From NCBI GenBank assembly GCA_023227835.1, contig JALOCI010000003.1, forward strand, positions 54,520-118,519: a DNA stretch of 64,000 bases. Reading direction: 5' to 3'. The translations under genes were made by a program, and so were the position numbers. The stretch is from Bacteroidales bacterium. Its GTDB lineage: Bacteria; Bacteroidota; Bacteroidia; Bacteroidales; UBA932. Positions 1 to 64,000 of this stretch are shown in pieces. The notes beneath the pieces are model-generated. The model made no database searches and was not told the DNA's origin. It worked only from the letters and a program-made list of their open reading frames with translations. How positions within the stretch are numbered: the stretch's first letter is position 1; each line of letters starts with the position of its first letter.

Positions 1-1001
1 AAAATATTATGTTTCAGACACCTTTCTGAATTTAGCAATACATCCTCAAAAGAGAAATTTTTACCATACCTGTGCATCTGTTCAGTGCAGAGGGACTCTG
101 TTCCGAACTCTATATGCTTCAATCCAGATTGTTTAAACAGCTCCAGCAGTTCATCGGTAAGATTGTGCGGAGAGAAGTATGCTCCCCAGTTTATCTTAAC
201 GCCGCTTTTAATAATCTTTTCAGCTAACTCTACATTGTAACTGTTTTGTATATTGAAAACAGAATCAGTAAAAAAAACATAATTGATACCTTTATCCCTG
301 TTTAATCTGGCTAGAGTATCAACTATAAGATCTGTATCCAGGGTTCTTACTTTTCTTCCGTCTATTATCGGATATGAACAGTATATACAGTTGTAACAAC
401 ACCCTCTTTTTGTCTGGATGTTCAACATACCGCTATGCTCCCAGTAGAAATCAGCAAGAGCGTCATCAAAACCAAGTTCCAGTGACTTGAGATAGTTCGA
501 GTGTCCTTTTATCTCTCCCTTTCTGCAATTTCCCTTAATAAGGCCCTCAATTCCATCGGCATCCTCATCTCTGTCCAGCCTATCCAACAGCAATCTGAGG
601 CTCTCCTCTCCTTCTCCTGTTATTCCGTAATCCGGTTTAAGAATTGACATCAGAACTTCCGGAAATATTGAGAAACCGGCACCTCCGAGAATTATTACTG
701 AATCCGAATTTTCCCTTATACAGTCTACAATCTCCTTGTATCCGGGGATAAAACTTGTCCTGTCCAAAGAGTTAGCGCCATCAATATTTCTGAGAGAAAC
801 CCCGACATAATCGAATTTATCTTTTTTTATCAAATCAGACAAGCCGCTTATAGTTAACAGATTCATATCCGCCATAGATATCTCAAGTTCCGGCATATGC
901 CTTGAAAGATATGTATGTAAATAGGATATACCTATCGGATAGACCGGGTACGGATCTGCCAGTCTGTTCGCAGAGACCAATAAAAACTTCCTACCTTTCA
1001 T
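1..1001 (-). CDS. B12-binding-domain radical SAM protein (partial; 3' end runs off the window)
   Basis: Absent from the ORF track because no stop lies in the window. My minus-strand translation from the ATG at 1001..999 reads MKGRKFLLVSANRLADPYPVYPIGISYL... and stays open to position 3. It contains the CxxxCxxC radical-SAM motif (RGCCYNCIYCSYP) after an N-terminal B12-binding-like region. The start overlaps the upstream gene's stop by 11 nt. Confidence 0.75.
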   Translation of the reverse strand, partial: MKGRKFLLVSANRLADPYPVYPIGISYLHTYLSRHMPELEISMADMNLLTISGLSDLIKKDKFDYVGVSLRNIDGANSLDRTSFIPGYKEIVDCIRENSDSVIILGGAGFSIFPEVLMSILKPDYGITGEGEESLRLLLDRLDRDEDADGIEGLIKGNCRKGEIKGHSNYLKSLELGFDDALADFYWEHSGMLNIQTKRGCCYNCIYCSYPIIDGRKVRTLDTDLIVDTLARLNRDKGINYVFFTDSVFNIQNSYNVELAEKIIKSGVKINWGAYFSPHNLTDELLELFKQSGLKHIEFGTESLCTEQMHRYGKNFSFEDVLLNSERCLKHNI

Positions 1002-1902
1002 ATTTCCAAAAATCAAAATAGTTATACCACTGTTCCGGATACTCTCTTACCCTTTCCGAAAGAAGTGCGACATACTCCCCTAGAAGGAGTTTTTCCTTGT
1101 CCTTCTCTTTGCCTCCATTAGCATTCGTATAATCCGAAAGAATAAAATCGAACTTGTATCTTTTATATCCTGTATGCTCGGCAAAATAGAAAACGACCGG
1201 AGCGTTCATTCTTGCAGCAAGTACAAAGGGGCCTAATGGAAATGAAGCCGTTTTGCCCATAAATTCCAGATCATGATGCTTATCGCTCCGGCTTAACCTG
1301 TCACCTTGTATAGATATATACTCACCCTTTGCCAAAGCATCCCTGATTTTGAAGATATATTCAAGCGAATCTCCCTCAATTGGGATTATCCCAAATGCAT
1401 CTATACTTTTATTAACCTCAAGTATCTTTTTAATACTCTGATACTCCTTATCCATCATCAAGACATTCATTTTTTTGCCATACTTGCCAAAAAAAGGAGC
1501 ACCAATCTCCCAGTTACCGAAATGGGCACCGATGATTATAACACCTTGATTGCTGTTTAAGACTCTCTTTACATCATCAGGTTCTTCAAAGTCAAATGTA
1601 TACTCAGCATACTTTCCCTGATTGACGGCAACCTTATCAATCAAAGCCCTTCCAAGCGAGTAGAAGTTTTTGTATATTAAAACCGATGATTTAAGATAAC
1701 CCAGACGGAGTATCTTCCTTGAAAATTTCCAGATGGAGCGTGTCGCAGACGGTGCAAAAGGTATAAAATAGATAACAACAAAAGAGAGAAGAAAATAGGC
1801 GGTCCTAACTCCAAGACACTTTATAATATTTATAAAAATAAGGTATCCGAGTATGCCACCTCTTGATTTTCCGCTCCAGTTTCTTGTATCATTTTGAGCC
1901 AT
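991..1902 (-). CDS. LpxL/HtrB-like lysophospholipid (lipid A biosynthesis-type) acyltransferase
   Basis: 303 aa with an N-terminal TM segment. Overall resemblance to the lauroyl/myristoyl acyltransferase family, including GAHFGNWE. Sits in the position typical of aryl-polyene/flexirubin clusters. Overlaps the ACP gene by 14 nt. Confidence 0.7.
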   Translation of the reverse strand: MAQNDTRNWSGKSRGGILGYLIFINIIKCLGVRTAYFLLSFVVIYFIPFAPSATRSIWKFSRKILRLGYLKSSVLIYKNFYSLGRALIDKVAVNQGKYAEYTFDFEEPDDVKRVLNSNQGVIIIGAHFGNWEIGAPFFGKYGKKMNVLMMDKEYQSIKKILEVNKSIDAFGIIPIEGDSLEYIFKIRDALAKGEYISIQGDRLSRSDKHHDLEFMGKTASFPLGPFVLAARMNAPVVFYFAEHTGYKRYKFDFILSDYTNANGGKEKDKEKLLLGEYVALLSERVREYPEQWYNYFDFWKYER

Positions 1903-2140
1903 CCATTCTGGAATTAATGAACTGATAAAAATCCATGAAGGTTTTTATCTCCGCAAAATCTTTCGCTTTGACAGTAAAACCGAAATTATGCTCTATAAGC
2001 ACAACCATGTCAACAAGGTCGAGACTATCAAGGTCCAAAGTATCCATTAACATTGCATCAGGCTTGATTATAGCCGGATCTACCTCAAATTCCTCTGCAA
2101 GGACTCTGTTTATTTTTTCAATAAGTTCAGGTTCTATCAT
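1889..2140 (-). CDS. acyl carrier protein
   Basis: 83 aa with the phosphopantetheine attachment motif LDLDSLDLVDMV (DSL). Acidic helical protein located between the KS and acyltransferase genes. Confidence 0.85.
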   Translation of the reverse strand: MIEPELIEKINRVLAEEFEVDPAIIKPDAMLMDTLDLDSLDLVDMVVLIEHNFGFTVKAKDFAEIKTFMDFYQFINSRMDGSK

Positions 2141-2145
2141 TTTCT

Positions 2146-3363
2146 CTATAACTTCTTAATAATTAATGTTGAGTTTGTTCCTCCAAAGCCGAATGAATTT
2201 GAGAGGCATGTATCGAAAGGCAATCTCACACATTGATTGTTTATATTCAACTTTGAAGAGGCCTCATCAGGTTTTTCAAAATTTATAGTCGGGGCGATAA
2301 ACGAGTTCTGCATCATAAGCACAGAATATATCACCTCACTTGCTCCGGCCATCCACATCTCATGACCTGTCATACTCTTTGTGGAACCCACATACGGTTT
2401 ATAATCTCCGAATACTTCAGAAATTGCCATCGCCTCATTATAGTCTCCGACCGGTGTTGATGTTGCATGGGCATTGACATATGTAATCTGATCCAAAGCA
2501 ACGTCACTGTTATTAATGGCCATCAGAATGGATCTTTTCGGTCCGTCAACGTTAGGAACCGAGATGTGATCACCATTGGATGAAAAACCATAGGATTTTA
2601 TCTCGGCAAAAATAGGTGCTCCTCTTTTTACTGCAGAATCGTAACTCTCAAGAATCAAAGTTGCAGCCCCTCCGCTAGGTACAAGACCATCCCTGTCAGC
2701 ATCAAAAGGTCTTGAGGCCTCTTTCGGAGAAGTATTTTTCATGGAAAAAGCGCTTAACCCGTCAAAACTGCCTACTGCATAAGGATTGACCTCCTGGGCA
2801 CCTCCGCAAACAATACAGTCCTGTAGTCCTGATTGAATCATCATGAATCCCATACCTATTGCATGAGAGCCACTTGCACAAGCTCCTGCTATTGTAAGAT
2901 TTATACCTTTCAGTTTAAAAATCACAGACAGGTTCATTGTTACAGATGAGTTCATAGATTGAAAAACCGATCCGGAACCTATCAAAGTGGTATTTTTCTT
3001 TTCCCTGAGTATGTCTACCCCCTCAATGACTGCAAGTGCGCTGCTGTCATTTCCGTATAGTATTCCGACCTCATTTTTGGCCAGAAAATCACTGTCGATT
3101 TTTGCCTGCTCCATTGCCCATGATGTCGCAAGATATGCATAGCCAGCCTCCTGAGACATACATAACCTCTTTCTTCTGTCCAGCATATTGCTTAGATTAG
3201 GCTCCGGCAGACTACCTGTCAGGAATGATCTGAACCCCATCTCCTCTCTCAAAGGATCTGCTATAATACCGGACCTGCCCGACATGAGCGAGTCCCTAAC
3301 TGTATCCAGATCTTGTCCGATGCAGGAATAAATTCCCATTCCCGTAATCACTACTCTCTTCAT
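2146..3363 (-). CDS. beta-ketoacyl-ACP synthase (FabF/FabB-like KS)
   Basis: Active-site ACASGSHAIG, then NAHATSTPVGD and SMTGHEMWMAG (Cys-His-His triad context), with C-terminal NSFGFGGTN. I prefer the start MKRVVITGMG at 3363; the track start at 3387 would overlap the upstream KR gene. Confidence 0.85.
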   Translation of the reverse strand: MKRVVITGMGIYSCIGQDLDTVRDSLMSGRSGIIADPLREEMGFRSFLTGSLPEPNLSNMLDRRKRLCMSQEAGYAYLATSWAMEQAKIDSDFLAKNEVGILYGNDSSALAVIEGVDILREKKNTTLIGSGSVFQSMNSSVTMNLSVIFKLKGINLTIAGACASGSHAIGMGFMMIQSGLQDCIVCGGAQEVNPYAVGSFDGLSAFSMKNTSPKEASRPFDADRDGLVPSGGAATLILESYDSAVKRGAPIFAEIKSYGFSSNGDHISVPNVDGPKRSILMAINNSDVALDQITYVNAHATSTPVGDYNEAMAISEVFGDYKPYVGSTKSMTGHEMWMAGASEVIYSVLMMQNSFIAPTINFEKPDEASSKLNINNQCVRLPFDTCLSNSFGFGGTNSTLIIKKL

Positions 3364-3367
3364 ATTT

Positions 3368-4096
3368 CTATGTATAAAGTCCTCCATTAATAGAAATAAC
3401 CTCTCCGGTAATATACGAGGAATCCCCTGATGCCAAGAATCCGACTAAAGATGCCACCTCTTCGGGAGTCCCGAATCTCCCGGCAGGAATTTGCTGCTTG
3501 AGACTCTCCTGATCAAGGTCCTTAGTCATATCTGTTTTTATAAAACCGGGGGCTACAGCATTCACCGTCACTCCCTTCTTGGCAACTTCCTGGGCAAGAG
3601 CCTTGGTTGCTGCTATAACTCCTCCTTTTGCAGCAGAGTAGTTTGTCTGACCTGGTAAACCCTTTATCCCGGACAATGACACAATATTTATAACACGTCC
3701 AAATCTCTTGACAAGCATATCCTTTAACAATAATCTGGTTACATGGAACATCCCGTCCAAGGAGACACCGATCACTTTATGCCAGCTCTCAGGTTCCATC
3801 CATAGCATTAAATTGTCATCTCTTATACCGGCATTGTTCACAAGAACCTCAATATATCCGTCACTGTTCTCTTCCCTCCATTTTTTAATAGCCTCAGCAA
3901 CTTGCAAGTTGTCAGATACATCAAACCTGAGGAGAGAAGCCGATCCACCCATAGCAACAACGGACGCCTGAACTTCACATGCCTCTTTTTCACTACTGTT
4001 GTAATTAATGACGATTGAGTACCCTAATTCAGCAAGCTTCAGACATACAGCACGTCCGATTCCCTTACCTCCTCCGGTCACCAATGCATACTTCAT
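3368..4096 (-). CDS. 3-oxoacyl-ACP reductase (SDR, FabG-like)
   Basis: TGGGKGIGRA Rossmann motif, NNAG, and the catalytic YSAAK (YxxxK). 242 aa. Ends in TAG at 3368..3370. Confidence 0.85.
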   Translation of the reverse strand: MKYALVTGGGKGIGRAVCLKLAELGYSIVINYNSSEKEACEVQASVVAMGGSASLLRFDVSDNLQVAEAIKKWREENSDGYIEVLVNNAGIRDDNLMLWMEPESWHKVIGVSLDGMFHVTRLLLKDMLVKRFGRVINIVSLSGIKGLPGQTNYSAAKGGVIAATKALAQEVAKKGVTVNAVAPGFIKTDMTKDLDQESLKQQIPAGRFGTPEEVASLVGFLASGDSSYITGEVISINGGLYT

Positions 4097-4097
4097 C

Positions 4098-5618
4098 TCA
4101 GTTATTCTTTAAATAATTAACTATTGAGGCTATCTCCCCGTACTTAGGAGTATCATTTACAAAGATAGGGCAAAGATTTCTCATTTCTCCATACACCAGT
4201 TTACTCTCCTCTGAAAGATCATTATGAATTTTCAGAAAATCAACGGCTTGTAAAATAGAAATAAAAAGTATCGAGAGCACCTCAAACGAGTTATCAATAA
4301 TTGTAGAAGCAATAAGGGCAGAGTTTGTCCCCATGCTTACAACGTCCTGATTATCGTTGTTATTGGGAATACTGTGTACATACATAGGGTTTGACAATGT
4401 CTGACACTCAGCAGTCGTGGAGGTAGCAGTGAATTGTGCCGCCTGCATTCCATAATTCAGGCCAAGGACACCCAGGTTCACAAATGGAGGCAGAATACCA
4501 TTTATCTTATCGTGATAGAGGTAATTCAGCTGTCTCTCAGCAAGCATTGTGAGTTTTGTTATGGCTATCTTGAGTTTATCCATCTCAAAGCTTACATAAT
4601 CTCCATGAAAGTTACCGCCATGATATATGTTACATGATTTGTAATCGACAATAGGATTATCATTAGCGCTATTAAGCTCGTTAAGAAGCACTTTAGCAGC
4701 ATTGTCTATTTCATCTGATACCGGGCCCAATATCTGTGGTACACATCTAAGAGAATAATAACTCTGTACCTTTTCTTTAAATACCGGAGCATTATTATTA
4801 CCCGTGTACAACTCTGCCTCTCTTTTCTTAAACCTCCCGGATGTTGCCATCAGCCTTCTTAATTCTGAGGCAATAAATTGCTGTCCGTAATGAGGTTTAA
4901 CCGAGTTTAGCTCCTCTGATACAAAATCATCATAAGATCCGGTTATCTCATTCATCATCAAGGATGACAGCAGAGACCATTTGAGAAGCTTCTTTGAGTA
5001 GTGAAGGTTGACAAGACCAATACCGGTCATCATACTTGTCCCGTTCGCAAGTGCAAGGCCTTCCCGAACATGTATTCTCAACGGTTTCAGATTATATATC
5101 TCAAACACTTTTGCAGAGGCGACTGTCTCACCTTTATGATGAACCATTCCCTCTCCAATAAGAGTAAGTGCTATATGGGCCATTTGCACTAAATCTCCAC
5201 TTGCACCGACACTTCCATGAGCAGGAATTACCGGGTATATTTCAAGATTTATGAAACTTACCATAAGATCAACCAACTCCTTATGTACTCCTGAATAACC
5301 TTTCAGAAAGGCATTCAGTCTTGACAGCAGAGCAGCTCTGACATAAATATCAGGCAGATTCTTTCCAGACCCTGCAGAGTGGCTTCTAATTATGTTGTAT
5401 TGAAGTTCATAAAGGCATTCATCATCAACCCGATACTGGGCCATAGGGCCGAAACCGGTATTTATGCCATAAATCACCTTATCTTTACGGAAGGATTCAA
5501 GAAAATCATAACTCTTGTTTATTTCCTCATATACAGAGTTATCGATTTCTATTTTTTCCCCGTCAATTACAATTCTCCGGACATCATCGAAAGAGATGTC
5601 CCCATTTATTCTCAACAC
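4098..5618 (-). CDS. aromatic amino-acid ammonia-lyase (HAL/TAL family, MIO cofactor)
   Basis: 506 aa. GSVGASGDL contains the Ala-Ser-Gly triad that forms MIO. YGINTGFG and NDNP are family motifs. It is the first gene of the KR-KS-ACP operon, which favours a tyrosine ammonia-lyase role in pigment biosynthesis over histidine catabolism. Confidence 0.85.
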   Translation of the reverse strand: MLRINGDISFDDVRRIVIDGEKIEIDNSVYEEINKSYDFLESFRKDKVIYGINTGFGPMAQYRVDDECLYELQYNIIRSHSAGSGKNLPDIYVRAALLSRLNAFLKGYSGVHKELVDLMVSFINLEIYPVIPAHGSVGASGDLVQMAHIALTLIGEGMVHHKGETVASAKVFEIYNLKPLRIHVREGLALANGTSMMTGIGLVNLHYSKKLLKWSLLSSLMMNEITGSYDDFVSEELNSVKPHYGQQFIASELRRLMATSGRFKKREAELYTGNNNAPVFKEKVQSYYSLRCVPQILGPVSDEIDNAAKVLLNELNSANDNPIVDYKSCNIYHGGNFHGDYVSFEMDKLKIAITKLTMLAERQLNYLYHDKINGILPPFVNLGVLGLNYGMQAAQFTATSTTAECQTLSNPMYVHSIPNNNDNQDVVSMGTNSALIASTIIDNSFEVLSILFISILQAVDFLKIHNDLSEESKLVYGEMRNLCPIFVNDTPKYGEIASIVNYLKNN

Positions 5619-5727
5619 TTTAATCTGTTAGTATTAACCTAGCAAATATAGTCCATATTAGGAAAAATGCCAAATTTATAATTTGTAACTTATTTCTATT
5701 TTGGGTTACTTTGCATAAAAACAAGCG

Positions 5728-7152
5728 ATGACATCCATTCAGAGATCCTTACATCTTTTCGGCGTTACTACAGAAGAATTGAAAATATTAACAGATACGG
5801 CTCTTTCGAAAGGTGGTGAGTACTCAGACCTTTTTTTCGAACACTCAACGGTTGATGAACTGACACTAAGGGATGGAGAAGTTAACGGGGCCGGTTCGCA
5901 TATAGATTATGGAATGGGGGTAAGAGTTATATCCGGAGATCAGACAGGATACGCCTATACCGAGATAACTACCATGAACGAGATGACAAATGCCGCTAAG
6001 GCTGCATCTATTATAGCTCTAGGAAACAAGAAAAGAATACCTGTCACCGATATAACACCTATGGATTTTAAAAATCACTACCCTATTTTAAAATCATGGG
6101 AAGACTCGGATGTCACATCAAGGGCTCCATTCATAAAAGCCCTGAACGATAAAATATTCTCTTTGGATCACAGAGTTAACAAAGTTATTGCGAAACTTAC
6201 CAACTCGACAACCAGCATACTTTTTTTCAACTCTCTGGGGACACTTTGTTCTGACGAAAGACCTATGGCAACACTGTCTGTCACTGTTATAATGCAAGAC
6301 GGATCAAGGGTAGAGAACGGAAGTTCTTCAAGAAGTTATAGGATGGGTTCAGAATTTCTGACAGAAAACCTCATTGACGAAATAGCGCAAGAGGCAGTTA
6401 ACAGGACAGCCATACTTTTTGATGCAGGAGTTCCGGAAGGGGGAGAGATGTCGGTAGTAATGGGAGCCGGCGGTTCGGGCATTCTTTTACATGAGGCGAT
6501 CGGACATGCTTTTGAGGCCGATTTCAACAGACAAAATGTTTCCATTTTTTCTGACAAATTAGGAAAAAAAATATGCTCTTCTGAAATTTCCGTTGTTGAT
6601 GACGGAACCGTTCAAGGGAACAGAGGAGCGGTTAATTTTGACGATGAGGGTGTAGCCGGACAGAAAACGTACATGGTTACCGACGGCTACCTTACTTCAT
6701 ACCTTCACGACAGGATAAGTGCCTCTTATTACAAAACGGCCTCTACAGGAAACGGTCGGAGAGAGTCATTCAGATATATGCCGCTTCCGAGAATGAGAGC
6801 TACTTATATGATTAATGGTAAAAGCAAGGAAGCTGATATCATATCGTCCGTAAAAAAGGGCATTTTCGTCGACAACTTTTCAAACGGGCAGGTTCAGATT
6901 GGCGCAGGGGACTTTACATTCTTTGTAAAATCGGGATACATGATTGAAAGCGGCAAATTAACAAAGCCGATAAAGGATATAAACATTATCGGCAACGGGC
7001 CTAAAGCTCTTGCCGATATAGTGGCTGTGGCAGACAACTCATATATTGACAATGGATCCTGGACATGCGGGAAAGAGCAGTATTGCCCAGTCTCTTGCGG
7101 GATGCCTTCCGTCCTTATCAACAAACTTACAGTAGGAGGATTACAACAATGA
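5728..7152 (+). CDS. tldD: metalloprotease TldD
   Basis: 474 aa with no signal peptide. HExxxH motif in GILLHEAIGHAFEADF. The length and C-terminal GxC region are typical of TldD. Followed by pmbA with an ATGA overlap. Confidence 0.9.
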   Translation: MTSIQRSLHLFGVTTEELKILTDTALSKGGEYSDLFFEHSTVDELTLRDGEVNGAGSHIDYGMGVRVISGDQTGYAYTEITTMNEMTNAAKAASIIALGNKKRIPVTDITPMDFKNHYPILKSWEDSDVTSRAPFIKALNDKIFSLDHRVNKVIAKLTNSTTSILFFNSLGTLCSDERPMATLSVTVIMQDGSRVENGSSSRSYRMGSEFLTENLIDEIAQEAVNRTAILFDAGVPEGGEMSVVMGAGGSGILLHEAIGHAFEADFNRQNVSIFSDKLGKKICSSEISVVDDGTVQGNRGAVNFDDEGVAGQKTYMVTDGYLTSYLHDRISASYYKTASTGNGRRESFRYMPLPRMRATYMINGKSKEADIISSVKKGIFVDNFSNGQVQIGAGDFTFFVKSGYMIESGKLTKPIKDINIIGNGPKALADIVAVADNSYIDNGSWTCGKEQYCPVSCGMPSVLINKLTVGGLQQ

Positions 7153-8489
7153 AACAAGAGAATGAGAGTGAAACAATCCATTTTGCCCTGAAAGCAGCTG
7201 AAAAACATGGCGCAGGTGCTGTCAGAATTACATACAACAAGACCAAACACAGCTCATATACATTCAGAAACGACAAACTGGACAGATTGCAGCAGGCAAC
7301 CGGATCTTCATTATTCCTACAACTATATGTTAATGGAAGATATGGCACTTTCTCCACAAACAGAATGGAGAGAACAGAACTTGAAAGGTTTATAGCTAAG
7401 AGCATTGAGACAACAAAATTACTTACCGAAGATAAACACAGATCCCTGCCGGATACATCTCTCTGTTATAAGGGAGGGGGAACTGATCTTAAGCAATGTG
7501 ACCCGGAGTTTTCCGAAATACCGTCTGAAAAAAAGATAGAAATTGCCAGAATGTGCAATGCCGAAATTCTTGGCAAAGACAAGAGATTACTTAATGTGAA
7601 CAGCGAATACGGGGATTATGAAGATCACACACTGATTGTTGATTCACAGGGATTTTCCGGGACAACAAACCAGACAAACTACACAGTCAGCACCGAATGT
7701 TCCGTTAAGGGAAAAGGCGATTCCAGACCGGAGGGATGGTGGTATGAGAGTTCTCTTTTCTTCAACGACCTAAAAACAGGCGGATGCGGGGAAAAAGCTC
7801 TTGAAAGGGCCATAAACAAGCTTGGGACCAGAAAAATCAAAAGCGGGAAGTATAATATGGTGGTTGAAAACACTATTTCCAGCAGACTGGTCTCTCCGAT
7901 TATCAATGCCCTCAACGGCGCAAATATCCAGCAAAATAACTCTTTTCTCAACGGTAAACTCGGAGAGAGGGTTTTCTCTCCTCTAATGGAAATATATGAT
8001 GAAGCCCACCTTCCCGGGGAATTCGGTTCCAGGTTATTCGATTCTGAGGGCATAGCGACTAAACCAGGCCCCATCATAGATCAGGGAGTAATCAGCACTT
8101 ACTTTATGAATTCATATTATTCGAAGAAAACAGGCATTCCTGTAACGGTAGAATCTCCATCCCTGCCTGTATGCTCAATTTCAGGACAAAGAGGTGTGTC
8201 AAACGAGAATAAGTTGGAACATATTCTGAGAAATACAGGAAAGGGTATCTTCGTAACCGGTTTTAACGGAGGTAACACAAATAGTTCCACAGGGGATTTT
8301 TCATTTGGGATAGAGGGCTTCTACTTTGAGGATGGCTCTATTTTATATCCTGTTTCAGAGATGAATGTAACAGGAAACATAATCTCCCTCTGGAATTCTG
8401 TTCGGGATATTGGAAATGACGCGAGAAAGGCAAGCAGGTGGCTAATACCAACACTATCATTTAATTCCGTAGATTTCAACGGATTTTAG
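7149..8489 (+). CDS. pmbA: metalloprotease PmbA (TldE)
   Basis: The ATG at 7149 overlaps the tldD TGA (ATGA), giving 446 aa starting MKQENESETIHFALKAAEKHGA. There is no HExxxH, as expected for the non-catalytic partner. The track's 7065 start would add 28 aa inside tldD. Confidence 0.85.
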   Translation: MKQENESETIHFALKAAEKHGAGAVRITYNKTKHSSYTFRNDKLDRLQQATGSSLFLQLYVNGRYGTFSTNRMERTELERFIAKSIETTKLLTEDKHRSLPDTSLCYKGGGTDLKQCDPEFSEIPSEKKIEIARMCNAEILGKDKRLLNVNSEYGDYEDHTLIVDSQGFSGTTNQTNYTVSTECSVKGKGDSRPEGWWYESSLFFNDLKTGGCGEKALERAINKLGTRKIKSGKYNMVVENTISSRLVSPIINALNGANIQQNNSFLNGKLGERVFSPLMEIYDEAHLPGEFGSRLFDSEGIATKPGPIIDQGVISTYFMNSYYSKKTGIPVTVESPSLPVCSISGQRGVSNENKLEHILRNTGKGIFVTGFNGGNTNSSTGDFSFGIEGFYFEDGSILYPVSEMNVTGNIISLWNSVRDIGNDARKASRWLIPTLSFNSVDFNGF

Positions 8490-8551
8490 CTAACTCCGGC
8501 CCATTTTAGCACAATTTTTGCATACAAAACAAACATTTAATTATACCACAG

Positions 8552-9082
8552 ATGAAAATTGGCACAAATAAAGTTGTTTCTCTCGCATATACCCTTGAAG
8601 TTGAAGGGGATGTCATGGAAACAGTAACATCAGAAAAACCACTCGAGTTTATTTTTGGAACCGGATACCTTCTTCCTAAGTTTGAGGAGAATGTTTCCAA
8701 CAAAGTTGTAGGTGATGCTTTTGATTTCACTCTCACAGCTTCTGAAGGATATGGTGAAGAGAATCCGGATGCAATTATAGAACTTCCGAAAGACATATTT
8801 AAAGTAGACGGCAAGATTGAGGAGGGACTGCTGACAGTAGGAAATATTCTTCCCATGCAGGACTCTGACGGCAACCGTCTTCAAGGTTCCATTGACGAAA
8901 TCAAGGATGACGTTGTTGTAATGAACTTCAACCATCCACTAGCAGGGGCAGACCTTCATTTCAAAGGGATTGTCGTAGCTGTCCGTGAAGCCTCGGAAAC
9001 CGAATTAGTAAATGGGCTGAGGGGTGAGACAGGAACATCATGCGGTGACGGGGGTTGCTCCGGCTGCAGCGGATGCCACTAA
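8552..9082 (+). CDS. slyD: FKBP-type peptidyl-prolyl isomerase, SlyD-like, with Cys-rich C-terminal tail
   Basis: SlyD-like N-terminus (KVVSLAYTLEVEGD...LEFIFGTGYLLPKFEE) with an insert-in-flap architecture. The tail reads GTSCGDGGCSGCSGCH. Confidence 0.85.
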   Translation: MKIGTNKVVSLAYTLEVEGDVMETVTSEKPLEFIFGTGYLLPKFEENVSNKVVGDAFDFTLTASEGYGEENPDAIIELPKDIFKVDGKIEEGLLTVGNILPMQDSDGNRLQGSIDEIKDDVVVMNFNHPLAGADLHFKGIVVAVREASETELVNGLRGETGTSCGDGGCSGCSGCH

Positions 9083-9154
9083 TCGTAGGCTTGGGTTATA
9101 TTTTGAACCCCAGCCGATATTTAGGTATGTGTTCTAAATAATTGGCAAAAAAAA

Positions 9155-9180
9155 GGCCGGCTAAAATTCGTTAGCCGGCC
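9155..9180. terminator. bidirectional intrinsic-terminator-like hairpin between convergent slyD and tsaD
   Basis: Perfect 10-bp stem GGCCGGCTAA / TTAGCCGGCC (9155..9164 and 9171..9180) with a 6-nt loop. Flanked by an A-run upstream and a T-rich tract downstream. Confidence 0.6.
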
Positions 9181-9189
9181 TTAGAATTT

Positions 9190-10224
9190 TTATATACCTC
9201 CATTATAATCCAAGGCTCTTGAAACCGGAACAGCACTTAAGTCCGATAACCGGCCTGATTTAAAATGATAGTAACCCGCCATAGCAATCATGGCTGCATT
9301 ATCTGTAGTAAATTTGAACTCCGGAAGAAATACCTTGAATCCTCTTTTTATCCCTTCTGTAACAACCCTTTCCCGAAGTCCCGAGTTTGCAGAGACGCCT
9401 CCACCTAAGGCAACCTCTTTTATACCTGTCTTCTTTACGGCTAATATCAGCTTATCCATAAGTATATCTATAAGTGTAGACTGGAATGAGGCACAAAGAT
9501 CATCAATGTTTTCCGATATAAAATTCTGATTTTCCTCCATTCTGTCCCTAAGAAAATACAAGAGAGACGTTTTAACTCCGCTAAAGCTGTAATCAAGTCC
9601 GGCAACCTTTGGTTTAGAGAATTTAAAAGCCTTTGCATTTCCCGATTTTGCGTGTCTGTCCACCACAGGCCCGCCAGGATATCCAAGCCCCAGAACCTTT
9701 GCACACTTATCAAAGGCCTCCCCTACTGCATCATCTATTGTTTGGCCGATTATAGTAAATTTTAAGGGTGCTTCAACTACAATAATCTGAGTATGACCTC
9801 CTGACACCAATAATGACAAAAAAGGGAATCCCGGATGTTCCTTATCCTTTCCTTCCTCCTTTATAAATGGAGAAAGCAGATGCCCCTGAAGATGATTTAC
9901 ATCTACCAGCGGTTTTCCTGTTGAAAGAGACAAACCTTTGGCAAATGATGTTCCTACCAGAAGAGAGCCCAGCAAACCAGGGCCTCTTGTGAATGCAATT
10001 GCATCAATATCATTTAAAGTGACTTCAGCCAGTTTTAAAGCACGGTCAACAACAGGCAAAATATTCTGCTGATGAGCTCTGGATGCCAGTTCCGGAATTA
10101 CTCCCCCGTACTTGCTGTGAACCTCCTGTCCAGCCATAACATTGGAGAGCAATACTTCATTTTTCAGCACTGCTGCCGATGTATCATCACAGGATGACTC
10201 TATTCCTAAAATTGTTATATCCAT
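9190..10224 (-). CDS. tsaD: tRNA N6-adenosine threonylcarbamoyltransferase TsaD
   Basis: MDITILGIESSCDDTSAAV is the hallmark Kae1/TsaD N-terminus. The ASKHA fold is conserved throughout. I prefer the start at 10224 over the 13-aa extension in the track. Confidence 0.9.
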   Translation of the reverse strand: MDITILGIESSCDDTSAAVLKNEVLLSNVMAGQEVHSKYGGVIPELASRAHQQNILPVVDRALKLAEVTLNDIDAIAFTRGPGLLGSLLVGTSFAKGLSLSTGKPLVDVNHLQGHLLSPFIKEEGKDKEHPGFPFLSLLVSGGHTQIIVVEAPLKFTIIGQTIDDAVGEAFDKCAKVLGLGYPGGPVVDRHAKSGNAKAFKFSKPKVAGLDYSFSGVKTSLLYFLRDRMEENQNFISENIDDLCASFQSTLIDILMDKLILAVKKTGIKEVALGGGVSANSGLRERVVTEGIKRGFKVFLPEFKFTTDNAAMIAMAGYYHFKSGRLSDLSAVPVSRALDYNGGI

Positions 10225-10345
10225 ATCTATATTTCTTCTGCAAAAATGGTTCTTTTTTAACAATCTCCTCCACTTATTTGATTAAATTTGTCTTTTAAAA
10301 CACTCATCTATCAACCATATTAAAAAAATAGCCGTTGGACTTCTA

Positions 10346-13300
10346 TTGGTGTTGATTCTGATACCAACAGCAGCGTATATTGCATTGCAGGATCCGATAG
10401 TCCAGACAAAGGTGGCTAAAAGGGTGATAAATAACTACACAAAAGGTTTTAATTCAAATATTTCAATAGGTAAAGTATGTTATCTTTTTTTCAATAAAAT
10501 CATTATTAATGATGTTCTTGTCACATACAACAACAAAGACACGCTGCTTTGCTGCGATAAGCTCTCTGTTAGTTTTTCAGCCAAGGAGCTATTAAGAAAC
10601 AGACTTAGGATAAAAAAAGTTTCATTGTATGATGGAAGATTCAACCTTGTAACCTATAAGGACAAGTCAACAAACATCGATTATTGCTTTAATCTGAAAC
10701 GAACAAACATAAATGACACCTCCGGGTTTTTCTCGAAAAACCTTATTATCAGAGAAGTCCGGGCAAGAGATATAAAATTCACCTATCTGGATTCAAGCTC
10801 AAATGCTCCGGATTACGGAAAAGATTATGTTTGTTTCAGGAATCTGTCGTGTGATGTCTCAGAGATGTCTGTCAGGAACATAAGAACCCGTAACAATATG
10901 TTAGAGGGAGACCTGCTGAATCTCGCATTTGTCGAGAAGAGCGGATTCAAGGTTGAAAAGCTTAACGGCCGTGTTAAAGTAGGGAGAAGACAAACCTATA
11001 TAGAAGAGCTGTACTTTTTTGACGGGAACACTGAACTTAAAGCCAACTATCTCAGCTTCCGGTATAATGGCATAAAAAGCTTTAAAAATTTTGTCGACAG
11101 CGTTCAGATGGAGACCGTTCTGGATAATGCTTTTATTAGTTTTACAACGTTATCAAAACTTACTCCTGCCCTTAAGAATAACAAGCTGACATTTTACGCC
11201 AGCGGGAAGATTTCCGGTCCTGTATCTTCTATAACAACTGACAGCCTTAAGATAACATCAGAGTCAGGTCTTACCCACATTGATCTGAATGCAAGACTTT
11301 CCGGTCTTCCTAAATCAATGGAGACAATGGTCTTTCTGGATGTAAACGACGCTTCTACAACGACGTCTGATCTTTCTAAGATAATCTCTTCCCTGAATGA
11401 CAGAAAACCTGAAAAATATATTACCGGGCTCTCCCCTTTTGTGAGATATCGTTTTAAAGGCAGACTCGCCGGACTGTTTACTGATTTTGTCGCCAATGGT
11501 ACAGTCACATCCAATATTGGAAATGTCTATATGGATATGTTGTTACGGCAAAATCCCCGGGAAAGGGGGCTGGATTTCCAGGGAAAACTGCAAGCACAGG
11601 AATTCAACATCGGTACTTTTATAAGGAATAAAAGCCTTGGCAAAGCGACTTTCAGGAGTACCCTAAGCGGACTTATCAGGAATGAGGCCCTTGGAGGAAG
11701 TAAATTTTATATTGACAGTATTTCGATAAAAAAACTCGAATTCAACAAATATCCATACAGTAATATTTATTCGGTAGGCAGCTATGTGGATAAGAGGTTC
11801 GATGGCCGCGTAATATGTCATGATCCTAATCTGGACTTTATATTTCAGGGTATATTCGGACGTTCGGCAAAGAGAGACTCCTATTATGACTTCTTTGCAG
11901 ATGTTGCTTACGCGGACCTAGCCGCACTAAAACTGGACAAAAGGGACAGTTTGAGCGTAATCAGTTTTAAAACTACGGCAAATTACACTCAAAAACTGGA
12001 TGGAGAGATATTGGGCAAGATAAGTGTAAGATCGATGGAATATAAAAACAGGAACGGAGAGTTCAATATCGGCGACATCTCTATCCAATCTCTCACTAAT
12101 CAGGAAAATTTCAACATATCTCTGAAATCCGGTTTTGCCAATGCCACATACAGCGGTTCAGACTTCATAACAGGTTTTATCGAAAAGGCTATCCGGACTT
12201 CTGTCTATAGACATATACCGTCTCTTCTCGCTAAAAGAGAATGGAGCGTTAATGTCGATAAAAGCAAACATTACAAACTAGATGTACATATACTTGACAC
12301 CAGAGCTATAAGTGAACTTCTCCTCCCGGGATTGAAGATTGCGGACAAGAGCTCACTAAATGCCGCCATTGATGAAAATGACAATCTGAATATTACGCTC
12401 ACTTCCGGGGAACTGGGCTACAAGGGGTACAATATCAGCAATCTTTTTATGAAACTGGATTCAGGTAAGGAGAAAATTGAATCAGACATAAGATCCACAG
12501 GGATAAATATATCGAATATCATACTTGACAGTAATAGGGTTGTTCTTTCTGCCACCAATGACACGGTTAATGTACGCACTGCCTTTTCAAACGACAGTGA
12601 TATCAAGAACAGAATCCTGCTGAGCACTAAGACAAATGTGAGACGTGACTCTTTGCTTAACATACCGGTTCTTGATATTTGCATAAATCCATCCAAGATG
12701 ATTGTAAACAATCAACTTTGGACTCTCTCCAGATCAAAAATCGCAGTAAACGGAAAAACCATAGATATTGAAGGTTTTCTTCTTGAGAACAACAATCAGT
12801 ATGTTGCTCTTGACGGCAGCATATCACCACTGGAAAACTCCTCACTCGACCTTCATGTAAACAATTTTGACATATCCACATTCAATGTTTTCATGAAGAA
12901 ACAGATGGATTTTACGGGAATTTTCTCCGGGAATACAACTTTGGTCGATTTATACCACAATCCGCAGATAATAATGAATCTTAAAGGGGAAAGAGTCTCT
13001 ATTGCCAAGAGCGACATCGGGATTCTCAATCTTTCAAGCAATTGGGACAATAGCAACAAAAAATTCGATCTGCTAGTTTATAATGAATTAAATGGCAAAC
13101 GTTCAATGGAGGTTTTTGGGACCTATACTCCAAAGGGCAAATACCTGGATGTGGACGGCAACTTTACCGACCTAAACCCCGGCTATGCCTCTCCGTTTTT
13201 TACCGGTATAGTCTCCAACCTTACCGGAGGAATTAACGGCAAAATTAATTGCAAAGGGCCTATTGACAAACTTGTACTTACAAGTGACAACGCCTATGTA

Positions 13301-14758
13301 AAAGATCTTTCTTTCACTGTTGATTTCACCAAAGTGAGGTATACTGTAAATGGAAAGACCAGACTTCATGACAACGGACTCACACTTGCAGATGCTGTTA
13401 TTTCAGACCAATACGGTGCAGTGGGTCATGTTACAGGGGGGCTTACATACAAACATTTCCGCAATCTGGGATTCAATACGCTTATCAACTTCAACAATAT
13501 GGAGGTTATAAACCTGACGGAAATCGATAACAGCACCTTCTACGGCAAGGCCTTCGGAAGCGGTTTGTTCAGCCTCAACGGTAACCTTAAAAAAATAACA
13601 ATGGATATCTCTGCCTCTTCAAATAAAAATACAGAGATACACATACCATTAGCAAATACATCCGAAGCTGTAAATTCAAACCTTTTGAGTTTTATTCAAA
13701 ACAGTACCTTTACCGCAGATAAGATAACCACCCAAAAAGATTCCGAGAAGAAGAAGGTGTCATCTACCGAAATGAATGTTCAGCTTAAAGTAAACATAAC
13801 GCCTGAAGCAGCTATGTTTATAGAGATAGACAAATCCGTCGGAGATGTTATAAAGGGTTACGGAAGTGGTCTGATAAGTATGGACATCCGGCCTGCGAAA
13901 GAGGTTTTCAATATTCAGGGAGACTATCTAATCGACAGAGGGTCTTATAAGTTTGTACTTCAAGGATTATTTAATCGTGATTTTACCATTCAACAAGGTG
14001 GCAGCATCGGCTTTAACGGAGATATAGCCAAGACGACCCTGAATCTGACTGCAAACTACAGAACCAAGACAGCAATTAACACCCTTATTTCTGACACAAG
14101 TTCCGTCAGCAGCAGAAGAACTGTTGATTGCCTCATTAAGATGACAGGTCCTTTGATGAATCCGAACCTATCTTTCGGCATAGATATTCCGGACCTGGAT
14201 CCTCTCACAAAGTCAAGAGTTGATGCAGCCCTAAACACAGAAGATAAAACGATAAAACAAGTAATGTCCGTTTTGGTCTCCAACAGTTTTATTCCGGATA
14301 TACAATCTAGTATTGTCAACAACTCTACCCTTCTATATTCAAATGCAACCGAGGTTTTGTCAAATCAGATTAATAAAATATTCAACCAACTGGATATTCC
14401 TGTTGACCTGAGTTTTAATTATCAGCCGGGACAAAACGGAAGAGACATATTTGATGCAGCCGTTTCAGCCCAGCTATTCAACAACCGGGTAATTATCAAT
14501 GGTAATATCGGGAATGCAAGATACACCAACAGTACAAGTGATGTTGTGGGAGATTTCGATGCGGAGATAAAGCTGGATGACAAAGGGCGTTTCAGATTGA
14601 AACTATTTTCACACTCAGCAGACCAGTTTTCAAACTATCTTGACAACAGCCAGCGCAACGGAGGCGGCCTCGTTTACCAAGAGGAGTTTACCACCTTCAG
14701 AGAACTGATTAACAGCATTTTAGGAAGCAGAAAAAAGAAGAAGGCTACTAAAGAATAA
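10346..14758 (+). CDS. tamB: translocation/assembly module protein TamB-like (DUF490 family)
   Basis: 1470 aa with an N-terminal TM anchor, long beta-rich repeats and a C-terminal DUF490-like region. There is no in-frame ATG near the 5' end (TTG at 10346, frame open from 10286), so the exact start is uncertain. Confidence 0.75.
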   Translation: MVLILIPTAAYIALQDPIVQTKVAKRVINNYTKGFNSNISIGKVCYLFFNKIIINDVLVTYNNKDTLLCCDKLSVSFSAKELLRNRLRIKKVSLYDGRFNLVTYKDKSTNIDYCFNLKRTNINDTSGFFSKNLIIREVRARDIKFTYLDSSSNAPDYGKDYVCFRNLSCDVSEMSVRNIRTRNNMLEGDLLNLAFVEKSGFKVEKLNGRVKVGRRQTYIEELYFFDGNTELKANYLSFRYNGIKSFKNFVDSVQMETVLDNAFISFTTLSKLTPALKNNKLTFYASGKISGPVSSITTDSLKITSESGLTHIDLNARLSGLPKSMETMVFLDVNDASTTTSDLSKIISSLNDRKPEKYITGLSPFVRYRFKGRLAGLFTDFVANGTVTSNIGNVYMDMLLRQNPRERGLDFQGKLQAQEFNIGTFIRNKSLGKATFRSTLSGLIRNEALGGSKFYIDSISIKKLEFNKYPYSNIYSVGSYVDKRFDGRVICHDPNLDFIFQGIFGRSAKRDSYYDFFADVAYADLAALKLDKRDSLSVISFKTTANYTQKLDGEILGKISVRSMEYKNRNGEFNIGDISIQSLTNQENFNISLKSGFANATYSGSDFITGFIEKAIRTSVYRHIPSLLAKREWSVNVDKSKHYKLDVHILDTRAISELLLPGLKIADKSSLNAAIDENDNLNITLTSGELGYKGYNISNLFMKLDSGKEKIESDIRSTGINISNIILDSNRVVLSATNDTVNVRTAFSNDSDIKNRILLSTKTNVRRDSLLNIPVLDICINPSKMIVNNQLWTLSRSKIAVNGKTIDIEGFLLENNNQYVALDGSISPLENSSLDLHVNNFDISTFNVFMKKQMDFTGIFSGNTTLVDLYHNPQIIMNLKGERVSIAKSDIGILNLSSNWDNSNKKFDLLVYNELNGKRSMEVFGTYTPKGKYLDVDGNFTDLNPGYASPFFTGIVSNLTGGINGKINCKGPIDKLVLTSDNAYVKDLSFTVDFTKVRYTVNGKTRLHDNGLTLADAVISDQYGAVGHVTGGLTYKHFRNLGFNTLINFNNMEVINLTEIDNSTFYGKAFGSGLFSLNGNLKKITMDISASSNKNTEIHIPLANTSEAVNSNLLSFIQNSTFTADKITTQKDSEKKKVSSTEMNVQLKVNITPEAAMFIEIDKSVGDVIKGYGSGLISMDIRPAKEVFNIQGDYLIDRGSYKFVLQGLFNRDFTIQQGGSIGFNGDIAKTTLNLTANYRTKTAINTLISDTSSVSSRRTVDCLIKMTGPLMNPNLSFGIDIPDLDPLTKSRVDAALNTEDKTIKQVMSVLVSNSFIPDIQSSIVNNSTLLYSNATEVLSNQINKIFNQLDIPVDLSFNYQPGQNGRDIFDAAVSAQLFNNRVIINGNIGNARYTNSTSDVVGDFDAEIKLDDKGRFRLKLFSHSADQFSNYLDNSQRNGGGLVYQEEFTTFRELINSILGSRKKKKATKE

Positions 14759-16058
14759 CCTCGGAAATCTCTCCGATAAGTGTTCTGTCATAAGGTCTCT
14801 CAACCTTAATGTAATTTCTCGTAAAGCCATACATCATCCCGCCTTTTCGGGTGCTTTCAAAAAGCACATACTCACGCTTACCTTTCATTGAGTCAATAAA
14901 TTCTGCATGAAGCCTCTCGCAAAGAGTTTCAAGCATCAGAACCCTGGAGTGTTTGATCTGTTCATCAACCTGATTTTCCATCCCAGCCGCCGGTGTATTG
15001 GCTCTCCTTGAATAGGGGAATATATGAATAAAAGCCGGTCTTAACTCTTCCAAAAAAGACCTGCACTCCTCAAATTCAGCTTCACCCTCTCCAGGAAAAC
15101 CTACAATTACATCAATCCCGATAAATGAATCCGGCATGTAGTGCCTTATTCTTGAAATCTTATCCCTGAAAAGAGTTGTGTTATATCTTCTGCGCATCAA
15201 AGCGAGAATTTTATCTGAACCGGCTTGAAGTGGTATATGAAAGTGGTGCAGAAATTTTCCACTTTGGGCAATCCATGCCAGAATCTCTTCTGTTAGCAGA
15301 TTGGGTTCAATTGAGGATATTCTGTAACGTTCAATTCCCTCAACCTTTTCAAGACCTTTCAGCAAATCCAGAAAACTCTCCCCGGTACTCTTTCCAAAAT
15401 CTCCAGTATTGACACCTGTAAGCACAACCTCCTTAATCCCCTTCGCAGCAATCTCTCCGGCCTCTTTGATAAGGAAATCCACAGAAAGATTCCTGCTTTT
15501 GCCTCTTGCCAGAGGAATTGTACAATACGAACAATGATAGTCACAACCATCCTGGACTTTTAAAAAAGAGCGTGTTCTCTCGTCTGAAGAATACGCAGGA
15601 AATATCGTCTCCACCTCTGAGATTGCACATGAGTACGCTCTTCCTCCGCCCTCTTCTTTCCCGGCCTTGACTCCATGCAACTGAGAGACCTTCATGAAGA
15701 GGTTTTCTTTCTGATCTGCTCCCAAAACAATATCCACTCCTTCTATACCCAGAATATCGTCAGGTTTTAGCTGAGCATAGCAACCTGTAACAGCCACTAT
15801 TGCATCGGGATTTTGCCTGTGGAGTTTTCTGATGGCGCCTCTGCACTTCTTGTCAGCATGCTCTGTGACAGAACAGGTGTTTATTACATATATATCGGCA
15901 GAGTGTGAGGCAGGCACCTTTACATAGCCATTTTTCACAAATACTCTGGCGATGGATGATGTCTCAGAATAATTCAGTTTGCACCCCAGAGTCATAAAGG
16001 CTACCCTTTTCCCGTCAGACTCTTTTTCCGGAAGGGACAATTTCAGATCTTTGTTCAT
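14748..16058 (-). CDS. mtaB: tRNA (t6A37) methylthiotransferase MtaB (MiaB-family radical SAM)
   Basis: UPF0004 N-domain (VAFMTLGCKLNYSETS), radical SAM motif CDYHCSYCTIP, and a C-terminal TRAM-like domain. The start MNKDLKL at 16058 avoids overlapping folB. The 3' end overlaps the tamB stop by 11 nt (convergent). Confidence 0.8.
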   Translation of the reverse strand: MNKDLKLSLPEKESDGKRVAFMTLGCKLNYSETSSIARVFVKNGYVKVPASHSADIYVINTCSVTEHADKKCRGAIRKLHRQNPDAIVAVTGCYAQLKPDDILGIEGVDIVLGADQKENLFMKVSQLHGVKAGKEEGGGRAYSCAISEVETIFPAYSSDERTRSFLKVQDGCDYHCSYCTIPLARGKSRNLSVDFLIKEAGEIAAKGIKEVVLTGVNTGDFGKSTGESFLDLLKGLEKVEGIERYRISSIEPNLLTEEILAWIAQSGKFLHHFHIPLQAGSDKILALMRRRYNTTLFRDKISRIRHYMPDSFIGIDVIVGFPGEGEAEFEECRSFLEELRPAFIHIFPYSRRANTPAAGMENQVDEQIKHSRVLMLETLCERLHAEFIDSMKGKREYVLFESTRKGGMMYGFTRNYIKVERPYDRTLIGEISEVIL

Positions 16059-16062
16059 CTCT

Positions 16063-16425
16063 TTAATATGACAATACAATTCTCGCAGCTCCGACCTGCC
16101 CTCCAAGGGCCGGATTGAGCTTTGAAATGGTAAGGGTTGCCCCGGTTACCTGAGGATACCTTTTCTTAAGCCTTTCAATAATTCGCTTTGCAACACTCTC
16201 AAGAAGCTTTGACGATATTGCCATCTCTTCCGCAACAATTGCATATAACTCCTGATAATCAACCGTATCAAAAAGATCGTCACTCACACTTGCCCTGGAA
16301 AAATCGGCATTTATCTTTAAATCAACCACAAACCGGTTTCCCACAATTTGCTCTTCGTCGTAATGTCCGTGATATGAGAAGAACTCCATCCCGGCAAGTT
16401 CAATATAATTATTTGTATCTGGCAT
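16063..16425 (-). CDS. folB: dihydroneopterin aldolase
   Basis: About 120 aa from MPDTNNYIELAGMEFFSYHGHYDEEQIVGNRFVVDLKI, the typical FolB N-terminal pattern. Confidence 0.85.
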   Translation of the reverse strand: MPDTNNYIELAGMEFFSYHGHYDEEQIVGNRFVVDLKINADFSRASVSDDLFDTVDYQELYAIVAEEMAISSKLLESVAKRIIERLKKRYPQVTGATLTISKLNPALGGQVGAARIVLSY

Positions 16426-16453
16426 TATTTGTCCGTGTCTAAAATTTTCAATC

Positions 16454-17152
16454 TTATATAATAAAAACACAAGGTTTTTTGTTCAAATCAACCCTCTCTT
16501 TTTTCCATTCAGATGCAGTCAACGTCTTTATAAACTCTTCCGGAGTTGTTATTGAGGAGGCAATGCATATTGCTTTAGACGGAGCGCATGTTTGTATCAG
16601 ATCTGCCAAAAATGCGTTGTTTCTGTATGGTGTCTCAATCATAATCTGGCTTTGGCCTGTAGATACAGAGAGTTTTTCCAAACGTTTAATCTCTGCTCTC
16701 CTCTCCTCAGGTTTAACCGGGATATAGCCCACAAAAGCAAATGATTGCCCGTTCATTCCGGAAGCCATTAGTGCCATCATCAAAGAGGAGGGGCCGACAA
16801 AAGGTACAACCCGTATTCCTGCATTGTGGGCTGCTTTGACAAAAATTGCACCCGGATCTGCCACTGCTGGCAAGCCTGCCTCACTTATGAGTCCGATATC
16901 TTCTCCGTCTTTAAGCGGTTTAAGATATCCTTGCACCAAAGATGGATCGGTATGCTCATTAAGTTCAAAGAATGTAAGTGTGTCTATTTTTCCTTTAAAT
17001 CCGCACTTAGAGAGATATCTGCGGGCAGTCCTCACCTCCTCCACAACAAAGTATCTGAGATGCTGTATCCGGCTCACAACTCCCTGCGGGATAACCTCTT
17101 CTATCTCGCTATCACCCAAAGGTGAAGGTATCAAGTATAAAATTCCTTTCAA
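16454..17152 (-). CDS. RsmI-like SAM-dependent methyltransferase (tetrapyrrole-methylase superfamily)
   Basis: 232 aa. LYLIPSPLGD, EDTR-like EEVRTARRYL and SEAGLPAVADPG parallel the RsmI motifs (PTPIGN, EDTR, SDAGTP). I cannot tell from sequence whether it is the true 16S C1402 enzyme or a paralogue. Confidence 0.7.
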   Translation of the reverse strand: MKGILYLIPSPLGDSEIEEVIPQGVVSRIQHLRYFVVEEVRTARRYLSKCGFKGKIDTLTFFELNEHTDPSLVQGYLKPLKDGEDIGLISEAGLPAVADPGAIFVKAAHNAGIRVVPFVGPSSLMMALMASGMNGQSFAFVGYIPVKPEERRAEIKRLEKLSVSTGQSQIMIETPYRNNAFLADLIQTCAPSKAICIASSITTPEEFIKTLTASEWKKERVDLNKKPCVFII

Positions 17153-17197
17153 AATTCAATTTTGACAAAGGTAGGAACTTTTTCCTATCTTTAAAGT

Positions 17198-18001
17198 ATG
17201 GAAACATGTAACGAAACTAAGCTTACCTTTTTAGGCACAGGGACTTCTCAAGGAATACCGGTTATCGGTTGTCATTGTCCTGTATGCAGCTCCTCTGATC
17301 AAAAGGATAAGAGACTCCGATCTTCAGCTCTTATTGAACACCAGGGTTTGAAGATACTTATAGATGCCGGTCCGGATTTCAGGCAACAGCTCCTAAGAGA
17401 GGGAGTGGATAATCTGGATGCCATACTGATAACACATGAACACAAAGACCACACAGGAGGTCTGGATGATGTAAGAGCAATCAATTTCCTGACCAAGAAG
17501 GCTCTGCCTATATATTGTGAGGAGCGGGTGAGAAAATCCCTCGAAATGGAGTATTCATACGCTTTTACTGAATATAAGTATCCCGGAGCCCCTGAATTTG
17601 ACATCCGGGTAATTGATGAAAATCCTTTTGAAGTTGTCAGCAGGTCTGATCCGTCAAAAAGAGTATCTGTCATACCCATCCGGGTTCTTCATTATAAATT
17701 GCCTATTTTAGGGTATCGTATAAACAACATAGCATATATTACCGACGCAAACAGGGTTGATGAGTCCGAGCTTGTAAAACTTAAGGGATTGGATGTTCTT
17801 GTTGTAAACACAGTAAGAAAACAAAGACATATTTCACACTTCTCATTGAGTGAAGCCATTGCATTTGCACAACTTGTCGGAGCCAAAAGGAGCTTTCTAA
17901 CCCATCTTTCACATCAAATGCCTGTATACAGTGAGCTTGAAAAGGAGCTCCCGGAAGGAATCAGCCAAGCTTATGACGGCCTTACTTTAAATTTATTATA
18001 G
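17198..18001 (+). CDS. MBL-fold metallo-hydrolase (PhnP-like)
   Basis: THEHKDHTGG (HxHxDH) metallo-beta-lactamase motif. N-terminal LTFLGTGTSQGIPVIGCHCPVC zinc-ribbon-like insertion. Confidence 0.75.
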   Translation: METCNETKLTFLGTGTSQGIPVIGCHCPVCSSSDQKDKRLRSSALIEHQGLKILIDAGPDFRQQLLREGVDNLDAILITHEHKDHTGGLDDVRAINFLTKKALPIYCEERVRKSLEMEYSYAFTEYKYPGAPEFDIRVIDENPFEVVSRSDPSKRVSVIPIRVLHYKLPILGYRINNIAYITDANRVDESELVKLKGLDVLVVNTVRKQRHISHFSLSEAIAFAQLVGAKRSFLTHLSHQMPVYSELEKELPEGISQAYDGLTLNLL

Positions 18002-18018
18002 ATTCAACAATAGCAGAG

Positions 18019-18876
18019 GTGGAGACAAAGATTAAGTCAGAGAGTAAAGTCGTCGGGATAAGAGGTGCTTCCGGATTTCTGGGGAAAGCAATCTCTGAAG
18101 CACTGATTGAAAATGGGTTCCGGGTTATTGCTCTCAGACGTGATTTTACAGTAGTGGAGCTTAAAGAGTGCGATGTTGTAATAAACCTGGCAGGAAAAAA
18201 TATTAACTGCCGGTGGAATACCAAAAACCGAAAAGAGATATACAATAGCCGTATCCTGACAACCGGAAGAATCGCATCTGCATTTCTTGAATGTGGCACA
18301 GATGCCCCTCCCCTGTTAATATCAGTTTCAGCCACAGGAATATACCCAAGCACAAATGGTTCGCATCCTGAGCCTCAACTATTCGATGAAGACTCTACGA
18401 CCAAACCTGACACATTCCTATCTAAAGTTTGCAATGATTGGGAAAGAGAGGCCTTAAAAGCGACCCCGGTCTCCAGGGTTGCCATTACCAGGCTCGGCGT
18501 GGTCATTGACAAATCCGGCGGCGCTTTTCCCATACTTGTGCTGCCTTTCAGAATGAAAATTGCGACCAGAATAGCCTCCGGGAATCAGCCGTTCTCATGG
18601 ATCTCACTAAAAGATGTTATAGGTTCTATTCTATATATTATTGAGAATAATTCAATGGAAGGAATTTTTAACCTGACCTCTCCTGAGATTACAACAAATC
18701 GGGAAATTACAAGAATCCTATCTAAAAGGTACAATGCACTCATTCCGTTTGTAATTCCCGAATTCCTTCTCCGCATAATATTCGGCAAATCCCACATACT
18801 ACTTACTGAGGGGGCAAAAGTATATCCGAAGAGGTTGCTTGAGAGCGGTTATAAATTTATTGAACCGAATTTTTAA
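18019..18876 (+). CDS. NAD-dependent epimerase/dehydratase-family protein (YfcH/TIGR01777-like)
   Basis: GASGFLGKA Rossmann motif near the N-terminus. Length and C-terminal region are consistent with the SDR-plus-DUF1731 architecture. GTG start. Confidence 0.7.
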   Translation: METKIKSESKVVGIRGASGFLGKAISEALIENGFRVIALRRDFTVVELKECDVVINLAGKNINCRWNTKNRKEIYNSRILTTGRIASAFLECGTDAPPLLISVSATGIYPSTNGSHPEPQLFDEDSTTKPDTFLSKVCNDWEREALKATPVSRVAITRLGVVIDKSGGAFPILVLPFRMKIATRIASGNQPFSWISLKDVIGSILYIIENNSMEGIFNLTSPEITTNREITRILSKRYNALIPFVIPEFLLRIIFGKSHILLTEGAKVYPKRLLESGYKFIEPNF

Positions 18877-18996
18877 GAGTTACCCGTATTCCGTTTGATG
18901 CTAATTTTACCAAATATTGGATCAACCGTCAGACCATGTGATGATGAAACTTTTTCACCATTTCGCCATAAAAATATAAAATAAGCTTAGAAAACA

Positions 18997-19028
18997 TTTG
19001 TTATTAAGGAGTTGAAAGTGTATCTTTG
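18997..19028 (+). promoter_or_regulatory. Bacteroidota sigma-A-type promoter (-33 TTTG / -7 TAnnTTTG) for the 1076-aa lipoprotein gene
   Basis: TTTG at 18997..19000 and TATCTTTG at 19021..19028, spaced 20 nt apart, about 30 nt upstream of the ATG at 19060. Confidence 0.4.
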
Positions 19029-19059
19029 AAACATCACTGAAATACACTCAAAACTTATA

Positions 19060-22000
19060 ATGAAAAATATTGCAACAAACCTTTTGTTGATTATCTTCTT
19101 ATCATTAACCTCTTGCAGTAAAGATCCCGGTAATCCTGATACTCCTGATAATTCTAATTTAAGTATTTCTGAAACAGACATCTTGGTTTCTGCCTCAGGT
19201 TCTGAGACTAAAACTTTTACTATTACATCTGATGCTGTATGGAGTCTCTCTCTATCTGACACAAAGTCAGCCCCTTCATGGTGTCAGGCTTCTCCGAAGA
19301 ACGGAAATGCGGGAACTACAACTGTGACAGTTACAATTTCCGAACAGAACAGCTCATTTGACGACAGGAACACCTATATAAAAGTCACATCTGGAGAAAA
19401 CAGCAAACTTCTGACAGTGACACAGAAGAAAAAAAATGCGATAATCCTGACAAAGGAGAAGTTTGAGATAGATGGTTCAGGAGGTGAAATTCAGATTGAA
19501 CTGCAGGCCAATGTTGATTATAGTGTATTAATACCACACGAATGCTCATCCTGGATATCGAAGATAGATTCAAAAACGAAGGGACTGTCATCAAAAAAAG
19601 AGATGTTTCAAATAGAAGAAGGAGATATTGAGGGTTCAAGAAGCGGTATAATTGTTTTCGCCAGTGCGGAATTAAAAGACACCGTACATATATATCAGAC
19701 TCAAAAAAATGCACTTATTCTGAGTAAAAGAGAATATGAATGCACTTGTGATGCATCAATTTTAGAAGTAGAGCTGAAATCAAATATTGAGTATGTAATA
19801 AATATTCCAACAGAGGCTACGTGGATTAGAAAAGTGGACTCAAAAGTGTCACGGGTTGATAAAATCTCATTCAGTATAGATAAAAATACTGATTATGACT
19901 TCCGTAGTGCTAAAATTATAATAAAAGACAAGAATTCCTCTCTATCAGACACTCTTATTGTCAGACAATCTCAAAAAAACGCTTTTATACTGGGCTCAAA
20001 CCATATAGATAAGCTCTCCTGCTGTGGTGAAAACTTCTCGGTAAGGATAAAGACCAATACAAGTTTTACCTGTGAAATTCCCTCATCAGCTTCACAATGG
20101 TTATCTGTTGTAGAGACAAAAGGACTTAGGGACACTTCCGTCAATTTTAAAACAACTGCAAATACGGATTTTGACAGAGAAGCGATAATCATATTTAAGG
20201 GAAAAGGTGAACTGAGAGACACTCTATACATTTCTCAGGATGGGACTAAAAAGCTGCTCATGGATTTCTATGATGCCACCGGCGGAGATAACTGGAAAGA
20301 TAAAAGTAATTGGGGCAGTTCTCTGCCGATTAGTGAGTGGTACGGTGTAGATGCCAGTGGTGACAATAGAATTTATCTGAACTTATATAACAACAATCTA
20401 TCAGGTTATATACCCGAATCACTGGGGAGATTAAACAACTTGTCTTCTCTAAACCTGTTTAACAACAACATAAGTGGTGATATAGGCGCTTTAATTGATA
20501 CTATATCAAAAATTCAGGGATTAACTATTATAAACCTGCGTTCAAACAAATTCACAGGAGAGATATCTTCAAAAATTGGCAACTTCAAAGAATTGACTGC
20601 TCTGGATTTAAGCAGGAACTCCCTAACAGGGGTGATTCCGGCAGAAATATGCGGTTTAACCAAGCTTACAACATTATCATTATACAATAATAGAATTACG
20701 GGTAAAATTCCGGATAATATCGGGTTATTGCCATTATCAAATCTGAACCTTACATACAACTTATTGACAGCTCCTCTGCCGCTGTCACTGCTCAAGATGA
20801 CAAATTGGCCCTTATTGATGGATTATGTAATTAATCAAACTGATTATACCATTTATCCTCCGGCAGAATATGCCAAGATTCAAAATCATCAGAACAAAGA
20901 TTTCAACCTTCAGCCATTTAAGGCATACGATGTTATATCTGCATATAAATACACAATCCTATATTTTTATGATTATGATTGTGTCTGGTCTAATACATTT
21001 ACCCCTCTTGTCGTAGATCTTGTCAATAAATACAGAAGCAAGGGATTGGGAGCCATCTCATATCATGCGTGCATTCTATCTGAATACGGAAAGCTAGATA
21101 AAATAAAGGAGTATGTAAGGCTGAAGAAAATGGACAATTTCGTAAACCTGTTGCATGCCGGAGAGTATATTGACAACTATGGCACTACAAAGTGGGATGA
21201 CAGTTATTTTTTCGGAAGTTTGGGAACTCCGGCGGTCATGGTAGTTGATAAAAATGGGACTCTTGTTCGTGGCTATACAGAAGACAGGAGTAAGCTACCT
21301 GAGTTTATTGCGTCATTGTTGGGAGCCCCAGATAATATGTACGAATCTACCGATTATTCAAAGGATGGGGCGGTAGTTACTCTTCAAAGGGCAACAATTG
21401 GAACAGGGATAAATATAGTCATATTGGGAGACGGTTTTGTAGACAAGGATATGACATCCGGCGGGAAATATGAGACCTGGGCAAAAGATGCCATGGAGGC
21501 ATTTTTTAATGTAGAACCGGTTAAAAGTTTCCGTAACAGATTTAATGTATATTGCGTAAAAGCTGTTTCGAAAAATGAGGGTATAGGAAGTTTTAGAGAG
21601 AGCGTGTTCTCGACACAATACGGAGATGGTGCTCTAGTTGGAGGGGATAATACAAAATGCAAACAATATGCATTGAAGGTTCCTTCTTTAAATGATTTAT
21701 CAAACACAACAATTATTACCATCCTCAATGACCCGAAATATGCCGGGACTTGTTATATGTATGCAGACAATTCTTCTGTATCGTATTGCCCTTATGTAGG
21801 ATATGACAAGGAGCAGTTTTCGCAGATAATTCACCATGAAGCAGTAGGACACGGTTTTGGCAAACTTGCGGATGAATATTCATATAATGGCACAATCAAG
21901 GCAAGTCTGGTTAAAAGTTACAGGGATGATTACTATACAATGCAATGGTGGAGTAATATTGATTTTACTAAAGATGCTCAGAAAGTGAAATGGGCCTCTT

Positions 22001-22290
22001 TTTTAAATGATATTCTGTATTCTACAACTGTAGGAATTTTCGAAGGTGGGGCAACTTATCAGCTTGGTGTATACAGACCATCAGAAAACAGTATAATGCG
22101 TTATAATGTCGGAGATTTCAATGCTCCATCCAGACTTGAGATATATAGAAGAATCCTGGAATTTTCCGGAGATGAATATTTATATAACAACTTCATCCAA
22201 TATGATGCCATAAACAGGATCACAACAAAAGCTCCTTTTGTACCACCTGTGCACTTTGTTCCCCTGGCACCTCCTGTGGTTATGGATTAG
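19060..22290 (+). CDS. mosaic surface lipoprotein: 4 BACON-like repeats + leucine-rich repeats + CxxS thioredoxin-fold domain + M64-like metallopeptidase domain
   Basis: Lipobox LSLTSC. Four roughly 90-aa repeats each begin after a Q(K/S)(K/Q)KNA(I/L/F)IL linker. The LRR block reads NNLSGYIPESLGRLNNLSSLNLFNNNISGDI... The TlpA-like segment YTILYFYDYDCVWSNTF has CxxS where CxxC is expected. The C-terminal peptidase region has IIHHEAVGHGFGKLADEY. Confidence 0.85.
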   Translation: MKNIATNLLLIIFLSLTSCSKDPGNPDTPDNSNLSISETDILVSASGSETKTFTITSDAVWSLSLSDTKSAPSWCQASPKNGNAGTTTVTVTISEQNSSFDDRNTYIKVTSGENSKLLTVTQKKKNAIILTKEKFEIDGSGGEIQIELQANVDYSVLIPHECSSWISKIDSKTKGLSSKKEMFQIEEGDIEGSRSGIIVFASAELKDTVHIYQTQKNALILSKREYECTCDASILEVELKSNIEYVINIPTEATWIRKVDSKVSRVDKISFSIDKNTDYDFRSAKIIIKDKNSSLSDTLIVRQSQKNAFILGSNHIDKLSCCGENFSVRIKTNTSFTCEIPSSASQWLSVVETKGLRDTSVNFKTTANTDFDREAIIIFKGKGELRDTLYISQDGTKKLLMDFYDATGGDNWKDKSNWGSSLPISEWYGVDASGDNRIYLNLYNNNLSGYIPESLGRLNNLSSLNLFNNNISGDIGALIDTISKIQGLTIINLRSNKFTGEISSKIGNFKELTALDLSRNSLTGVIPAEICGLTKLTTLSLYNNRITGKIPDNIGLLPLSNLNLTYNLLTAPLPLSLLKMTNWPLLMDYVINQTDYTIYPPAEYAKIQNHQNKDFNLQPFKAYDVISAYKYTILYFYDYDCVWSNTFTPLVVDLVNKYRSKGLGAISYHACILSEYGKLDKIKEYVRLKKMDNFVNLLHAGEYIDNYGTTKWDDSYFFGSLGTPAVMVVDKNGTLVRGYTEDRSKLPEFIASLLGAPDNMYESTDYSKDGAVVTLQRATIGTGINIVILGDGFVDKDMTSGGKYETWAKDAMEAFFNVEPVKSFRNRFNVYCVKAVSKNEGIGSFRESVFSTQYGDGALVGGDNTKCKQYALKVPSLNDLSNTTIITILNDPKYAGTCYMYADNSSVSYCPYVGYDKEQFSQIIHHEAVGHGFGKLADEYSYNGTIKASLVKSYRDDYYTMQWWSNIDFTKDAQKVKWASFLNDILYSTTVGIFEGGATYQLGVYRPSENSIMRYNVGDFNAPSRLEIYRRILEFSGDEYLYNNFIQYDAINRITTKAPFVPPVHFVPLAPPVVMD

Positions 22291-23287
22291 TCGGATGAAA
22301 AGGGATCCTTATTAGGAATGTCGTACCCACTTCCGGGACAGAGTTAAGTTCTATCTTCCCGCCGAGTAAATCGACAAGTCCCTTAACAATTGAAAGTCCC
22401 AGACCGGTTCCTCCGTATAGACGATTCGGATGAGGACTTATCTGGACAAATCTCTCAAATACGATTTTCTGCTTGTCGGAAGGTATTCCAGGGCCAGTGT
22501 CTTCAATATAAAACGTAAGTAAGTCCGGGCTATCCTGTCGGCAGCCGAAGCGGATATAACCCTCATCTGTGAATTTCAGCGAGTTTCCAATAAGATTTGT
22601 AAGGATTTGTCTTAGTTTTACTGTATCAGTAATAAATACATTTTGGCAATTATCACACTCTAATTTATATTCAAAAGCTATATGATCTTTGCCTTGTCTC
22701 TTTTGCTGAGCTTTGAACATCGCATATAAATCCTGAAACAAAGACTTAGGATCACACTCCTCGTACTTAACAGGTAATTGCCCCGATTCGATTTTAGCTA
22801 TATCAAGAATATCATCTATAATAATAACAAGATCCCGGCATCTCTGATTAATTATACCAGAGAAATGCTCCAGTTTTTCCTTATCCTCAAAATATTCTGG
22901 TAAAAGGTCACAGAAACCCATAATAGCATTCATGGGTGTACGTATTTCGTGACTCATGTTTTGAAGGAAAGCAGTTTTCAATCGGTCATTCTCCTCCGCT
23001 TTTTGTTTAAGCTTTATAAGTACCTGATTTTGCTCCTCCAGCTCAATATTCCTTTGTTTTATTGTATCATCTGCTTTTTTATTCTTTTTTACATAACCTT
23101 TAAGCAGAAAATAAAGGAGAAAAGAAGTTATGATTACATAGGCAAAACCCTTTATAACATTAAATAAAATAAGATTTTGCTCAGTCTTGGCTATCGCCCC
23201 GAAAAAAGTATCTGAGAAATAGATCCACGATATACCAATCATGAAATATATAACAGGAATCTTGTATTCAATCCATTTAGGTTTCAT
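22280..23287 (-). CDS. sensor histidine kinase (2 TM + HisKA + HATPase_c), no adjacent response regulator
   Basis: H-box FLQNMSHEIRTPMNAIMGF, N-box LTNLIGNSLKFT, G-boxes EDTGPGI and GGTGLGLSIV. The 3' end overlaps the convergent lipoprotein gene by 11 nt. Confidence 0.85.
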   Translation of the reverse strand: MKPKWIEYKIPVIYFMIGISWIYFSDTFFGAIAKTEQNLILFNVIKGFAYVIITSFLLYFLLKGYVKKNKKADDTIKQRNIELEEQNQVLIKLKQKAEENDRLKTAFLQNMSHEIRTPMNAIMGFCDLLPEYFEDKEKLEHFSGIINQRCRDLVIIIDDILDIAKIESGQLPVKYEECDPKSLFQDLYAMFKAQQKRQGKDHIAFEYKLECDNCQNVFITDTVKLRQILTNLIGNSLKFTDEGYIRFGCRQDSPDLLTFYIEDTGPGIPSDKQKIVFERFVQISPHPNRLYGGTGLGLSIVKGLVDLLGGKIELNSVPEVGTTFLIRIPFHPTNP

Positions 23288-23334
23288 ATCAGCTCCTTAT
23301 TTATTGAATCTAATATATATAAAAACTGTATAAT

Positions 23335-24069
23335 TCACAACATTCTGGTGACCTTAAAGTTTATTCCGGCTTTTCGCGCCTGAGAGTGTTGAAACTTTCT
23401 CATAATCCTGAATAGCTTGCCATCTTTTAGAAATCTTGCTCCGGTCTGGTGAAACCAGAATGGAACATCTGCCTCAACACATTGTTGTCTGATGTCAAGA
23501 ATCCATTTATAGTCACAAATTCTGGCATCATTACCTGACTCCCCTCCTGCCGAAACTTCCTCGATTCTGCCGGGATTCAGGTATTCCCTGAGATTAATTG
23601 CCTCCAACAAAGGTGCACACACAATCAGCTTATGTCTAATCGGAAGTTTTGTATAGATAGGCAACCGATAGTCCGCCATTGCCTGATTCTCTACAGTGCA
23701 TGCTATAGCAACATTTTCATACCCATCTCCCCAATCATCCGGAAGAGAGACATAAAACCGGTCAACCCGCTTTGTAATTATGAAGAACAACAGATCCGAC
23801 CTCTCTTTTATCATATTCCAGGCTTCCTTTCTCCATTCATCCGCTCCCTCCACAAAAAAATCAGATGTAAAACAGGTGTATACCATCTCCCCTGGTGGAA
23901 TCCTGTAACTTTTATCCCGTTTCCGCTTAACAGGGAGATTAAAATTAGCGGTTTTAGTTACAACACTACTCACTTTTCCATGCTGTTCATCCTGCCTGTA
24001 AACATAACAATACTTACAGCCGGGGCTTATCTTCTGGCAACCATGCCATAAATTCCAGGAAACAGACAT
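23335..24069 (-). CDS. DUF5131 (phage Gp37/Gp68-like) three-Cys-motif protein
   Basis: N-terminus MSVSWNLWHGCQKISPGCKYCYVY matches the family signature W-N-x-W-x-G-C-x6-C-x2-C-Y. I prefer the start at 24069 over the 21-aa extension. Confidence 0.7.
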   Translation of the reverse strand: MSVSWNLWHGCQKISPGCKYCYVYRQDEQHGKVSSVVTKTANFNLPVKRKRDKSYRIPPGEMVYTCFTSDFFVEGADEWRKEAWNMIKERSDLLFFIITKRVDRFYVSLPDDWGDGYENVAIACTVENQAMADYRLPIYTKLPIRHKLIVCAPLLEAINLREYLNPGRIEEVSAGGESGNDARICDYKWILDIRQQCVEADVPFWFHQTGARFLKDGKLFRIMRKFQHSQARKAGINFKVTRML

Positions 24070-24173
24070 TATTTTTTGCTTAAATGTACTATATTTTCCG
24101 AATTTGGATAATTCACTGCTCAAAAACGTCAATATATTGGATAAAAACCAATTGAGATATTATCTTTGCTATT

Positions 24174-24749
24174 ATGAATAGTAATTATGTAGCTGATAAA
24201 AGCTTTGAAAAGACAGACTTCAGGATTATAGGGTTACCCTCCGGGGAGTATGAGGCTTGTCGTTTTACTGACTGCGATTTTTCAGAGTGTGATTTTTCAA
24301 ATTTCTCTTTTACTGACTGTGAGTTCGTTGAAAGTAACCTGAGCCTTGTAAAACTGATAAGTACCGTATTCAGGGACGTCAGATTCACAGGTTGCAAAAT
24401 GATCGGACTCCATTTTGACCAGTGCAACGATTTCGGACTCTCTTTTTCATTTAACAAATGTGTTCTTGATCAATCCGTCTTCTTCAGGAAAAAGCTAAAG
24501 AAGAGCATTTTCAACAATTGCCAATTAAAAGAGAGCGACTTTTCCGAATGTGATCTTTCGGGCAGCGTCTTTGAAAACTGCAACTTGTCGGGCTCGATAT
24601 TCGACAACACAATTCTCGAAATGTGCGACTTCCGGTCTGCTTACAACTTCTCGATTGATCCTGAACAAAACAGAATAAAAAAGGCAAGGTTCTCACGTCT
24701 GAACATCGATGGACTTTTGAATAAATACAGTATAATTATTGATAATTGA
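24174..24749 (+). CDS. pentapeptide-repeat protein
   Basis: Continuous A(D/N)LxX-type pentads, for example FTDCDFSECDFSNFSFTDCEFVESNLS and LKESDFSECDLSGSVFENCNLSGSIFDNT. Confidence 0.8.
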   Translation: MNSNYVADKSFEKTDFRIIGLPSGEYEACRFTDCDFSECDFSNFSFTDCEFVESNLSLVKLISTVFRDVRFTGCKMIGLHFDQCNDFGLSFSFNKCVLDQSVFFRKKLKKSIFNNCQLKESDFSECDLSGSVFENCNLSGSIFDNTILEMCDFRSAYNFSIDPEQNRIKKARFSRLNIDGLLNKYSIIIDN

Positions 24750-24779
24750 CTATAAAGCTTAAAAAAAAATATATCAAGC

Positions 24780-25451
24780 ATGAAAAATAAATATATCACA
24801 CCTAATTTTATCATAAGATTTATTTCTGTCATTTTATTGTCCATAATTATGATATTAAGTGGAGATTCCTCGGTAATGAAAGCTCTTCGACTTATTGTGT
24901 CATGCTTAATATTTCTTTATCTTTTGAACATATACAGAGCACTTGCCACTCCTAATCAATGGGCTTTTAAAAATAGATTTATAATTGAGGGTATGCTTTT
25001 AGGTATATTTTGTTCATTTATTACTTTTTTCACTAACGATATTCCGGATATCCCCCTTTTTATAATTATATCAATTTCAATAGGATTAACTTTAGGATTA
25101 TTACTATTCGGTTTTTTATATAAAATGGATTACAAAAGGAAAATTAAACGAATAACGGTTGATGACTCAATACTAAAAGATGAAATACTCACAGATTGGG
25201 GTGCGTTTCTTGATCCGGGAGGAAATATTGAAGGAAGAGTAATTCTTACAAAAGATAAGTTCTATTTCGCCCCTATCTTCATTGCAACTCCGATTAAAGA
25301 GTATATTCTGGATGATTCCGCAAAGGTTGTTTTATTACATAAGTATGGCCTCCCAGTTGGATTTTCCATCAACAATGATAGTTATAAGATAAACTACACA
25401 AGACTCTGGATAAAAGAAATAAGCAAGATAACACATAGAAACTTTTTATAA
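24780..25451 (+). CDS. hypothetical membrane protein (about 4 TM + C-terminal PH/GRAM-like domain)
   Basis: The hydrophobic N-terminal half has about 4 predicted helices. The soluble C-terminal region contains GRVILTKDKFYFAP. The DNA is visibly more AT-rich than its neighbours. No family recognised. Confidence 0.5.
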   Translation: MKNKYITPNFIIRFISVILLSIIMILSGDSSVMKALRLIVSCLIFLYLLNIYRALATPNQWAFKNRFIIEGMLLGIFCSFITFFTNDIPDIPLFIIISISIGLTLGLLLFGFLYKMDYKRKIKRITVDDSILKDEILTDWGAFLDPGGNIEGRVILTKDKFYFAPIFIATPIKEYILDDSAKVVLLHKYGLPVGFSINNDSYKINYTRLWIKEISKITHRNFL

Positions 25452-25459
25452 GAGGTACA

Positions 25460-25993
25460 ATGGAATTCTCAGAACTAGTCAAAATAAGGCAAAGCGACAG
25501 GAAATACTCAGACAAGCCTGTTGAAAAGGAGAAGATCATACAATGTATTGAGACAACAAGATTGTCTCCTTCGGCCAATAACTCTCAACCATGGAAATTT
25601 ATTGTCATTGATGAACACAATCTTAAAGAGATGGTTGCATCAAGCGCTTCCGGTTTGGGAATGAACAGATTTACACACCAGGCACCGGTAATAGTGGCTG
25701 TAGTCCTTGAGAAGATGAATGGGATGGCACGCATTGGCAGTGCAATCAAGAATAAGGATTATTCATTGATTGATATCGGCATAGCCGTGAACCAGTTTTG
25801 CCTTCAGGCCGCCGAACTCGGCCTTGGTACATGCATACTAGGCTGGTTTGACGAGAAAAAGATAAAGAAATTGCTTGGTGTAGAAAGAAAGAAGCGCGTT
25901 CCGCTGTTGATTACTGTCGGTTATTCAATCGCCGGGAGACGCGAGAAAAACAGAAAACCGGCTGAAGTAATTAGCAGCTGGAATCAATATTAA
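25460..25993 (+). CDS. nitroreductase-family protein
   Basis: RQSDRKYSDKPV...LSPSANNSQPWKFIV is the classical nitroreductase N-terminal FMN-binding pattern. Confidence 0.8.
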   Translation: MEFSELVKIRQSDRKYSDKPVEKEKIIQCIETTRLSPSANNSQPWKFIVIDEHNLKEMVASSASGLGMNRFTHQAPVIVAVVLEKMNGMARIGSAIKNKDYSLIDIGIAVNQFCLQAAELGLGTCILGWFDEKKIKKLLGVERKKRVPLLITVGYSIAGRREKNRKPAEVISSWNQY

Positions 25994-25994
25994 T

Positions 25995-26378
25995 ATGAAA
26001 ATAGAACATATCGCAATCTGGACTGAGAATCTTGAACTTCTCAAGGATTTCTATATTAAGCATTTCGGATGTATGGTCTCTGACAGATATGAAAATCCCG
26101 CAAAGCAATTTGCATCTTACTTTCTGTCATTTGAAGAGGGTGCAAGAATAGAGATTATGACCCGTACCGGCATAAAGAGCAATCCAGAGCCTCCTGTGTC
26201 AGGATTAGCCCATTTTGCTATTATGGTTGATTCAAGAGATAGTGTTGATAGCTTCACTTCTCAAGTGCAACTAGACGGTGTAACTATTGCCGGATACCCC
26301 CGTGTTACCGGGGACGGATACTATGAAAGTGTGATTCTGGATCCGGACGGCAATCAAATAGAGATAGTTGCAAAATAA
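25995..26378 (+). CDS. VOC (glyoxalase/bleomycin-resistance/dioxygenase) family protein
   Basis: 127 aa. MKIEHIAIWTENLELLKDFY...HFAI...DPDGNQIEI is the typical paired beta-alpha-beta-beta-beta module with metal-ligand His/Glu positions. Confidence 0.75.
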   Translation: MKIEHIAIWTENLELLKDFYIKHFGCMVSDRYENPAKQFASYFLSFEEGARIEIMTRTGIKSNPEPPVSGLAHFAIMVDSRDSVDSFTSQVQLDGVTIAGYPRVTGDGYYESVILDPDGNQIEIVAK

Positions 26379-26413
26379 TCAGCTGCGGCTTCCTTTTCTG
26401 CATTTTTTCCCAT

Positions 26414-26445
26414 TTTGTCAATTCAAACATTAATTTATAAGTTTG
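26414..26445 (+). promoter_or_regulatory. Bacteroidota sigma-A-type promoter (-33 TTTG / -7 TAnnTTTG) upstream of the ECF sigma gene
   Basis: TTTG at 26414..26417 and TAAGTTTG at 26438..26445, spaced 20 nt apart, about 40 nt upstream of the ATG at 26488. Confidence 0.4.
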
Positions 26446-26487
26446 TAATTGGCAATTTGTGTTATTTCTCATTTTCTGAAATTGACA

Positions 26488-27018
26488 ATGGAAGAATTTA
26501 TCGCAGGAATCAATAAGAGGGAAGAAAAATCTTGGGGTATCCTTTTTGATTTTTATTATGCTCCCTTATGTGCCTATGCGGAAAAATTCCTTCGCAGTCA
26601 CGCCCTTGCTGAAGATATAGTTCAAGAGACTCTTATAAAAATATGGACATCTTCCAGTTTATTTGACAATAAACGCCACCTCACATTATATCTGTACAAA
26701 GCCATATATAATAATTCTATCTGCTATCTGCGTTCTAACAAAGAATCAACAGAGATTAACAGTACTATTGAAAATTGGAGTGATACTGATTTTGCTGCAA
26801 CAGTCAAAGAAGAGTTGTTCCGCCGTTTGTATGAAGAAATCCAGAAGCTGCCGGAACAAAGACGCAGAATAATTTTATTAAGTATAGACGGCAAATCTGG
26901 AAAAGAGATTGCGGAATTACTTAAAATCAGCCCCAACACCGTTAAAGGACAGAAATCAAAAGCCTTGGAAGCTCTTAGACGTAATACTAAAAATACCCCT
27001 TTAATTTTTCTTCTCTAA
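26488..27018 (+). CDS. ECF-type RNA polymerase sigma-70 factor
   Basis: Region 2 (AEDIVQETLIKIW) and a region 4 HTH (GKSGKEIAELLKISPNTVKGQKSKALEALR). Start MEEFIAGINK at 26488. Followed by a FecR-type anti-sigma gene. Confidence 0.85.
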   Translation: MEEFIAGINKREEKSWGILFDFYYAPLCAYAEKFLRSHALAEDIVQETLIKIWTSSSLFDNKRHLTLYLYKAIYNNSICYLRSNKESTEINSTIENWSDTDFAATVKEELFRRLYEEIQKLPEQRRRIILLSIDGKSGKEIAELLKISPNTVKGQKSKALEALRRNTKNTPLIFLL

Positions 27019-27103
27019 AAAGAGAGTTTTTTTTCTCTTTTTTTTCATTTCGGATAATACTTTTATTCGCTTTTTTCATATTATCACTAAACACTACGAA
27101 AGA

Positions 27104-28201
27104 ATGTCAGAAGAAACTAGATTTTACAATGCTCTTCAATCAATTATTAATGATGAAGACCAAACTGTAAAACAATTGGAGGAGGTAAGGGAACTTTATC
27201 ATAGAGGAGATGCATCTGTTGAGTTAAAGCGATATCACTCTTATGATAAGGAAAAGGCCTATTTGGTGTTTCAGAAGCGGACACGCAAAAAGAGCAAAAA
27301 CAAGGTTATCCGCTTGTCGTGGTCTATAGCAGCAGCTGCTGCTATCCTGATTGGCATTATTATTCCTTTCATCTGGCAACAAGATAGGCCGGCTCCGTCT
27401 CCAATATCTCAGCAATCAGCTATCCCGGCCCTTTCTGATTCACTACCACGCATAAAATTGGCCAGCGGAGAAATTATTGAAATACCCGATACCTGCAACT
27501 CTATAAATGTACAAGGAGTTAAGGCAACAATAAATAACAGCACACTTCAACTCAGCGGTATTAGTGATAATTCCTCTGCTGTGCAAATGAATGAAATAAT
27601 AATCCCTCGGGGAAGACAATACAGAATAACTCTGGAAGATGGTACCGCCGTATTGATGAATTCCGAATCTTCTTTGCGGTTTCCGAACAGATTTACAAAT
27701 TCGAGAGAGATAGAATTAAAAGGTCAGGCATTTTTTGATGTAACAAAAGATGGTCGCCCGTTTCGCGTAACATGTCCGACAGGAACAGTAACTGTATTAG
27801 GTACCTCATTCGACATAAGGAGTTATGAGGGCGAATCCACTCTGGTTACACTTGTCAAAGGCAAAGTTAAGTTTGCAGACGCATCTGCAGAAGTCACTCT
27901 TAAGCCGGGTGAACAGGTATGCCAGTCAGAAGAGGGACTCAAAGTTTATGTTGTTGATACACATCGCTTCACAGCATGGAAAGATGGTTTAATATATTTT
28001 GATGACAACCTGGAAAGTGTTATGCGAAATATTGAGAGAATATATGACGTGAAAGTGATATATAGTAATGAAGGCTACAAACAAATCAGGTTTATCGGTG
28101 AGTGCTCCCGGTTCCAAACAATTGATGAATTCATGAAGTTGCTGAGCCTTACACAAGAATTTAACTATGAAATTAACGGGAATATTGTCAAAATCGAGTG
28201 A
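27104..28201 (+). CDS. FecR-family anti-sigma factor / transmembrane sensor
   Basis: Single TM (LSWSIAAAAAILIGIIIPFIW), a periplasmic FecR domain (GRQYRITLEDGTAVLMNSESSLRF...) and a C-terminal DUF4974-like region. Confidence 0.85.
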   Translation: MSEETRFYNALQSIINDEDQTVKQLEEVRELYHRGDASVELKRYHSYDKEKAYLVFQKRTRKKSKNKVIRLSWSIAAAAAILIGIIIPFIWQQDRPAPSPISQQSAIPALSDSLPRIKLASGEIIEIPDTCNSINVQGVKATINNSTLQLSGISDNSSAVQMNEIIIPRGRQYRITLEDGTAVLMNSESSLRFPNRFTNSREIELKGQAFFDVTKDGRPFRVTCPTGTVTVLGTSFDIRSYEGESTLVTLVKGKVKFADASAEVTLKPGEQVCQSEEGLKVYVVDTHRFTAWKDGLIYFDDNLESVMRNIERIYDVKVIYSNEGYKQIRFIGECSRFQTIDEFMKLLSLTQEFNYEINGNIVKIE

Positions 28202-28279
28202 CCAAAGGAATGCGCGCTTCTGAAATCATTTCATTGACAAATTTCTGTTCCTATTTTATTACACCTAACAAAAAACAAG

Positions 28280-31200
28280 ATGAAAATAATTGACTTCATT
28301 CATCTAAGGCCATTATTGTGTCGTGCCAGAACAAAATGTTTTGTCATAACGTTTTGCCTTACTTGCTTCTTCGCATTACCTTCTCTTGCTCAAAGCCAGA
28401 GATATTCGGGAATTTTTAAAAATGAAAATGTCCGTGTCGTACTAGAATCTGTACAAAAAAGTACCGGAGTTAAATTTGTATATAACGCGGCTTTGATTAA
28501 CAACAGCACTATTGTAACCATCACTGCAGAAAATGAGACTGTTGACAACTTTTTACGACGTGTCCTTAATCCACTGGGACTAGAGATTATATGGCATGAT
28601 GGTGTTGCTGTAATCAGACGCAAGAATGTTAACAATAGCAAAAAAATCAACATATCAGGATACGTGACTGATACTGAAAAAGAGCCCCTGGCGGGAGTTA
28701 ATGTTGTTGTAGCAGGAACTGCTATCGGTGTTATGACAGACTCTCAGGGTAAATATGTTATATCGGCCAATCCGGATTGTGTCATGAAATTCAGCTTCAT
28801 TGGTATGGAGTCACAATTCGTTCCTTGTAACAATCGTGAAATAATAGATGTTGTAATGAAGGAAGATATGATGGTTATGCAAGATGCTGTAGTTACAGGT
28901 TATCAGACGATAAACCGCAATCACTTGACCTCTGCCATCACATCTATAAAAATGGATGATATTAAAACCCCCGGAGTAACTACCCTTGACCAGATGCTTG
29001 AAGGACGTATTCCCGGTATGATATTTATGAAAAATTCAGGTCAGGTCGGTGCTGCTCCAAAATTACGTATACGAGGTACTTCAACTATTCTGGGAAACCG
29101 CGAACCACTTTGGGTTCTAGACGGAATTGTCTTAGCAGATCCGGTAAATGTAGATCCGCAGCAGATTAACGACCCTGACTTTGTAAATTTGTTGGGAAAT
29201 GCCATTTCCGGTCTAAACCCAGATGACATTGAGCAAATCGATGTACTGAAAGATGCCTCAGCAACTGCACTTTATGGAGCAAAAGCAGGTAATGGTGTTA
29301 TTGTAATCTCCACAAAAAAAGGTAAATCAGGGAGACCTTCAATCTCATATTCCGGAACAACTACATACACACGTCGTCCTCAATACTCCGACCGTTCTAT
29401 CTATATGATGAACTCTGCAGAGAGGATGGATGTATCAAAAGAACTTGTGGACCGTAAGATGTACTACAACAATATATCTCAATGGTCTGGTTATGAGCAA
29501 GCCCTTCAAGATTACTACAGAGGTAAAATCACCTATGCTGAATTCAAGAGCCAGAGTGACTACTATGCATCAATAAATACCAATTGGCTTGGAATGTTAT
29601 GCAGAAATGCAATCTCACACAACCATACATTGAGCCTTTCGGGAGGAACCGCCAACATCAAGTATTATGCATCACTAGGTTACTCTAATGAGAATGGAGT
29701 TATAAAAAACGAAAAGAGTAACAGGTACTCAACAACACTTAATGTAACAGCAAATTACGACAAGTTCAATGTTCAGTTCTCCTTATTGGGAAACTATTCT
29801 GAAAGAGTCTATATTCCTGCAGATTTGGGTATTATGAACTATGCATACAATATGAGTAGGACGATGCCTGCATATAATGAAGATGGGAGTCCTTTTTACT
29901 ATCCCAAAGCGAATACAACAGGAATGATTATTTATAATTATAATATTATGAATGAGATTAATAATTGTGAGGATTCATCCACAGGAAACGGATTGAACAT
30001 GCGTACCCAGATTCGCTATAACGTACTACCATCTTTGAATATTGACGGGTTGCTCTCATATGGTATCACAAACAATACAAGAGAAACATATTATACCAAA
30101 AACTCATATTATGTATTCAACTTGAGAGGAGACCAAACGGAGCGTTGGGATCAATGTCCGGTAGGCGGGGAATTTAGCCGTAATGAGAGCACTAATCATA
30201 GTTATACAGCCAGATTACAGGCAAATTACTCTAAATTGTTCGGAACACATCAGAGTCACCTGGTATCCGCTTCAGCTGGTATTGAGGTAAAATCTAACGA
30301 GAATAAAGCATTTGATCTTACACGCAGAGGTTATTTCAATGAATTTGGTGGGTATTTCGATGCTGTCCCTACAAAATACAGCGGCTATTACAGTCAATGG
30401 ATGTCGACCAAGAAAGCGCTCGGCATCAATACACGCCAACTCAACAATGAATTGTCATGGTATGCCACAGCCGGATACGGGTGGAAAGACAGATATATAT
30501 TCAATGTGCATATTAGAGGTGAGCAATCTAATCTGTTCGGTTCCAGGGCAAATAGTGAGTTTATGCCGATATGGGCTGTATCAGGGCGTTGGAATATGAA
30601 AAAAGATCTGTTGAAAGAGGTTTCATGGATTGATGATATAGCCATGCGTGCATCTTGGGGATGGCAGGGTAATATGCTGCCGGGACAAACTTCTCGCATG
30701 ATCATGCAGATGTCAACTCTTAACAATCCAATATTTAATTCAGGATATGCAACTATATCAAAATATCCAAACCCGGATTTGAGGTGGGAACGAACTTCCT
30801 CAAGCAACCTTTCTGTTGATTTTGCTTTATTTCAAAATAAAGTAAGAGGTTCAGTCTCATATTTTTATAAGCATACCCGCGATGCCTTTCTTACAAAAAC
30901 AATATCTGAAATCAACGGTATAAATCAATATGTAGTCAATGGTGGTACTCTTGAAAACCAGGGTTTTGAATTGGCTCTTAGTTTCACTCCGATAGATAAC
31001 GCAAATCTTGGAGGCTCTTCCCGTGGGTTTGTGTGGCGAGTTGATCCCCAAATAGGTCAGGTATTGAATAAAGTATTGAATCGTGCTATAAATAATAAGA
31101 CCCACATTTTGCGTGATGAGGTGACATACAATGATTTCCTGAGCGGAAATATTGAGTTGGCCGGTAAACCAATAAGCACCTTCTACTCCTATCGATACAA

Positions 31201-31897
31201 AGGACTAAGTCCTGTAGATGGCTCTCCTGTTTTTTATGGGTCGGAGAATGAATTATCTGCAGAATATATGTTGAAATACTCACAGATGAAACGTGAGGAT
31301 GTATATATGGCTGTTATGGAGGAATCTGGAACACGTGAGCCGTATATCCAGGGTGGTATATCAAACTACTTCGGCTACCGTAATTTTGGTTTGTCATTTA
31401 ATCTGACCTACTCTTTGGGCAACAAAATAAGACTTATGAAAATTTGTTCAGGATATGCCTCAAATATAATTTATCCTCAGCAGAACTTACGTAAGGAGTT
31501 CACAAAACGTTGGAGAAAACCGGGAGATGAGGCATATACTGATATTCCGGGATTGAGTGCAAGCAATACAGTAAACTCTCCATGGTGGAATGTTTATCCT
31601 GCAACTCAATATTCTTTCGGAGGGACAGTGTACGATATGTACGACAATTCAAACCTGCGTGTAGTAAGTGGAGACTATCTGAAACTGCAATCCCTGTCAT
31701 TCCGTTACAATATAGCAGAGAACATTGCGAAGAAAATGGGTGTGCAGTCTGCATATATAAGCCTTTCTGGCACAAATTTATTCACGATCTGTAATAAAAG
31801 ACTGAAAGGCCAGGATCCGACACAATCCGGTTCTACACCTAACATCAACCTCTCTGAACGACCAACATTTTCACTAAATATCAATTTCACATTATAA
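28280..31897 (+). CDS. SusC/RagA-family TonB-dependent transducer (STN + CarboxypepD_reg + plug + barrel)
   Basis: 1205 aa with a signal peptide, an N-terminal STN signalling domain (VRVVLESVQKSTGVKFVYNA...) and a carboxypeptidase-regulatory-like domain (ISGYVTDTEKEPLAGVNVVV). The TonB-box/plug region reads DAVVTGYQT and IEQIDVLKDASATALYGAKAGNGVIVISTKKG. Confidence 0.9.
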   Translation: MKIIDFIHLRPLLCRARTKCFVITFCLTCFFALPSLAQSQRYSGIFKNENVRVVLESVQKSTGVKFVYNAALINNSTIVTITAENETVDNFLRRVLNPLGLEIIWHDGVAVIRRKNVNNSKKINISGYVTDTEKEPLAGVNVVVAGTAIGVMTDSQGKYVISANPDCVMKFSFIGMESQFVPCNNREIIDVVMKEDMMVMQDAVVTGYQTINRNHLTSAITSIKMDDIKTPGVTTLDQMLEGRIPGMIFMKNSGQVGAAPKLRIRGTSTILGNREPLWVLDGIVLADPVNVDPQQINDPDFVNLLGNAISGLNPDDIEQIDVLKDASATALYGAKAGNGVIVISTKKGKSGRPSISYSGTTTYTRRPQYSDRSIYMMNSAERMDVSKELVDRKMYYNNISQWSGYEQALQDYYRGKITYAEFKSQSDYYASINTNWLGMLCRNAISHNHTLSLSGGTANIKYYASLGYSNENGVIKNEKSNRYSTTLNVTANYDKFNVQFSLLGNYSERVYIPADLGIMNYAYNMSRTMPAYNEDGSPFYYPKANTTGMIIYNYNIMNEINNCEDSSTGNGLNMRTQIRYNVLPSLNIDGLLSYGITNNTRETYYTKNSYYVFNLRGDQTERWDQCPVGGEFSRNESTNHSYTARLQANYSKLFGTHQSHLVSASAGIEVKSNENKAFDLTRRGYFNEFGGYFDAVPTKYSGYYSQWMSTKKALGINTRQLNNELSWYATAGYGWKDRYIFNVHIRGEQSNLFGSRANSEFMPIWAVSGRWNMKKDLLKEVSWIDDIAMRASWGWQGNMLPGQTSRMIMQMSTLNNPIFNSGYATISKYPNPDLRWERTSSSNLSVDFALFQNKVRGSVSYFYKHTRDAFLTKTISEINGINQYVVNGGTLENQGFELALSFTPIDNANLGGSSRGFVWRVDPQIGQVLNKVLNRAINNKTHILRDEVTYNDFLSGNIELAGKPISTFYSYRYKGLSPVDGSPVFYGSENELSAEYMLKYSQMKREDVYMAVMEESGTREPYIQGGISNYFGYRNFGLSFNLTYSLGNKIRLMKICSGYASNIIYPQQNLRKEFTKRWRKPGDEAYTDIPGLSASNTVNSPWWNVYPATQYSFGGTVYDMYDNSNLRVVSGDYLKLQSLSFRYNIAENIAKKMGVQSAYISLSGTNLFTICNKRLKGQDPTQSGSTPNINLSERPTFSLNINFTL

Positions 31898-31910
31898 AGG
31901 TTTGTCTGAT

Positions 31911-33506
31911 ATGAAGAAATTTACATTATATATTCTTGTGTCAATCTTATTGACATCATGCAGCAATTTTCTGGAAGAATACTCGACGGATTTAAGGTAT
32001 TGCGAAACAGCCCAAGATCTCGAATATCTTATGATTGGCGAAGCTTTTCTCAATACTCCATCACTATCTGTATATAATCAAGCCACTATGAGTAAAGTTA
32101 ATCTCGAAGGATTGGTTAGTAGCTACAACTATCCGTGGCTTCATGTAATGGATGATGATGCCGAGGTTTTTGTTTGGGACAATGTTGCCGTTGACCAGGA
32201 AACCCCGCTCTATAAATTAAGTGGATTACATAACTGGTCTAACTCTCCATTTATGGATGTTTTTTCGAAAAAGTGGGAAGATACCCAATGGGAAAAAATG
32301 TATAAAAAAATAGGAGCCCTCAACTCAATTATCTTTCAGGCAACACAACTATCAGATAAAAAGGGGATAGATAAAGTATTGTTATCACACATAACCGGCG
32401 AAGCATATTTCCTGCGTGCCTTTTATTATTTCTACCTGAACAATATATATGGACTGCCCTACTCTATGGCAACGGCTTCATCAGATTTTGGGGTTCCATT
32501 AAAAACAACCGAGGTAGTTGAGGTAAAATATTTTTCACGTGCAACTAATGAAGAGGTGTACAACCAAATTATCTCTGACCTGGAACAGGCTGCCACTAAC
32601 TTGGAGGGATATACACCTGATAAAAAGATTCGTGTAGGGATTGGTGCCGTCAGGGCTTTTCAAAGTCGTGTCTACCTGTATATGGAAAGATATGATGAAG
32701 CCATCAAGGCAGCAGAAGAGATCGACAAAATGAGCTATGCCCTTCTAGACCTTAATGCTGTAGCACCCAAATCCAGTTCAACGTTCTACTCTTCAACTGA
32801 GACAATATTTACTGTCAGTGGTAATGAAATCCCGGTCGTTTTCATGAACGATTCGCTCTCTGCATGGAATGGCAATGATAACCGCGTATCTGCCTTCAAG
32901 GCTTCCAACAACTTGATGGACAAATATCAGCCAGGTGATCTGCGAATGACTAAATTCTTTTATGCTTCAGCTAAAAACAGGGCACCTATCCCCGGGAAAT
33001 ATACAACTTGGAAAACCTACAATGATCCTGAGGTTGTATCATCAGTCTTTGCAATCAGATATCCAGAGGTTATCTTAAACCGCGCTGAGGCTTTAGCTAT
33101 GCTTGGAAGAACCGAGGATGCACGCCAGGCTCTAAATAAGTTACGCATAAAACGCTTTGCTTCTGGAGCAATGAGTGATGTACCTTCAACAGAAAGTGAA
33201 CTGGTTTCATTTATTCGTGATGAAAGACGTCGTGAACTCTGCTTTGAAGGACACCGTTGGTTTGATCTGCGTCGTTATGCAGTAAACAGCAAGTATCCAC
33301 TCGACAAAAACTTTGTTATTCGCCACCCATCATACTCATACGATGAAAATTCAAAAATGAATTACCTGACAGGGTATTTTGAATTGGAATCTTATGATAA
33401 GGATAAAGCTGCATGGGTAGTCCCTGTTCCCGACTATGTAATATCATATAACAGGGGTTCTATTAAAAATTTGGAACGGAAAACACGTAACCTGATTAAA
33501 TATTAA
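31911..33506 (+). CDS. SusD/RagB-family outer-membrane lipoprotein
   Basis: Lipobox LLTSC. The C-terminal signature ERRRELCFEGHRWFDLRR is typical of the SusD family. Lies immediately downstream of susC. Confidence 0.9.
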   Translation: MKKFTLYILVSILLTSCSNFLEEYSTDLRYCETAQDLEYLMIGEAFLNTPSLSVYNQATMSKVNLEGLVSSYNYPWLHVMDDDAEVFVWDNVAVDQETPLYKLSGLHNWSNSPFMDVFSKKWEDTQWEKMYKKIGALNSIIFQATQLSDKKGIDKVLLSHITGEAYFLRAFYYFYLNNIYGLPYSMATASSDFGVPLKTTEVVEVKYFSRATNEEVYNQIISDLEQAATNLEGYTPDKKIRVGIGAVRAFQSRVYLYMERYDEAIKAAEEIDKMSYALLDLNAVAPKSSSTFYSSTETIFTVSGNEIPVVFMNDSLSAWNGNDNRVSAFKASNNLMDKYQPGDLRMTKFFYASAKNRAPIPGKYTTWKTYNDPEVVSSVFAIRYPEVILNRAEALAMLGRTEDARQALNKLRIKRFASGAMSDVPSTESELVSFIRDERRRELCFEGHRWFDLRRYAVNSKYPLDKNFVIRHPSYSYDENSKMNYLTGYFELESYDKDKAAWVVPVPDYVISYNRGSIKNLERKTRNLIKY

Positions 33507-33509
33507 GAT

Positions 33510-34439
33510 ATGAAAAGATTAAGTATAATAACTCTGGCTCTTGTGATTTTTTGTACATCATGCCAAAAAGAAGAGGTAACTAAGTTTCCGGATTATGATA
33601 AGGATTGGTTCGTTTTAGTGGACAATCCTTCTGATCCGGCCGACCATGCAGCATATCAATTTTATAAGGAATTCGGAATTCCCGTATTCTATAATGACAC
33701 AATCGGTGTTCAGGAAAGAGTTGACGTTTGGGGAAATAAGTATATGCATTATGAGCTGCTTTCGTTGAATTATTCTATGGGTGGAATGGCTACTTCAACC
33801 AGCTCCCCTACTATCAGTTCCCTGACATACTGCTCAAAACAGAGTGTGCCGAGTGCTCTCAGCTATCTTAAAGAGAATATCATGCCTCTTATCCCGAAGG
33901 CAATTCACATACACAGCTTTTTTCTTGTAGAGAGTATGAGTAGCCAGTCATTTGGCAACGCTGCTTTCAAAGGTATGAATACATTGGTTGTTGCCTCAGC
34001 ATCAAAACTATCAACCATGACCGATGATCAAAAGAAAAAATTCAATGGTGCTGTATTACGTGCTGCCCTGTCAGATTATATCATCAATCAAGGACGTTTT
34101 GACACTGAACTCGAAAAATTTTATAAAGTATCTACTGTTTTGTGTCCGACAAAAAATATTTACGGGCTATACACCTATTATTTAAGTTCTTCATACATCA
34201 CAGGTCTGCCGGCAGGTGTTCCGATAAATATCAATACCGTAGGATTCCTTTCGACCGATCCAGTCAGCACCTATTACACTCCAACCAGCACTTGGATGGA
34301 TGTGAATATGTATTTGGAAGCCATTCTCTCCGGGCCTCAAGAAGAATTCATAGCCAAGTACGGAACATTTGCCAACATTATGACCAAATATGGAATTATA
34401 AAGAACATCCTTCAAGAAACAGGTATAAATCTTAAATAA
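33510..34439 (+). CDS. hypothetical lipoprotein (SusE/F-position gene)
   Basis: Lipobox IFCTSC. Starts 3 nt after the susD stop. No family recognised by eye. Confidence 0.65.
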   Translation: MKRLSIITLALVIFCTSCQKEEVTKFPDYDKDWFVLVDNPSDPADHAAYQFYKEFGIPVFYNDTIGVQERVDVWGNKYMHYELLSLNYSMGGMATSTSSPTISSLTYCSKQSVPSALSYLKENIMPLIPKAIHIHSFFLVESMSSQSFGNAAFKGMNTLVVASASKLSTMTDDQKKKFNGAVLRAALSDYIINQGRFDTELEKFYKVSTVLCPTKNIYGLYTYYLSSSYITGLPAGVPININTVGFLSTDPVSTYYTPTSTWMDVNMYLEAILSGPQEEFIAKYGTFANIMTKYGIIKNILQETGINLK

Positions 34440-34454
34440 AAACATAAATATAAA

Positions 34455-35819
34455 ATGAAAAAAATTTTTTTAATAGCACTTTGTGTTATTATGGGACCCG
34501 TAACCATTGCCTCTGCCCAGAACTCCATACTGAAGGGCTCTTTCAAACGAATTGCCTATCAGAACGTACTATGTGATGATATTCATGTATACCTTATGGA
34601 TAGGGGCCAAATGAAACCTGTATTGGAAAATTTAATGAAGAAGGGTGCGTATACCTTCCAATTTGGAATCGGCCCCGATCAAAATATGTTCAATAAGATT
34701 TGCTATGTAGGAACTAATGGAGAATATTTTCCAGTTTATATTTCTCCGGACAATACAGTAGAAATTAATGTCGAAAACAGCAAAATAAATTTTGCAGGCA
34801 AACTCAACAAGGAAAACCAGGTAATTGCCAACTATTATAAAATCATCAGCCCATTGCACGAAATGATGTACACTAACAAAGCCAGGGCAGTGAGTGAAGA
34901 TGAAATTGCCAAGGTAATAAACGAGATAACTCCTCAGGCATTGAATTTTGTGAAACAAATCAAAACCGGCAATGTCAATTTTGACTCTTACATGAGATTT
35001 ATGTTGCCTTACAGTCTGCAGAATGATGTACTGCAGTTATATGCTCAAGGACGTTCATTCCCGAATGGGGCTTATCCTGAATATCTCAAAAAACTTTTTT
35101 CTACGGATAATTTTAATTCCATGAAAATTCTGGATCTTCCCTTTGGCTACGACCTGATGTTGATGTACGGCTTTGCCAAAGAGTGTATTGGCAATAAACG
35201 AATGGGGACGGGTGTAACTTTTGCAATCGAGAGCATTTCATGCAAAGAGTTGAAAGGTGAAGTGGCACTATGGGGTATGGAGAATAATTGTATAAATGAA
35301 GATCTGAATGTTTTCTCAGAAAAATACAAAGAATTCCTTGTCACAAAGGAGCAAAAAGAGCGTTTTGAAAAGTTTTATAGAATATTGTCTCTTAGAAAGG
35401 TTGGCGGTAACTGGGTGGATTTTTCATATCCGGACATTGACAACGTACAACGAAAGCTTTCTGACTATAAAGGCAAAGTTGTTGTAATAGACGTTTGGGC
35501 TTCATGGTGTGCTCCATGCCGCGCAGAATTTCCAAGCCTGAGAAAACTTGAAGAGGAGTTACAAGGCAAAGATGTAGTATTTATCGGTCTTTCACTCGAT
35601 ACAAAACACAAAGATTGGGAAGATATGGTGAAGAAAGAGAATTTACTCGGAGTCCAATTATATACCAATCGTGAGGGTGTAATCGTCAACGATTACAAAG
35701 TTGAAGCGGTACCTCAGTTCATTGTATTCTCAAAAGAGGGCAAGACAGTTGCCTTTGATGCACCAAGACCATCCAGCCCTAAGCTTAAGGAGATTATAGA
35801 AACTGAATTAAAGAAATAG
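34455..35819 (+). CDS. exported TlpA/redoxin-family thiol-disulfide oxidoreductase with long N-terminal extension
   Basis: Signal peptide MKKIFLIALCVIMGPVTIASAQN. The C-terminal redoxin domain reads GKVVVIDVWASWCAPCRAEFPSL, with the CxxC codons at 35508..35519. Confidence 0.85.
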   Translation: MKKIFLIALCVIMGPVTIASAQNSILKGSFKRIAYQNVLCDDIHVYLMDRGQMKPVLENLMKKGAYTFQFGIGPDQNMFNKICYVGTNGEYFPVYISPDNTVEINVENSKINFAGKLNKENQVIANYYKIISPLHEMMYTNKARAVSEDEIAKVINEITPQALNFVKQIKTGNVNFDSYMRFMLPYSLQNDVLQLYAQGRSFPNGAYPEYLKKLFSTDNFNSMKILDLPFGYDLMLMYGFAKECIGNKRMGTGVTFAIESISCKELKGEVALWGMENNCINEDLNVFSEKYKEFLVTKEQKERFEKFYRILSLRKVGGNWVDFSYPDIDNVQRKLSDYKGKVVVIDVWASWCAPCRAEFPSLRKLEEELQGKDVVFIGLSLDTKHKDWEDMVKKENLLGVQLYTNREGVIVNDYKVEAVPQFIVFSKEGKTVAFDAPRPSSPKLKEIIETELKK

Positions 35820-35821
35820 AT

Positions 35822-36904
35822 ATGAAACGCACAATCGCATTAATATTATTTATGGGTTCCATTTTGTTCAACTACAGCCTGATGGCTCAGGAAAAAGGAA
35901 CCAAATTTGAACATATAAGTGTAAAAGAGGCTATTGCCAAGGCATCAGCCAGTAAGAAGATGATTTTTATTGACTGTTATACAAAGTGGTGTGGTCCTTG
36001 TGCTAAAATGGCGACGCAGATCTTCCCGCTGGAGGAGTGTGCCAACTATTTTAATCCCAAATTTGTTTGTCTGAAAGTTGATATGGAGGTGGGTGAAGGA
36101 ATAGAACTCATGAAGAAGTTCGATGTAAAGGCATTCCCTACATTCCTTATTTTGGATTCTAAGGGGAGAGAATTAAACCGTATTGTAGGCGGAGCGGAAA
36201 ATGCATCTTCATTCATAAAACGTGTAGAAGAGGCTTTGAATCCTGAAAATTCACTGGTTGGATTAAAAAAGGCTTATGAGACAGACAAAACGATGGCAAA
36301 TGGCATCAAATATATAAAGGTCATGATGGAGTACGGAAAAGATACCGGTCCTGTTTTGGACAGCGTATATAATAATGCCGGTGACTTTGAACGCTACAAC
36401 ACAGAATTTATGCAACTTTTCTTCAGTGAACTGGATTACAGAAGCGAACGTTTCGACAGGCTAATGCTTGATAAGCCTTACCTAAACCGCGCTTTGGGCA
36501 CAGAAAATGTCAATTGGATGATTTTCAATTTGTACCGAAAAGGGATGTATCTCGTTGCTGCAGAACGTCCGCATAACTATACTGTAGAGGATGTACGTAA
36601 AGCCGCTTTGCTCACATCATTGTTGGATATGCCTATGGATGAAGCAGAAAAACATATTAGTATTATTGCCCTGTTTGTTATTCAGAAAGACTATGATGGG
36701 ATGATTAGATATTATGATCATTATGTTTGGAATTTGCCTAATGGGGCTTATAAGGGAATTCTTAACGGATTTTTGAGTAGTAAAGTTTCTAAGTTTTCTC
36801 CTGAGCAACGTAAGGCAGTAAAGGCTTACTTTGAGAAAGCAGCTAAAAACTACGGATATGAAGCGAGTCAATACTCCAATGCGCTAAGCAGTATGAAAGA
36901 ATAG
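35822..36904 (+). CDS. exported thioredoxin-fold protein (WCGPC) with C-terminal helical domain
   Basis: Signal peptide ending LMAQE. IFIDCYTKWCGPCAKM carries the CGPC codons at 35990..36001. AFPTFLILD provides the cis-Pro region. Confidence 0.8.
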   Translation: MKRTIALILFMGSILFNYSLMAQEKGTKFEHISVKEAIAKASASKKMIFIDCYTKWCGPCAKMATQIFPLEECANYFNPKFVCLKVDMEVGEGIELMKKFDVKAFPTFLILDSKGRELNRIVGGAENASSFIKRVEEALNPENSLVGLKKAYETDKTMANGIKYIKVMMEYGKDTGPVLDSVYNNAGDFERYNTEFMQLFFSELDYRSERFDRLMLDKPYLNRALGTENVNWMIFNLYRKGMYLVAAERPHNYTVEDVRKAALLTSLLDMPMDEAEKHISIIALFVIQKDYDGMIRYYDHYVWNLPNGAYKGILNGFLSSKVSKFSPEQRKAVKAYFEKAAKNYGYEASQYSNALSSMKE

Positions 36905-37021
36905 TCTAGTAAGTAAAATACTCTTAGCTGAATTCCCGGAGCGGTTTTGGAGTTTGAATTTCCGAGGCCGCTCCTTTGCTAAATATAGATTAAAATATAA
37001 CTCATATTTTATTACAAACAG

Positions 37022-38698
37022 ATGAAAAAAATTTTATTGTTAACTACCTTTTTGCTTGTATTCGCCTCTATATCCGCTCAGGACAAGATGCTGGACCTTT
37101 TAAAAGAAGAACTTAAAAGCCAGATGGCTACTCTTCAAAAGGGGGAGTATCCTCCTTACTATATGAATTACAGGGTAATTGATAATTACACCCGTGTTAT
37201 TAAATCTTCCATGGGAGGAATTAATACAGTTGAAGAGGATAAACAGGTTATATTTGTACCTCAGGTTAGAATAGGATCTCCCGATTTCGACAATTTCCAT
37301 GAAATAGAAAGTGGGGCTTCTGCCATTAGCTATGGTGGGCGATCTTCTGTCTTGTTACCAATTGATATAGAAAACAGTCAGGATGCGTTTAAGGAGATTA
37401 TGCGAGAGGAGGTCAACAACCGCTATAAAGTAGCAAAAATAAATTACGAAAGTGCAATTGCAAAGAAAGGTGTTCAGAGGGATAATGAAGATACCTCTCC
37501 GGATTTTACAGCTGCTGAAGCGGAGAAATATTATGAACCGCCTCTTAAGAATAATCAAATCGCATTTGATATAGATCTATGGAAAAAGAGACTGAATAAA
37601 TACTCAGCTTTTCTCGCAGAAAACAAAGATATAATTTATGCCAACGCCATTCTATCCTTTGAAATATGGAGAAAATACTTTGTATCTACTGAAGGGGCAG
37701 AAATAGTTGAAAACAGGGTATACATTCTTTTAACTATAAGTGGATCCTCCATGGCTGAAGACGGAATGGAACTGCCATTGAATATAAGCTATATGGCATT
37801 TACTCTGGATGAACTTCCTTCCGAAGCAATAATCAAGAAAGATATAAAAGCAATGTCTGCGAAACTTTCCGAGCTGAAGGTTGCCCCACTTGTTCAGCCG
37901 TTTTCAGGGCCGGCTTTATTATCCGGTTCCGCTAGCGGAGTTTTCTTTCATGAAATATTTGGGCATAGGGTCGAGGGACAAAAGATGAAGAGTGACTCAG
38001 ACGGCCAGACATTTAAAAAAATGGTCGGGGATTATGTACTCCCTAAAAACCTTAGTGTCTATATGGATCCTACAATGCAAAGATATCACGGTCATCCGCT
38101 TAACGGATACTATATCTTTGATGAACAAGGTGTAAGAGGAGAGCGTGTAGAGGTTGTAAAAGACGGAAAGTTGGAAAACTTTTTGATGACCAGAACCGGA
38201 ATTACAGGATTCAACAAATCGAACGGTCATGCCAGAGCTGAATTTGAGTATGATCCCACATCCCGCCAATCAAACTTGATAGTAGAAACGAACGAATATA
38301 AAAGTGAAGCTGAACTGAGAAAGCTGTTAATTAACGAAGCAAAAAAACAAGGTAAGGATTATGGGTATTATATTAAATCTGTTACCGGTGGTTTCACCCA
38401 GATAGCAAGATCTGTTACGAATTCATTCAACGTGACTCCACTTGAAGTATATAAGATTTATGTTGATGGTAGAAAAGACGAACTGGTAAGGGGTGTAGAT
38501 ATGATTGGCACTCCCCTCTCAATGTTCTCTAATATTGAATATGCCGGCGGAGATTTCGAGGTATTTACCGGAATTTGTGGTGCCACATCAGGAAATGTTC
38601 CTGTTACGGCTGTTTCACCAACAATTCTTGTAAATAAGGTAGAACTGCAAAAAAAAGCAAAACCGACTGTAACACCGGCAATATTGCAACGCCCCTGA
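37022..38698 (+). CDS. exported TldD-like metallopeptidase (TldD/PmbA family, catalytic-type subunit)
   Basis: Signal peptide MKKILLLTTFLLVFASISAQD. HExxxH is retained in GVFFHEIFGHRVEG (37949..37966). The C-terminal FTGICGATSGNVPV resembles the TldD C-terminal region (WTCGKEQYCPVSCG in the cytoplasmic copy). 558 aa versus 474 aa for the cytoplasmic TldD. Confidence 0.8.
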   Translation: MKKILLLTTFLLVFASISAQDKMLDLLKEELKSQMATLQKGEYPPYYMNYRVIDNYTRVIKSSMGGINTVEEDKQVIFVPQVRIGSPDFDNFHEIESGASAISYGGRSSVLLPIDIENSQDAFKEIMREEVNNRYKVAKINYESAIAKKGVQRDNEDTSPDFTAAEAEKYYEPPLKNNQIAFDIDLWKKRLNKYSAFLAENKDIIYANAILSFEIWRKYFVSTEGAEIVENRVYILLTISGSSMAEDGMELPLNISYMAFTLDELPSEAIIKKDIKAMSAKLSELKVAPLVQPFSGPALLSGSASGVFFHEIFGHRVEGQKMKSDSDGQTFKKMVGDYVLPKNLSVYMDPTMQRYHGHPLNGYYIFDEQGVRGERVEVVKDGKLENFLMTRTGITGFNKSNGHARAEFEYDPTSRQSNLIVETNEYKSEAELRKLLINEAKKQGKDYGYYIKSVTGGFTQIARSVTNSFNVTPLEVYKIYVDGRKDELVRGVDMIGTPLSMFSNIEYAGGDFEVFTGICGATSGNVPVTAVSPTILVNKVELQKKAKPTVTPAILQRP

Positions 38699-38726
38699 TA
38701 AGAATCGATTATTTAATATTTAAGAA

Positions 38727-40430
38727 ATGAAAAAAGCACATATCATAAGAACAATTTGCGCGCTCCTACTAATTCAGATTGTATCAATTTTTCCAATGAT
38801 GGGGCAAAAAAGCGATGAAATTCTATTTAAAGCCATGCAGGATGAGATGTCCCGAACAAAAAACGAACTCCGACTTCCAGGTGCTCCATCTACTCTATTT
38901 ATTGGTTACACCTTGGCAGAAAACAGGTTTTTATCTGTAAGTAGCACACTCGGATCTGTTACTTATATAAAAGAGAATCCTATCGAAAGAGTCAATACTG
39001 TAAATCTCTATGTTGGAGATAATCAGTTTTCAAGCAATTACTCTTATACTGGAAAAGGTGTAAATTCCAATTTTTTTACATGTGCGGAAGATAGTTATAA
39101 CCAAATAAGGAGTAATTTTTGGAGAACATCTGACTTAGCCTATAAATTCGCTGTTGAAGCATATAAATCAAAGCAAACAAATTTTAAAACAGCAAATCTG
39201 TCTGATGAGGAAAGAGCCTTGCCTGATATGTTAGAATTAAAAAAAATAGAGGTCTCTACTCCCGAAATACCCATTTACAATCCAAGTAAAAAGGCCTATG
39301 AAGATCTTTCTAAGTCCTTATCAAAAATTTTCATAAAACACCCGGATATTTTCTCTTCTTCTGTTGATATTAACGGCATTCAGACTATTTATTATTATTT
39401 AACGACAGAAGGCACCAGGATTAAAGAGCCCGTTGAATATGTAGCTATAACAATCAGTGGCAAGATTCGAAACGCCAAAGGACAGGTTTTGGAAGACAGA
39501 GATGTCATTTATGCAAAAGCCTTTGATAAGCTTCCTTCAAAAGAGGCTCTCTCATCTGTTGTGGAAAAATTTGCATCTAATCTTGATACGCTTCGTAATG
39601 CCGGTAATGTAGATGAGTACTATCTTGGTCCTGTCCTTTTTGAAGACGCTGCCTCTGCTGAGATATTTGCGTGGAATCTCATATCTCCTTCAGGTATAAT
39701 GGCATACAGAAAACCGATACAGGTAATGTCCTCTATATACAGACCAGAGAACGTAATCGGAGCAATAAACACAAAACCATTGGAAGATAGAATAAATAAA
39801 AAAGTTATTGATAGCAGGCTTAATGTAACGAACTTTTCAGGTTTATTGGAATACAACGGAGAACCTTTAATTGGATCCTATAATTATGATGCCCAGGGTA
39901 TAGCTCCTGTCAAAGAGCTGAAAATAATAGAGAATGGCATTTTAAAATCTTTATTGAGCACCCGATTCCCAACAAAGAAAATCAAAGAGTCAAGTGGTAG
40001 TCTGAGGTTTGGCGCAACGCCAAGGGCAATTCCTGTTGGAGTTGCTCCGGGGGTTCTTGTGATATCAGCTCCAAACGGTGCAGCATCTTCAGAACTAAAG
40101 TCACAACTTATCGCTGCAGCAATTGAAGAGGGTTTGGATTATGCATATATTGTAAGAAATATAAATGGAGATTCAAATCAGTTTATATACAAGGTATCAG
40201 TAAAAGATGGAGCAGAAACGCTTCTCATAGGGGCGCAAATTTCCCCTGTTCAATTCTCTAAATTGAAAAGAGTCCTTGGAGTAAATAAAGAGCAAACCGT
40301 TTATAACTATTTATATAATGGAGCTATTCCTACATCAATTATTGCCCCCAGATCTCTCCTTCTAGAAGATGTTGAGATAGTGGATACACAGCTTAATGTT
40401 CAGGAAGAATCCCCTTTAATCCGAAAATAA
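38727..40430 (+). CDS. exported PmbA/TldE-like protein (TldD/PmbA family, no HExxxH)
   Basis: Signal peptide MKKAHIIRTICALLLIQIVSIFPMMGQ. Its length and layout parallel the upstream gene. At the equivalent position it reads SAEIFAWNLISPSG, so no metal motif. Assignment rests on weak similarity seen by eye plus the pairing. Confidence 0.65.
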   Translation: MKKAHIIRTICALLLIQIVSIFPMMGQKSDEILFKAMQDEMSRTKNELRLPGAPSTLFIGYTLAENRFLSVSSTLGSVTYIKENPIERVNTVNLYVGDNQFSSNYSYTGKGVNSNFFTCAEDSYNQIRSNFWRTSDLAYKFAVEAYKSKQTNFKTANLSDEERALPDMLELKKIEVSTPEIPIYNPSKKAYEDLSKSLSKIFIKHPDIFSSSVDINGIQTIYYYLTTEGTRIKEPVEYVAITISGKIRNAKGQVLEDRDVIYAKAFDKLPSKEALSSVVEKFASNLDTLRNAGNVDEYYLGPVLFEDAASAEIFAWNLISPSGIMAYRKPIQVMSSIYRPENVIGAINTKPLEDRINKKVIDSRLNVTNFSGLLEYNGEPLIGSYNYDAQGIAPVKELKIIENGILKSLLSTRFPTKKIKESSGSLRFGATPRAIPVGVAPGVLVISAPNGAASSELKSQLIAAAIEEGLDYAYIVRNINGDSNQFIYKVSVKDGAETLLIGAQISPVQFSKLKRVLGVNKEQTVYNYLYNGAIPTSIIAPRSLLLEDVEIVDTQLNVQEESPLIRK

Positions 40431-40470
40431 GGTAAATTATTAAACCAACAATATTTTTTACATTCTATAA

Positions 40471-40504
40471 TTTGGGTTGAGTTCAATTAAGAACTCAACC
40501 CAAA
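40471..40504. terminator. strong intrinsic terminator hairpin closing the SusC..PmbA-like gene string
   Basis: Perfect 14-bp stem TTTGGGTTGAGTTC / GAACTCAACCCAAA with a 6-nt loop AATTAA, followed by TTTTTA. Confidence 0.7.
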
Positions 40505-40638
40505 TTTTTATTCTTAAAACATTTCATAAGGCTGTAAAAGAACAATTATAATAGGGCAATGAGATGATAGAAATGTGAAGGTTTTCAACAGGTTGAGTCC
40601 TTGTCGGCGGTCAGGCTGGTTCAATATTCCATTCACTA

Positions 40639-41841
40639 TTAACCGATTACTCCGGAACCAATCATCTCATCCGCATCATACCAAGCCGCGAACTGCCCCT
40701 CGGTAACACCTCTCTGAGGCATGTCAAATATTATATAGAGACCATTTTCCCTCATGAAAAGCCGGGCCTTTTGAAGAGGTTGCCTGTACCTGATTCTGAC
40801 AAGATAGTCCCGAACTTCTCCGAGCTCCATTTTCAAATCCTCCCTAATCCAGTGAATCTCCTCTCTTTGTATCAGAAGTCCTTTGCGATATAATCCCGGA
40901 TGGGTCTGACCCTCCCCTACAAATATTGTATTCTCAGCAACATCTGTCTCAATTATGAATATTGGTTCAACATGTCCCCCGATATTCAACCCCTTCCGCT
41001 GACCTATCGTATAGAAATGAGCCCCCTGATGTTTACCTATAATCTTCCCCTCTTCTGCTTTGTATCTGTATTTTGCAGAAAGTTCATCCAGCAAACTATC
41101 GCAAATCACATCATAACCGGGCACATTGTATTTGAAAAAAACGTTTCGTTTGTAAAAGTTTCTGAATATCTCAACAACAGGCCCCTCTTTAGGTGCAAGT
41201 TTCTGTTGCAGAAAAACGGGGAGATCGACCTTACCTACAAAACAGATACCCTGAGAATCCTTTTTCTCCGCTGAGGGCAGCCCGGCCTCTGCAGCAATCC
41301 TGCGAACCTCCGGTTTCAAAAGGTGACCAATTGGAAAAAGTGCTTTGGAAAGCTGTTCTTGAGTCAGTTGGCAAAGAAAATAGCTCTGGTCTTTATTGGG
41401 ATCAGAGCCGGCAAGTATCCTGAATATCTCCTTTCCCTCACCGTTAGTAAAGCTCTCCTTCCTGCAATAGTGTCCCGTTGCAACAAAATCAGCTCCGAGA
41501 TCCAGTGCCTCCTTAAGAAATGCCTCAAATTTTATCTCACTGTTGCACATCACATCCGGATTCGGAGTCCTTCCGTGTTCATATTCCGCAAACATATAGT
41601 CAACCACACGTTTACGATAAACCGAACTCAAATCCACAAAATGGAAAGGTATACCAATCTTTCTGGCAACCATCTCCGCCACAGACCTCTCCTCTTCCCA
41701 CTCGCAATCTCCGTGCAACGTGCCGGTAGTATCACTCCAGTTCTGCATAAACATTGCAATCACATCGTAACCTGCCTGTTTAAGAAGCAGGGCAGCTACG
41801 CTGGAATCAACTCCGCCAGAAAGACCGACTGCGATTTTCAT
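40639..41841 (-). CDS. mnmA: tRNA 2-thiouridine(34) synthase MnmA
   Basis: PP-loop motif KIAVGLSGGVDSSVAA. Catalytic Cys context NPDVMCN and GICFVG. Confidence 0.9.
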   Translation of the reverse strand: MKIAVGLSGGVDSSVAALLLKQAGYDVIAMFMQNWSDTTGTLHGDCEWEEERSVAEMVARKIGIPFHFVDLSSVYRKRVVDYMFAEYEHGRTPNPDVMCNSEIKFEAFLKEALDLGADFVATGHYCRKESFTNGEGKEIFRILAGSDPNKDQSYFLCQLTQEQLSKALFPIGHLLKPEVRRIAAEAGLPSAEKKDSQGICFVGKVDLPVFLQQKLAPKEGPVVEIFRNFYKRNVFFKYNVPGYDVICDSLLDELSAKYRYKAEEGKIIGKHQGAHFYTIGQRKGLNIGGHVEPIFIIETDVAENTIFVGEGQTHPGLYRKGLLIQREEIHWIREDLKMELGEVRDYLVRIRYRQPLQKARLFMRENGLYIIFDMPQRGVTEGQFAAWYDADEMIGSGVIG

Positions 41842-41883
41842 TTTATGTATTGTTGAGAATTATCGATATAATATAAAGAAAAA

Positions 41884-41982
41884 GGGGCAAGCTGAATATA
41901 TCGCACCGCTACAACCACCTGCCCTTGCTGCCTTCCGGCCCTGGGGGAGTTCAGTGGGAGCTGGTCGTATAAGACTTACCCC
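41884..41982 (-). ncRNA. ffs: signal recognition particle RNA (small bacterial 4.5S type)
   Basis: The minus strand reads GGGGUAAGUC...CCAGGGCCGGAAGGCAGCAAGGGCAGG...AGCUUGCCCC. The GGAA tetraloop hairpin and flanking AGCA/GGCAG symmetric-loop motif match domain IV of 4.5S RNA. The 5' GGGGUAAG pairs with the 3' CUUGCCCC. Confidence 0.8.
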
Positions 41983-42020
41983 GCACAAAGATACAACAAT
42001 TTTACAAAGTGAAGAAAAAA

Positions 42021-42500
42021 CTATTTGGGAAGATTATCAAAAGTGAATGGCAACAAACCTTCCACACTATCAATAACCTGTATAATCTTCTCTCCTCCAA
42101 TTATTATCCTTATATTATTTCCGGATCTTTGCTCTGTTTCAGCCAGTACCTGCCGGCAAGCTCCGCACGGGTATGTCGGATTGTCGCATATATCGCCATT
42201 CACAGATGCTGTTACAGCCAATGCCTCAACCTTAACATCCGGGAATCTGGAATTTGCGTAAAAAATTGCCACCCTTTCAGCACATAATCCTGATGGGTAA
42301 GCTGCGTTTTCCTGGTTGCTTGCAGAGATTATTTCACCGTTTGCCAATCTCACGGCTGCTCCTACATTAAAACGGGAATATGGGGCGTAAGAGTTCTTTG
42401 TGGCCTCTATGGCAACATCAAGCAACTCTTTATCCTTTGCCGGGAGCTCATTGTTGGAGTTGTATTCCGAATATGATATTGTGATACTCTTTCTGTTCAT
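42021..42500 (-). CDS. cdd: cytidine deaminase
   Basis: Zinc motifs CAERVAIF (C/HAE) and PCGACRQV (PCxxC). 159 aa. Confidence 0.9.
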   Translation of the reverse strand: MNRKSITISYSEYNSNNELPAKDKELLDVAIEATKNSYAPYSRFNVGAAVRLANGEIISASNQENAAYPSGLCAERVAIFYANSRFPDVKVEALAVTASVNGDICDNPTYPCGACRQVLAETEQRSGNNIRIIIGGEKIIQVIDSVEGLLPFTFDNLPK

Positions 42501-42562
42501 CTGATTTTTAATTGCAATTGATGCAAAATTAGTATTTTTGCACGATTGAGTAACACCTCACT

Positions 42563-43501
42563 ATGTTATTTCTTAGAAATTCAATAGCAACCCTGCTTTT
42601 ACTTCTCATGTTCAACAGTCCGGTTCTATCACAGAAGATGGACAGAACAGAGTATATTCTCAAATACAAAGATCTTGCCATCAAGCAAATGCAAACCCAC
42701 GGCATACCGGCAAGTATTACTCTTGCCCAAGCTTGTCTTGAGTCTTCTGATGGTAATTCCACGTTGGCTAGAGAGGCAAACAACCATTTCGGTATCAAAT
42801 GCCATAACTGGACGGGTGATACCTTCCTGCAAGACGATGATACAAGAAACGAATGTTTCAGGAAATATCTCACTGTCGAACAGTCTTACCAGGATCATTC
42901 AGATTTTTTAAGATACAGAGAAAGGTATAAATTTCTTTTTGACCTTGATCCAACAGATTACAAAGGTTGGGCGGAAGGTCTTAAAAAAGCTGGATATGCA
43001 ACGAATCCAAACTACGCCCAGAGCCTTATAAAGATTATAGAAGATTATAATTTGTCCAGATACGATCAGATGTCAGGCCCAGTACCACCTAGCCCAAAAG
43101 AGATTATTGCCGACAAAGAGTACAAGCCGGTTGAAACCAGTTCATTGTATAAAATTTCGCTCACTCGTGAGCTGTTCAAAAAGAATGGAGTTGCATATAT
43201 TATTGGCAATCACATGGATACATACGAAAATATTGCCAAAGAGTACAGCCTGTTTACAAAGGAACTCCTCAGATTTAATAATCTGGACAGAAATCAGCCT
43301 ATCGAAGACGGTACTGTAATATATGTTGAAAAGAAGAGGGCAAAAGGTGACAAGTTTCTTGATAAACATATAGCCGAACAAGGAGAGACAATGTACGAGA
43401 TATCACAAAAATACGGTATACGTCTTAACGAGCTCTATAAGATCAATGGAATGAAAAAAGGTTTCAAGATTTATGACGGTCAGGAAATCAAATTAAGATA
43501 A
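42563..43501 (+). CDS. N-acetylglucosaminidase (mannosyl-glycoprotein endo-beta-GlcNAc-ase domain) with LysM repeats
   Basis: Signal peptide. Glucosaminidase-domain pattern HGIPASITLAQACLESSDGNSTLAREANNHFGIKC. The C-terminal LysM reads HIAEQGETMYEISQKYGIRLNELYKINGM. Confidence 0.8.
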   Translation: MLFLRNSIATLLLLLMFNSPVLSQKMDRTEYILKYKDLAIKQMQTHGIPASITLAQACLESSDGNSTLAREANNHFGIKCHNWTGDTFLQDDDTRNECFRKYLTVEQSYQDHSDFLRYRERYKFLFDLDPTDYKGWAEGLKKAGYATNPNYAQSLIKIIEDYNLSRYDQMSGPVPPSPKEIIADKEYKPVETSSLYKISLTRELFKKNGVAYIIGNHMDTYENIAKEYSLFTKELLRFNNLDRNQPIEDGTVIYVEKKRAKGDKFLDKHIAEQGETMYEISQKYGIRLNELYKINGMKKGFKIYDGQEIKLR

Positions 43502-44523
43502 TGATAGCCGGGAAAAAAACATACATACTAATTGCAGCTGGAGCAGTTGTTTTGGGTCTGCTACTATCAGTCATGGTATACAGAACATTTCTTATGTCAA
43601 ATATAATCGGAGAAGGGACTTCTCTTTACATACCCCACAATGCAGGATATAAGCAACTTTTGGACAGTCTGGAGAAGAGCGGGTGTGTCAAGTCAATGAG
43701 ATGCTTTAAAAGAGCTGCCGCATTTGAAAGTCTGGAAAATGAGATAAAACCGGGCATGTACACTTTAAAGCCAGGTATGAGTAACCATCATCTTATAAGG
43801 TTCATAAAAAAAGGTTGGCAAACTCCTGTAAGACTCACTTTGTCGGGAAATATAAGAAATATGGAGAAGCTGGCTTCTCTGTTGTCAAAAAAGATTGAAA
43901 GCGACTCAACACAGATTATATGCATACTGAAAGACACCTCATTTGTTGACTCTCTCGGGTTTAACCCTTTAACGTACCCTTCAATGTTTCTGCCCGATAC
44001 TTATGAGGTATACTGGACAATCACACCAAAAGAGCTTCTTTTGAGATTCAAGAAGGAGTATGACAAATTCTGGAATAGGGAGAGGTTAGAAAAAGCTGTC
44101 AAAATAGGACTTTCACCAATAGAGGTAAGCACCCTTGCGTCTATCGTCTCCGAAGAGAGTAACCTTAAGGAGGAACAACCTCTGATTGCCGGGGTTTATT
44201 TGAACAGGCTAAGAAAGAATATTCCATTACAAGCCGACCCTACAATAAAGTTTATTCTAAATGACCCCTCTGTCAAGAGAATACTCAACAGGCACCTCTC
44301 AATAAACTCTCCGTTTAACACGTACAAACATGCGGGTCTTCCTCCAGGACCGATTGTCATACCACAGAAAAGCACAATAGATGCAGTTCTGGATTATAAA
44401 AAACACAACTACATCTATTTTTGCGCTAAGCCAACTCTTGACGGATCACATAATTTTGCGGTAACTCTCGCTGAGCATAACAAGAATGCAAGAGCCTACC
44501 AGCGGGTTATAAGCCGTCTTTAG
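43501..44523 (+). CDS. mltG: endolytic murein transglycosylase MltG (YceG-like)
   Basis: N-terminal TM anchor. YceG motifs ASIVSEESNLKEEQPLIAGVYLNRL and LQADPT. 340 aa. Confidence 0.85.
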   Translation: MIAGKKTYILIAAGAVVLGLLLSVMVYRTFLMSNIIGEGTSLYIPHNAGYKQLLDSLEKSGCVKSMRCFKRAAAFESLENEIKPGMYTLKPGMSNHHLIRFIKKGWQTPVRLTLSGNIRNMEKLASLLSKKIESDSTQIICILKDTSFVDSLGFNPLTYPSMFLPDTYEVYWTITPKELLLRFKKEYDKFWNRERLEKAVKIGLSPIEVSTLASIVSEESNLKEEQPLIAGVYLNRLRKNIPLQADPTIKFILNDPSVKRILNRHLSINSPFNTYKHAGLPPGPIVIPQKSTIDAVLDYKKHNYIYFCAKPTLDGSHNFAVTLAEHNKNARAYQRVISRL

Positions 44524-46105
44524 AACGCACTACTTCCAGTGCTTTGGCAAATGTTGCATCTCTTTCCGAGTTTATAACTCTGTAATAAGCCGTATTGCCA
44601 AAGATTGTCCTTGCAGCAAGTGCTTTCATGACAATTGCCATCTCACTCCTTGAGGTCTCAAAACCTTTTGAATCGAGCGGAAGGTTTTTCTTTGCAGCAT
44701 ATTGAGTCAGATCGTCCATTATCTTTTCATCAATACGGAAATCCTTCTCAAACTTCTCGAAGGTTTTATATTTTGCGCTCCAGTCTGTTCTGTTTTGATC
44801 CCCCAGATTATTCATGAACTCATTGATTATTCCCCTTCTTATGAGGTTCATATAATACTCTGAATAATAAGAAGTATCAGCAGGCACGAAAATATCAGGC
44901 ATTATACCTCCTCCTCCATAAACAGTGCGTCCTTTTACCAGAGTCTTATATTTTAGCGAATCAGGAAAACTTATACTGTCTTTGTTAAACATCTCACCCT
45001 TTTTATACCTTTCAATAAATGACATATAGTACTTTTCTGCCTCTCCTGCTTTATAGGGACTCTGTATTACGCGTCCGGATGGTGTGTGATACCTTGCAAT
45101 CGTAAGCCTAAGCTGAGAGCCGTCATTTAACGGGATTATCTGTTGAACAAGTCCTTTTCCGAATGATCTTCTGCCTATTACGACTCCCCTGTCCCAATCC
45201 TGTATCGCACCGGTTACGATTTCACTTGCTGATGCAGAATTTTCATCAATCATGACAACCAGAGGCCCTTTCTTGTAAAACCCGGTTCCATTTGCCCTCT
45301 CGATTCTTTTAGGAGATTTCAGCCCTTCAGTATATACAATTGATTGGCCTGCATCCAAAAAGAAATTAGATATCTCCATTGCTGTTCCTAAAAAACCTCC
45401 AGTATTTCCACGCAAATCAAGGATTATTCCGTTTATCTTTTCCGCTTTCATACCAATTAAAGCTTCCAGTATCTCGTTGGCAGAATTTTGGGCAAAACGG
45501 CTTAACTTAAGATAATATATTCCTTTACCGACCTCATAAGCCGCATCAAGGCTGTTAATAGGAATTTTGTCCCTTACCACCTCAAATTCCAACATGTCTG
45601 GAACACCTTTCCTCATTATTCCCAAATTTACCGTAGTACCCTTTGGTCCTCTGAGATATTTATAGACACGTTCATTTGTAAGGCCGGTACCTGCAATCAT
45701 CTCTCCATTAACCCTGACTATTCTGTCTCCGGTGCGGATACCTACCCGCTCACAAGGACCGCCGGCAATAGGTGCAGCTACACTCAAAGTATCCTTTATA
45801 ATTGCAAATTCAATCCCAACTCCTTCAAAGTTACCCTCAAGAGGCTCATTCATTGATTTTACGTCCTTAGCTGAAATATAAGCAGAATGAGGGTCCAGTT
45901 TTGAAATTACAGAATTAATGGCATCCTCGGTCAGGGAATTAATATTTACAGTGTCAAGATAATAATTGTTCAGATACATGAGAGTCTGCCCGAATTTTGA
46001 CATTTGTCTGTTTATATCTGTAATATTTTGTGCTTGTATGGATTGAGACAAAAAAAGCGCTGCCAAAAGCATCAATCCGTTTTTAATTATTTTCATAAAC
46101 ATCAT
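44507..46105 (-). CDS. S41-family C-terminal processing peptidase
   Basis: Signal peptide, PDZ region, and S41 motifs IILDLRGNTGGFL and NSASASEI. Alternative starts at 46102 and 46096 (MMFM). Confidence 0.85.
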   Translation of the reverse strand: MMFMKIIKNGLMLLAALFLSQSIQAQNITDINRQMSKFGQTLMYLNNYYLDTVNINSLTEDAINSVISKLDPHSAYISAKDVKSMNEPLEGNFEGVGIEFAIIKDTLSVAAPIAGGPCERVGIRTGDRIVRVNGEMIAGTGLTNERVYKYLRGPKGTTVNLGIMRKGVPDMLEFEVVRDKIPINSLDAAYEVGKGIYYLKLSRFAQNSANEILEALIGMKAEKINGIILDLRGNTGGFLGTAMEISNFFLDAGQSIVYTEGLKSPKRIERANGTGFYKKGPLVVMIDENSASASEIVTGAIQDWDRGVVIGRRSFGKGLVQQIIPLNDGSQLRLTIARYHTPSGRVIQSPYKAGEAEKYYMSFIERYKKGEMFNKDSISFPDSLKYKTLVKGRTVYGGGGIMPDIFVPADTSYYSEYYMNLIRRGIINEFMNNLGDQNRTDWSAKYKTFEKFEKDFRIDEKIMDDLTQYAAKKNLPLDSKGFETSRSEMAIVMKALAARTIFGNTAYYRVINSERDATFAKALEVVRSKDGL

Positions 46106-47039
46106 TTTCTTTATTTTTCATAGGTATATCAAACTCTGTGCCCTCCTCGGCCAGATATGTATCAGGAAAGATATTTCTTGCCTCTTTCAGTAAAACCGTC
46201 AACTCCTTGTAGCGGGATGAATAGTGCCCTATCACAAGTTTCCCGGCGCAGGCTTCCTTGGCAACTTGAGCAGCATCAGATGCCGTTGAATGCATTGTGG
46301 CCTTTGCCATCTCAGCCATATCTGATGTAAAAGTAGCCTCATGATACAGTAAATCAACACCTTTAATATAACTTTTCAAAGCCCCGAAGGGAGCCGTATC
46401 ACTGCAATAAGCAAAAGAACGCGGCTTATACGGGAGGTAGGTATACTTGTTATTCTTCAGAATTTCGCCACTTCCATCATCTCTCGTCACATCCTCCCCA
46501 TCTTTCAGCCTTGCAATCTCCTTTAATGTGAGCGACTCTTTCTCTATAAGATATTTGTGAACATTTCTTCTGGGATATTTTTCACGGAACAGAAAACCGT
46601 AGCACTCTATTCTGTGATTTAGCGGGAATGAGAGGACCTCGAAACTTTTAGTTTCAAATATCGTATTCAAACCCTCTCCTTTAAGAGGTATGTGGCTTAT
46701 ATCATATTTGAACATCCCTCCGAAGTGCCGGAGAAAATCAGAAAGTATAGCTGAAAATTCAGTCGGGGCATATATAAACACCGGAGCTGTCCTCCCCAGC
46801 ATTGACATTGTGGAAAGTAATCCGTATATACCAAAAAGATGATCTCCGTGGACATGTGAAATGAAGATATTCTGGATCTTCAAAATAGAAAATCCATATT
46901 TTCTCAGTTGCATCTAGCAACCTTCTCCACAGTCAATAAGAAACAAGCGCTCATGAACATTAAGGACATGAGCGCTTGGAAATCTGTTCACCGTAGGAAG
47001 TGCTGATGCGCACCCCAATGATGAGAACGAAAATTTCAT
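46083..47039 (-). pseudogene. rnz: ribonuclease Z interrupted by an in-frame TAG (46914..46916); the track shows only the 276-aa downstream part
   Basis: Minus strand from the ATG at 47039: MKFSFSSLGCASALPTVNRFPSAHVLNVHERLFLIDCGEGC*MQLRKYGF...FISHVHGDHLFG. The stop falls where the RNase Z motif CGEG(T/A)Q has its Gln. Both parts are in the same frame (42 codons, then 276 aa). It could be a real nonsense mutation, a split gene or a base-call error. Confidence 0.6.
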
Positions 47040-47042
47040 CTA

Positions 47043-48959
47043 TTACTTGTTAGCCTGATCTTTGCTCTCCATTTCGCTCTTAAGAGCTGCAAGTTCGCTG
47101 ATGTCACCAAGTGTTGTTTTTTCAAGGTTGGCTTTAAGTTTCTTAACTGCTTTTTGAGTTGAATCTGCCTCACTGTCAGTTCTTTCTCTAGGCTCCTCTC
47201 TCTTGGTGTCTTCGAAAAGTTTTGAGTGTGAGAGAACGATTCTCTTAGTACTCTTATTGAATTCAAGTACCTTGAAATCGAGTTTTTCTTCAACTTTTGC
47301 AGTTGTTCCATCCTCTTTCACAAGATTTCTCATGCTTACATATCCCTCTACTCCATAAGCAAGTGCAACTGTAGCGCCTTTGTCAACGAAAGAGGTAATT
47401 GTACCTTCATGAACCGAACCTACTGTAAATACAGACTCAAACACATCCCAAGGATTTTCCTCAAGCTGTTTGTGACCAAGGCTGAGACGACGGTTTTCCT
47501 GATCTACTTCAAGAACCAGCACATCGAGTTTCTCTCCTACTGAAGTGAACTCTGATGGATGTTTGACTTTCTTGGTCCATGAGAGGTCACTGATGTGTAC
47601 AAGGCCGTCAACGCCTTCTTCGAGTTCAACGAAAACACCGAAGTTGGTAAAGTTACGGACAGTTGCTGTACATTTTGTACCTACAGGATACTTCTCTGCG
47701 ATTGTAGCCCATGGGTCAGATTTAAGCTGTTTGATACCTAAAGACATCTTTCTCTCGTCTCTGTCAAGGGTAAGTATAACTGCCTCAACTTCGTCTCCTA
47801 CCTTAAGGAAATCCTGAGCACTGCGCAGGTGGAGTGACCATGACATCTCAGATACGTGGATAAGACCCTCAACACCAGGCTGAATTTCAATAAATGCACC
47901 ATAGTCAGCAATGACAACTACTTTACCTTTTACCTTGTCACCTACCTGTAAGTTTGCATCAAGAGCATCCCAAGGATGCGGGCTGAGTTGCTTCAAGCCT
48001 AAAGCTATACGTTTCTTTGTATCGTCAAAGTCAAGGATAACGACGTTGATCTTCTGATCAAGTTGTACAACCTCTTCAGGATGATTAATTCTGCCCCACG
48101 ACAGGTCTGTGATGTGGATAAGTCCGTCAACACCACCCAGGTCTATAAATACACCATATGATGTAATGTTCTTAACTACACCCTCAAGGATCTGGCCTTT
48201 CTCGAGTTTACCGATGATGTCTGCCTTCTGTGCTTCAAGCTCTGCCTCGATGAGTGCTTTATGAGAAACCACAACGTTGCGGAATTCATGGTTGATCTTC
48301 ACGATCTTGAACTCCATTGTCTTGTTGACAAAAATATCGTAATCACGTATTGGTTTAACATCTATTTGAGATCCAGGGAGGAATGCCTCTATTCCAAACA
48401 CATCCACAATCATACCACCCTTAGTCCTGCACTTGATATAACCCTTAACGATTTCATCCTTGTCAAATGCCTCGTTAACTCTATCCCAAGAACGGAGAGA
48501 ACGGGCCTTTTTGTGTGAAAGAAGAAGCTGTCCTTTTTTATCCTCGGCATTTTCAACATATACTTCTACCTTGTCACCTATTGCGAGATCCGGATTATAA
48601 CGGAACTCATTGATACTGATAACACCTTCACTCTTGTAACCGATGTTTACGATTACCTCTCTCTTGTTAAGGTTTACCACAGTACCTTCTACAACCTCAT
48701 TCTCAATAACTTTTGAGAGTGTCTGGCTGTAACGGTCTTCAATCACTGATTTCTCAGTGTCGTACACTGTCTCTTTTTCGAACGCATCCCAGTCAAATTT
48801 GTCAATTGAAACTGATGCATTACTTTTACGTTTTCTTGTTGATTCCTCTGCTACGGCAGCAGCGTCATCCTCGATGAAAGCTTCGAGCTTCTCCTCTTTG
48901 TTGATTGCAACAACCGGCTCTTCTTGCTCCATCTCTTCTTTTTTTAGATCTTTTACCAT
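47043..48959 (-). CDS. rpsA: 30S ribosomal protein S1
   Basis: 638 aa with six tandem S1 (OB-fold) domains, shown by repeated G.V....GA/GVF(V/I)(D/E)(L/I) patterns, and an acidic/lysine-rich C-terminal tail. Confidence 0.95.
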   Translation of the reverse strand: MVKDLKKEEMEQEEPVVAINKEEKLEAFIEDDAAAVAEESTRKRKSNASVSIDKFDWDAFEKETVYDTEKSVIEDRYSQTLSKVIENEVVEGTVVNLNKREVIVNIGYKSEGVISINEFRYNPDLAIGDKVEVYVENAEDKKGQLLLSHKKARSLRSWDRVNEAFDKDEIVKGYIKCRTKGGMIVDVFGIEAFLPGSQIDVKPIRDYDIFVNKTMEFKIVKINHEFRNVVVSHKALIEAELEAQKADIIGKLEKGQILEGVVKNITSYGVFIDLGGVDGLIHITDLSWGRINHPEEVVQLDQKINVVILDFDDTKKRIALGLKQLSPHPWDALDANLQVGDKVKGKVVVIADYGAFIEIQPGVEGLIHVSEMSWSLHLRSAQDFLKVGDEVEAVILTLDRDERKMSLGIKQLKSDPWATIAEKYPVGTKCTATVRNFTNFGVFVELEEGVDGLVHISDLSWTKKVKHPSEFTSVGEKLDVLVLEVDQENRRLSLGHKQLEENPWDVFESVFTVGSVHEGTITSFVDKGATVALAYGVEGYVSMRNLVKEDGTTAKVEEKLDFKVLEFNKSTKRIVLSHSKLFEDTKREEPRERTDSEADSTQKAVKKLKANLEKTTLGDISELAALKSEMESKDQANK

Positions 48960-49100
48960 TTTAATTGTTAGAAATTAAGTAGTTAGACATTATTTATAGA
49001 GTGCCTTATAAGTTGGCAAATTTAAAGATATTTTTTTGGTAATCCAAAATTATTGAAAAATAGGCCATTTGGGCTATCTTTGATTTTTAAAATTCTTGTT

Positions 49101-50387
49101 ATGAGCAAAGCAAATGGATTCGGCTCCTTCTCGAGGAACTTCTGGACAGCAATCATTATGGAATTCTTTGAAAGAGGTTCCTACTATTCCGTCATGTCAA
49201 TTTTGTCAGTTTACCTGATACTTTCACCTGATGCGGGCGGGCTCGGTTTTTCAAAGGAGCAGGCAGGTTCCGTCCTGGGAATAATTCCGCCTCTGCTCTA
49301 TCTCTTGCCGATAATTTCCGGTGCCATAGCGGAAAGATACGGTTACCGTAAAGTTTTGTTCTTTGCATTTTTATGTATTATTGCAGGTTATATGTTCGCT
49401 GGTATTTCTGCCACTTACGCAATGATACTGCTTTCACTACTGGTCTTGGCAACAGGTGCCGGATTCTTCAAGCCTGTCATCTCCGGAACTATTGCAAGAT
49501 CAACCAATGAAAACAATTCAAGTCTCGGTTTCGGCATATACTACTGGTCTATAAACCTCGGCGCGTTTCTTTTTCCGCTCATCCTTGTCCCGATGCTGAA
49601 AAAAATATCCTACAGCTATATTTTTTACATGGCATCCATTGCCGGCATCATTCTCCTTTTACTTAACATCTTTTTGTATCAAGAGCCGCAAAAAAGGCAA
49701 TCGGACAAGAGTCTTCCTCAGGTATTCAAAGAGATGCTACTGGTGATAAAAGACTGGAAATTTCTGCTTATGATACTTATATATTCCGGCTTCTGGATTC
49801 TCTACTTTCAGATGTACGGGACTGTACTGTGGTATGTAAAGGATTACATGGATATGGCGCCTATAAACAATGTCGTAAATTCGTTTCTCTCTGTTTTTAC
49901 AGTAAATCCATCATGGAAGTTCGACGTTGAACATGTGACTGTAATCAATGCAGGTGTCATTATAATGTTGCAGCTTGTAGTCTCAAATCTGGTGAAAAAC
50001 TGGAAAGCATTACCAACAATGATTATTGGCATCGGGTTAGGAACTGCTGGAATGTTCATTCTCTCACTCTCTTCAGACCCGTGGGTGTTTATATTCGGCC
50101 TTATAACCTTCACTTTGGGAGAGATGACTACACATCCGAAATTTATATCATACATTGGATTGATTGCGCCATCTGACAAGAAAGCACTGTATCTCGGATA
50201 CTCTTTTCTATACGGTGTTATAGGAAGCAGTGTCGGAGGATTTCTTGGTTCCCGCCTCTATGTGAAATATGTGGATAATTTGGGAAATCCATCACAATTA
50301 TGGATGATTTTCTCTTGCATAGGAGCTGTCAGTATTGTCTCCCTGATACTTTACAATAAGATCATAGCTACCAAAAAGATCAGTTGA
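49101..50387 (+). CDS. POT/PTR2-family (MFS) di/tripeptide:proton symporter
   Basis: ExxERxxYY signature in IIMEFFERGSYYSVMS. About 12 hydrophobic segments. I prefer the start MSKANGF at 49101 over the TTG at 49053. Confidence 0.8.
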   Translation: MSKANGFGSFSRNFWTAIIMEFFERGSYYSVMSILSVYLILSPDAGGLGFSKEQAGSVLGIIPPLLYLLPIISGAIAERYGYRKVLFFAFLCIIAGYMFAGISATYAMILLSLLVLATGAGFFKPVISGTIARSTNENNSSLGFGIYYWSINLGAFLFPLILVPMLKKISYSYIFYMASIAGIILLLLNIFLYQEPQKRQSDKSLPQVFKEMLLVIKDWKFLLMILIYSGFWILYFQMYGTVLWYVKDYMDMAPINNVVNSFLSVFTVNPSWKFDVEHVTVINAGVIIMLQLVVSNLVKNWKALPTMIIGIGLGTAGMFILSLSSDPWVFIFGLITFTLGEMTTHPKFISYIGLIAPSDKKALYLGYSFLYGVIGSSVGGFLGSRLYVKYVDNLGNPSQLWMIFSCIGAVSIVSLILYNKIIATKKIS

Positions 50388-51333
50388 GCATTTTCTTCCG
50401 AAAGAAGATAAATGTCACTATCAATACGGCAACGACCATTATCAACATTATAAACAGAAAGTCCATATTTCCGAATCCGGGAAGCTTGACATTCATCCCG
50501 AATACGCTGGCTATTAAGGTTGGAGGAAGAAATAATAAAGACACAAATGTAAAAATCTTCATAATACGGTTCTGTTCAAGGTTAATCAGACCGAGAACCG
50601 TGTTCTGCAGATATTCAAGTCTTTCAAAACTGAAGTTTGTATGGTTTATCAGGGAGTTAACGTCTTTGATGAGAACATCCAGTTTTGCAAAAAGGTCTCT
50701 CGGGAACTTGTCACTTTTCAGGATCCCGGATATCATCCTTTGCTTATCGACTATATTCTCTCTTACCAACATTGTGTTTTCCTGTAACTGTGTTATATCC
50801 AGAAGAAGATCTTCTCCCATGGTTCCTCCCAGACTCACTTTTTTACTATATTGAGCAATCTCCTTGGACATCAACTCAATCATGTCAGCATCAAGGTCTA
50901 TCCTGTTTTCAAGAATTCCGACTAAAATATGATACCCCGTCGGGAGTATCCGGTAATTAGCCATTATACGGCGTTGAATATCGGTAAAGCTCCTTAGAGG
51001 CACGTGGCGTATGGTTACTATTATTCCTTCACACAGGATGAACGATACTGCCTCCATACTGTAACTCTCAGGACCGGGTATAAGAAAGTTAGTGTTTGCG
51101 AATATTGTATTCTCTGTTTCAGAGTATCTCGATGAACTTTCAATCTCTTCTGCCTGAGCACGGCTTTGCAGGTTTGTATTGAGAAATTCCTCTATTGTTC
51201 TCTTCTCTTCTCCGGTAGGAGAAAAAAGATCAATCCACAAAACGTCGTCATAACCCAGATTGTCAAGAGCACTTATTTCATCAGTAGTTATTACCTGTCC
51301 TTTATTTTTGTAAAATATTTCGAGCATGGTCAA
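50380..51333 (-). CDS. corA: magnesium/cobalt transporter CorA
   Basis: C-terminal two TM helices with the GMN signature (VFGMNVKLPG). 317 aa. Confidence 0.85.
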   Translation of the reverse strand: MTMLEIFYKNKGQVITTDEISALDNLGYDDVLWIDLFSPTGEEKRTIEEFLNTNLQSRAQAEEIESSSRYSETENTIFANTNFLIPGPESYSMEAVSFILCEGIIVTIRHVPLRSFTDIQRRIMANYRILPTGYHILVGILENRIDLDADMIELMSKEIAQYSKKVSLGGTMGEDLLLDITQLQENTMLVRENIVDKQRMISGILKSDKFPRDLFAKLDVLIKDVNSLINHTNFSFERLEYLQNTVLGLINLEQNRIMKIFTFVSLLFLPPTLIASVFGMNVKLPGFGNMDFLFIMLIMVVAVLIVTFIFFRKKMLN

Positions 51334-51387
51334 TTCCTTTAATGGTTTATAACTAAATCATCTACCGTTAACTAAACGGCACAGGGT

Positions 51388-52155
51388 TTAGCCGAACCAT
51401 CGGACTTTTGACTTTAACTCATCAAGGGCAAGCGACCAGAATTCAGCAAGACCTTTTCTTTTGTCCGCACTGAGATTAAACGACACATTCTCTGCAAGGT
51501 ATTTCAATGCATACTCTTTATTGAATCCGTTAGAATATTTGTCTACTGCTTTGTCGATATTCATCACTCCCAACCTGAGCGCATCATTGAACTCATTTAC
51601 AAATGAGGGATCAAGATCTCTGTTGGCAGTCCAGCAAGCAAAGACAAAAGGAAGGTTGGTGAATTTTATCCACTCTTCTGCCAAGTCATATACATACTTG
51701 AAATCACCACCTTTTCTGAGTGCCTTGTCTCCTATCAGGAGGTAACTTTTCTCCGGATCAATTTCAGACTGAGAGAAATTATACGGGATATATTCGGGTG
51801 ATATCTTCCAGAAACTTTTTGCCAATAATTTTGTCAACAACACAGATGTTCTTGACTCAGTATCAAGGAATATCTTATTTACCTGATTAATGGGGATTCC
51901 GCTGCATAATAAGACAGATGCGACCTTATCTTCTGCCCCTATACAGAAATCTGAGAAAATCAGGTTATTGTTTATTTCTGGTATGGCAGCAACCGGAACG
52001 ATACTTATATCTGTAAGACCGCTAGCTAATTTATAAGCCGATTCAGCCGGTGTGGAAAACTCCAGATCAATATACCTGCTTACGGGATGGTTTTGTAACC
52101 CGTAGACAAATGGAATTGTATTCAGATATGATATGGCTGATACACGGATGAGCAT
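51388..52155 (-). CDS. mqnA: MqnA-family protein (chorismate dehydratase, futalosine menaquinone pathway; MqnA/MqnD fold)
   Basis: The N-terminus IRVSAISYLNTIPFVYGL is the typical MqnA start. The 255-aa periplasmic-binding-protein-like fold length fits. Confidence 0.7.
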   Translation of the reverse strand: MLIRVSAISYLNTIPFVYGLQNHPVSRYIDLEFSTPAESAYKLASGLTDISIVPVAAIPEINNNLIFSDFCIGAEDKVASVLLCSGIPINQVNKIFLDTESRTSVLLTKLLAKSFWKISPEYIPYNFSQSEIDPEKSYLLIGDKALRKGGDFKYVYDLAEEWIKFTNLPFVFACWTANRDLDPSFVNEFNDALRLGVMNIDKAVDKYSNGFNKEYALKYLAENVSFNLSADKRKGLAEFWSLALDELKSKVRWFG

Positions 52156-52198
52156 TACTTATCGGTTTTGTAGGGCGCTATTCAGGCCGGCCGCAAAG

Positions 52199-52774
52199 TT
52201 AAGATAAAATATTTAAATGCTCAACCAATATTTTCACACCAATAATTACAAGGATTATCCCTCCCAATATTTCGGACCTTTTCCCGGCCTTTATTCCAAT
52301 CTTCCTTCCCCACTTCAATCCTATGGCAGAAGCGATAGCAGTTGTCAGGAAAATAGCCATAGCCGTTACAAAAATACGGGCTACCGGAATATCAATTACC
52401 GCAAGTGTAACACCGACAGCAAGAGCATCTATGCTTGTAGCAACTCCTGCAGCAATCATTATTTTAAAATTCCTTATGTCGATACATTTATCATCTTCAG
52501 CACTGGAAAAAGCCTCCCATATCATTTTACCGCCGATATAAAAAAGTACTGCAAAGGCAATCCAGTGATCCACACAACTGATCAGACTTTCAAGTCCGCT
52601 TCCCAGTAACCATCCGGCAAGAGTTAAAAATGACTGAATAAATGCAAAAGTCAGTGTAATCTTTAGAAATTCCGCCCGCTTTATCTGAGGCAGACATATT
52701 CCGGAAGAGAGAGAGACCGCAAATGTGTCGAAACAAAGTCCTACAGCCAGTATTATAATCTCCAGAAGATTCAT
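52199..52774 (-). CDS. mntP: manganese efflux pump MntP
   Basis: 191 aa and 6 TM. DxFAV motifs in both halves (LCFDTFAVSLS and TSIDALAVGVT). The ATG shares one base with the upstream symporter's TGA (TGATG). Confidence 0.85.
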   Translation of the reverse strand: MNLLEIIILAVGLCFDTFAVSLSSGICLPQIKRAEFLKITLTFAFIQSFLTLAGWLLGSGLESLISCVDHWIAFAVLFYIGGKMIWEAFSSAEDDKCIDIRNFKIMIAAGVATSIDALAVGVTLAVIDIPVARIFVTAMAIFLTTAIASAIGLKWGRKIGIKAGKRSEILGGIILVIIGVKILVEHLNILS

Positions 52775-54273
52775 CAGGCCTTAACCTTACGCTCTCTTAA
52801 TAGATACATAGCTGCAAATGTTATGAGACCGTTCATGATAAGAATTGTGAAACCAAATCCGAACCCGAGGAACTCTTTGCCGGCAAAGTCAAGGATATAG
52901 CACAAAAGAGGAGAGCCGAGAGCCACATAAGGCATATATCTATCCTTCACATTGTGCTTTGTCAGCAACCCGAAAAAGAAAAATCCCAGGAGAGGCCCAT
53001 AAGTGTAAGAAGCGAGTAGGTAAACCAGATCGATAACTGTTTGGTTATTTACTGCGTAGAGGACAAGTATGATTATGAAAAACAACAATGCAAAGCCTGC
53101 ATGAGCTAGTTGTCTGATATTCTGTTTTCTTTTTTCAGACAGGTCCTTTCTTTTGTTAAAGCCCATGAAATCTATGCAAAACGATATGGTAAGGGATGTC
53201 AGTGCTCCTCCCGCACTAGGATATGAGGCAGAGATAAGGCCTATAATAAAGAATAATCCGACCCCAAGACCAAGATACTGACTCGCTATTACAGGGAAAA
53301 GTTTGTCCGTCTGTGCCTTTGTAAATACTCCAGCTGCATCTGCAAGGCCGATATTGTGCATTCCGCCGAGTTTGGAACTTACAAAAATTGCCAGAAGAGC
53401 ACCCATCAAAAGGAAGAAAAAGTTTACAACAACGATTGTGATGCTGGTTGTATATATATTCTTCTTTGCTTCCCCTATGTTCTTACATGAAAGATTTTTC
53501 TGCATCATCTCCTGATCAAGGCCGGTCATTGCCACGGTTATAAACATTCCGCTGACGAACTGTTTGATAGCATTCGTCCCATGAGACCACTCCCAGTCAA
53601 ACCAACTTGAATAATCAGTAGATGAAACGGCAGAGAGCATCTCTCCGAAATTCCAGCCCATGGCTTTTGAAATCGAGACTATAGTCAAAAATACGGCTAG
53701 CAGCATGAATGTTGTCTGAAGCACATCTGTCCATATTATTGTCTTTACTCCTCCCTTGAAGGTATAAAGAAATATAAGCAGCATAAATATAAATGCAACA
53801 ACCCAGAATGGAGTCGAACCCGCAGGAAGGAATGTGTGAAGCACAAGTACAACAACAAATATCCTAACGGCAGCACCCAGTACCCTCGATACCATAAATA
53901 CCGATGCACCCGTCTTATAGGTAAAGAATCCGAAGCGATGCTCTAGATAGGTATATATTGATGTCAGATTCATCTTATAATACAGCGGTATCAGTACGGT
54001 AGCTATAATTATATATCCGACCACAAATCCCAGAACAAGAGGCATATAGTAGAAATTCTGATTCAACACATTTCCCGGAACAGAGATAAATGTCACACCT
54101 GATATGGAGGTTCCTACCATACCATAGGCAACTATATACCAGGGAGATTTCTTATTGCCGGAGAAAAATGCTCCTGTGTCAGCTTTTCTTGATGTATACC
54201 ACGATACTGCAAAGAGCATTATTGTGTAGACTGTAAAGGCTATTAGCAGCCAAGATACCGGGAATTGATGCAT
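52774..54273 (-). CDS. sodium:solute symporter (SSS) family transporter
   Basis: 499 aa with about 13 to 14 hydrophobic helices. N-terminal pattern FFSGNKKSPWYIVAYGMVGTSISGVTFISVPG is typical of the SSS family. Confidence 0.8.
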   Translation of the reverse strand: MHQFPVSWLLIAFTVYTIMLFAVSWYTSRKADTGAFFSGNKKSPWYIVAYGMVGTSISGVTFISVPGNVLNQNFYYMPLVLGFVVGYIIIATVLIPLYYKMNLTSIYTYLEHRFGFFTYKTGASVFMVSRVLGAAVRIFVVVLVLHTFLPAGSTPFWVVAFIFMLLIFLYTFKGGVKTIIWTDVLQTTFMLLAVFLTIVSISKAMGWNFGEMLSAVSSTDYSSWFDWEWSHGTNAIKQFVSGMFITVAMTGLDQEMMQKNLSCKNIGEAKKNIYTTSITIVVVNFFFLLMGALLAIFVSSKLGGMHNIGLADAAGVFTKAQTDKLFPVIASQYLGLGVGLFFIIGLISASYPSAGGALTSLTISFCIDFMGFNKRKDLSEKRKQNIRQLAHAGFALLFFIIILVLYAVNNQTVIDLVYLLASYTYGPLLGFFFFGLLTKHNVKDRYMPYVALGSPLLCYILDFAGKEFLGFGFGFTILIMNGLITFAAMYLLRERKVKA

Positions 54274-54287
54274 GATTATAGTTTTTA

Positions 54288-54908
54288 TTATTTAATTGGC
54301 ACAAATGGTTGTCGGTTCTGAATCGATCTTCCAAGAGTAATTTCATCAGTGTACTCCAGTTCATCTCCAAATCCTATACCTCTTGCAATAGTACTTATCT
54401 TTATATTGAACTTGCTTAGTAATTTATAGAGATAGAATGATGTCGTCTCTCCCTCCATAGTAGTACTGAGAACAATTAATACCTCTTTTACCTCCTCTTT
54501 TTCAGCCCTTTTTAAAAGCTGATCTACAGTAAGGTCTGAGGGGCCTATCCCATCCATCGGAGAGATGATTCCGCCGAGAACATGATAAAGACCGTTGTAC
54601 TGCATTGTATTCTCAATGCTTATTACATCCCTGACATTTTCTACTACACATATTATGGATGAATCTCGTTTTGTATCACTACAGATATCACAGATATCGT
54701 TGTCTGATATCATGCTGCAATTTTTACAAAACTTCGTCTCTTTACTTAATTTGATGATAGACTGGCCGAACCGTTCGACATTATCCTTAGGTTGCTTAAG
54801 CAGATGAAGCGCGAATCTGAGTGCGCTTTTGCGGCCGACACCAGGCAGGGAAGACAACTCATCAACTGCGTCTTGAAGTAATCTGGAGGGATAATTACGG
54901 GAGTACAT
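54288..54908 (-). CDS. recR: recombination protein RecR
   Basis: HhH motif LSSLPGVGRKSALRFALHLL, Cys4 zinc finger CKNCSMISDNDICDIC, and a Toprim domain. Confidence 0.9.
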   Translation of the reverse strand: MYSRNYPSRLLQDAVDELSSLPGVGRKSALRFALHLLKQPKDNVERFGQSIIKLSKETKFCKNCSMISDNDICDICSDTKRDSSIICVVENVRDVISIENTMQYNGLYHVLGGIISPMDGIGPSDLTVDQLLKRAEKEEVKEVLIVLSTTMEGETTSFYLYKLLSKFNIKISTIARGIGFGDELEYTDEITLGRSIQNRQPFVPIK

Positions 54909-55730
54909 CTACCCTCTTTTATTTATAGAATTAAAAAAGTCAACAGCTTTTCTAACAGAACCGTTATTTAACAGAAGAGATTTTGCATATTCATAGTCAT
55001 CCGAACCAATCTCTTCCATAATCATTTTAGTACCACGGTCAACCAATTTTGCATTTGTGAGCTGCATGTCTACCATTTTATTTCCCTTGACATGACCGAG
55101 CTTTATCATAGAAGCCGTTGATATCATATTCAGGATAAGTTTCTGAGCAGTACCGGACTTCATTCTTGTGCTACCTGTAACAAACTCAGGTCCTACTATG
55201 GCAACTATAGGGATTTCAACCTCAGCTGCCAATGGAGAATCAGGGTTACATGTAACGCAAGCTGTAAGAATGCCCCTTTTCCTGGCCTCTTTTACTGCAC
55301 CGATGACATATGGAGTAGTTCCCGAAGCAGCGATTCCGACTACCACGTCATCCTGATCCACACCATATTGCTGCATGTCAAGCCAACCTCCTTCAAAACT
55401 GTCTTCGGCAGCCTCCACAGCTCTTCTTATAGCCTTGTCTCCTCCGGCAATAAGACCTATCATAAGGTCATACGGAGCTCCGAAAGTCGGTGGAATTTCA
55501 GAAGCATCCAATATTCCAAGTCTCCCGCTGGTACCGGCTCCAAGATAGAACACCCTTCCTCCGTTTTGTATTCTGGACACTATTCCGTCAACAAGTGCCT
55601 CTATCTGCGGTATACACAGTTCAACAGCATTAGGGACGGTCTTATCCTCCCGGTTTATATTCTCAAGAAGCTCTTTTGTTGACATTCTGTCAAGGTCACT
55701 ATACTTTGATGATTGTTCTGTTACCTTCAT
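54909..55730 (-). CDS. murQ: N-acetylmuramic acid 6-phosphate etherase
   Basis: SIS domain with YLGAGTSGRLG and the characteristic MurQ-like C-terminal region. 273 aa. Confidence 0.9.
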   Translation of the reverse strand: MKVTEQSSKYSDLDRMSTKELLENINREDKTVPNAVELCIPQIEALVDGIVSRIQNGGRVFYLGAGTSGRLGILDASEIPPTFGAPYDLMIGLIAGGDKAIRRAVEAAEDSFEGGWLDMQQYGVDQDDVVVGIAASGTTPYVIGAVKEARKRGILTACVTCNPDSPLAAEVEIPIVAIVGPEFVTGSTRMKSGTAQKLILNMISTASMIKLGHVKGNKMVDMQLTNAKLVDRGTKMIMEEIGSDDYEYAKSLLLNNGSVRKAVDFFNSINKRG

Positions 55731-55738
55731 TTCTTTGT

Positions 55739-56572
55739 TTATTTGGTTAAGTGGTACTCAACTAGCCCATCTATGGGTGATTTCAAAATTTTTCCTAATG
55801 TAATGCCTTGTTCAGAAGCAACCTTTTTTATCTCATCAGAATAGTAGTATGCCACAGATCCTACAATGTTTAACGGATAAAGTTTATAATCGTATTGCAT
55901 TATATTGCGTGTTATAAAATCCTCAAAGCTTTGTTTGAGTAGCTTTTGGATATATGGATTGCTCTTATTCTCATATATAAAAGGAGAGAAAGAAGCCAGA
56001 AATCTGTTCGGGTACGGCTGTCTGTAAACTTTTTCCACTATGATACCATAATTAAGCCCAAACTGATTATCGAATTTCTCTCGTATATCCTGCGGAATTT
56101 GTCTCTTTAAATAATCCGACAGAAATTTTTTGCCTATAACGGCGCCACTACCCTCATCGCCAAGAATGAAACCGCAGGCAGGGACATTGTCCTTTATTGC
56201 TTTTCCATCATAAAAACAAGAGTTTCCACCCGTACCAAGTATGGCTGCAATACCCGGTTTATGTCCGCACAGTGCTCTGGCTGCTGCCAGCAAGTCGGTA
56301 TATGCAGAAACATCAACCCCGGGGAACACATTTTTGAAACACTCACATAAAGCCCCGGTTTTTTCAGGGGTAACTCCTGCTCCGTAAAAATGAATTTCAT
56401 TGACAGTCCCGGATATGTTTGGCAACAGATTTTTCCTTAACTCCTCAACGATTTGCTCTTCGCTCTGGTAATAAGGATTTATACCCGGAGTCGTTATCTC
56501 TTTTACTGTTCCTTCATTTCCTATAGCTCTCCAGTCTATTTTTGTTGAGCCGCTGTCAGCAATTAGTAGCAT
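55739..56572 (-). CDS. BadF/BadG/BcrA/BcrD-type ATPase sugar kinase (GlcNAc/MurNAc kinase candidate)
   Basis: N-terminus MLLIADSGSTKIDW (ASKHA phosphate-1 motif), then GTGGNS and GDEGSG motifs. Lies directly upstream of murQ, as with the MurK-MurQ pair described in Tannerella forsythia. Confidence 0.7.
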   Translation of the reverse strand: MLLIADSGSTKIDWRAIGNEGTVKEITTPGINPYYQSEEQIVEELRKNLLPNISGTVNEIHFYGAGVTPEKTGALCECFKNVFPGVDVSAYTDLLAAARALCGHKPGIAAILGTGGNSCFYDGKAIKDNVPACGFILGDEGSGAVIGKKFLSDYLKRQIPQDIREKFDNQFGLNYGIIVEKVYRQPYPNRFLASFSPFIYENKSNPYIQKLLKQSFEDFITRNIMQYDYKLYPLNIVGSVAYYYSDEIKKVASEQGITLGKILKSPIDGLVEYHLTK

Positions 56573-56624
56573 CTTAAATTATTTAATGGGCAAAAGTACG
56601 TTTTTTGGTATTTTAATGCAAGTA

Positions 56625-57173
56625 TCATGCTATTTTTCGCCAATGTCTGTATCCGATCAAAGCGGCGAGAAGATAAACGACATATAGAAAAACTGTAGGG
56701 TAAAGCCCCTGACTCGCATAGAGATAAATTGCCACAGCATTGTTGATGATCCATACAATCCAGTTTTCACTATGCTTACCGGTAACCCAATATGTCGCCA
56801 ACAGACTGAGTACGGCTATAAGAGAGTCTGTATATGGCATCGGGTCTGAGCTGTAATTAATAAGAATAAGTGTGACAACCACATATAAAAGAGTTGCTGA
56901 AAGGATTGACAGAAACATTTTTTTCCAGCCAAGGGAATTGACTTTAGGAGAATTCTCTTCATCTGCAGCCTTACCCCATACAATCCACCCATATATGCTC
57001 ATGAGTAAAAAACATACCTGAAGAATTGCAGCGGCATACAATCCTGAATCCAGAAAAACGGTCACGTAGATAAGGGCGGAAATTCCGCCCACTATCCACA
57101 TTGATTTTTTTTGAATTATCTCCAGATATACATATAACAAACCGGCTATTGCCCCCGCAATTTCGACTAACAT
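56625..57173 (-). CDS. pnuT: PnuC-family transporter, predicted thiamine-specific (PnuT) from riboswitch context
   Basis: 182 aa and about 7 TM, with the PnuC-like W-rich pattern (IYGWIVWGK, NWIVWIINN). Lies downstream of a TonB-dependent receptor that is preceded by a TPP riboswitch. Confidence 0.75.
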   Translation of the reverse strand: MLVEIAGAIAGLLYVYLEIIQKKSMWIVGGISALIYVTVFLDSGLYAAAILQVCFLLMSIYGWIVWGKAADEENSPKVNSLGWKKMFLSILSATLLYVVVTLILINYSSDPMPYTDSLIAVLSLLATYWVTGKHSENWIVWIINNAVAIYLYASQGLYPTVFLYVVYLLAALIGYRHWRKIA

Positions 57174-57188
57174 ATATACTTATTTAAT

Positions 57189-59411
57189 TTAAAATCTAAA
57201 AGAAGCCTTGAGAGAGAAGTTCCTTCCTGCCTGAGGAAAAAGTCCCTCCTCAATATATCTGGCACTGTTATCGGCAAACTCTGCCATATAGACCCAGGCA
57301 TTGGAAAAATACATTCGGTTGAAAAGATTATCTACATAAAAGTTTAGGTCCAGCGTTGTACTGGTGCTTATATTAAAACTTTTCCCCAAATGCAGGGTTG
57401 CTGTGTAATAAGACGGAATAGAACGTGAATCATCAGATGTATTGTCATAATACTGTTTACCTACATATTTCCCGATTAATTCCATCATATACCCTCTGCC
57501 CGGCAGAAATTGAGCCTTACACATACCAGTAACCGATGGAGAGTATGAGATGTCTGTTTTTTTATAAAATGAACTTCTTTGTTGGAGTCGATTCCAATCA
57601 TCCGGATTATCAAAAAGATCCGTCCAGGATGTGTAATTAACTATCTTGTTGTTGCTTAATGTCAGATTCCCGTCCAGTTTCAGCCATTTCATAATTTCCC
57701 AGGCAGCCGCCAGTTCAAGGCCTCTCCTATAAGAACTCTTAACATTCTCCTTTATCACATAACCTGTCTCACTTAATTTTCCTGTAGGTACAAGTTGATT
57801 TTTGTACTCCATAAAATATAGGTTGGCAGAAAGAGCCAGTCTGTCAGATACAAATTTATAGCCGGCTTCATAGTCAAAAAGTCTTTCGGCAAGAAGCCTG
57901 TCTGCCATGCCCGATTTGACAGATTCTTTTATATCCGACCTGCTGGGCTCTCTGTGAGAAACCGAGAGTGAGAGATATAACTGATTCTTTTTGTCAGGAG
58001 TGAAAGAGATACCCAGCTTAGGGTTGAAAAAACCATATCTTTTATTAAAGTTCATAATGGCAAAATCCTTGTCGTTTCCCTTAATCATATATGAGACTCC
58101 GCGATATTGCATATCTGCATAAGCCATGAATTTATCCGAGAAATCATACTCACCCTTGGCAAAAACAGAATAGTCATTCTTATAACCTGTATTAAGATAC
58201 CATTGATAATCCGGATCTATACCCCCGTTATACATGGACCAGATCAGCCTGCCAAAATGGTCTCCGTCAAAATAGGTATAGGTAAGGCCTGTTGTTCCCG
58301 AAAATTTCTCTCCGTTATATATCATATTGGTTAACAAATTTATAGACCTATTATCCATAGCTTGTCTTATAATCACGTCCGAACGCTTATACTCAGCTCC
58401 GTCCACCGTCTGATTGGCAAGTCCATATTCGGAAAATTTCTTTGAAGCCTTGTAGTTTTCATAATAGCCGTCTCCCAATGTATAATGTATGGTTGAATTG
58501 AATACAAGGCCGGAGTTTGTGCTGTATGTATGACTAAGTTGGAAATGATGCTGCTTGTAATTGTCCGTCTCGTTGTTATAGTAATGGATATTACCCGCTT
58601 TGTCATAATAGAGTCCGGATGGGTTATATTTCCTGTCCTTTTCCATCTGCTCGCGGCTAATACCTTCCCATGTCAGTCCGGAAACATGATCTCCCAGAAT
58701 ATATGTAAATCTTAATGAAGAGTTATTCTTCATCCAGGCGGCAGATGCAAACAGAGAGTTTAAATCGGTCATGGCATTTCTAATATAACCGTCTCCCGAA
58801 TTATGAGAGAAAATTATATCAAAAGAGAGTCCGTTCCTGAGGATACCTGTCCCGGCCCCTATTGTTGACAGATAAGTATTATAACTCGCCACACCTACCT
58901 CTGCAATGCCATAGGGAGATGGGGAGGAACAGAGTGTCCGCATGTTAATACTGGCACCGAATGCGGCAGGACCGTTTGTAGATGTACCGACACCTCTTTG
59001 AAGCTGAACATCCTGTAAGATTGAGGTAAGAGATGGGATGTTAACCCAAAAGACCTCCTGCGACTCAGCATCGTTAAGGGCTACTCCGTTCAAAGTGACA
59101 TTGATTCTGGAACCGTCGCTGCCTCTTACTCTCAGAGAGGAGTAACCGAGTCCGTTACCACCTTCGGTAGAACTGACCACCGATGGCATTAATGAGAGCA
59201 TCATAGGCAGAGACTGGACAGGAGACGATTGTTTCATCTCTTTAAGGTTCAATTCGGAATGAGCAATCGGAGTTTTCTCTCCGGCTCTGGTTGCCTGAAC
59301 AACCACACTGTCCAGTTTGGTTAATGATGTTTTCTCATTCTGCCCGTTTGTCTGGGCATGGGTTAGAAAAGGTAAAAACAATACCCCGCAGAAAAAAGTT
59401 AATCTTTTCAT
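57189..59411 (-). CDS. TonB-dependent outer-membrane receptor (predicted thiamine/TPP-regulated)
   Basis: Signal peptide, a plug region (DSVVVQATRAGEK...) and a C-terminal terminal-Phe barrel ending (SLKASFRF). A TPP riboswitch lies in the 5' leader. Confidence 0.85.
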   Translation of the reverse strand: MKRLTFFCGVLFLPFLTHAQTNGQNEKTSLTKLDSVVVQATRAGEKTPIAHSELNLKEMKQSSPVQSLPMMLSLMPSVVSSTEGGNGLGYSSLRVRGSDGSRINVTLNGVALNDAESQEVFWVNIPSLTSILQDVQLQRGVGTSTNGPAAFGASINMRTLCSSPSPYGIAEVGVASYNTYLSTIGAGTGILRNGLSFDIIFSHNSGDGYIRNAMTDLNSLFASAAWMKNNSSLRFTYILGDHVSGLTWEGISREQMEKDRKYNPSGLYYDKAGNIHYYNNETDNYKQHHFQLSHTYSTNSGLVFNSTIHYTLGDGYYENYKASKKFSEYGLANQTVDGAEYKRSDVIIRQAMDNRSINLLTNMIYNGEKFSGTTGLTYTYFDGDHFGRLIWSMYNGGIDPDYQWYLNTGYKNDYSVFAKGEYDFSDKFMAYADMQYRGVSYMIKGNDKDFAIMNFNKRYGFFNPKLGISFTPDKKNQLYLSLSVSHREPSRSDIKESVKSGMADRLLAERLFDYEAGYKFVSDRLALSANLYFMEYKNQLVPTGKLSETGYVIKENVKSSYRRGLELAAAWEIMKWLKLDGNLTLSNNKIVNYTSWTDLFDNPDDWNRLQQRSSFYKKTDISYSPSVTGMCKAQFLPGRGYMMELIGKYVGKQYYDNTSDDSRSIPSYYTATLHLGKSFNISTSTTLDLNFYVDNLFNRMYFSNAWVYMAEFADNSARYIEEGLFPQAGRNFSLKASFRF

Positions 59412-59439
59412 AATTAATTATTTATCAGCAGGGGGATAA

Positions 59440-59525
59440 TAAGAAAAAGACACTTTCCCTTCGCTGGCATTATCCAGATCAGGTTAAAGGGTATAATCTC
59501 AGCCGTAACGGCACCCCCAAGAATT
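59440..59525 (-). promoter_or_regulatory. TPP (THI-box) riboswitch
   Basis: The minus strand reads CUUGGGGGUGCCGUUACGGCUGAGAUUAUACCCUUUAACCUGAUCUGGAUAAUGCCAGCGAAGGGAAAGUG. This closely matches the conserved THI-element cores (GGGGUGC...CUGAGA...ACCC...AACCUGAUCUGGAUAAUGCCAGCG.AGGGAA). The aptamer spans roughly 59451..59522. Confidence 0.9.
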
Positions 59526-59582
59526 ATTATATGCCACAAATATACAAAATATATCGGAGTATCCTCTTTTTATCTACCTTTG

Positions 59583-59907
59583 CGGCAGGTGGGCCGCTCT
59601 ATCGCTCTCCGAAAAGAGGGAGGAAAGTCCGGACAGGAGAGAGCAAGGCTCTGTGGAAATCACAGATGGGGGTAACCTTAGGTAAATCGTAACAGAAAAC
59701 AACCGCCTTGAAAAAGGTAAGGGTGAAAACGCGGGGTAAGAGCCCACGATGATATATGGCGACATATATCAGGTACGACCAGCCTCCTGCAAGGCCATGT
59801 ATACCAGTTCTAAAGGCTGCTCGTCTTATGCTGGGGGGTAGGCTGCATCAGATAAATGATAGAGGCCTCTTTGAGGTACAGAATCCGGCTTACAGGCCCA
59901 CCTTTTT
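59583..59907 (+). ncRNA. rnpB: RNase P RNA (bacterial type A)
   Basis: Universally conserved GAGGAAAGUCCGGAC (CR-I) and ACAGAAUCCGGCUUA (CR-V), plus GGUAAGGGUGAAA. P1 pairing is AGGUGGGCC (59587..59595) with GGCCCACCU (59895..59903). The ends are approximate. Confidence 0.85.
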
Positions 59908-60091
59908 AAAAAAGTCTTGGATGGTCTTCCTCGAATTGTCTTAAAATAGTAGATATAATAGCCTCCCTGAAAAATTTGGATTCTGAAGTTATTTTGTATT
60001 TTTTACAATACAACTCCACAGCCTCCAGTTCTTTATCATTTAACAGGATTGCTTTTCTATGACGTCTCTTTAGTGCCTCTTTCTGCTTCAA
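59906..60091 (-). CDS. small hypothetical protein, ribbon-helix-helix-like
   Basis: 61 aa. A basic N-terminus (KRRHRKAILLNDKELEAVELY) is followed by two short helices, a CopG/Arc-like pattern. Lies 1 nt downstream of the lipoprotein gene's stop. No family recognised with certainty. Confidence 0.4.
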   Translation of the reverse strand: MKQKEALKRRHRKAILLNDKELEAVELYCKKYKITSESKFFREAIISTILRQFEEDHPRLF

Positions 60092-60092
60092 G

Positions 60093-61004
60093 TCACCTGT
60101 TTAAAAATTGTTTATAACCCTCAATAAGCGGCAATGGATACCTCTTTTCAGAATACTTAAGCCAATCATTGGCAAGATCTTTCTTATCCTGCATTTCGCA
60201 CGCTACTGCTAAATTATATGCAGCACAAGCTGCAATCTTGTTATTGGGTGACGATGTTGCCTCCAACCATATCTGAGAAGCTTTAGTCCAATTGAAATCT
60301 CTGGCTGCAATTATAGCTTCTTGCCATGCGGAACCAAACATATAATAGATGCTTCTTGAGTCTTTCTCCCATTTATCAAAGAAATTTTGTGTTATACTCT
60401 CTCCAATATCATTGGCGGCACTTGTTAATGATTCTCTTATCTTATAATTCAGTACAGCCGTTTTAAGCTCATTTCGTGAAAGAATTTCCCAAAGAAGGGT
60501 ATCGCTTTGAACAATATCCGCAACTCCGGATCCTGTTATTCCGTCATAAAGGAAAAGCCTTAATCGGAAGGGAAGGTTGACATATGTTGTATGATAATCT
60601 GAGCCAGGGTACTTATTATGATAGATACCGGGATCAGACACTTTAACGTCACTTAATATGAATACAAAATCTGAATTGGATTTGACAGAAAGATCTTTGA
60701 CAAGCTCCGGGTTGTTTAGTAACGAAGAGTCACTTTTAAAGTTGAACACAAACACAGACCCCTCTTCTCGGGAAAGCCTCTTTTCAAACGAAGAGGCAAT
60801 TCCCATTGAAAGGTCAGATATAATTGCAGAATCACTTCTGCCGTCTAGAGCTGAGAAAATAGCGACGCTTTTGCCGGAAAACTCTACATTATAACGTGGA
60901 GCCACTCTTTTCTCCACATCAATCAATTGAACACCCGGAGCGCACGAGCACAGAGTAAACAGAACAACTGATATTAATCCGATGGTTGAAAGGTTGGCTT
61001 TCAT
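60093..61004 (-). CDS. hypothetical lipoprotein with C-terminal TPR-like helices
   Basis: Lipobox LFTLCSC. The C-terminal AACAAYNLAVACEMQDKKDLANDWL is TPR-like. Confidence 0.65.
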   Translation of the reverse strand: MKANLSTIGLISVVLFTLCSCAPGVQLIDVEKRVAPRYNVEFSGKSVAIFSALDGRSDSAIISDLSMGIASSFEKRLSREEGSVFVFNFKSDSSLLNNPELVKDLSVKSNSDFVFILSDVKVSDPGIYHNKYPGSDYHTTYVNLPFRLRLFLYDGITGSGVADIVQSDTLLWEILSRNELKTAVLNYKIRESLTSAANDIGESITQNFFDKWEKDSRSIYYMFGSAWQEAIIAARDFNWTKASQIWLEATSSPNNKIAACAAYNLAVACEMQDKKDLANDWLKYSEKRYPLPLIEGYKQFLNR

Positions 61005-61019
61005 AACATTATCTCCTAT

Positions 61020-61766
61020 TTACATCTTCATACCGCCACAGACAGAAATGACCTGCCCGGTCACATATGATGACATGTCTGATGCAAGGAATGTACAAAC
61101 ATTTGCGATATCTTCAGGTAAACCGCCTCTGCGCAATGGGATTTTTTCAGCCCACTCCTTTTTAACCTCTTCAGGAAGTTTTGCGGTCATGTCTGTAATA
61201 ATGAATCCTGGAGCGACAGCATTTGCCCTTATGCCTCTGGAGCCAAGTTCCTGAGCAATTGACTTTGCAAGTCCTATCATTCCGGCTTTTGAAGCTGAGT
61301 AATTAGCCTGGCCGGCATTACCTGACACTCCGACAACCGAACTCATATTAATAATACTGCCGTTTTTCTGCCTCATCATCACGGGTGTGATTGCATGCGT
61401 GAAATTGAATGCCGATTTCAGATTTACACCGATAACGGCATCCCACTGCTGCTCACTCATTCTCATCATCAATCCGTCTTTTGTGATTCCGGCATTGTTT
61501 ACCAATATATCAATCTTTCCAAATTCCTTTACACTCTCTTCCACTACCTTGTGCGCCTCATCAAAAGAGGCGGCATTGGAGGCTATAGCCAACACTCTGA
61601 CGCCATATTCAGCTATCTCCTTTTTTGTGGCCTCACCATTCTCATCAATAACAAGATCCGTAAATATAATATCCGCACCCTCTGATGCAAATTTCAAAGC
61701 AATTGCCTTTCCGATTCCTCTTGCAGCTCCGGTAATGAGCGCAACTTTTCCTTCTAATAGTTTCAT
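61020..61766 (-). CDS. fabG: 3-oxoacyl-ACP reductase FabG
   Basis: ITGAARGIGKA, NNAG, YSASKAG and a PGFIITDMT tail. The 248-aa length is classical for FabG. Confidence 0.9.
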   Translation of the reverse strand: MKLLEGKVALITGAARGIGKAIALKFASEGADIIFTDLVIDENGEATKKEIAEYGVRVLAIASNAASFDEAHKVVEESVKEFGKIDILVNNAGITKDGLMMRMSEQQWDAVIGVNLKSAFNFTHAITPVMMRQKNGSIINMSSVVGVSGNAGQANYSASKAGMIGLAKSIAQELGSRGIRANAVAPGFIITDMTAKLPEEVKKEWAEKIPLRRGGLPEDIANVCTFLASDMSSYVTGQVISVCGGMKM

Positions 61767-61778
61767 AACGTTTCTATT

Positions 61779-63110
61779 TTAGTTATTTTTCATCCTGGCG
61801 TGCAGATCATATTCTTCCGCACCCGTTATCTCAACATCAACAAATGTACCAATAATATTTTTAGATTGGTAATCCTTTGTCATCTCACTTGTATCTATAA
61901 GTATCTCACCATCCACCTCCGGACTTTCACTTCGGCTTCTGGCTACCAGATATTTGTCTGTTTCAGAGTCAATCAAGACTCTCTGTTGTGTACCCACTCT
62001 CGCCTCGTTGTACTCCAACGAAATTTTTGACTGAAGTTCCATCAGACGACCGTATCTCTCCTCCTTTTCTCTCTTGCGGATGGTGTCTTTGAGATTCTGT
62101 GCTCCCCAAGTACCCTCCTCTTCAGAATATGTAAATGCGCCTAATCTCTCAAACCTTGCCTCAGATACAAATGTCATAAGCTCTTCAAAAGCGCGTTTGT
62201 CCTCTCCAGGGTGTCCCACAATCATGGTGGTTCTCAGCGTTATTCCCGGCACTCTGTTTCTGAATTTTTCAACAAGTCGCCTGGTCTGCTCTCCGTCAAC
62301 GGAACGTCTCATTTTTGCCAAAACTTTATCAGAAATATGCTGTAAAGGAATATCCAGATACTTACATACCTTAGGATTATTTGCCATGACATCCAGAAGA
62401 TCGTCCGGGAATGCTGCCGGATATGCATAAAGTAGACGTATCCACTCTATTCCTTTTACATCCGATAGCCTGTCAATCAGCTCTGCCACATTTCTGCGGC
62501 CATAAAGATCAACACCGTAATAGGTTGTGTCCTGTGCGACAAGTATGAGTTCCTTCACCCCCTTTTGTGCCAGAAATTCTGCTTCAGCAACAAGATTTTC
62601 CTGCGGCACGGATATGTGTTTACCCCTGATCAAGGGAATGGAACAGTAAGAGCAGATCCTGTCACAACCTTCGGAGATTTTCAGATAGGCGTAGTGAGCC
62701 GGAGTTGTAAGAAATCTCTGATTGCTGTATTTTTTATCCCATGAAGAGCCAAGTGCTTCAAGAACCTGCTGAGTATCGAATGCCCCAAAGAAGCCATCTA
62801 CTTCAGGAATAGACTGAATCAGCTCCTGGCGGTATCTTTGTGACAGACAACCGAATACAAGAACCCTGGATGTATATCCTATTCTTTTGGCCTCTGCTGC
62901 TTCAAGTATGGCCTGTATGGACTCCTCCTTTGCATCCTTTATAAAACCGCAGGTGTTTATGATAACTGTATCTGCTGCAGCTTTTTCCAAAGGTTCGTTT
63001 TCCGGGGAGATCTCAATATCATTGGCCAATATTTGTCTCAGTAAATGTTCCGAGTCTACCCTGTTTTTTGAGCATCCTAATGTGATAAGCTTAATTTTCC
63101 TTGGTTTCAT
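61779..63110 (-). CDS. rimO: ribosomal protein S12 methylthiotransferase RimO
   Basis: N-terminus KIKLITLGCSKNRVDSEHL, radical SAM motif CDRICSYCSIP, and a C-terminal TRAM domain. I prefer the start MKPRK at 63110. Confidence 0.9.
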   Translation of the reverse strand: MKPRKIKLITLGCSKNRVDSEHLLRQILANDIEISPENEPLEKAAADTVIINTCGFIKDAKEESIQAILEAAEAKRIGYTSRVLVFGCLSQRYRQELIQSIPEVDGFFGAFDTQQVLEALGSSWDKKYSNQRFLTTPAHYAYLKISEGCDRICSYCSIPLIRGKHISVPQENLVAEAEFLAQKGVKELILVAQDTTYYGVDLYGRRNVAELIDRLSDVKGIEWIRLLYAYPAAFPDDLLDVMANNPKVCKYLDIPLQHISDKVLAKMRRSVDGEQTRRLVEKFRNRVPGITLRTTMIVGHPGEDKRAFEELMTFVSEARFERLGAFTYSEEEGTWGAQNLKDTIRKREKEERYGRLMELQSKISLEYNEARVGTQQRVLIDSETDKYLVARSRSESPEVDGEILIDTSEMTKDYQSKNIIGTFVDVEITGAEEYDLHARMKNN

Positions 63111-63507
63111 CAGGCAGTTCGAAGTCGAGTGAAGCATTGTCTTTTAGTATGTTGTACCACTCTACCACCTTCTTCATGTGCGAGGCGTAAAACCTGTCTC
63201 TGTCATAGTCAGGCAGAACTTCAGCAAAAAACTTTTTAAGCATCTCTGCCTGGGATTTTCCGTCAGGAGCACTCTGCTCCCCAAGTTTTTCCTGCATTTT
63301 TGTAAGGACAACATGAAGAGGAATCTCCTCTTCTGTTGTGTATATGGAAATATCCGACAATGCTGTTAGCCTTGTTGTCGAACTGCACATTGTTCTTTTT
63401 TTGGTAATCAGTGATTCAACTATCACACCCGAATTTGCGTGTGACAGATAATTGAACAAACCCGGCTGACCGGAAATTGAAAGGATCTTCTGTAAATTTG
63501 TTTTCAT
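63091..63507 (-). CDS. hypothetical protein (DUF5606-like)
   Basis: 138 aa. LQKILSISGQPGLFNYLS resembles a conserved Bacteroidota family of unknown function. Overlaps the rimO start by 20 nt. Confidence 0.55.
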   Translation of the reverse strand: MKTNLQKILSISGQPGLFNYLSHANSGVIVESLITKKRTMCSSTTRLTALSDISIYTTEEEIPLHVVLTKMQEKLGEQSAPDGKSQAEMLKKFFAEVLPDYDRDRFYASHMKKVVEWYNILKDNASLDFELPDETKEN

Positions 63508-63517
63508 CTTCTAATTG

Positions 63518-64000
63518 TTATACAATTCCTCTATCTTTTTTAATCTTTTCGTATGCTTCTGAAATACTCTTGAATCTCTCCTCTGCCGCTCTCTGTACAT
63601 CCTGACCGAGATTTGACACCTTATCAGGATGGTGCTTAACCGCAAGTCTTTTGTATGCTTTTTTAACCTCCTCGTCAGACGCACTCTTGTCTATTTCAAG
63701 TATCTGATATGCTGCATCTATACCTTTGTCAAACATGGCAAATACTGATTCGCTTTCGTCTCTCGAGATACCCAACGTTGCTGAAATGCGCCTTAAAACA
63801 TCCAGTTCCGGTGTACTGACAGTCCCATCCGCCTGGGCTATTCCAGTAAGATAGTGTAAGAGCTGGATTCTTGCTTCAGGATTCATATAGCGTTGTATCT
63901 GAAATCCTACGGCATTTATATCAACATCTTTTTTCAGAAGGTCCCTCAACAGAACTGTAGCTTCTCTCGCCGCATCTTCTCCAAAACTTTGAGTTATAAA
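63518..64000 (-). CDS. TerB-like + J-domain protein (DjlA-like co-chaperone), 5' end outside window
   Basis: C-terminal J domain ([30 protein letters not shown] with HPD). The reading frame stays open to position 64000 upstream of the track's TTG start, so the gene is truncated by the window edge. Confidence 0.75.

Follow-up and report, generated by a model that had tools for sequence, protein, structure and literature searches.

What does a SusCD importer take up when no glycan-degrading enzyme is encoded with it? The question is raised by nine co-directional genes on the + strand (26488-40430) of a 64,000-nucleotide stretch of Bacteroidales DNA, referred to here as the window. All nine open reading frames were found at the coordinates given below, in the order that an earlier note on this DNA had described: ECF sigma factor, FecR, SusC, SusD, lipoprotein, TlpA-like protein (WCAPC), thioredoxin-fold protein (WCGPC), TldD-like protein (HEIFGH) and PmbA-like protein. 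Its gap sizes also hold (85, 78, 4, 3, 15, 2, 117 and 28 nt). Profile searches of the nine proteins against Pfam and NCBIfam give domain identities that agree with that note; in the same searches no product matches a glycoside hydrolase, lyase, esterase or sulfatase family, which bears out its claim of a locus without CAZymes. The signal peptides or lipoboxes that it had assigned to the products beyond the anti-sigma factor are likewise predicted by rule-based inspection and family alignments. The gene arrangement is not a product of chance: at least 58 informative loci, spread over three classes of Bacteroidota, share this gene order. The reading preferred here, to which we give an even chance, is that the locus serves the substrate-induced import, reduction and degradation of disulfide-bonded peptides or small proteins.

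Regulators, importer and marker lipoprotein

The first gene (26488..27018, ATG at 26488) encodes an ECF-type sigma-70 factor of 176 aa (Sigma70_r2, Sigma70_r4_2) that scores 130 bits against TIGR02985, over the cut-off, and its start matches that of the ortholog in locus L087. The FecR-type anti-sigma factor that follows (27104..28201, 365 aa; Pfam FecR, E 7e-18, and FecR_C, E 4e-17) has one membrane-spanning segment, and a FecR gene is kept upstream of susC across the orthologous loci. The third gene (28280..31897) encodes a SusC/RagA-type TonB-dependent transporter of 1205 aa (TIGR04056, 643 bits; Plug; CarbopepD_reg_2). It has an N-terminal STN-like signalling extension, whose STN match of 26.4 bits is slightly below the Pfam cut-off of 28.4. 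Next comes the SusD-like lipoprotein lid (31902..33506; lipobox LTSC; Pfam SusD_RagB, E 2e-25, and SusD-like_3, E 1e-21), for which ATG 31911 is a more likely start than TTG 31902. Of the solved structures, ButC (8YPU/8YPT) is the best match to the SusC with 327 bits, where RagA reaches 164 bits and BT2264 79 bits; the closest solved relative of the SusD is ButD (8YPT_A, 110 bits).

A lipoprotein of 309 aa (33510..34439) can be considered the marker of this locus type. It has no family match in Pfam or NCBIfam, even at E<=10, and its AF2 model (pLDDT 87.8) resembles no fold in the PDB (best E 0.35, TM<0.2). Its gene always lies immediately 3' of susD in the loci examined. In the ortholog alignment Cys18 is invariant and precedes an acidic (R/Q)KEE motif; this lipidated residue is the only conserved cysteine, and the protein is probably surface-exposed. 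The profile built for it matched 740 representative proteins. A gene-neighbourhood census across Bacteroidota found no glycoside hydrolases inside the orthologous loci, and no CAZyme occurs within the lipoprotein-marked loci of any lineage examined.

Thiol-disulfide oxidoreductases

Two exported oxidoreductases follow. The first is a TlpA/ResA-like protein of 454 aa (34455..35819) with the motif WCAPC. Its AhpC-TSA, Redoxin and Thioredoxin_8 matches lie at residues 317-432, NCBIfam matches it to ResA and TlpA, and rule-based inspection places the signal peptide cleavage between IASA and QN. Family searches with the preceding domain (1-316) gave zero matches. The second is a thioredoxin-fold protein of 360 aa (35822..36904) with the motif WCGPC and matches to the Thioredoxin, Thioredoxin_7 and DsbH families. 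It combines an N-terminal DsbH/DsbD-gamma-like thioredoxin domain with an all-helical C-terminal domain (residues 128 to 357 helical in the AF2 model, pLDDT 92.7). Fold matches of the N-domain are 2KUC, DsbH and DsbD-gamma; at full length there is only YbbN/CnoX, with TM 0.25-0.31. W56, C57, P59 and C60 are invariant among its homologs, and WCxPC is kept in the orthologs of both families. CGPC is the classical reducing thioredoxin motif, and reduction would be the expected activity here, in preference to oxidation or isomerisation. Sequence does not reveal which way thiol-disulfide exchange runs; the N-domain of the 360-aa protein resembles the reductants DsbH and DsbD-gamma. A DsbD/CcdA-type electron donor was not found within the 64-kb window.

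TlpA/ResA homologs are classically reductants for cytochrome maturation, and the two proteins could serve that or general envelope redox, or could look after proteins of the system itself, such as TldD, whose Cys metal ligand they would keep reduced. We regard this as very unlikely. In three classes the thioredoxin-fold genes show strict synteny with the SusCD-lipoprotein core and not with cytochrome genes, which disfavours a cytochrome-maturation role and suggests, as the earlier note had supposed, that they are not of that type. Two to five thioredoxin-fold copies also persist where the protease is S1, S9, M16 or met-zincin, or is missing, and the lipoprotein offers no conserved cysteine beyond its lipidated one.

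The exported TldD/PmbA pair

The TldD-like subunit (37022..38698, 558 aa; PmbA_TldD_3rd, E 8e-30) is an exported metalloprotease subunit, predicted to be the catalytic one, with a signal peptide ending in SISA before QDK. In its alignment with E. coli TldD (5NJ5_A, E 1.7e-10) HEIFGH corresponds to HEAVGH and GICG to GVCG, and H310, E311, H315 and C519 are invariant among 14 homologs. A Cys is a metal ligand in the E. coli protein (PMC5810440). The partner (38727..40430, 567 aa; PmbA_TldD_3rd, E 9e-9) is exported, PmbA/TldE-like and, lacking HExxxH, non-catalytic; no PDB entry matches its sequence. Its gene comes after tldD in most loci, and its counterpart forms the C-terminal half of TldD-PmbA fusions of about 1090 aa (29% identity, E 2e-66, to residues 569-1068 of the protein in L081). 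A heterodimer is supported by the existence of these fusions.

The family is a large exported clade specific to Bacteroidota, and the pair is a widespread mobile module. It closes an N-glycan-type PUL (L009) with a GH18 ENGase and BT_3987-like proteins, as well as ECF-regulated SusCD-DUF4959-DUF4998/F5-8C loci in Prevotella and Segatella. Because it ends such glycan-type loci, the peptide backbones of glycopeptides are an alternative substrate: the importer would take up glycopeptide or glycoprotein fragments, CAZymes would be encoded elsewhere, and the oxidoreductases and protease would handle the Cys-rich peptide part (mucin-type or N-glycoprotein domains). Bacteroides SusC loci under ECF-sigma/anti-sigma control are, moreover, typically host-glycan loci. 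This reading is nevertheless decidedly unlikely, given that CAZymes are absent in and beside the lipoprotein-marked loci of every lineage examined and that, among the solved SusCD pairs, it is ButCD that comes closest, an importer of protein and not of glycans.

A conserved core with a variable protease slot

The core of sigma factor, FecR, SusC, SusD, lipoprotein and thioredoxin-fold genes keeps its order across Bacteroidales, Xylanibacter, Chitinophaga, Pedobacter and many metagenomes. The slot after the thioredoxin-fold genes holds a peptidase in 38 of the 58 informative loci. S1 accounts for 20 of these, fused TldD-PmbA for 11, split TldD/PmbA for 3 and met-zincin/S9 for 4. Overall its occupants are split TldD/PmbA, fused TldD-PmbA, S1 trypsin-like, DUF4953 met-zincin, S9 and M16 proteins, at least five unrelated families of exported peptidases. 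Distant members combine 3-5 thioredoxin-fold genes with a met-zincin, M16 or S9 peptidase, and about 20 human-gut loci, forming one clade, have the thioredoxin-fold genes and no adjacent peptidase. In the fused-TldD and S1 groups the protease gene begins -4 to 65 nt from the thioredoxin gene, and the two overlap in L030, L081, L120 and L121.

These neighbourhoods support the core of the earlier reading, a non-glycan, trans-envelope-signalled SusCD system with thiol-disulfide chemistry and proteolysis as cargo. The synteny of the thioredoxin-fold genes with SusCD stands; TldD/PmbA as a fixed partner has to be given up, since the pair is interchangeable and also found alone. Related loci that swap the protease and keep the oxidoreductases suggest a system, not yet characterised, by which disulfide-bonded peptides would be consumed. 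As thioredoxin-fold genes are the nearly invariant cargo and one clade has no peptidases, the substrate might instead be a disulfide or sulfur compound other than a peptide, with the peptidases incidental. This is the least probable of the readings considered here, with at least five peptidase families recurring in one slot and a transporter that, by analogy with ButCD, would be sized for protein.

The swaps of protease modules also resemble the modularity of an arms race, and the locus might sense and destroy disulfide-stabilised antimicrobial peptides or toxins (BfUbb-like, bacteroidetocin-like, defensin-like) that enter through SusCD. ButCD of Bacteroides fragilis (8YPT/8YPU), the closest solved transporter, imports BfUbb, a ubiquitin-like toxin that cannot act without its disulfide (PMC11467351), and an inducible reductase and protease would inactivate such toxins. 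Defence is improbable, however. It would be costly to maintain an importer only to detoxify its own cargo when deletion of ButCD alone confers resistance to BfUbb (PMC11467351), and exopeptidase-type cargo (S9 in the locus, M16, and the S46 peptidase that adjoins TldD/PmbA in L002) better suits nutrition. The known defence families that were searched gave no match, and soil as well as gut taxa keep the locus.

The hairpin between trx and tldD

The 117-nt gap before tldD holds an RNA hairpin with a 15-bp stem and a 7-nt loop (36938..36974, + strand). The earlier description of this gap as containing only a weak hairpin was mistaken: it folds at -31.2 kcal/mol (z = -4.15), and none of 200 shuffles is equally stable. 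The terminator scan made no call here because the 3' tail is U-poor (UUUGCU). The hairpin is unique within the window, is kept in L087 and absent from L005, and gave no match in an Rfam search. It is possibly an attenuator, a leaky terminator or an mRNA-stability element. Since the pair stands behind a strong hairpin, partial transcriptional independence of tldD/pmbA is plausible. The intrinsic terminator that closes the locus has a stem of 16 pairs at 40469..40506 (+ strand), where the earlier note gave 14 bp at 40471..40504; a 6-nt loop separates the arms and TTTTTATTCTT follows. Beyond it, mnmA is the next gene, on the opposite strand.

Two adjacent, independent units might thus be present: a SusCD-lipoprotein-thioredoxin operon ending at the 36938-36974 hairpin, and a separate housekeeping periplasmic TldD/PmbA. 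The closest relatives of the window TldD (70-77% identity) are the stand-alone pairs L001-L004 and L006, amid unrelated genes; tldD heads its co-directional chain in 12 of the 43 loci having enough flank, and the human-gut clade of the core lacks the protease. Compared with the syntenic L005, the window TldD is only 62% identical and the SusC 80%, and the pair of this lineage looks, from such identities, like a replacement related to the stand-alone pairs. On the core tree, though, the window clade sits among fused TldD-PmbA loci, so that like-for-like replacement is more parsimonious than chance adjacency. The filling of the slot by unrelated protease families in 38/58 related loci, the frequent overlap of the protease gene with the trx stop codon in relatives and the missing U-tract of the hairpin also weigh against two units, a reading that we consider unlikely but worth keeping in mind.

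Proposed mechanism

In the import-and-degradation scheme that we prefer, the surface lipoprotein and SusD would capture the substrate, which would then pass through the ButC-like SusC. The N-terminal extension of SusC would signal to FecR and on to the ECF sigma factor, inducing the operon, which may be co-regulated as a whole. The opening of its disulfides in the periplasm would fall to the TlpA-like redoxin and the thioredoxin-plus-helical-domain protein, the latter of which may also keep the substrate chain unfolded. The linearised peptide would finally be trimmed by exported TldD/PmbA, acting as a heterodimeric closed-chamber metalloprotease on unfolded chains only. Disulfide reduction gains a mechanistic rationale here because chains must be unfolded and threaded through a pore before E. 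coli TldD/E can cleave them (PMC5810440).

Comparison with known systems

ButCD is the best solved match for both the SusC and the SusD. Its locus has no CAZymes and only a neighbouring zinc metalloprotease, and a putative protein-nutrient system has been proposed (PMC11467351); the present locus shares the lack of CAZymes and the protease neighbour. Unlike it, the paper names no sigma or STN element for ButCD, and thioredoxin-fold genes, marker lipoprotein and TldD/PmbA are undescribed there. RagAB of Porphyromonas gingivalis (bioRxiv 10.1101/755678) is also SusCD-type and an importer of oligopeptides rather than glycans. RagA is, however, far less similar to the SusC of this locus. To our knowledge the RagAB locus has no sigma/anti-sigma pair, thioredoxin-fold cargo or dedicated periplasmic protease.

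In E. coli TldD/TldE (5NJ5), as in the present pair, one subunit combines HExxxH with a distal Cys that serves as metal ligand, and the other lacks the motif. The E. coli enzyme differs in being cytoplasmic, whereas both subunits here carry predicted signal peptides, and the alignment to the locus TldD is limited to the C-terminal ~270 residues. The thioredoxin fold and WCxPC active site are shared with TlpA/ResA, DsbD-gamma and DsbH, and in the 360-aa protein the modelled N-domain can be superposed on DsbH, DsbD-gamma and B. thetaiotaomicron 2KUC; unlike the TlpA/ResA reductants, the locus lies outside a cytochrome-maturation context. CnoX/YbbN likewise has a thioredoxin domain followed by a helical domain, but the whole-length match is weak. 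E. coli YbbN is cytoplasmic and, as far as we know, has no CxxC motif. ECF-sigma/anti-sigma PULs show the same architecture of sigma factor, FecR, SusC(STN), SusD and surface lipoprotein with tight operon spacing, whereas the cargo here is redox enzymes and peptidases in place of glycoside hydrolases, lyases, esterases or sulfatases. The design is the Sus paradigm without glycan enzymes, and the protease is its interchangeable module.

A Nine-Gene Locus without Carbohydrate-Active Enzymes

Nine co-directional open reading frames on the + strand make up the locus, at the coordinates that the earlier note had assigned to them. A gene for an ECF-type sigma factor (26488-27018; Sigma70_r2 and r4_2, TIGR02985 at 130 bits) is followed by one for a FecR anti-sigma factor (27104-28201; FecR and FecR_C), susC (28280-31897), susD (31902-33506, with ATG 31911 as the probable start), a gene for a 309-aa lipoprotein without family (33510-34439), a tlpA-like gene (34455-35819; 454 aa), a trx-like gene (35822-36904; 360 aa), a tldD-like gene (37022-38698; 558 aa) and a pmbA-like gene (38727-40430; 567 aa). 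The intergenic gaps are, in order, 85, 78, 4, 3, 15, 2, 117 and 28 nt. Domains were assigned with Pfam and NCBIfam. Neither collection matched any of the nine products to a glycoside hydrolase, polysaccharide lyase, carbohydrate esterase (GH, PL, CE) or sulfatase family, which bears out the absence of such enzymes first noticed by eye, and the locus is not a PUL in the CAZy/PULDB sense of susCD with carbohydrate-active enzymes.

SusC belongs to the SusC/RagA family (TIGR04056 at 643 bits against a cut-off of 368, the TIGR04057 signature at 58.9 bits, Plug at E 2.6e-17) and also carries CarbopepD_reg_2. Its STN match has an E value of 6e-6, yet the 26.4 bits fall below the cut-off of 28.4; STN matches, some of them weak, occur in SusC orthologs as well, and the neighbouring FecR and sigma factor are consistent with an N-terminal STN signalling domain on SusC. 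With sigma-70 regions 2 and 4 in the one and FecR plus FecR_C in the other, encoded beside a TonB-dependent SusC, the regulators form a putative trans-envelope signalling pair with SusC as candidate transducer. SusD has SusD_RagB and SusD-like_3 domains and a lipobox, and its gene lies directly 3' of susC, as in the SusD/RagB family. By rule-based inspection, the products encoded 3' of fecR all combine a positively charged N-terminus with a hydrophobic core and an Ala-X-Ala-type site or lipobox, and these predicted export signals, already proposed in the earlier note, are kept across the family alignments.

The flanking genes are housekeeping genes unrelated to the locus. Before 26488 lie genes for a histidine kinase, a DUF5131 protein, a pentapeptide-repeat protein, a nitroreductase and a glyoxalase, and after 40430 those for MnmA, cytidine deaminase, a glucosaminidase-LysM protein and MltG. 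The DUF5131 gene (E 2e-40; 23335-24132, - strand) and the pentapeptide-repeat gene (24174-24749, + strand) are just 5' of the locus. There is no credible Rfam match in 26000-41000, and Megablast found no similar plasmid DNA.

A Conserved Core and a Swappable Slot

The lipoprotein was used as the marker for collecting related loci, which gave 54 clusters at 90% identity. It belongs to a large uncharacterised SusD-adjacent family; a profile search at the 50%-identity level yielded 740 representatives, of which 541 had E<=1e-10. The AF2 model (pLDDT 87.8) has no relative in a fold search of the PDB (best E 0.35, TM<0.2), and neither the lipoprotein nor the N-domain of the TlpA-like protein nor the C-domain of the Trx protein has a Pfam match even at E<=10. 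An invariant Cys18 is followed by (R/Q)KEE, which resembles what we take to be the acidic surface-export signal of Bacteroidota lipoproteins. The family is likely to be a substrate-capture component.

SusC, SusD, the lipoprotein and the Trx-fold proteins are encoded as a conserved unit, and the protease slot that follows is swappable. For example, four loci from cultured genomes share the order sigma-FecR-SusC-SusD-lipoprotein-TlpA (~450 aa)-Trx (~365 aa) and differ in what comes next. Xylanibacter oryzae (L081) has a fused TldD-PmbA whose start overlaps the trx stop, Chitinophaga defluvii (L082) and Pedobacter suwonensis (L083) have an S1 Trypsin_2 protease of ~300 aa, and a 3.7-Mb ENA contig (L084) has an additional DUF4369-TlpA and then an S1 Trypsin_2 protease. 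A neighbourhood census of the kind proposed in the earlier note took in 80 further metagenome loci and left 58 informative ones, the window included. The Trx genes are syntenic with the SusCD-lipoprotein core, and the slot is filled in 38 of the 58. The cargo is an S1 protease in 20 loci, a fused TldD-PmbA in 11, and a split TldD/PmbA pair in three (the window and its syntenic relatives L005 and L087); four have two DUF5118/DUF5117/DUF4953 met-zincins and/or an S9 DPP-IV-type peptidase around the TlpA and Trx genes. The remaining 20 have no adjoining peptidase; these are human-gut contigs, nearly identical to one another, that encode Trx_7-type proteins of 368 and 693 aa. The expectation that TldD/PmbA would be the cargo of SusCD plus Trx loci thus holds in that an exported protease recurs, and fails in that TldD/PmbA is only one of several families swapped; peptidases of at least five unrelated families are found.

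Distant members of the lipoprotein family (L168-L170) again follow sigma-FecR-SusC-SusD. One is accompanied by three Trx proteins, a met-zincin and a Peptidase_M16 (L168), another by four Trx proteins, a met-zincin and a DUF4369-TlpA, with Peptidase_M1 upstream (L169), and the third by two met-zincins, TlpA, Trx and S9 (L170). The most distant sampled, on a short contig (L167), has a Fib_succ_major protein in place of Trx, so the Trx association is a property of a subfamily and not necessarily of the whole superfamily.

Several other features were seen in the collected loci. A second sigma-FecR-SusC-SusD locus directly follows in the human-gut clade L122-L157 (e.g., L130:10984-14190). The C-terminal 414 aa of the 693-aa protein of these contigs hold no hidden peptidase, only a faint second Trx signal (Trx_7, E 0.09), and the protein may be an internal duplication. 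In several metagenome loci (L030:1366-4967, L148 and L158:4744-8385) susC is broken into two consecutive ORFs, either by a frameshift or pseudogene formation or by assembly error. Four co-directional ORFs 3' of a Prevotella locus (L030:16159-21562; 719, 225, 564 and 285 aa) resemble by eye a type I-C CRISPR-Cas cassette (cas3, cas5, cas8c, cas7).

Thioredoxin-Fold Proteins

The TlpA-like protein matches the AhpC-TSA, Redoxin and Thioredoxin_8 families, with a TlpA/ResA-type redoxin domain at residues 317-432, a WCAPC motif and a predicted signal peptide, as expected of an exported CxxC thioredoxin-fold protein; its ResA and TlpA NCBIfam matches fall below the equivalog cut-offs, and its N-domain (316 aa) matches nothing. 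The 360-aa protein has a Thioredoxin_7/DsbH-type domain at residues 33-135 with WCGPC. Its AF2 model (pLDDT 92.7) combines this N-terminal Trx domain, which is closest to B. thetaiotaomicron 2KUC (43% identity), DsbH and DsbD-gamma, with an all-helical domain (residues 128-357). A whole-length alignment is obtained only with CnoX/YbbN (3QOU, 3QDN), and it is weak (TM 0.25-0.31). The WCxPC motif is kept in both families.

A role in cytochrome maturation was rejected because the Trx genes are strictly syntenic with the SusCD-lipoprotein core; no cytochrome-maturation genes adjoin the locus or the core, and the TlpA-like gene is always found with it. A homolog search of the 64-kb window found no CcdA/DsbD homolog. 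The Trx proteins could instead serve the other proteins of this system or envelope redox in general, but their genes persist with any protease or none, and we regard this as very improbable.

DUF4369-TlpA-type redoxins are repeatedly encoded next to an exported TldD or another peptidase, also where the core architecture is missing (L029:13326-14426, L084:13920-15095, L169:17080-18216 and L031); in L031 a fused TldD-PmbA is preceded by two TlpA-like genes. These cases hint at a broader redoxin-peptidase link in the Bacteroidota periplasm.

The Exported TldD/PmbA Pair

Exported TldD/PmbA is a widespread, mobile module. More than 7000 relatives of the TldD-like protein were detected, mostly in Bacteroidales, with at least 582 matches in species-representative genomes. 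The protein (PmbA_TldD_3rd, E 8e-30) matches E. coli TldD (5NJ5_A) at E 1.7e-10, pairing HEIFGH with HEAVGH and GICG with GVCG. H310, E311, H315 and C519, invariant in 14 diverse homologs, align with E. coli H262, E263, H267 and C454, which preserves HExxxH and the distal Cys; in E. coli, His262, His267 and Cys454 form the metal site (PMC5810440). In contrast to TldD/TldE of E. coli, which is cytoplasmic, both subunits in the window carry N-terminal signal peptides, and these are kept across the family.

In most loci a pmbA-like gene adjoins tldD 3'. Its product in the window (PmbA_TldD_3rd, E 9e-9) lacks HExxxH and is 29% identical to residues 569-1068 of the L081 fusion (E 2e-66). Fused proteins of ~1090 aa occur in Prevotella, Segatella, Xylanibacter and others (L019, L028:9971-13270, L029, L030, L044, L065, L081 and more), and that of L028 has two PmbA_TldD_3rd stretches. 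Such natural fusions of the two halves argue for a heterodimer of the TldD-like and PmbA-like proteins, of which the fusion would be the single-chain version. Four Bacteroidota-type contigs with SusC and exported TldD/PmbA (L025, L044, L049, L067) are binned as Hyphomicrobiales, Oscillospiraceae, Lachnospiraceae and Acinetobacter pittii, probably through binning contamination.

Among the 43 loci with >6 kb of upstream sequence, susC is in the same co-directional chain as tldD in 11. One is an N-glycan-type PUL in a Dysgonamonadaceae MAG (L009:3-13382) with SusC, SusD-like (PF12741), a GH18 BT1044-like ENGase, two BT_3987-like_N proteins and TldD/PmbA last, which suggests that the peptide moiety of glycopeptides is also among the module's substrates. 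SusC-SusD-DUF4959-DUF4998/F5-8C loci of Prevotella and Segatella are among the 11 as well. This association with GH18 and DUF4959 loci would fit glycopeptide substrates for the locus studied here, with the CAZymes encoded elsewhere; however, glycoside hydrolases and other CAZymes are absent from all orthologous loci examined, and such substrates seem quite unlikely.

Exported TldD/PmbA also occurs in other settings, some of them among unrelated genes. A stand-alone pair has a Peptidase_S46 (DPP7-like dipeptidyl peptidase, 727 aa, E 5e-196; L002:7778-9961) 30 nt upstream, and a Gln_deamidase_2 protein (PF18626; L019:7744-9171) is encoded upstream of one fusion. Only DUF4998, DUF4959 and S46 are locus-relevant recurrences among the Pfam domains of 87 upstream neighbours of exported tldD, so there is no universal partner; response-regulator and sigma-54-activator domains recur in the same set and appear unrelated.

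The Intergenic Hairpin and the History of the Slot

In the fused-TldD and S1 groups the protease gene lies -4 to 65 nt from trx; distances of 110-166 nt are confined to the split-TldD group. The earlier note called the hairpin of the 117-nt gap in the window weak. It is not, because it has a 15-bp stem (36938-36974), the gap folds at -31.2 kcal/mol with z = -4.15, and none of 200 shuffles was as stable. It has a U-poor tail, matches no Rfam family, and is kept in L087, the closest syntenic relative, and absent from L005. A dispersed repeat was rejected, the hairpin occurring once in the window. A terminator does follow the last gene, with 16 pairs at 40469-40506 rather than the 14-bp stem at 40471..40504 first described.

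A hairpin in the gap is what one might see if a housekeeping TldD/PmbA pair were adjacent to the SusCD-Trx unit independently of it. The closest relatives of the window TldD outside L087 (L001-L004 and L006; 70-77% identity) are likewise stand-alone, with no SusCD or Trx genes upstream. Against this, a protease is conserved in that slot, and independent adjacency is unlikely.

Rough distance (NJ) trees bear on how the slot was filled. In the tree of the lipoprotein, taken for the core, cargo type follows clades, and the S1 clade and the split-TldD clade with the window are nested in a grade of fused-TldD loci. In the TldD tree stand-alone split pairs form the sister group of the copies from the window and L087, and L120 and L121 group with TldDs of DUF4959-type loci. 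Identity between the window and L005 is 80% for SusC, 62% for TldD and 49% for PmbA. The simplest reading is that the protease would have been replaced repeatedly, like for like, in a conserved slot. In the window lineage an ancestral fused gene would have given way to a split pair akin to the stand-alone pairs, and this pair would have brought or acquired the longer leader with the hairpin.

Proposed Function

We give about an even chance to the view that the locus imports, reduces and degrades disulfide-bonded peptides or small proteins. Capture of these substrates would fall to SusD and the surface lipoprotein, and SusC would import them and signal through FecR and the sigma factor. The periplasmic Trx-fold proteins would then reduce the disulfides, the one with the helical domain perhaps keeping the chain unfolded, and the protease would degrade the chain. 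A reduction step would be rational for TldD/PmbA because proteolysis by the E. coli enzyme is restricted to unfolded chains threaded through a narrow pore (PMC5810440). A non-peptide sulfur compound as the substrate is the least probable of the alternatives. Like TldD/TldE, M16 peptidases, one of which is present in L168, are chamber enzymes.

The pattern of gene content is clear and broad, and all function is read from sequence and context. The wider proposal, held tentatively and at somewhat less than an even chance, is an undescribed, widespread class of Bacteroidota Sus-like systems for disulfide-cross-linked peptides and small proteins, in which a ButCD-clade importer and a novel-fold lipoprotein would be hard-wired to periplasmic reductases; these would open the cargo into a linear chain for a plug-in protease, and exported TldD/PmbA would act as a periplasmic chamber protease. 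If true, the large exported TldD/E clade (>7000 proteins detected) would gain its first proposed physiological role, a catabolic one in the periplasm. Many CAZyme-free SusCD loci of gut and soil Bacteroidota have no known function, and for one class of them the locus type gives a testable hypothesis, reductive unfolding of imported Cys-rich peptides followed by proteolysis. Possible substrates include defensins, protease inhibitors, plant or fungal Cys-rich peptides, and keratin or mucin fragments, which bear on nutrition, host-microbe interaction and interbacterial competition.

Relation to ButCD and Other SusCD Systems

Among solved SusCDs, ButCD is the nearest relative by sequence of both SusC and SusD in the window. 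The best matches are 8YPT/8YPU for SusC (327 bits) and SusD (110 bits); for SusC the next best transporter scores 198 bits, RagA 164 and BT2264 79. These structures are of the B. fragilis importer of the ubiquitin-like toxin BfUbb, whose C-terminal disulfide is essential for activity, and import of a folded small protein has been shown for ButCD (PMC11467351). [quoted passage not shown] The BfUbb precedent could also be taken to mean that the locus defends against disulfide-stabilised toxins. Importing a toxin is costly, however, the cargo is of the exopeptidase kind, and no defence family was matched by PADLOC; defence is distinctly improbable. ButCD-like transporters are exploited by protein toxins, and the locus type suggests a natural role for such transporters; the wider proposal, if true, would indicate the natural function of transporters hijacked by ubiquitin-like toxins.

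Searches of open-access papers and bioRxiv found no description of SusCD loci whose cargo is Trx-fold proteins with TldD/PmbA or a swap-in peptidase; susCD loci that contain peptidases receive a passing mention as 'likely involved in peptide transport'. Import of peptides and proteins by the SusCD family is already known, from RagAB, which reportedly establishes it for peptides, and from ButCD. What appears to be new, judged from the genes, is that a ButCD-clade importer and a novel-fold lipoprotein are combined with a conserved, modular cargo of redox proteins and protease.

Follow-up and report, generated by a model that had tools for sequence, protein, structure and literature searches.

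To our knowledge, TldD/TldE has so far been described only from the cytoplasm, where its general role is puzzling. The Escherichia coli enzyme (MEROPS M103, PDB 5NJ5 series) takes only unfolded peptides (PMC5810440); it removes the leader of microcin B17 and degrades fragments of CcdA (PMC5810440, PMC10885120). We found no published study of an exported TldD/E in the literature. Here, we analyzed two adjacent genes, A and B, in a window (the whole stretch of 64,000 nucleotides of Bacteroidales DNA that was analyzed) that also carries canonical tldD and pmbA genes. We propose, with a probability of roughly 70%, that A and B encode the two subunits of a periplasmic M103 metallopeptidase that digests unfolded peptides.

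Gene pairs in the window

A sequence-only reading of the window had described a canonical tldD-pmbA pair with an ATGA overlap and a tandem pair of 558 and 567 aa lying about 29 kb away. The coordinates of all four open reading frames agreed with this description, the gap between the pairs was 28.5 kb, and HEAIGH was present in the canonical TldD as claimed (Table 1). The excess length of A and B, given as approximately 85 to 120 aa, was 84 and 121 aa, falling to 65 and 95 aa once the predicted signal peptides are subtracted. The same reading called A-B the second pair. The extra pair is indeed present, but it is not the only one; a third pair of the same type (558 and 568 aa; 78% and 64% identity to A and B, respectively) lies on another contig, C5, of the same genome, preceded there by M20, S51, DcuC-type carrier, M14 and dipeptide-epimerase-like genes.

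Table 1. Positions of the features discussed; a slash marks the predicted cleavage site.
Feature	Position	Strand	Details
Canonical tldD	5728..7152	+	474 aa; HEAIGH; no signal; comparator, outside the system
Canonical pmbA	7149..8489	+	446 aa; ATGA overlap with tldD; no signal; comparator
Sus-like locus	26449..34439	+	ECF sigma, FecR-like anti-sigma, SusC-like, SusD-like, 309-aa protein; Pfam
Two exported thioredoxin-fold proteins directly upstream of A	34455..36904	+	Pfam
Hairpin between thioredoxin-like gene and A	36938..36974	+	15 bp; -31.2 kcal/mol; z = -4.15
Gene A	37022..38698	+	558-aa ORF; enlarged, predicted-exported, TldD-like catalytic subunit
Predicted Sec/SPase I signal peptide of A	37022..37078	+	residues 1-19, MKKILLLTTFLLVFASISA/QDK; hydrophobic core, Ala-Gln junction
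HEIFGH motif of A	37949..37966	+	H310, E311, H315; predicted metal-binding and catalytic; alignment
Cys519 codon of A	38576..38578	+	GICGATSG; aligns with Cys454, third metal ligand in E. coli TldD
Gene B	38727..40430	+	567-aa ORF; enlarged, predicted-exported partner without metal site
Predicted Sec/SPase I signal peptide of B	38727..38804	+	residues 1-26, ...SIFPMMG/QKS; heuristics
Degenerate former active-site helix of B	39657..39707	+	residues 311-327; aligned to GVFFHEIFGH of A
Intrinsic terminator closing the A-B unit	40469..40506	+	16-pair stem and T-run; z = -7.0

Pairs of this type were found in Bacteroidales that are common in gut, rumen and sediment and, more sporadically, in other phyla, with 2-3 pairs per genome. 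In a sample of the phylum, 26 of 401 genomes and 15 of 180 genera carried the family, which comprises 794 representatives at 50% clustering.

The canonical pair matched all three Pfam TldD/PmbA domains and the NCBIfam models of TldD (353 bits) and PmbA (160 bits). A Tat signal hidden by a wrongly placed start of the canonical TldD was ruled out, as only 110 nt separate the gene from its divergent upstream neighbor. A 64%-identical orthologue of this TldD, from a genome of the same order, does carry a Tat signal.

Putative catalytic subunit and its partner

Gene A matched Pfam PF19289, the TldD/PmbA C-terminal domain, with 104.1 bits against a cut-off of 22; it matched E. coli TldD in the PDB (5nj5_A, 1.7e-10), and it has more than 7,000 close relatives. 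The segment FHEIFGHRVEG aligned onto HEAVGH of E. coli TldD (H262/E263/H267), and Cys519 onto Cys454, which is the third metal ligand of that enzyme (PMC5810440). A carries both the HExxxH and the distal Cys that act as metal ligands in TldD. H310, E311, H315, E318, C519 and G520 were invariant across 40 members of the A family. The metal site is also gone from one A-type subunit, in a single lineage.

Gene B follows A on the same strand after 28 nt. As the sequence-only reading had stated, HExxxH occurs only in the first member; at the aligned place, B has AEIFAWNLISPSGIMAY, in which the metal-site residues are replaced (H by A315, E by W316 and H by Y327) and seven residues are inserted. The third-ligand Cys and E318 of A are likewise absent from B in the alignment. 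Hence B is a ligand-less paralogue adjoining a catalytic subunit, which is what TldE/PmbA is in functional terms. Searches of the PDB by sequence, with B alone and with a profile of the B family, returned no match; therefore, we assigned B to the TldD/PmbA family by Pfam, profile-profile and fold comparison. B scored 35.3 bits against PF19289 (cut-off 22), and hhalign aligned it with the A family at E = 4.7e-70 over 532 columns, so the profile check that the earlier reading had asked for placed B inside the family. Unlike the canonical pair, which matched both PF01523 and PF19290 (N-terminal and central domains), A and B matched neither at E <= 0.01. Precomputed PF19290 matches exist in a few fused relatives.

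The AlphaFold2 model of B from the window (pLDDT 90.0, pTM 0.86) was compared with the PDB library using Foldseek, which returned only its 16 TldD/TldE chains (E 1e-19 to 1e-23). Taken together, the models of B and of a fused homologue described below aligned with all 16 chains over 518-566 columns (E 1e-19 to 1e-27, TM 0.68-0.76), and the next match beyond these chains had E > 1e-3, indicating a predicted TldD/TldE fold over the whole chain. In both models, the N-terminus is helical and leads into a linker of low confidence.

Predicted export signals

The signal peptides of A and B were assigned by heuristics, namely hydrophobicity and the aligned junction. The peak 10-aa Kyte-Doolittle window reached 2.9 in A and 3.0 in B, versus 0.8 and 0.5 in the canonical pair. 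We counted cleavage junctions as [AGS]/Q at the aligned site because the stricter AxA/Q gave misleadingly low counts; [AGS]-Gln was found in 69 of 76 relatives of A and 54 of 59 relatives of B. Such small-residue/Gln junctions typify SPase I substrates under the Q-rule of Bacteroidetes (PMC5837995). Other routes and anchors left little trace: the Tat motif RRxF[LIVMA] occurred in 0 of 76 relatives of A and 0 of 59 relatives of B, a lipobox-like Cys at the cleavage site in 0 of 76 and 1 of 59, respectively, and a Pfam scan detected no T9SS C-terminal sorting domain in A or B, PF19289 being the sole domain. The hydrophobic cores and conserved junctions bear out the earlier prediction of signal peptides on both members, and we infer that A and B are exported and cleaved to an N-terminal Gln.

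Probable partnership of A and B

B follows A in 53 related loci, the median distance between the two being 29 nt. The pairwise identities of A and of B across loci were correlated (r = 0.97), as expected for any two co-inherited genes. In at least 11 of 77 loci, A and B are fused into one chain of approximately 1,100 aa (range in the checked loci, about 1,065-1,350 aa). These chains have no internal signal peptide, and their B half begins near B residue 30, suggesting that the signal segment of B is dispensable once fused. At least 507 cluster representatives are fused, as are approximately half of the best 150 representatives (50% clustering).

One fused homologue was modeled from an alignment of 65 fused proteins; a mixed set of fused and split proteins was discarded since MAFFT aligned B with the A half. 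AlphaFold returned a confident single body (pLDDT 90.9, pTM 0.88 over 1,153 residues). The fixed order, the recurrent natural fusion and this single-body model argue that A and B work together. For a physical complex of the split pair, which may form a closed shell, the fusions, the pTM of the fused homologue and the co-variation are indirect evidence. The sequence-only reading had proposed an extracytoplasmic TldD/E-like heterodimer, and the conserved signals, gene order, fusions and fold lend computational support to it; none of the outcomes that this reading had named as refuting was encountered.

Origin of B

The earlier reading held that A-B mirrors the catalytic/non-catalytic asymmetry of the canonical pair. 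The resemblance holds for the phenotype but does not extend to ancestry, as B groups as the sister of A. The clade A+B received 100 SH-aLRT in a quick tree and 100/100 in a careful tree, the canonical sequences in these trees being 6 + 6 plus Tat types, mostly from one phylum. The alternative in which the catalytic subunits form one clade was rejected by the AU test (p = 8.6e-5, delta lnL 113). Seven indel blocks (49 columns) are common to A and B versus TldD and TldE, and one 3-column block favors the alternative. By hhalign, B matched TldE at 5.9e-9 and TldD at 1.2e-8, versus the far stronger A-B match given above. B as an orthologue of TldE by descent is thus opposed by the trees, the AU test, the shared indels and hhalign; on the sequence evidence, B is a sister paralogue of A and not a descendant of TldE.

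It follows that the active/inactive asymmetry evolved twice, in parallel. An enlarged, exported ancestor probably duplicated, after which the metal site disappeared from one copy in a second loss, independent of the first. In both trees, the N-terminal half of the fusion proteins clusters with A, and their C-terminal half with B. The fusion at locus L051 nests among split pairs, apart from those at L063, L077 and L083, indicating that fusion arose at least twice.

Gene neighborhood and alternative explanations

We propose that each subunit crosses the inner membrane unfolded by means of its cleavable Sec signal, signal peptidase I leaving an N-terminal Gln. In the periplasm, A and B would then fold and assemble as a hollow shell with pseudo-symmetry, resembling that of E. 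coli TldD/E. The metal site would reside in A alone (H310, H315 and C519, with E311 as the catalytic base), and B would be a degenerate copy that completes the shell. Unfolded oligopeptides would most likely be threaded into the chamber and chopped, which would contribute to the breakdown of peptides and proteins in the cell envelope. In this scheme, the homology and fold, the ligands kept in A and lost from B, the signals, the gene order, the fusions and the sister relationship are observed, and we infer export with cleavage, dimer formation, proteolysis and the substrate.

The genes around A-B were consistent with such catabolism in part of the loci. The gene immediately upstream of A encodes an S46 dipeptidyl-peptidase in 7 loci, a DUF4953 Met-zincin in 6 and an M20 peptidase in 3; the second gene upstream encodes M3 in 4 loci and S9 in 4. 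A TonB-dependent receptor gene follows B in 8 of 67 loci. The peptidase genes that precede the C5 pair fit this role as well. Neighbors of other kinds, such as nitroreductase (9 loci) and TatD (5 loci), were also present. Because the neighborhoods vary, the catabolic role is argued from a minority of loci.

In the window, a more specific form of this explanation is suggested by the genes upstream of A. The two thioredoxin-fold proteins (454 aa, TlpA/AhpC-TSA-like with WCAPC; 360 aa with WCGPC) are possible functional partners of A-B, and the link of the Sus-like locus to A-B is uncertain. A-B could be the proteolytic end of that locus: SusC/SusD would take up disulfide-rich peptides or small proteins, CxxC proteins would reduce them, and A/B would thread them, in keeping with the restriction of TldD/E to unfolded peptides. 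The genes between 26449 and 40430 all share one strand, and the close relatives L008 and L030 retain the order SusD / 309 aa / TlpA-like / thioredoxin-like / A / B. In more distant loci (L036, L039, L043, L048, L014 and L061), a thioredoxin-fold gene lies directly or almost directly upstream of A, and such genes make up 6 of 72 first-upstream and 5 of 70 second-upstream neighbors; homologues of SusC, SusD and the 309-aa protein precede A-B in L050 and L071, and the receptor genes after B fit as well. However, the strong hairpin between the thioredoxin gene and A is probably a terminator or attenuator, so that A-B probably has its own promoter. Approximately 60 of 77 loci have no thioredoxin-fold neighbor, nor does the paralogous pair on C5, and TlpA-like genes are so numerous in Bacteroidales genomes that some chance adjacency to A-B is expected. 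We therefore consider the Sus-coupled form unlikely. It is more doubtful still that A/B is the last step of a reductase-coupled "peptide utilisation locus" for cystine-stabilised (defensin-like, knottin-like) substrates. The T-tract behind the hairpin is weak, and read-through past it is possible.

A maturation or quality-control protease of the envelope, which trims a specific exported peptide (such as a bacteriocin or signaling-peptide leader) or clears misfolded periplasmic proteins instead of serving nutrition, would agree with the known action of the E. coli enzyme on the microcin B17 leader and CcdA fragments, and the 2-3 pairs per genome could reflect different substrates. We regard it as improbable, given that no precursor-peptide, RiPP-modifying or bacteriocin-export gene was found among the 209 neighbors scanned, and that the recurrent neighbors are digestive peptidases and TonB-dependent receptors. 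Least credible of all, uncleaved signals might anchor the complex to the periplasmic side of the inner membrane, as the helix and linker of the models would allow, or A might act as a lone homodimer like the Sulfolobus TldD reported to be active (cited in PMC5810440) with B in a non-protease role, but the SPase I-type junctions are kept in approximately 90% of relatives (PMC5837995), the B signal is simply dropped in fusions, and fusion, fixed order and co-variation oppose an independent role for B.

If the preferred reading, a periplasmic peptidase composed of A and B, is confirmed, the peptide-degradation toolkit in the envelope of protein-fermenting anaerobes gains an abundant new component. 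A large branch of TldD/TldE is apparently extracytoplasmic, often beside digestive peptidases and TonB-dependent receptors. The branch also offers a natural experiment in enzyme evolution, in which the arrangement of an active and a dead subunit arose twice in one fold, and its natural fusions could serve directly as single-chain constructs in structural and biochemical studies.

Comparison with known systems

E. coli TldD/TldE (PMC5810440) has the same fold as the A/B models, with Foldseek TM values of 0.70-0.76 when normalised to the target, and is the sole family that they matched. As in A/B, one subunit holds an HExxxH-plus-Cys site and an inactive paralogue is encoded next to it, and A/B probably shares the hollow shell and the thread-and-chop mechanism. 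Unlike the cytoplasmic E. coli enzyme, A/B has predicted Sec signals on both subunits, is 65-95 aa larger with seven insertion blocks common to A and B, escapes the PF01523 and PF19290 models, and has an inactive partner that is the sister of the active subunit instead of a TldE orthologue. At two clamp-tethering positions of E. coli TldD, A has other residues (Q320 for D272 and A521 for K456), a point against the proposed reading. Subunits of the A/B type are often one fused chain.

A Tat-type TldD with a signal-less PmbA occurs in the same phylum; we found no publication on this combination. Like A/B, these pairs appear exported, are encoded by adjacent genes and have HExxxH in the catalytic subunit only. 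Of their two members, TldD alone has a twin-arginine signal (MKRRDFL...), implying that the complex is folded before it is exported, whereas each subunit of A/B has a predicted Sec signal. Moreover, the Tat-type pairs have the canonical architecture and, in the trees, their members fall with TldD and with TldE, respectively, unlike A/B.

The single-chain "TldD/PmbA family protein" of rumen and gut Bacteroidales, Prevotella, Alistipes and Dysgonomonadaceae belongs to the same clade as A/B. It has the signal peptide, HEIFGH and Cys as in A, and differs from the split pair in being one polypeptide with no internal signal peptide.

An enlarged TldD/PmbA-family pair with a single metal site

A (enlarged, TldD-like) and B (its enlarged partner) lie in tandem in a genome of 3.29 Mb and 137 contigs, which also encodes a canonical, signal-less TldD and TldE/PmbA (the pmbA product). 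The sequence-only reading had described both ORF pairs, their lengths, the ATGA overlap and the presence of HExxxH in A but not in B, and all of these observations were confirmed. A third enlarged pair of 558 and 568 aa was located on another contig of the genome, C5, with 78% and 64% identity to A and B, respectively.

Coordinates of the features in the window
Feature	Position	Strand	Length	Remarks
A	37022..38698	+	558 aa	ORF
B	38727..40430	+	567 aa	ORF; 28 nt separate A and B
tldD, canonical	5728..7152		474 aa	HEAIGH
pmbA, canonical	7149..8489		446 aa	ATGA overlap with tldD
Hairpin	36938..36974			Strong; z = -4.15; between the upstream gene row and A
Terminator	40469..40506			Strong; 3' of B

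The TldD/PmbA C-terminal domain PF19289 was matched by A at 104 bits and by B at 35 bits (Pfam; cut-off 22). The N-terminal and central TldD/PmbA domain models of Pfam were matched by the canonical pair and had no match in A or B. E. coli TldD (5nj5_A) aligned to A at 1.7e-10, placing HEIFGH opposite HEAVGH. With the six family members of the genome aligned, the distal C519 kept in A is the counterpart of Cys454, the third metal ligand of E. coli TldD (PMC5810440). In the same alignment, B has Ala, Trp and Tyr where A has His, Glu and His, carries a 7-residue insertion in the same helix and lacks the distal Cys.

Predicted structure

L063:5971-9432, a single-chain A-B fusion of 1,153 aa, was modelled with AlphaFold2 from a 65-sequence alignment of fused proteins. 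The model reached a mean pLDDT of 90.9 and a pTM of 0.88, which means that its two 550-residue halves are predicted with confidence in their relative placement. In a Foldseek search of the PDB, the fusion model matched solely 16 TldD and TldE/PmbA chains (E 1e-21 to 1e-27; target-normalised TM 0.69-0.76). PDB sequence searches with B or the B-family profile found nothing. The model of the window's B (pLDDT 90.0, pTM 0.86) matched the same 16 TldD/TldE chains and nothing else, which, beside the PF19289 score, settles the membership of B in the TldD/PmbA family.

Predicted export

The N-termini of A and B have a basic start followed by a hydrophobic core. The top 10-residue Kyte-Doolittle windows scored 2.9 for A and 3.0 for B; those of the canonical pair reached 0.8 and 0.5. 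Each core leads to a small-residue/Gln junction (ISA/QD in A, MMG/QK in B), and [AGS]/Q is shared, at the aligned position, by 69 of the 76 A-type proteins from related loci and by 54 of the 59 B-type ones. In Bacteroidetes, substrates of signal peptidase I are known to be marked by Gln at +1 (PMC5837995, PMC10653852). Predicted mature A and B span residues 20-558 and 27-567, respectively. Among these 135 relatives, none had a twin-arginine motif and one had a lipobox-like Cys. A Pfam scan of A and B revealed no domain besides PF19289, e.g., no T9SS sorting domain. This heuristic evidence, namely the hydrophobic cores and the conserved junction, agrees with the signal peptides predicted earlier for both members; export of A and B is a well-supported prediction, and the soluble periplasm is the likeliest destination.

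Gene order and fusion

We scanned one genome per species for related loci and obtained 77. Of these, 53 held complete pairs, in which B comes after A in the same orientation at a median gap of 29 nt. In 99.9% of comparisons A was better conserved than B (mean identities 0.61 and 0.42). The pairwise identities of the two co-varied (r = 0.97), which is what co-inherited partners should show.

A-B occurred as a single ORF in 11 loci, with lengths of 1,065-1,350 aa except for one truncated to 893 aa by the start of its contig. The labels of these loci are rumen Bacteroidales, Alistipes, Bacteroidaceae, Prevotella and Rikenellaceae. The A part runs straight into the B part from approximately B residue 30, without the signal peptide of B. 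A search with one fusion as query returned at least 507 fused cluster representatives. In a library of 50%-identity clusters, A itself matched 794 representatives at E <= 1e-30, and approximately half of the best 150 of these were double-length. Fusion halves had at least two separate placements in both subtrees of both trees described below, so fusion recurred. Since recurrent fusion is classical evidence for joint action, A and B appear to act as one unit. The extracytoplasmic TldD/E-like heterodimer that had been proposed is supported as a prediction of export and pairing, save for a correction on descent.

One Alistipes-labelled fusion (L059:5764-9816; 1,350 aa) exceeds the others by approximately 200 aa. 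The additional sequence is placed partly ahead of A and partly between A and B, and a 1,103-aa ORF follows the fusion.

How the inactive subunit arose

The A and B families aligned end to end over 532 columns at 20% identity (hhalign E = 4.7e-70). This match was far better than that of either to the canonical families, i.e., A with TldD (6.9e-17) or TldE (7.1e-13) and B with TldE (5.9e-9) or TldD (1.2e-8). We inferred two maximum-likelihood trees (LG+C20+F+G4 PMSF) from A, B, fusion halves, Tat-type TldD and PmbA, and canonical TldD and TldE, the canonical sequences being a small sample mostly from one phylum. The quick tree (61 rows) placed A with the fusion N-halves as sister to B with the fusion C-halves, the two clades being joined by a long branch (100 SH-aLRT). 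The careful tree (48 rows), to which a gammaproteobacterial canonical pair was added, gave the same sister result at 100/100. Placing all catalytic subunits on one side of a branch was rejected by the AU test (delta lnL 113, p = 8.6e-5). The grouping is also unlike long-branch attraction, because that artefact would tend to join B and TldE, both fast-evolving. A and B have in common seven insertion blocks (49 columns), which TldD and TldE both lack; A and TldD share just one 3-column block, and B and TldE share none.

The A-B sister topology implies that the metal site was lost at least two times, wherever the root falls. The sequence-only reading held that the asymmetry of the enlarged pair mirrors that of the canonical pair. 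This stands for the arrangement of one active and one inactive subunit; however, inheritance from the TldD/TldE split was not borne out, and the trees, the AU test and the indels point to a parallel origin.

In a Rikenellaceae-labelled MAG, we observed a tandem A'-B-A-B array (L074:2519-4225, 4285-5913, 5941-7620 and 7638-9290). The first A-type protein has neither HExxxH (QEVVTP) nor Cys (YRMTE); judged by its sequence, this is a further, independent metal-site loss within the catalytic clade.

Neighbourhood and likely role

Upstream of A, on the same strand, are genes for an ECF sigma factor, a FecR-like anti-sigma factor, SusC-like and SusD-like proteins, a 309-aa protein and two thioredoxin-fold proteins, both of exported type with CxxC. 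The 309-aa protein (33510-34439) has no Pfam match. Its homologues have the same place after SusD in four related loci (L008, L030, L050, L071), and it seems to be a fixed, unnamed component of such Sus-like loci. In one of them, from a Marinifilaceae-labelled MAG, a tandem A-B-A-B (L050:4371-11443) lies right 3' of the SusC-like, SusD-like and 309-aa genes.

Both proteins of the C5 pair (L007:8494-11900) are signal-bearing. Upstream of them (L007:384-7775) are genes for a Cleaved_Adhesin-domain protein, M20 and S51 peptidases, a DcuC-type carrier, an exported M14 carboxypeptidase and a dipeptide-epimerase-like member of the enolase superfamily. The row is kept in L010 and L069 and, in part, in L009 and L028, and looks like a peptide-catabolism neighbourhood.

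Neighbours were tallied as raw Pfam counts per locus. The first upstream position (n = 72) held nitroreductase 9 times, S46 dipeptidyl-peptidase 7, DUF4953 Met-zincin 6, thioredoxin-fold 6 and M20 3 times; the second (n = 70) held thioredoxin 5 times and M3 and S9 4 times each. A TonB-dependent receptor was first downstream in 8 of 67 loci. Precursor-peptide or RiPP genes were not found among the scanned neighbours. Neighbourhoods vary between related loci; even so, the recurrent neighbours are those of envelope peptide degradation and uptake, and the role ranked first is therefore a general one, the degradation of oligopeptides in the periplasm. Second comes a special case, attractive yet backed by a minority of loci, in which disulfide-rich peptides would take a thioredoxin-coupled route.

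Distribution

Across the phylum, A-type genes were present in 26 of the 401 genomes sampled and in 15 of 180 genera. Carriers by record title include Bacteroidales, Rikenellaceae, Muribaculaceae, Odoribacter, Butyricimonas, Marinifilaceae, Alistipes and Prevotella. Outside the phylum, adjacent A and B occurred in two MAGs, one titled Gammaproteobacteria and the other Acidobacteriaceae. Two or three A-B pairs per genome were frequent, and Butyricimonas synergistica DSM 23225 has three with the canonical pair absent. Taken from its sequences, A-B is an uncharacterised, enlarged, often fused branch of M103 peptidases that is predicted to be Sec-exported. The family is large, and of clear interest both as a putative envelope protease and as a case of repeated pseudo-enzyme evolution.

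Comparison with known systems

NCBI labels for the family are generic ('TldD/PmbA family protein' or 'metallopeptidase TldD-related protein'), and no published study of an exported TldD/E turned up in the literature searched.

Tat-type pairs of the same phylum carry a Tat signal on TldD and none on PmbA, and they cluster with canonical TldD and TldE; the window's A-B pair lacks this defining signal. In L093, from the same order, an orthologue of the window's canonical TldD (1146-2657; 64% identical) begins with a twin-arginine signal, MKRRDFLRAGGLAVVGATAF. The window's own TldD has no such signal, and its upstream space is too short for one; orthologous TldD genes thus seem to switch between cytoplasm and Tat export. 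Another locus, L085 (G017:C90:10000-20500), carries an unbroken same-strand run of five family genes. Three encode TldD-like proteins with a Tat signal (544 aa each, HESVGH), and the other two encode PmbA-like proteins of 438 and 444 aa that have no signal; the array is of the predicted Tat-exported type, with an unequal 3:2 ratio.

Among characterised systems, E. coli TldD/E (PDB 5NJ5) comes closest; this cytoplasmic heterodimer threads unfolded peptides and binds its metal through HExxxH and Cys in TldD alone (PMC5810440). A-B appears to resemble it in every feature compared here in sequence and models. The two differ in predicted location and size, in the N-terminal domain profiles, which are no longer recognisable in A-B, in two clamp-tethering residues and in the descent of the inactive subunit.
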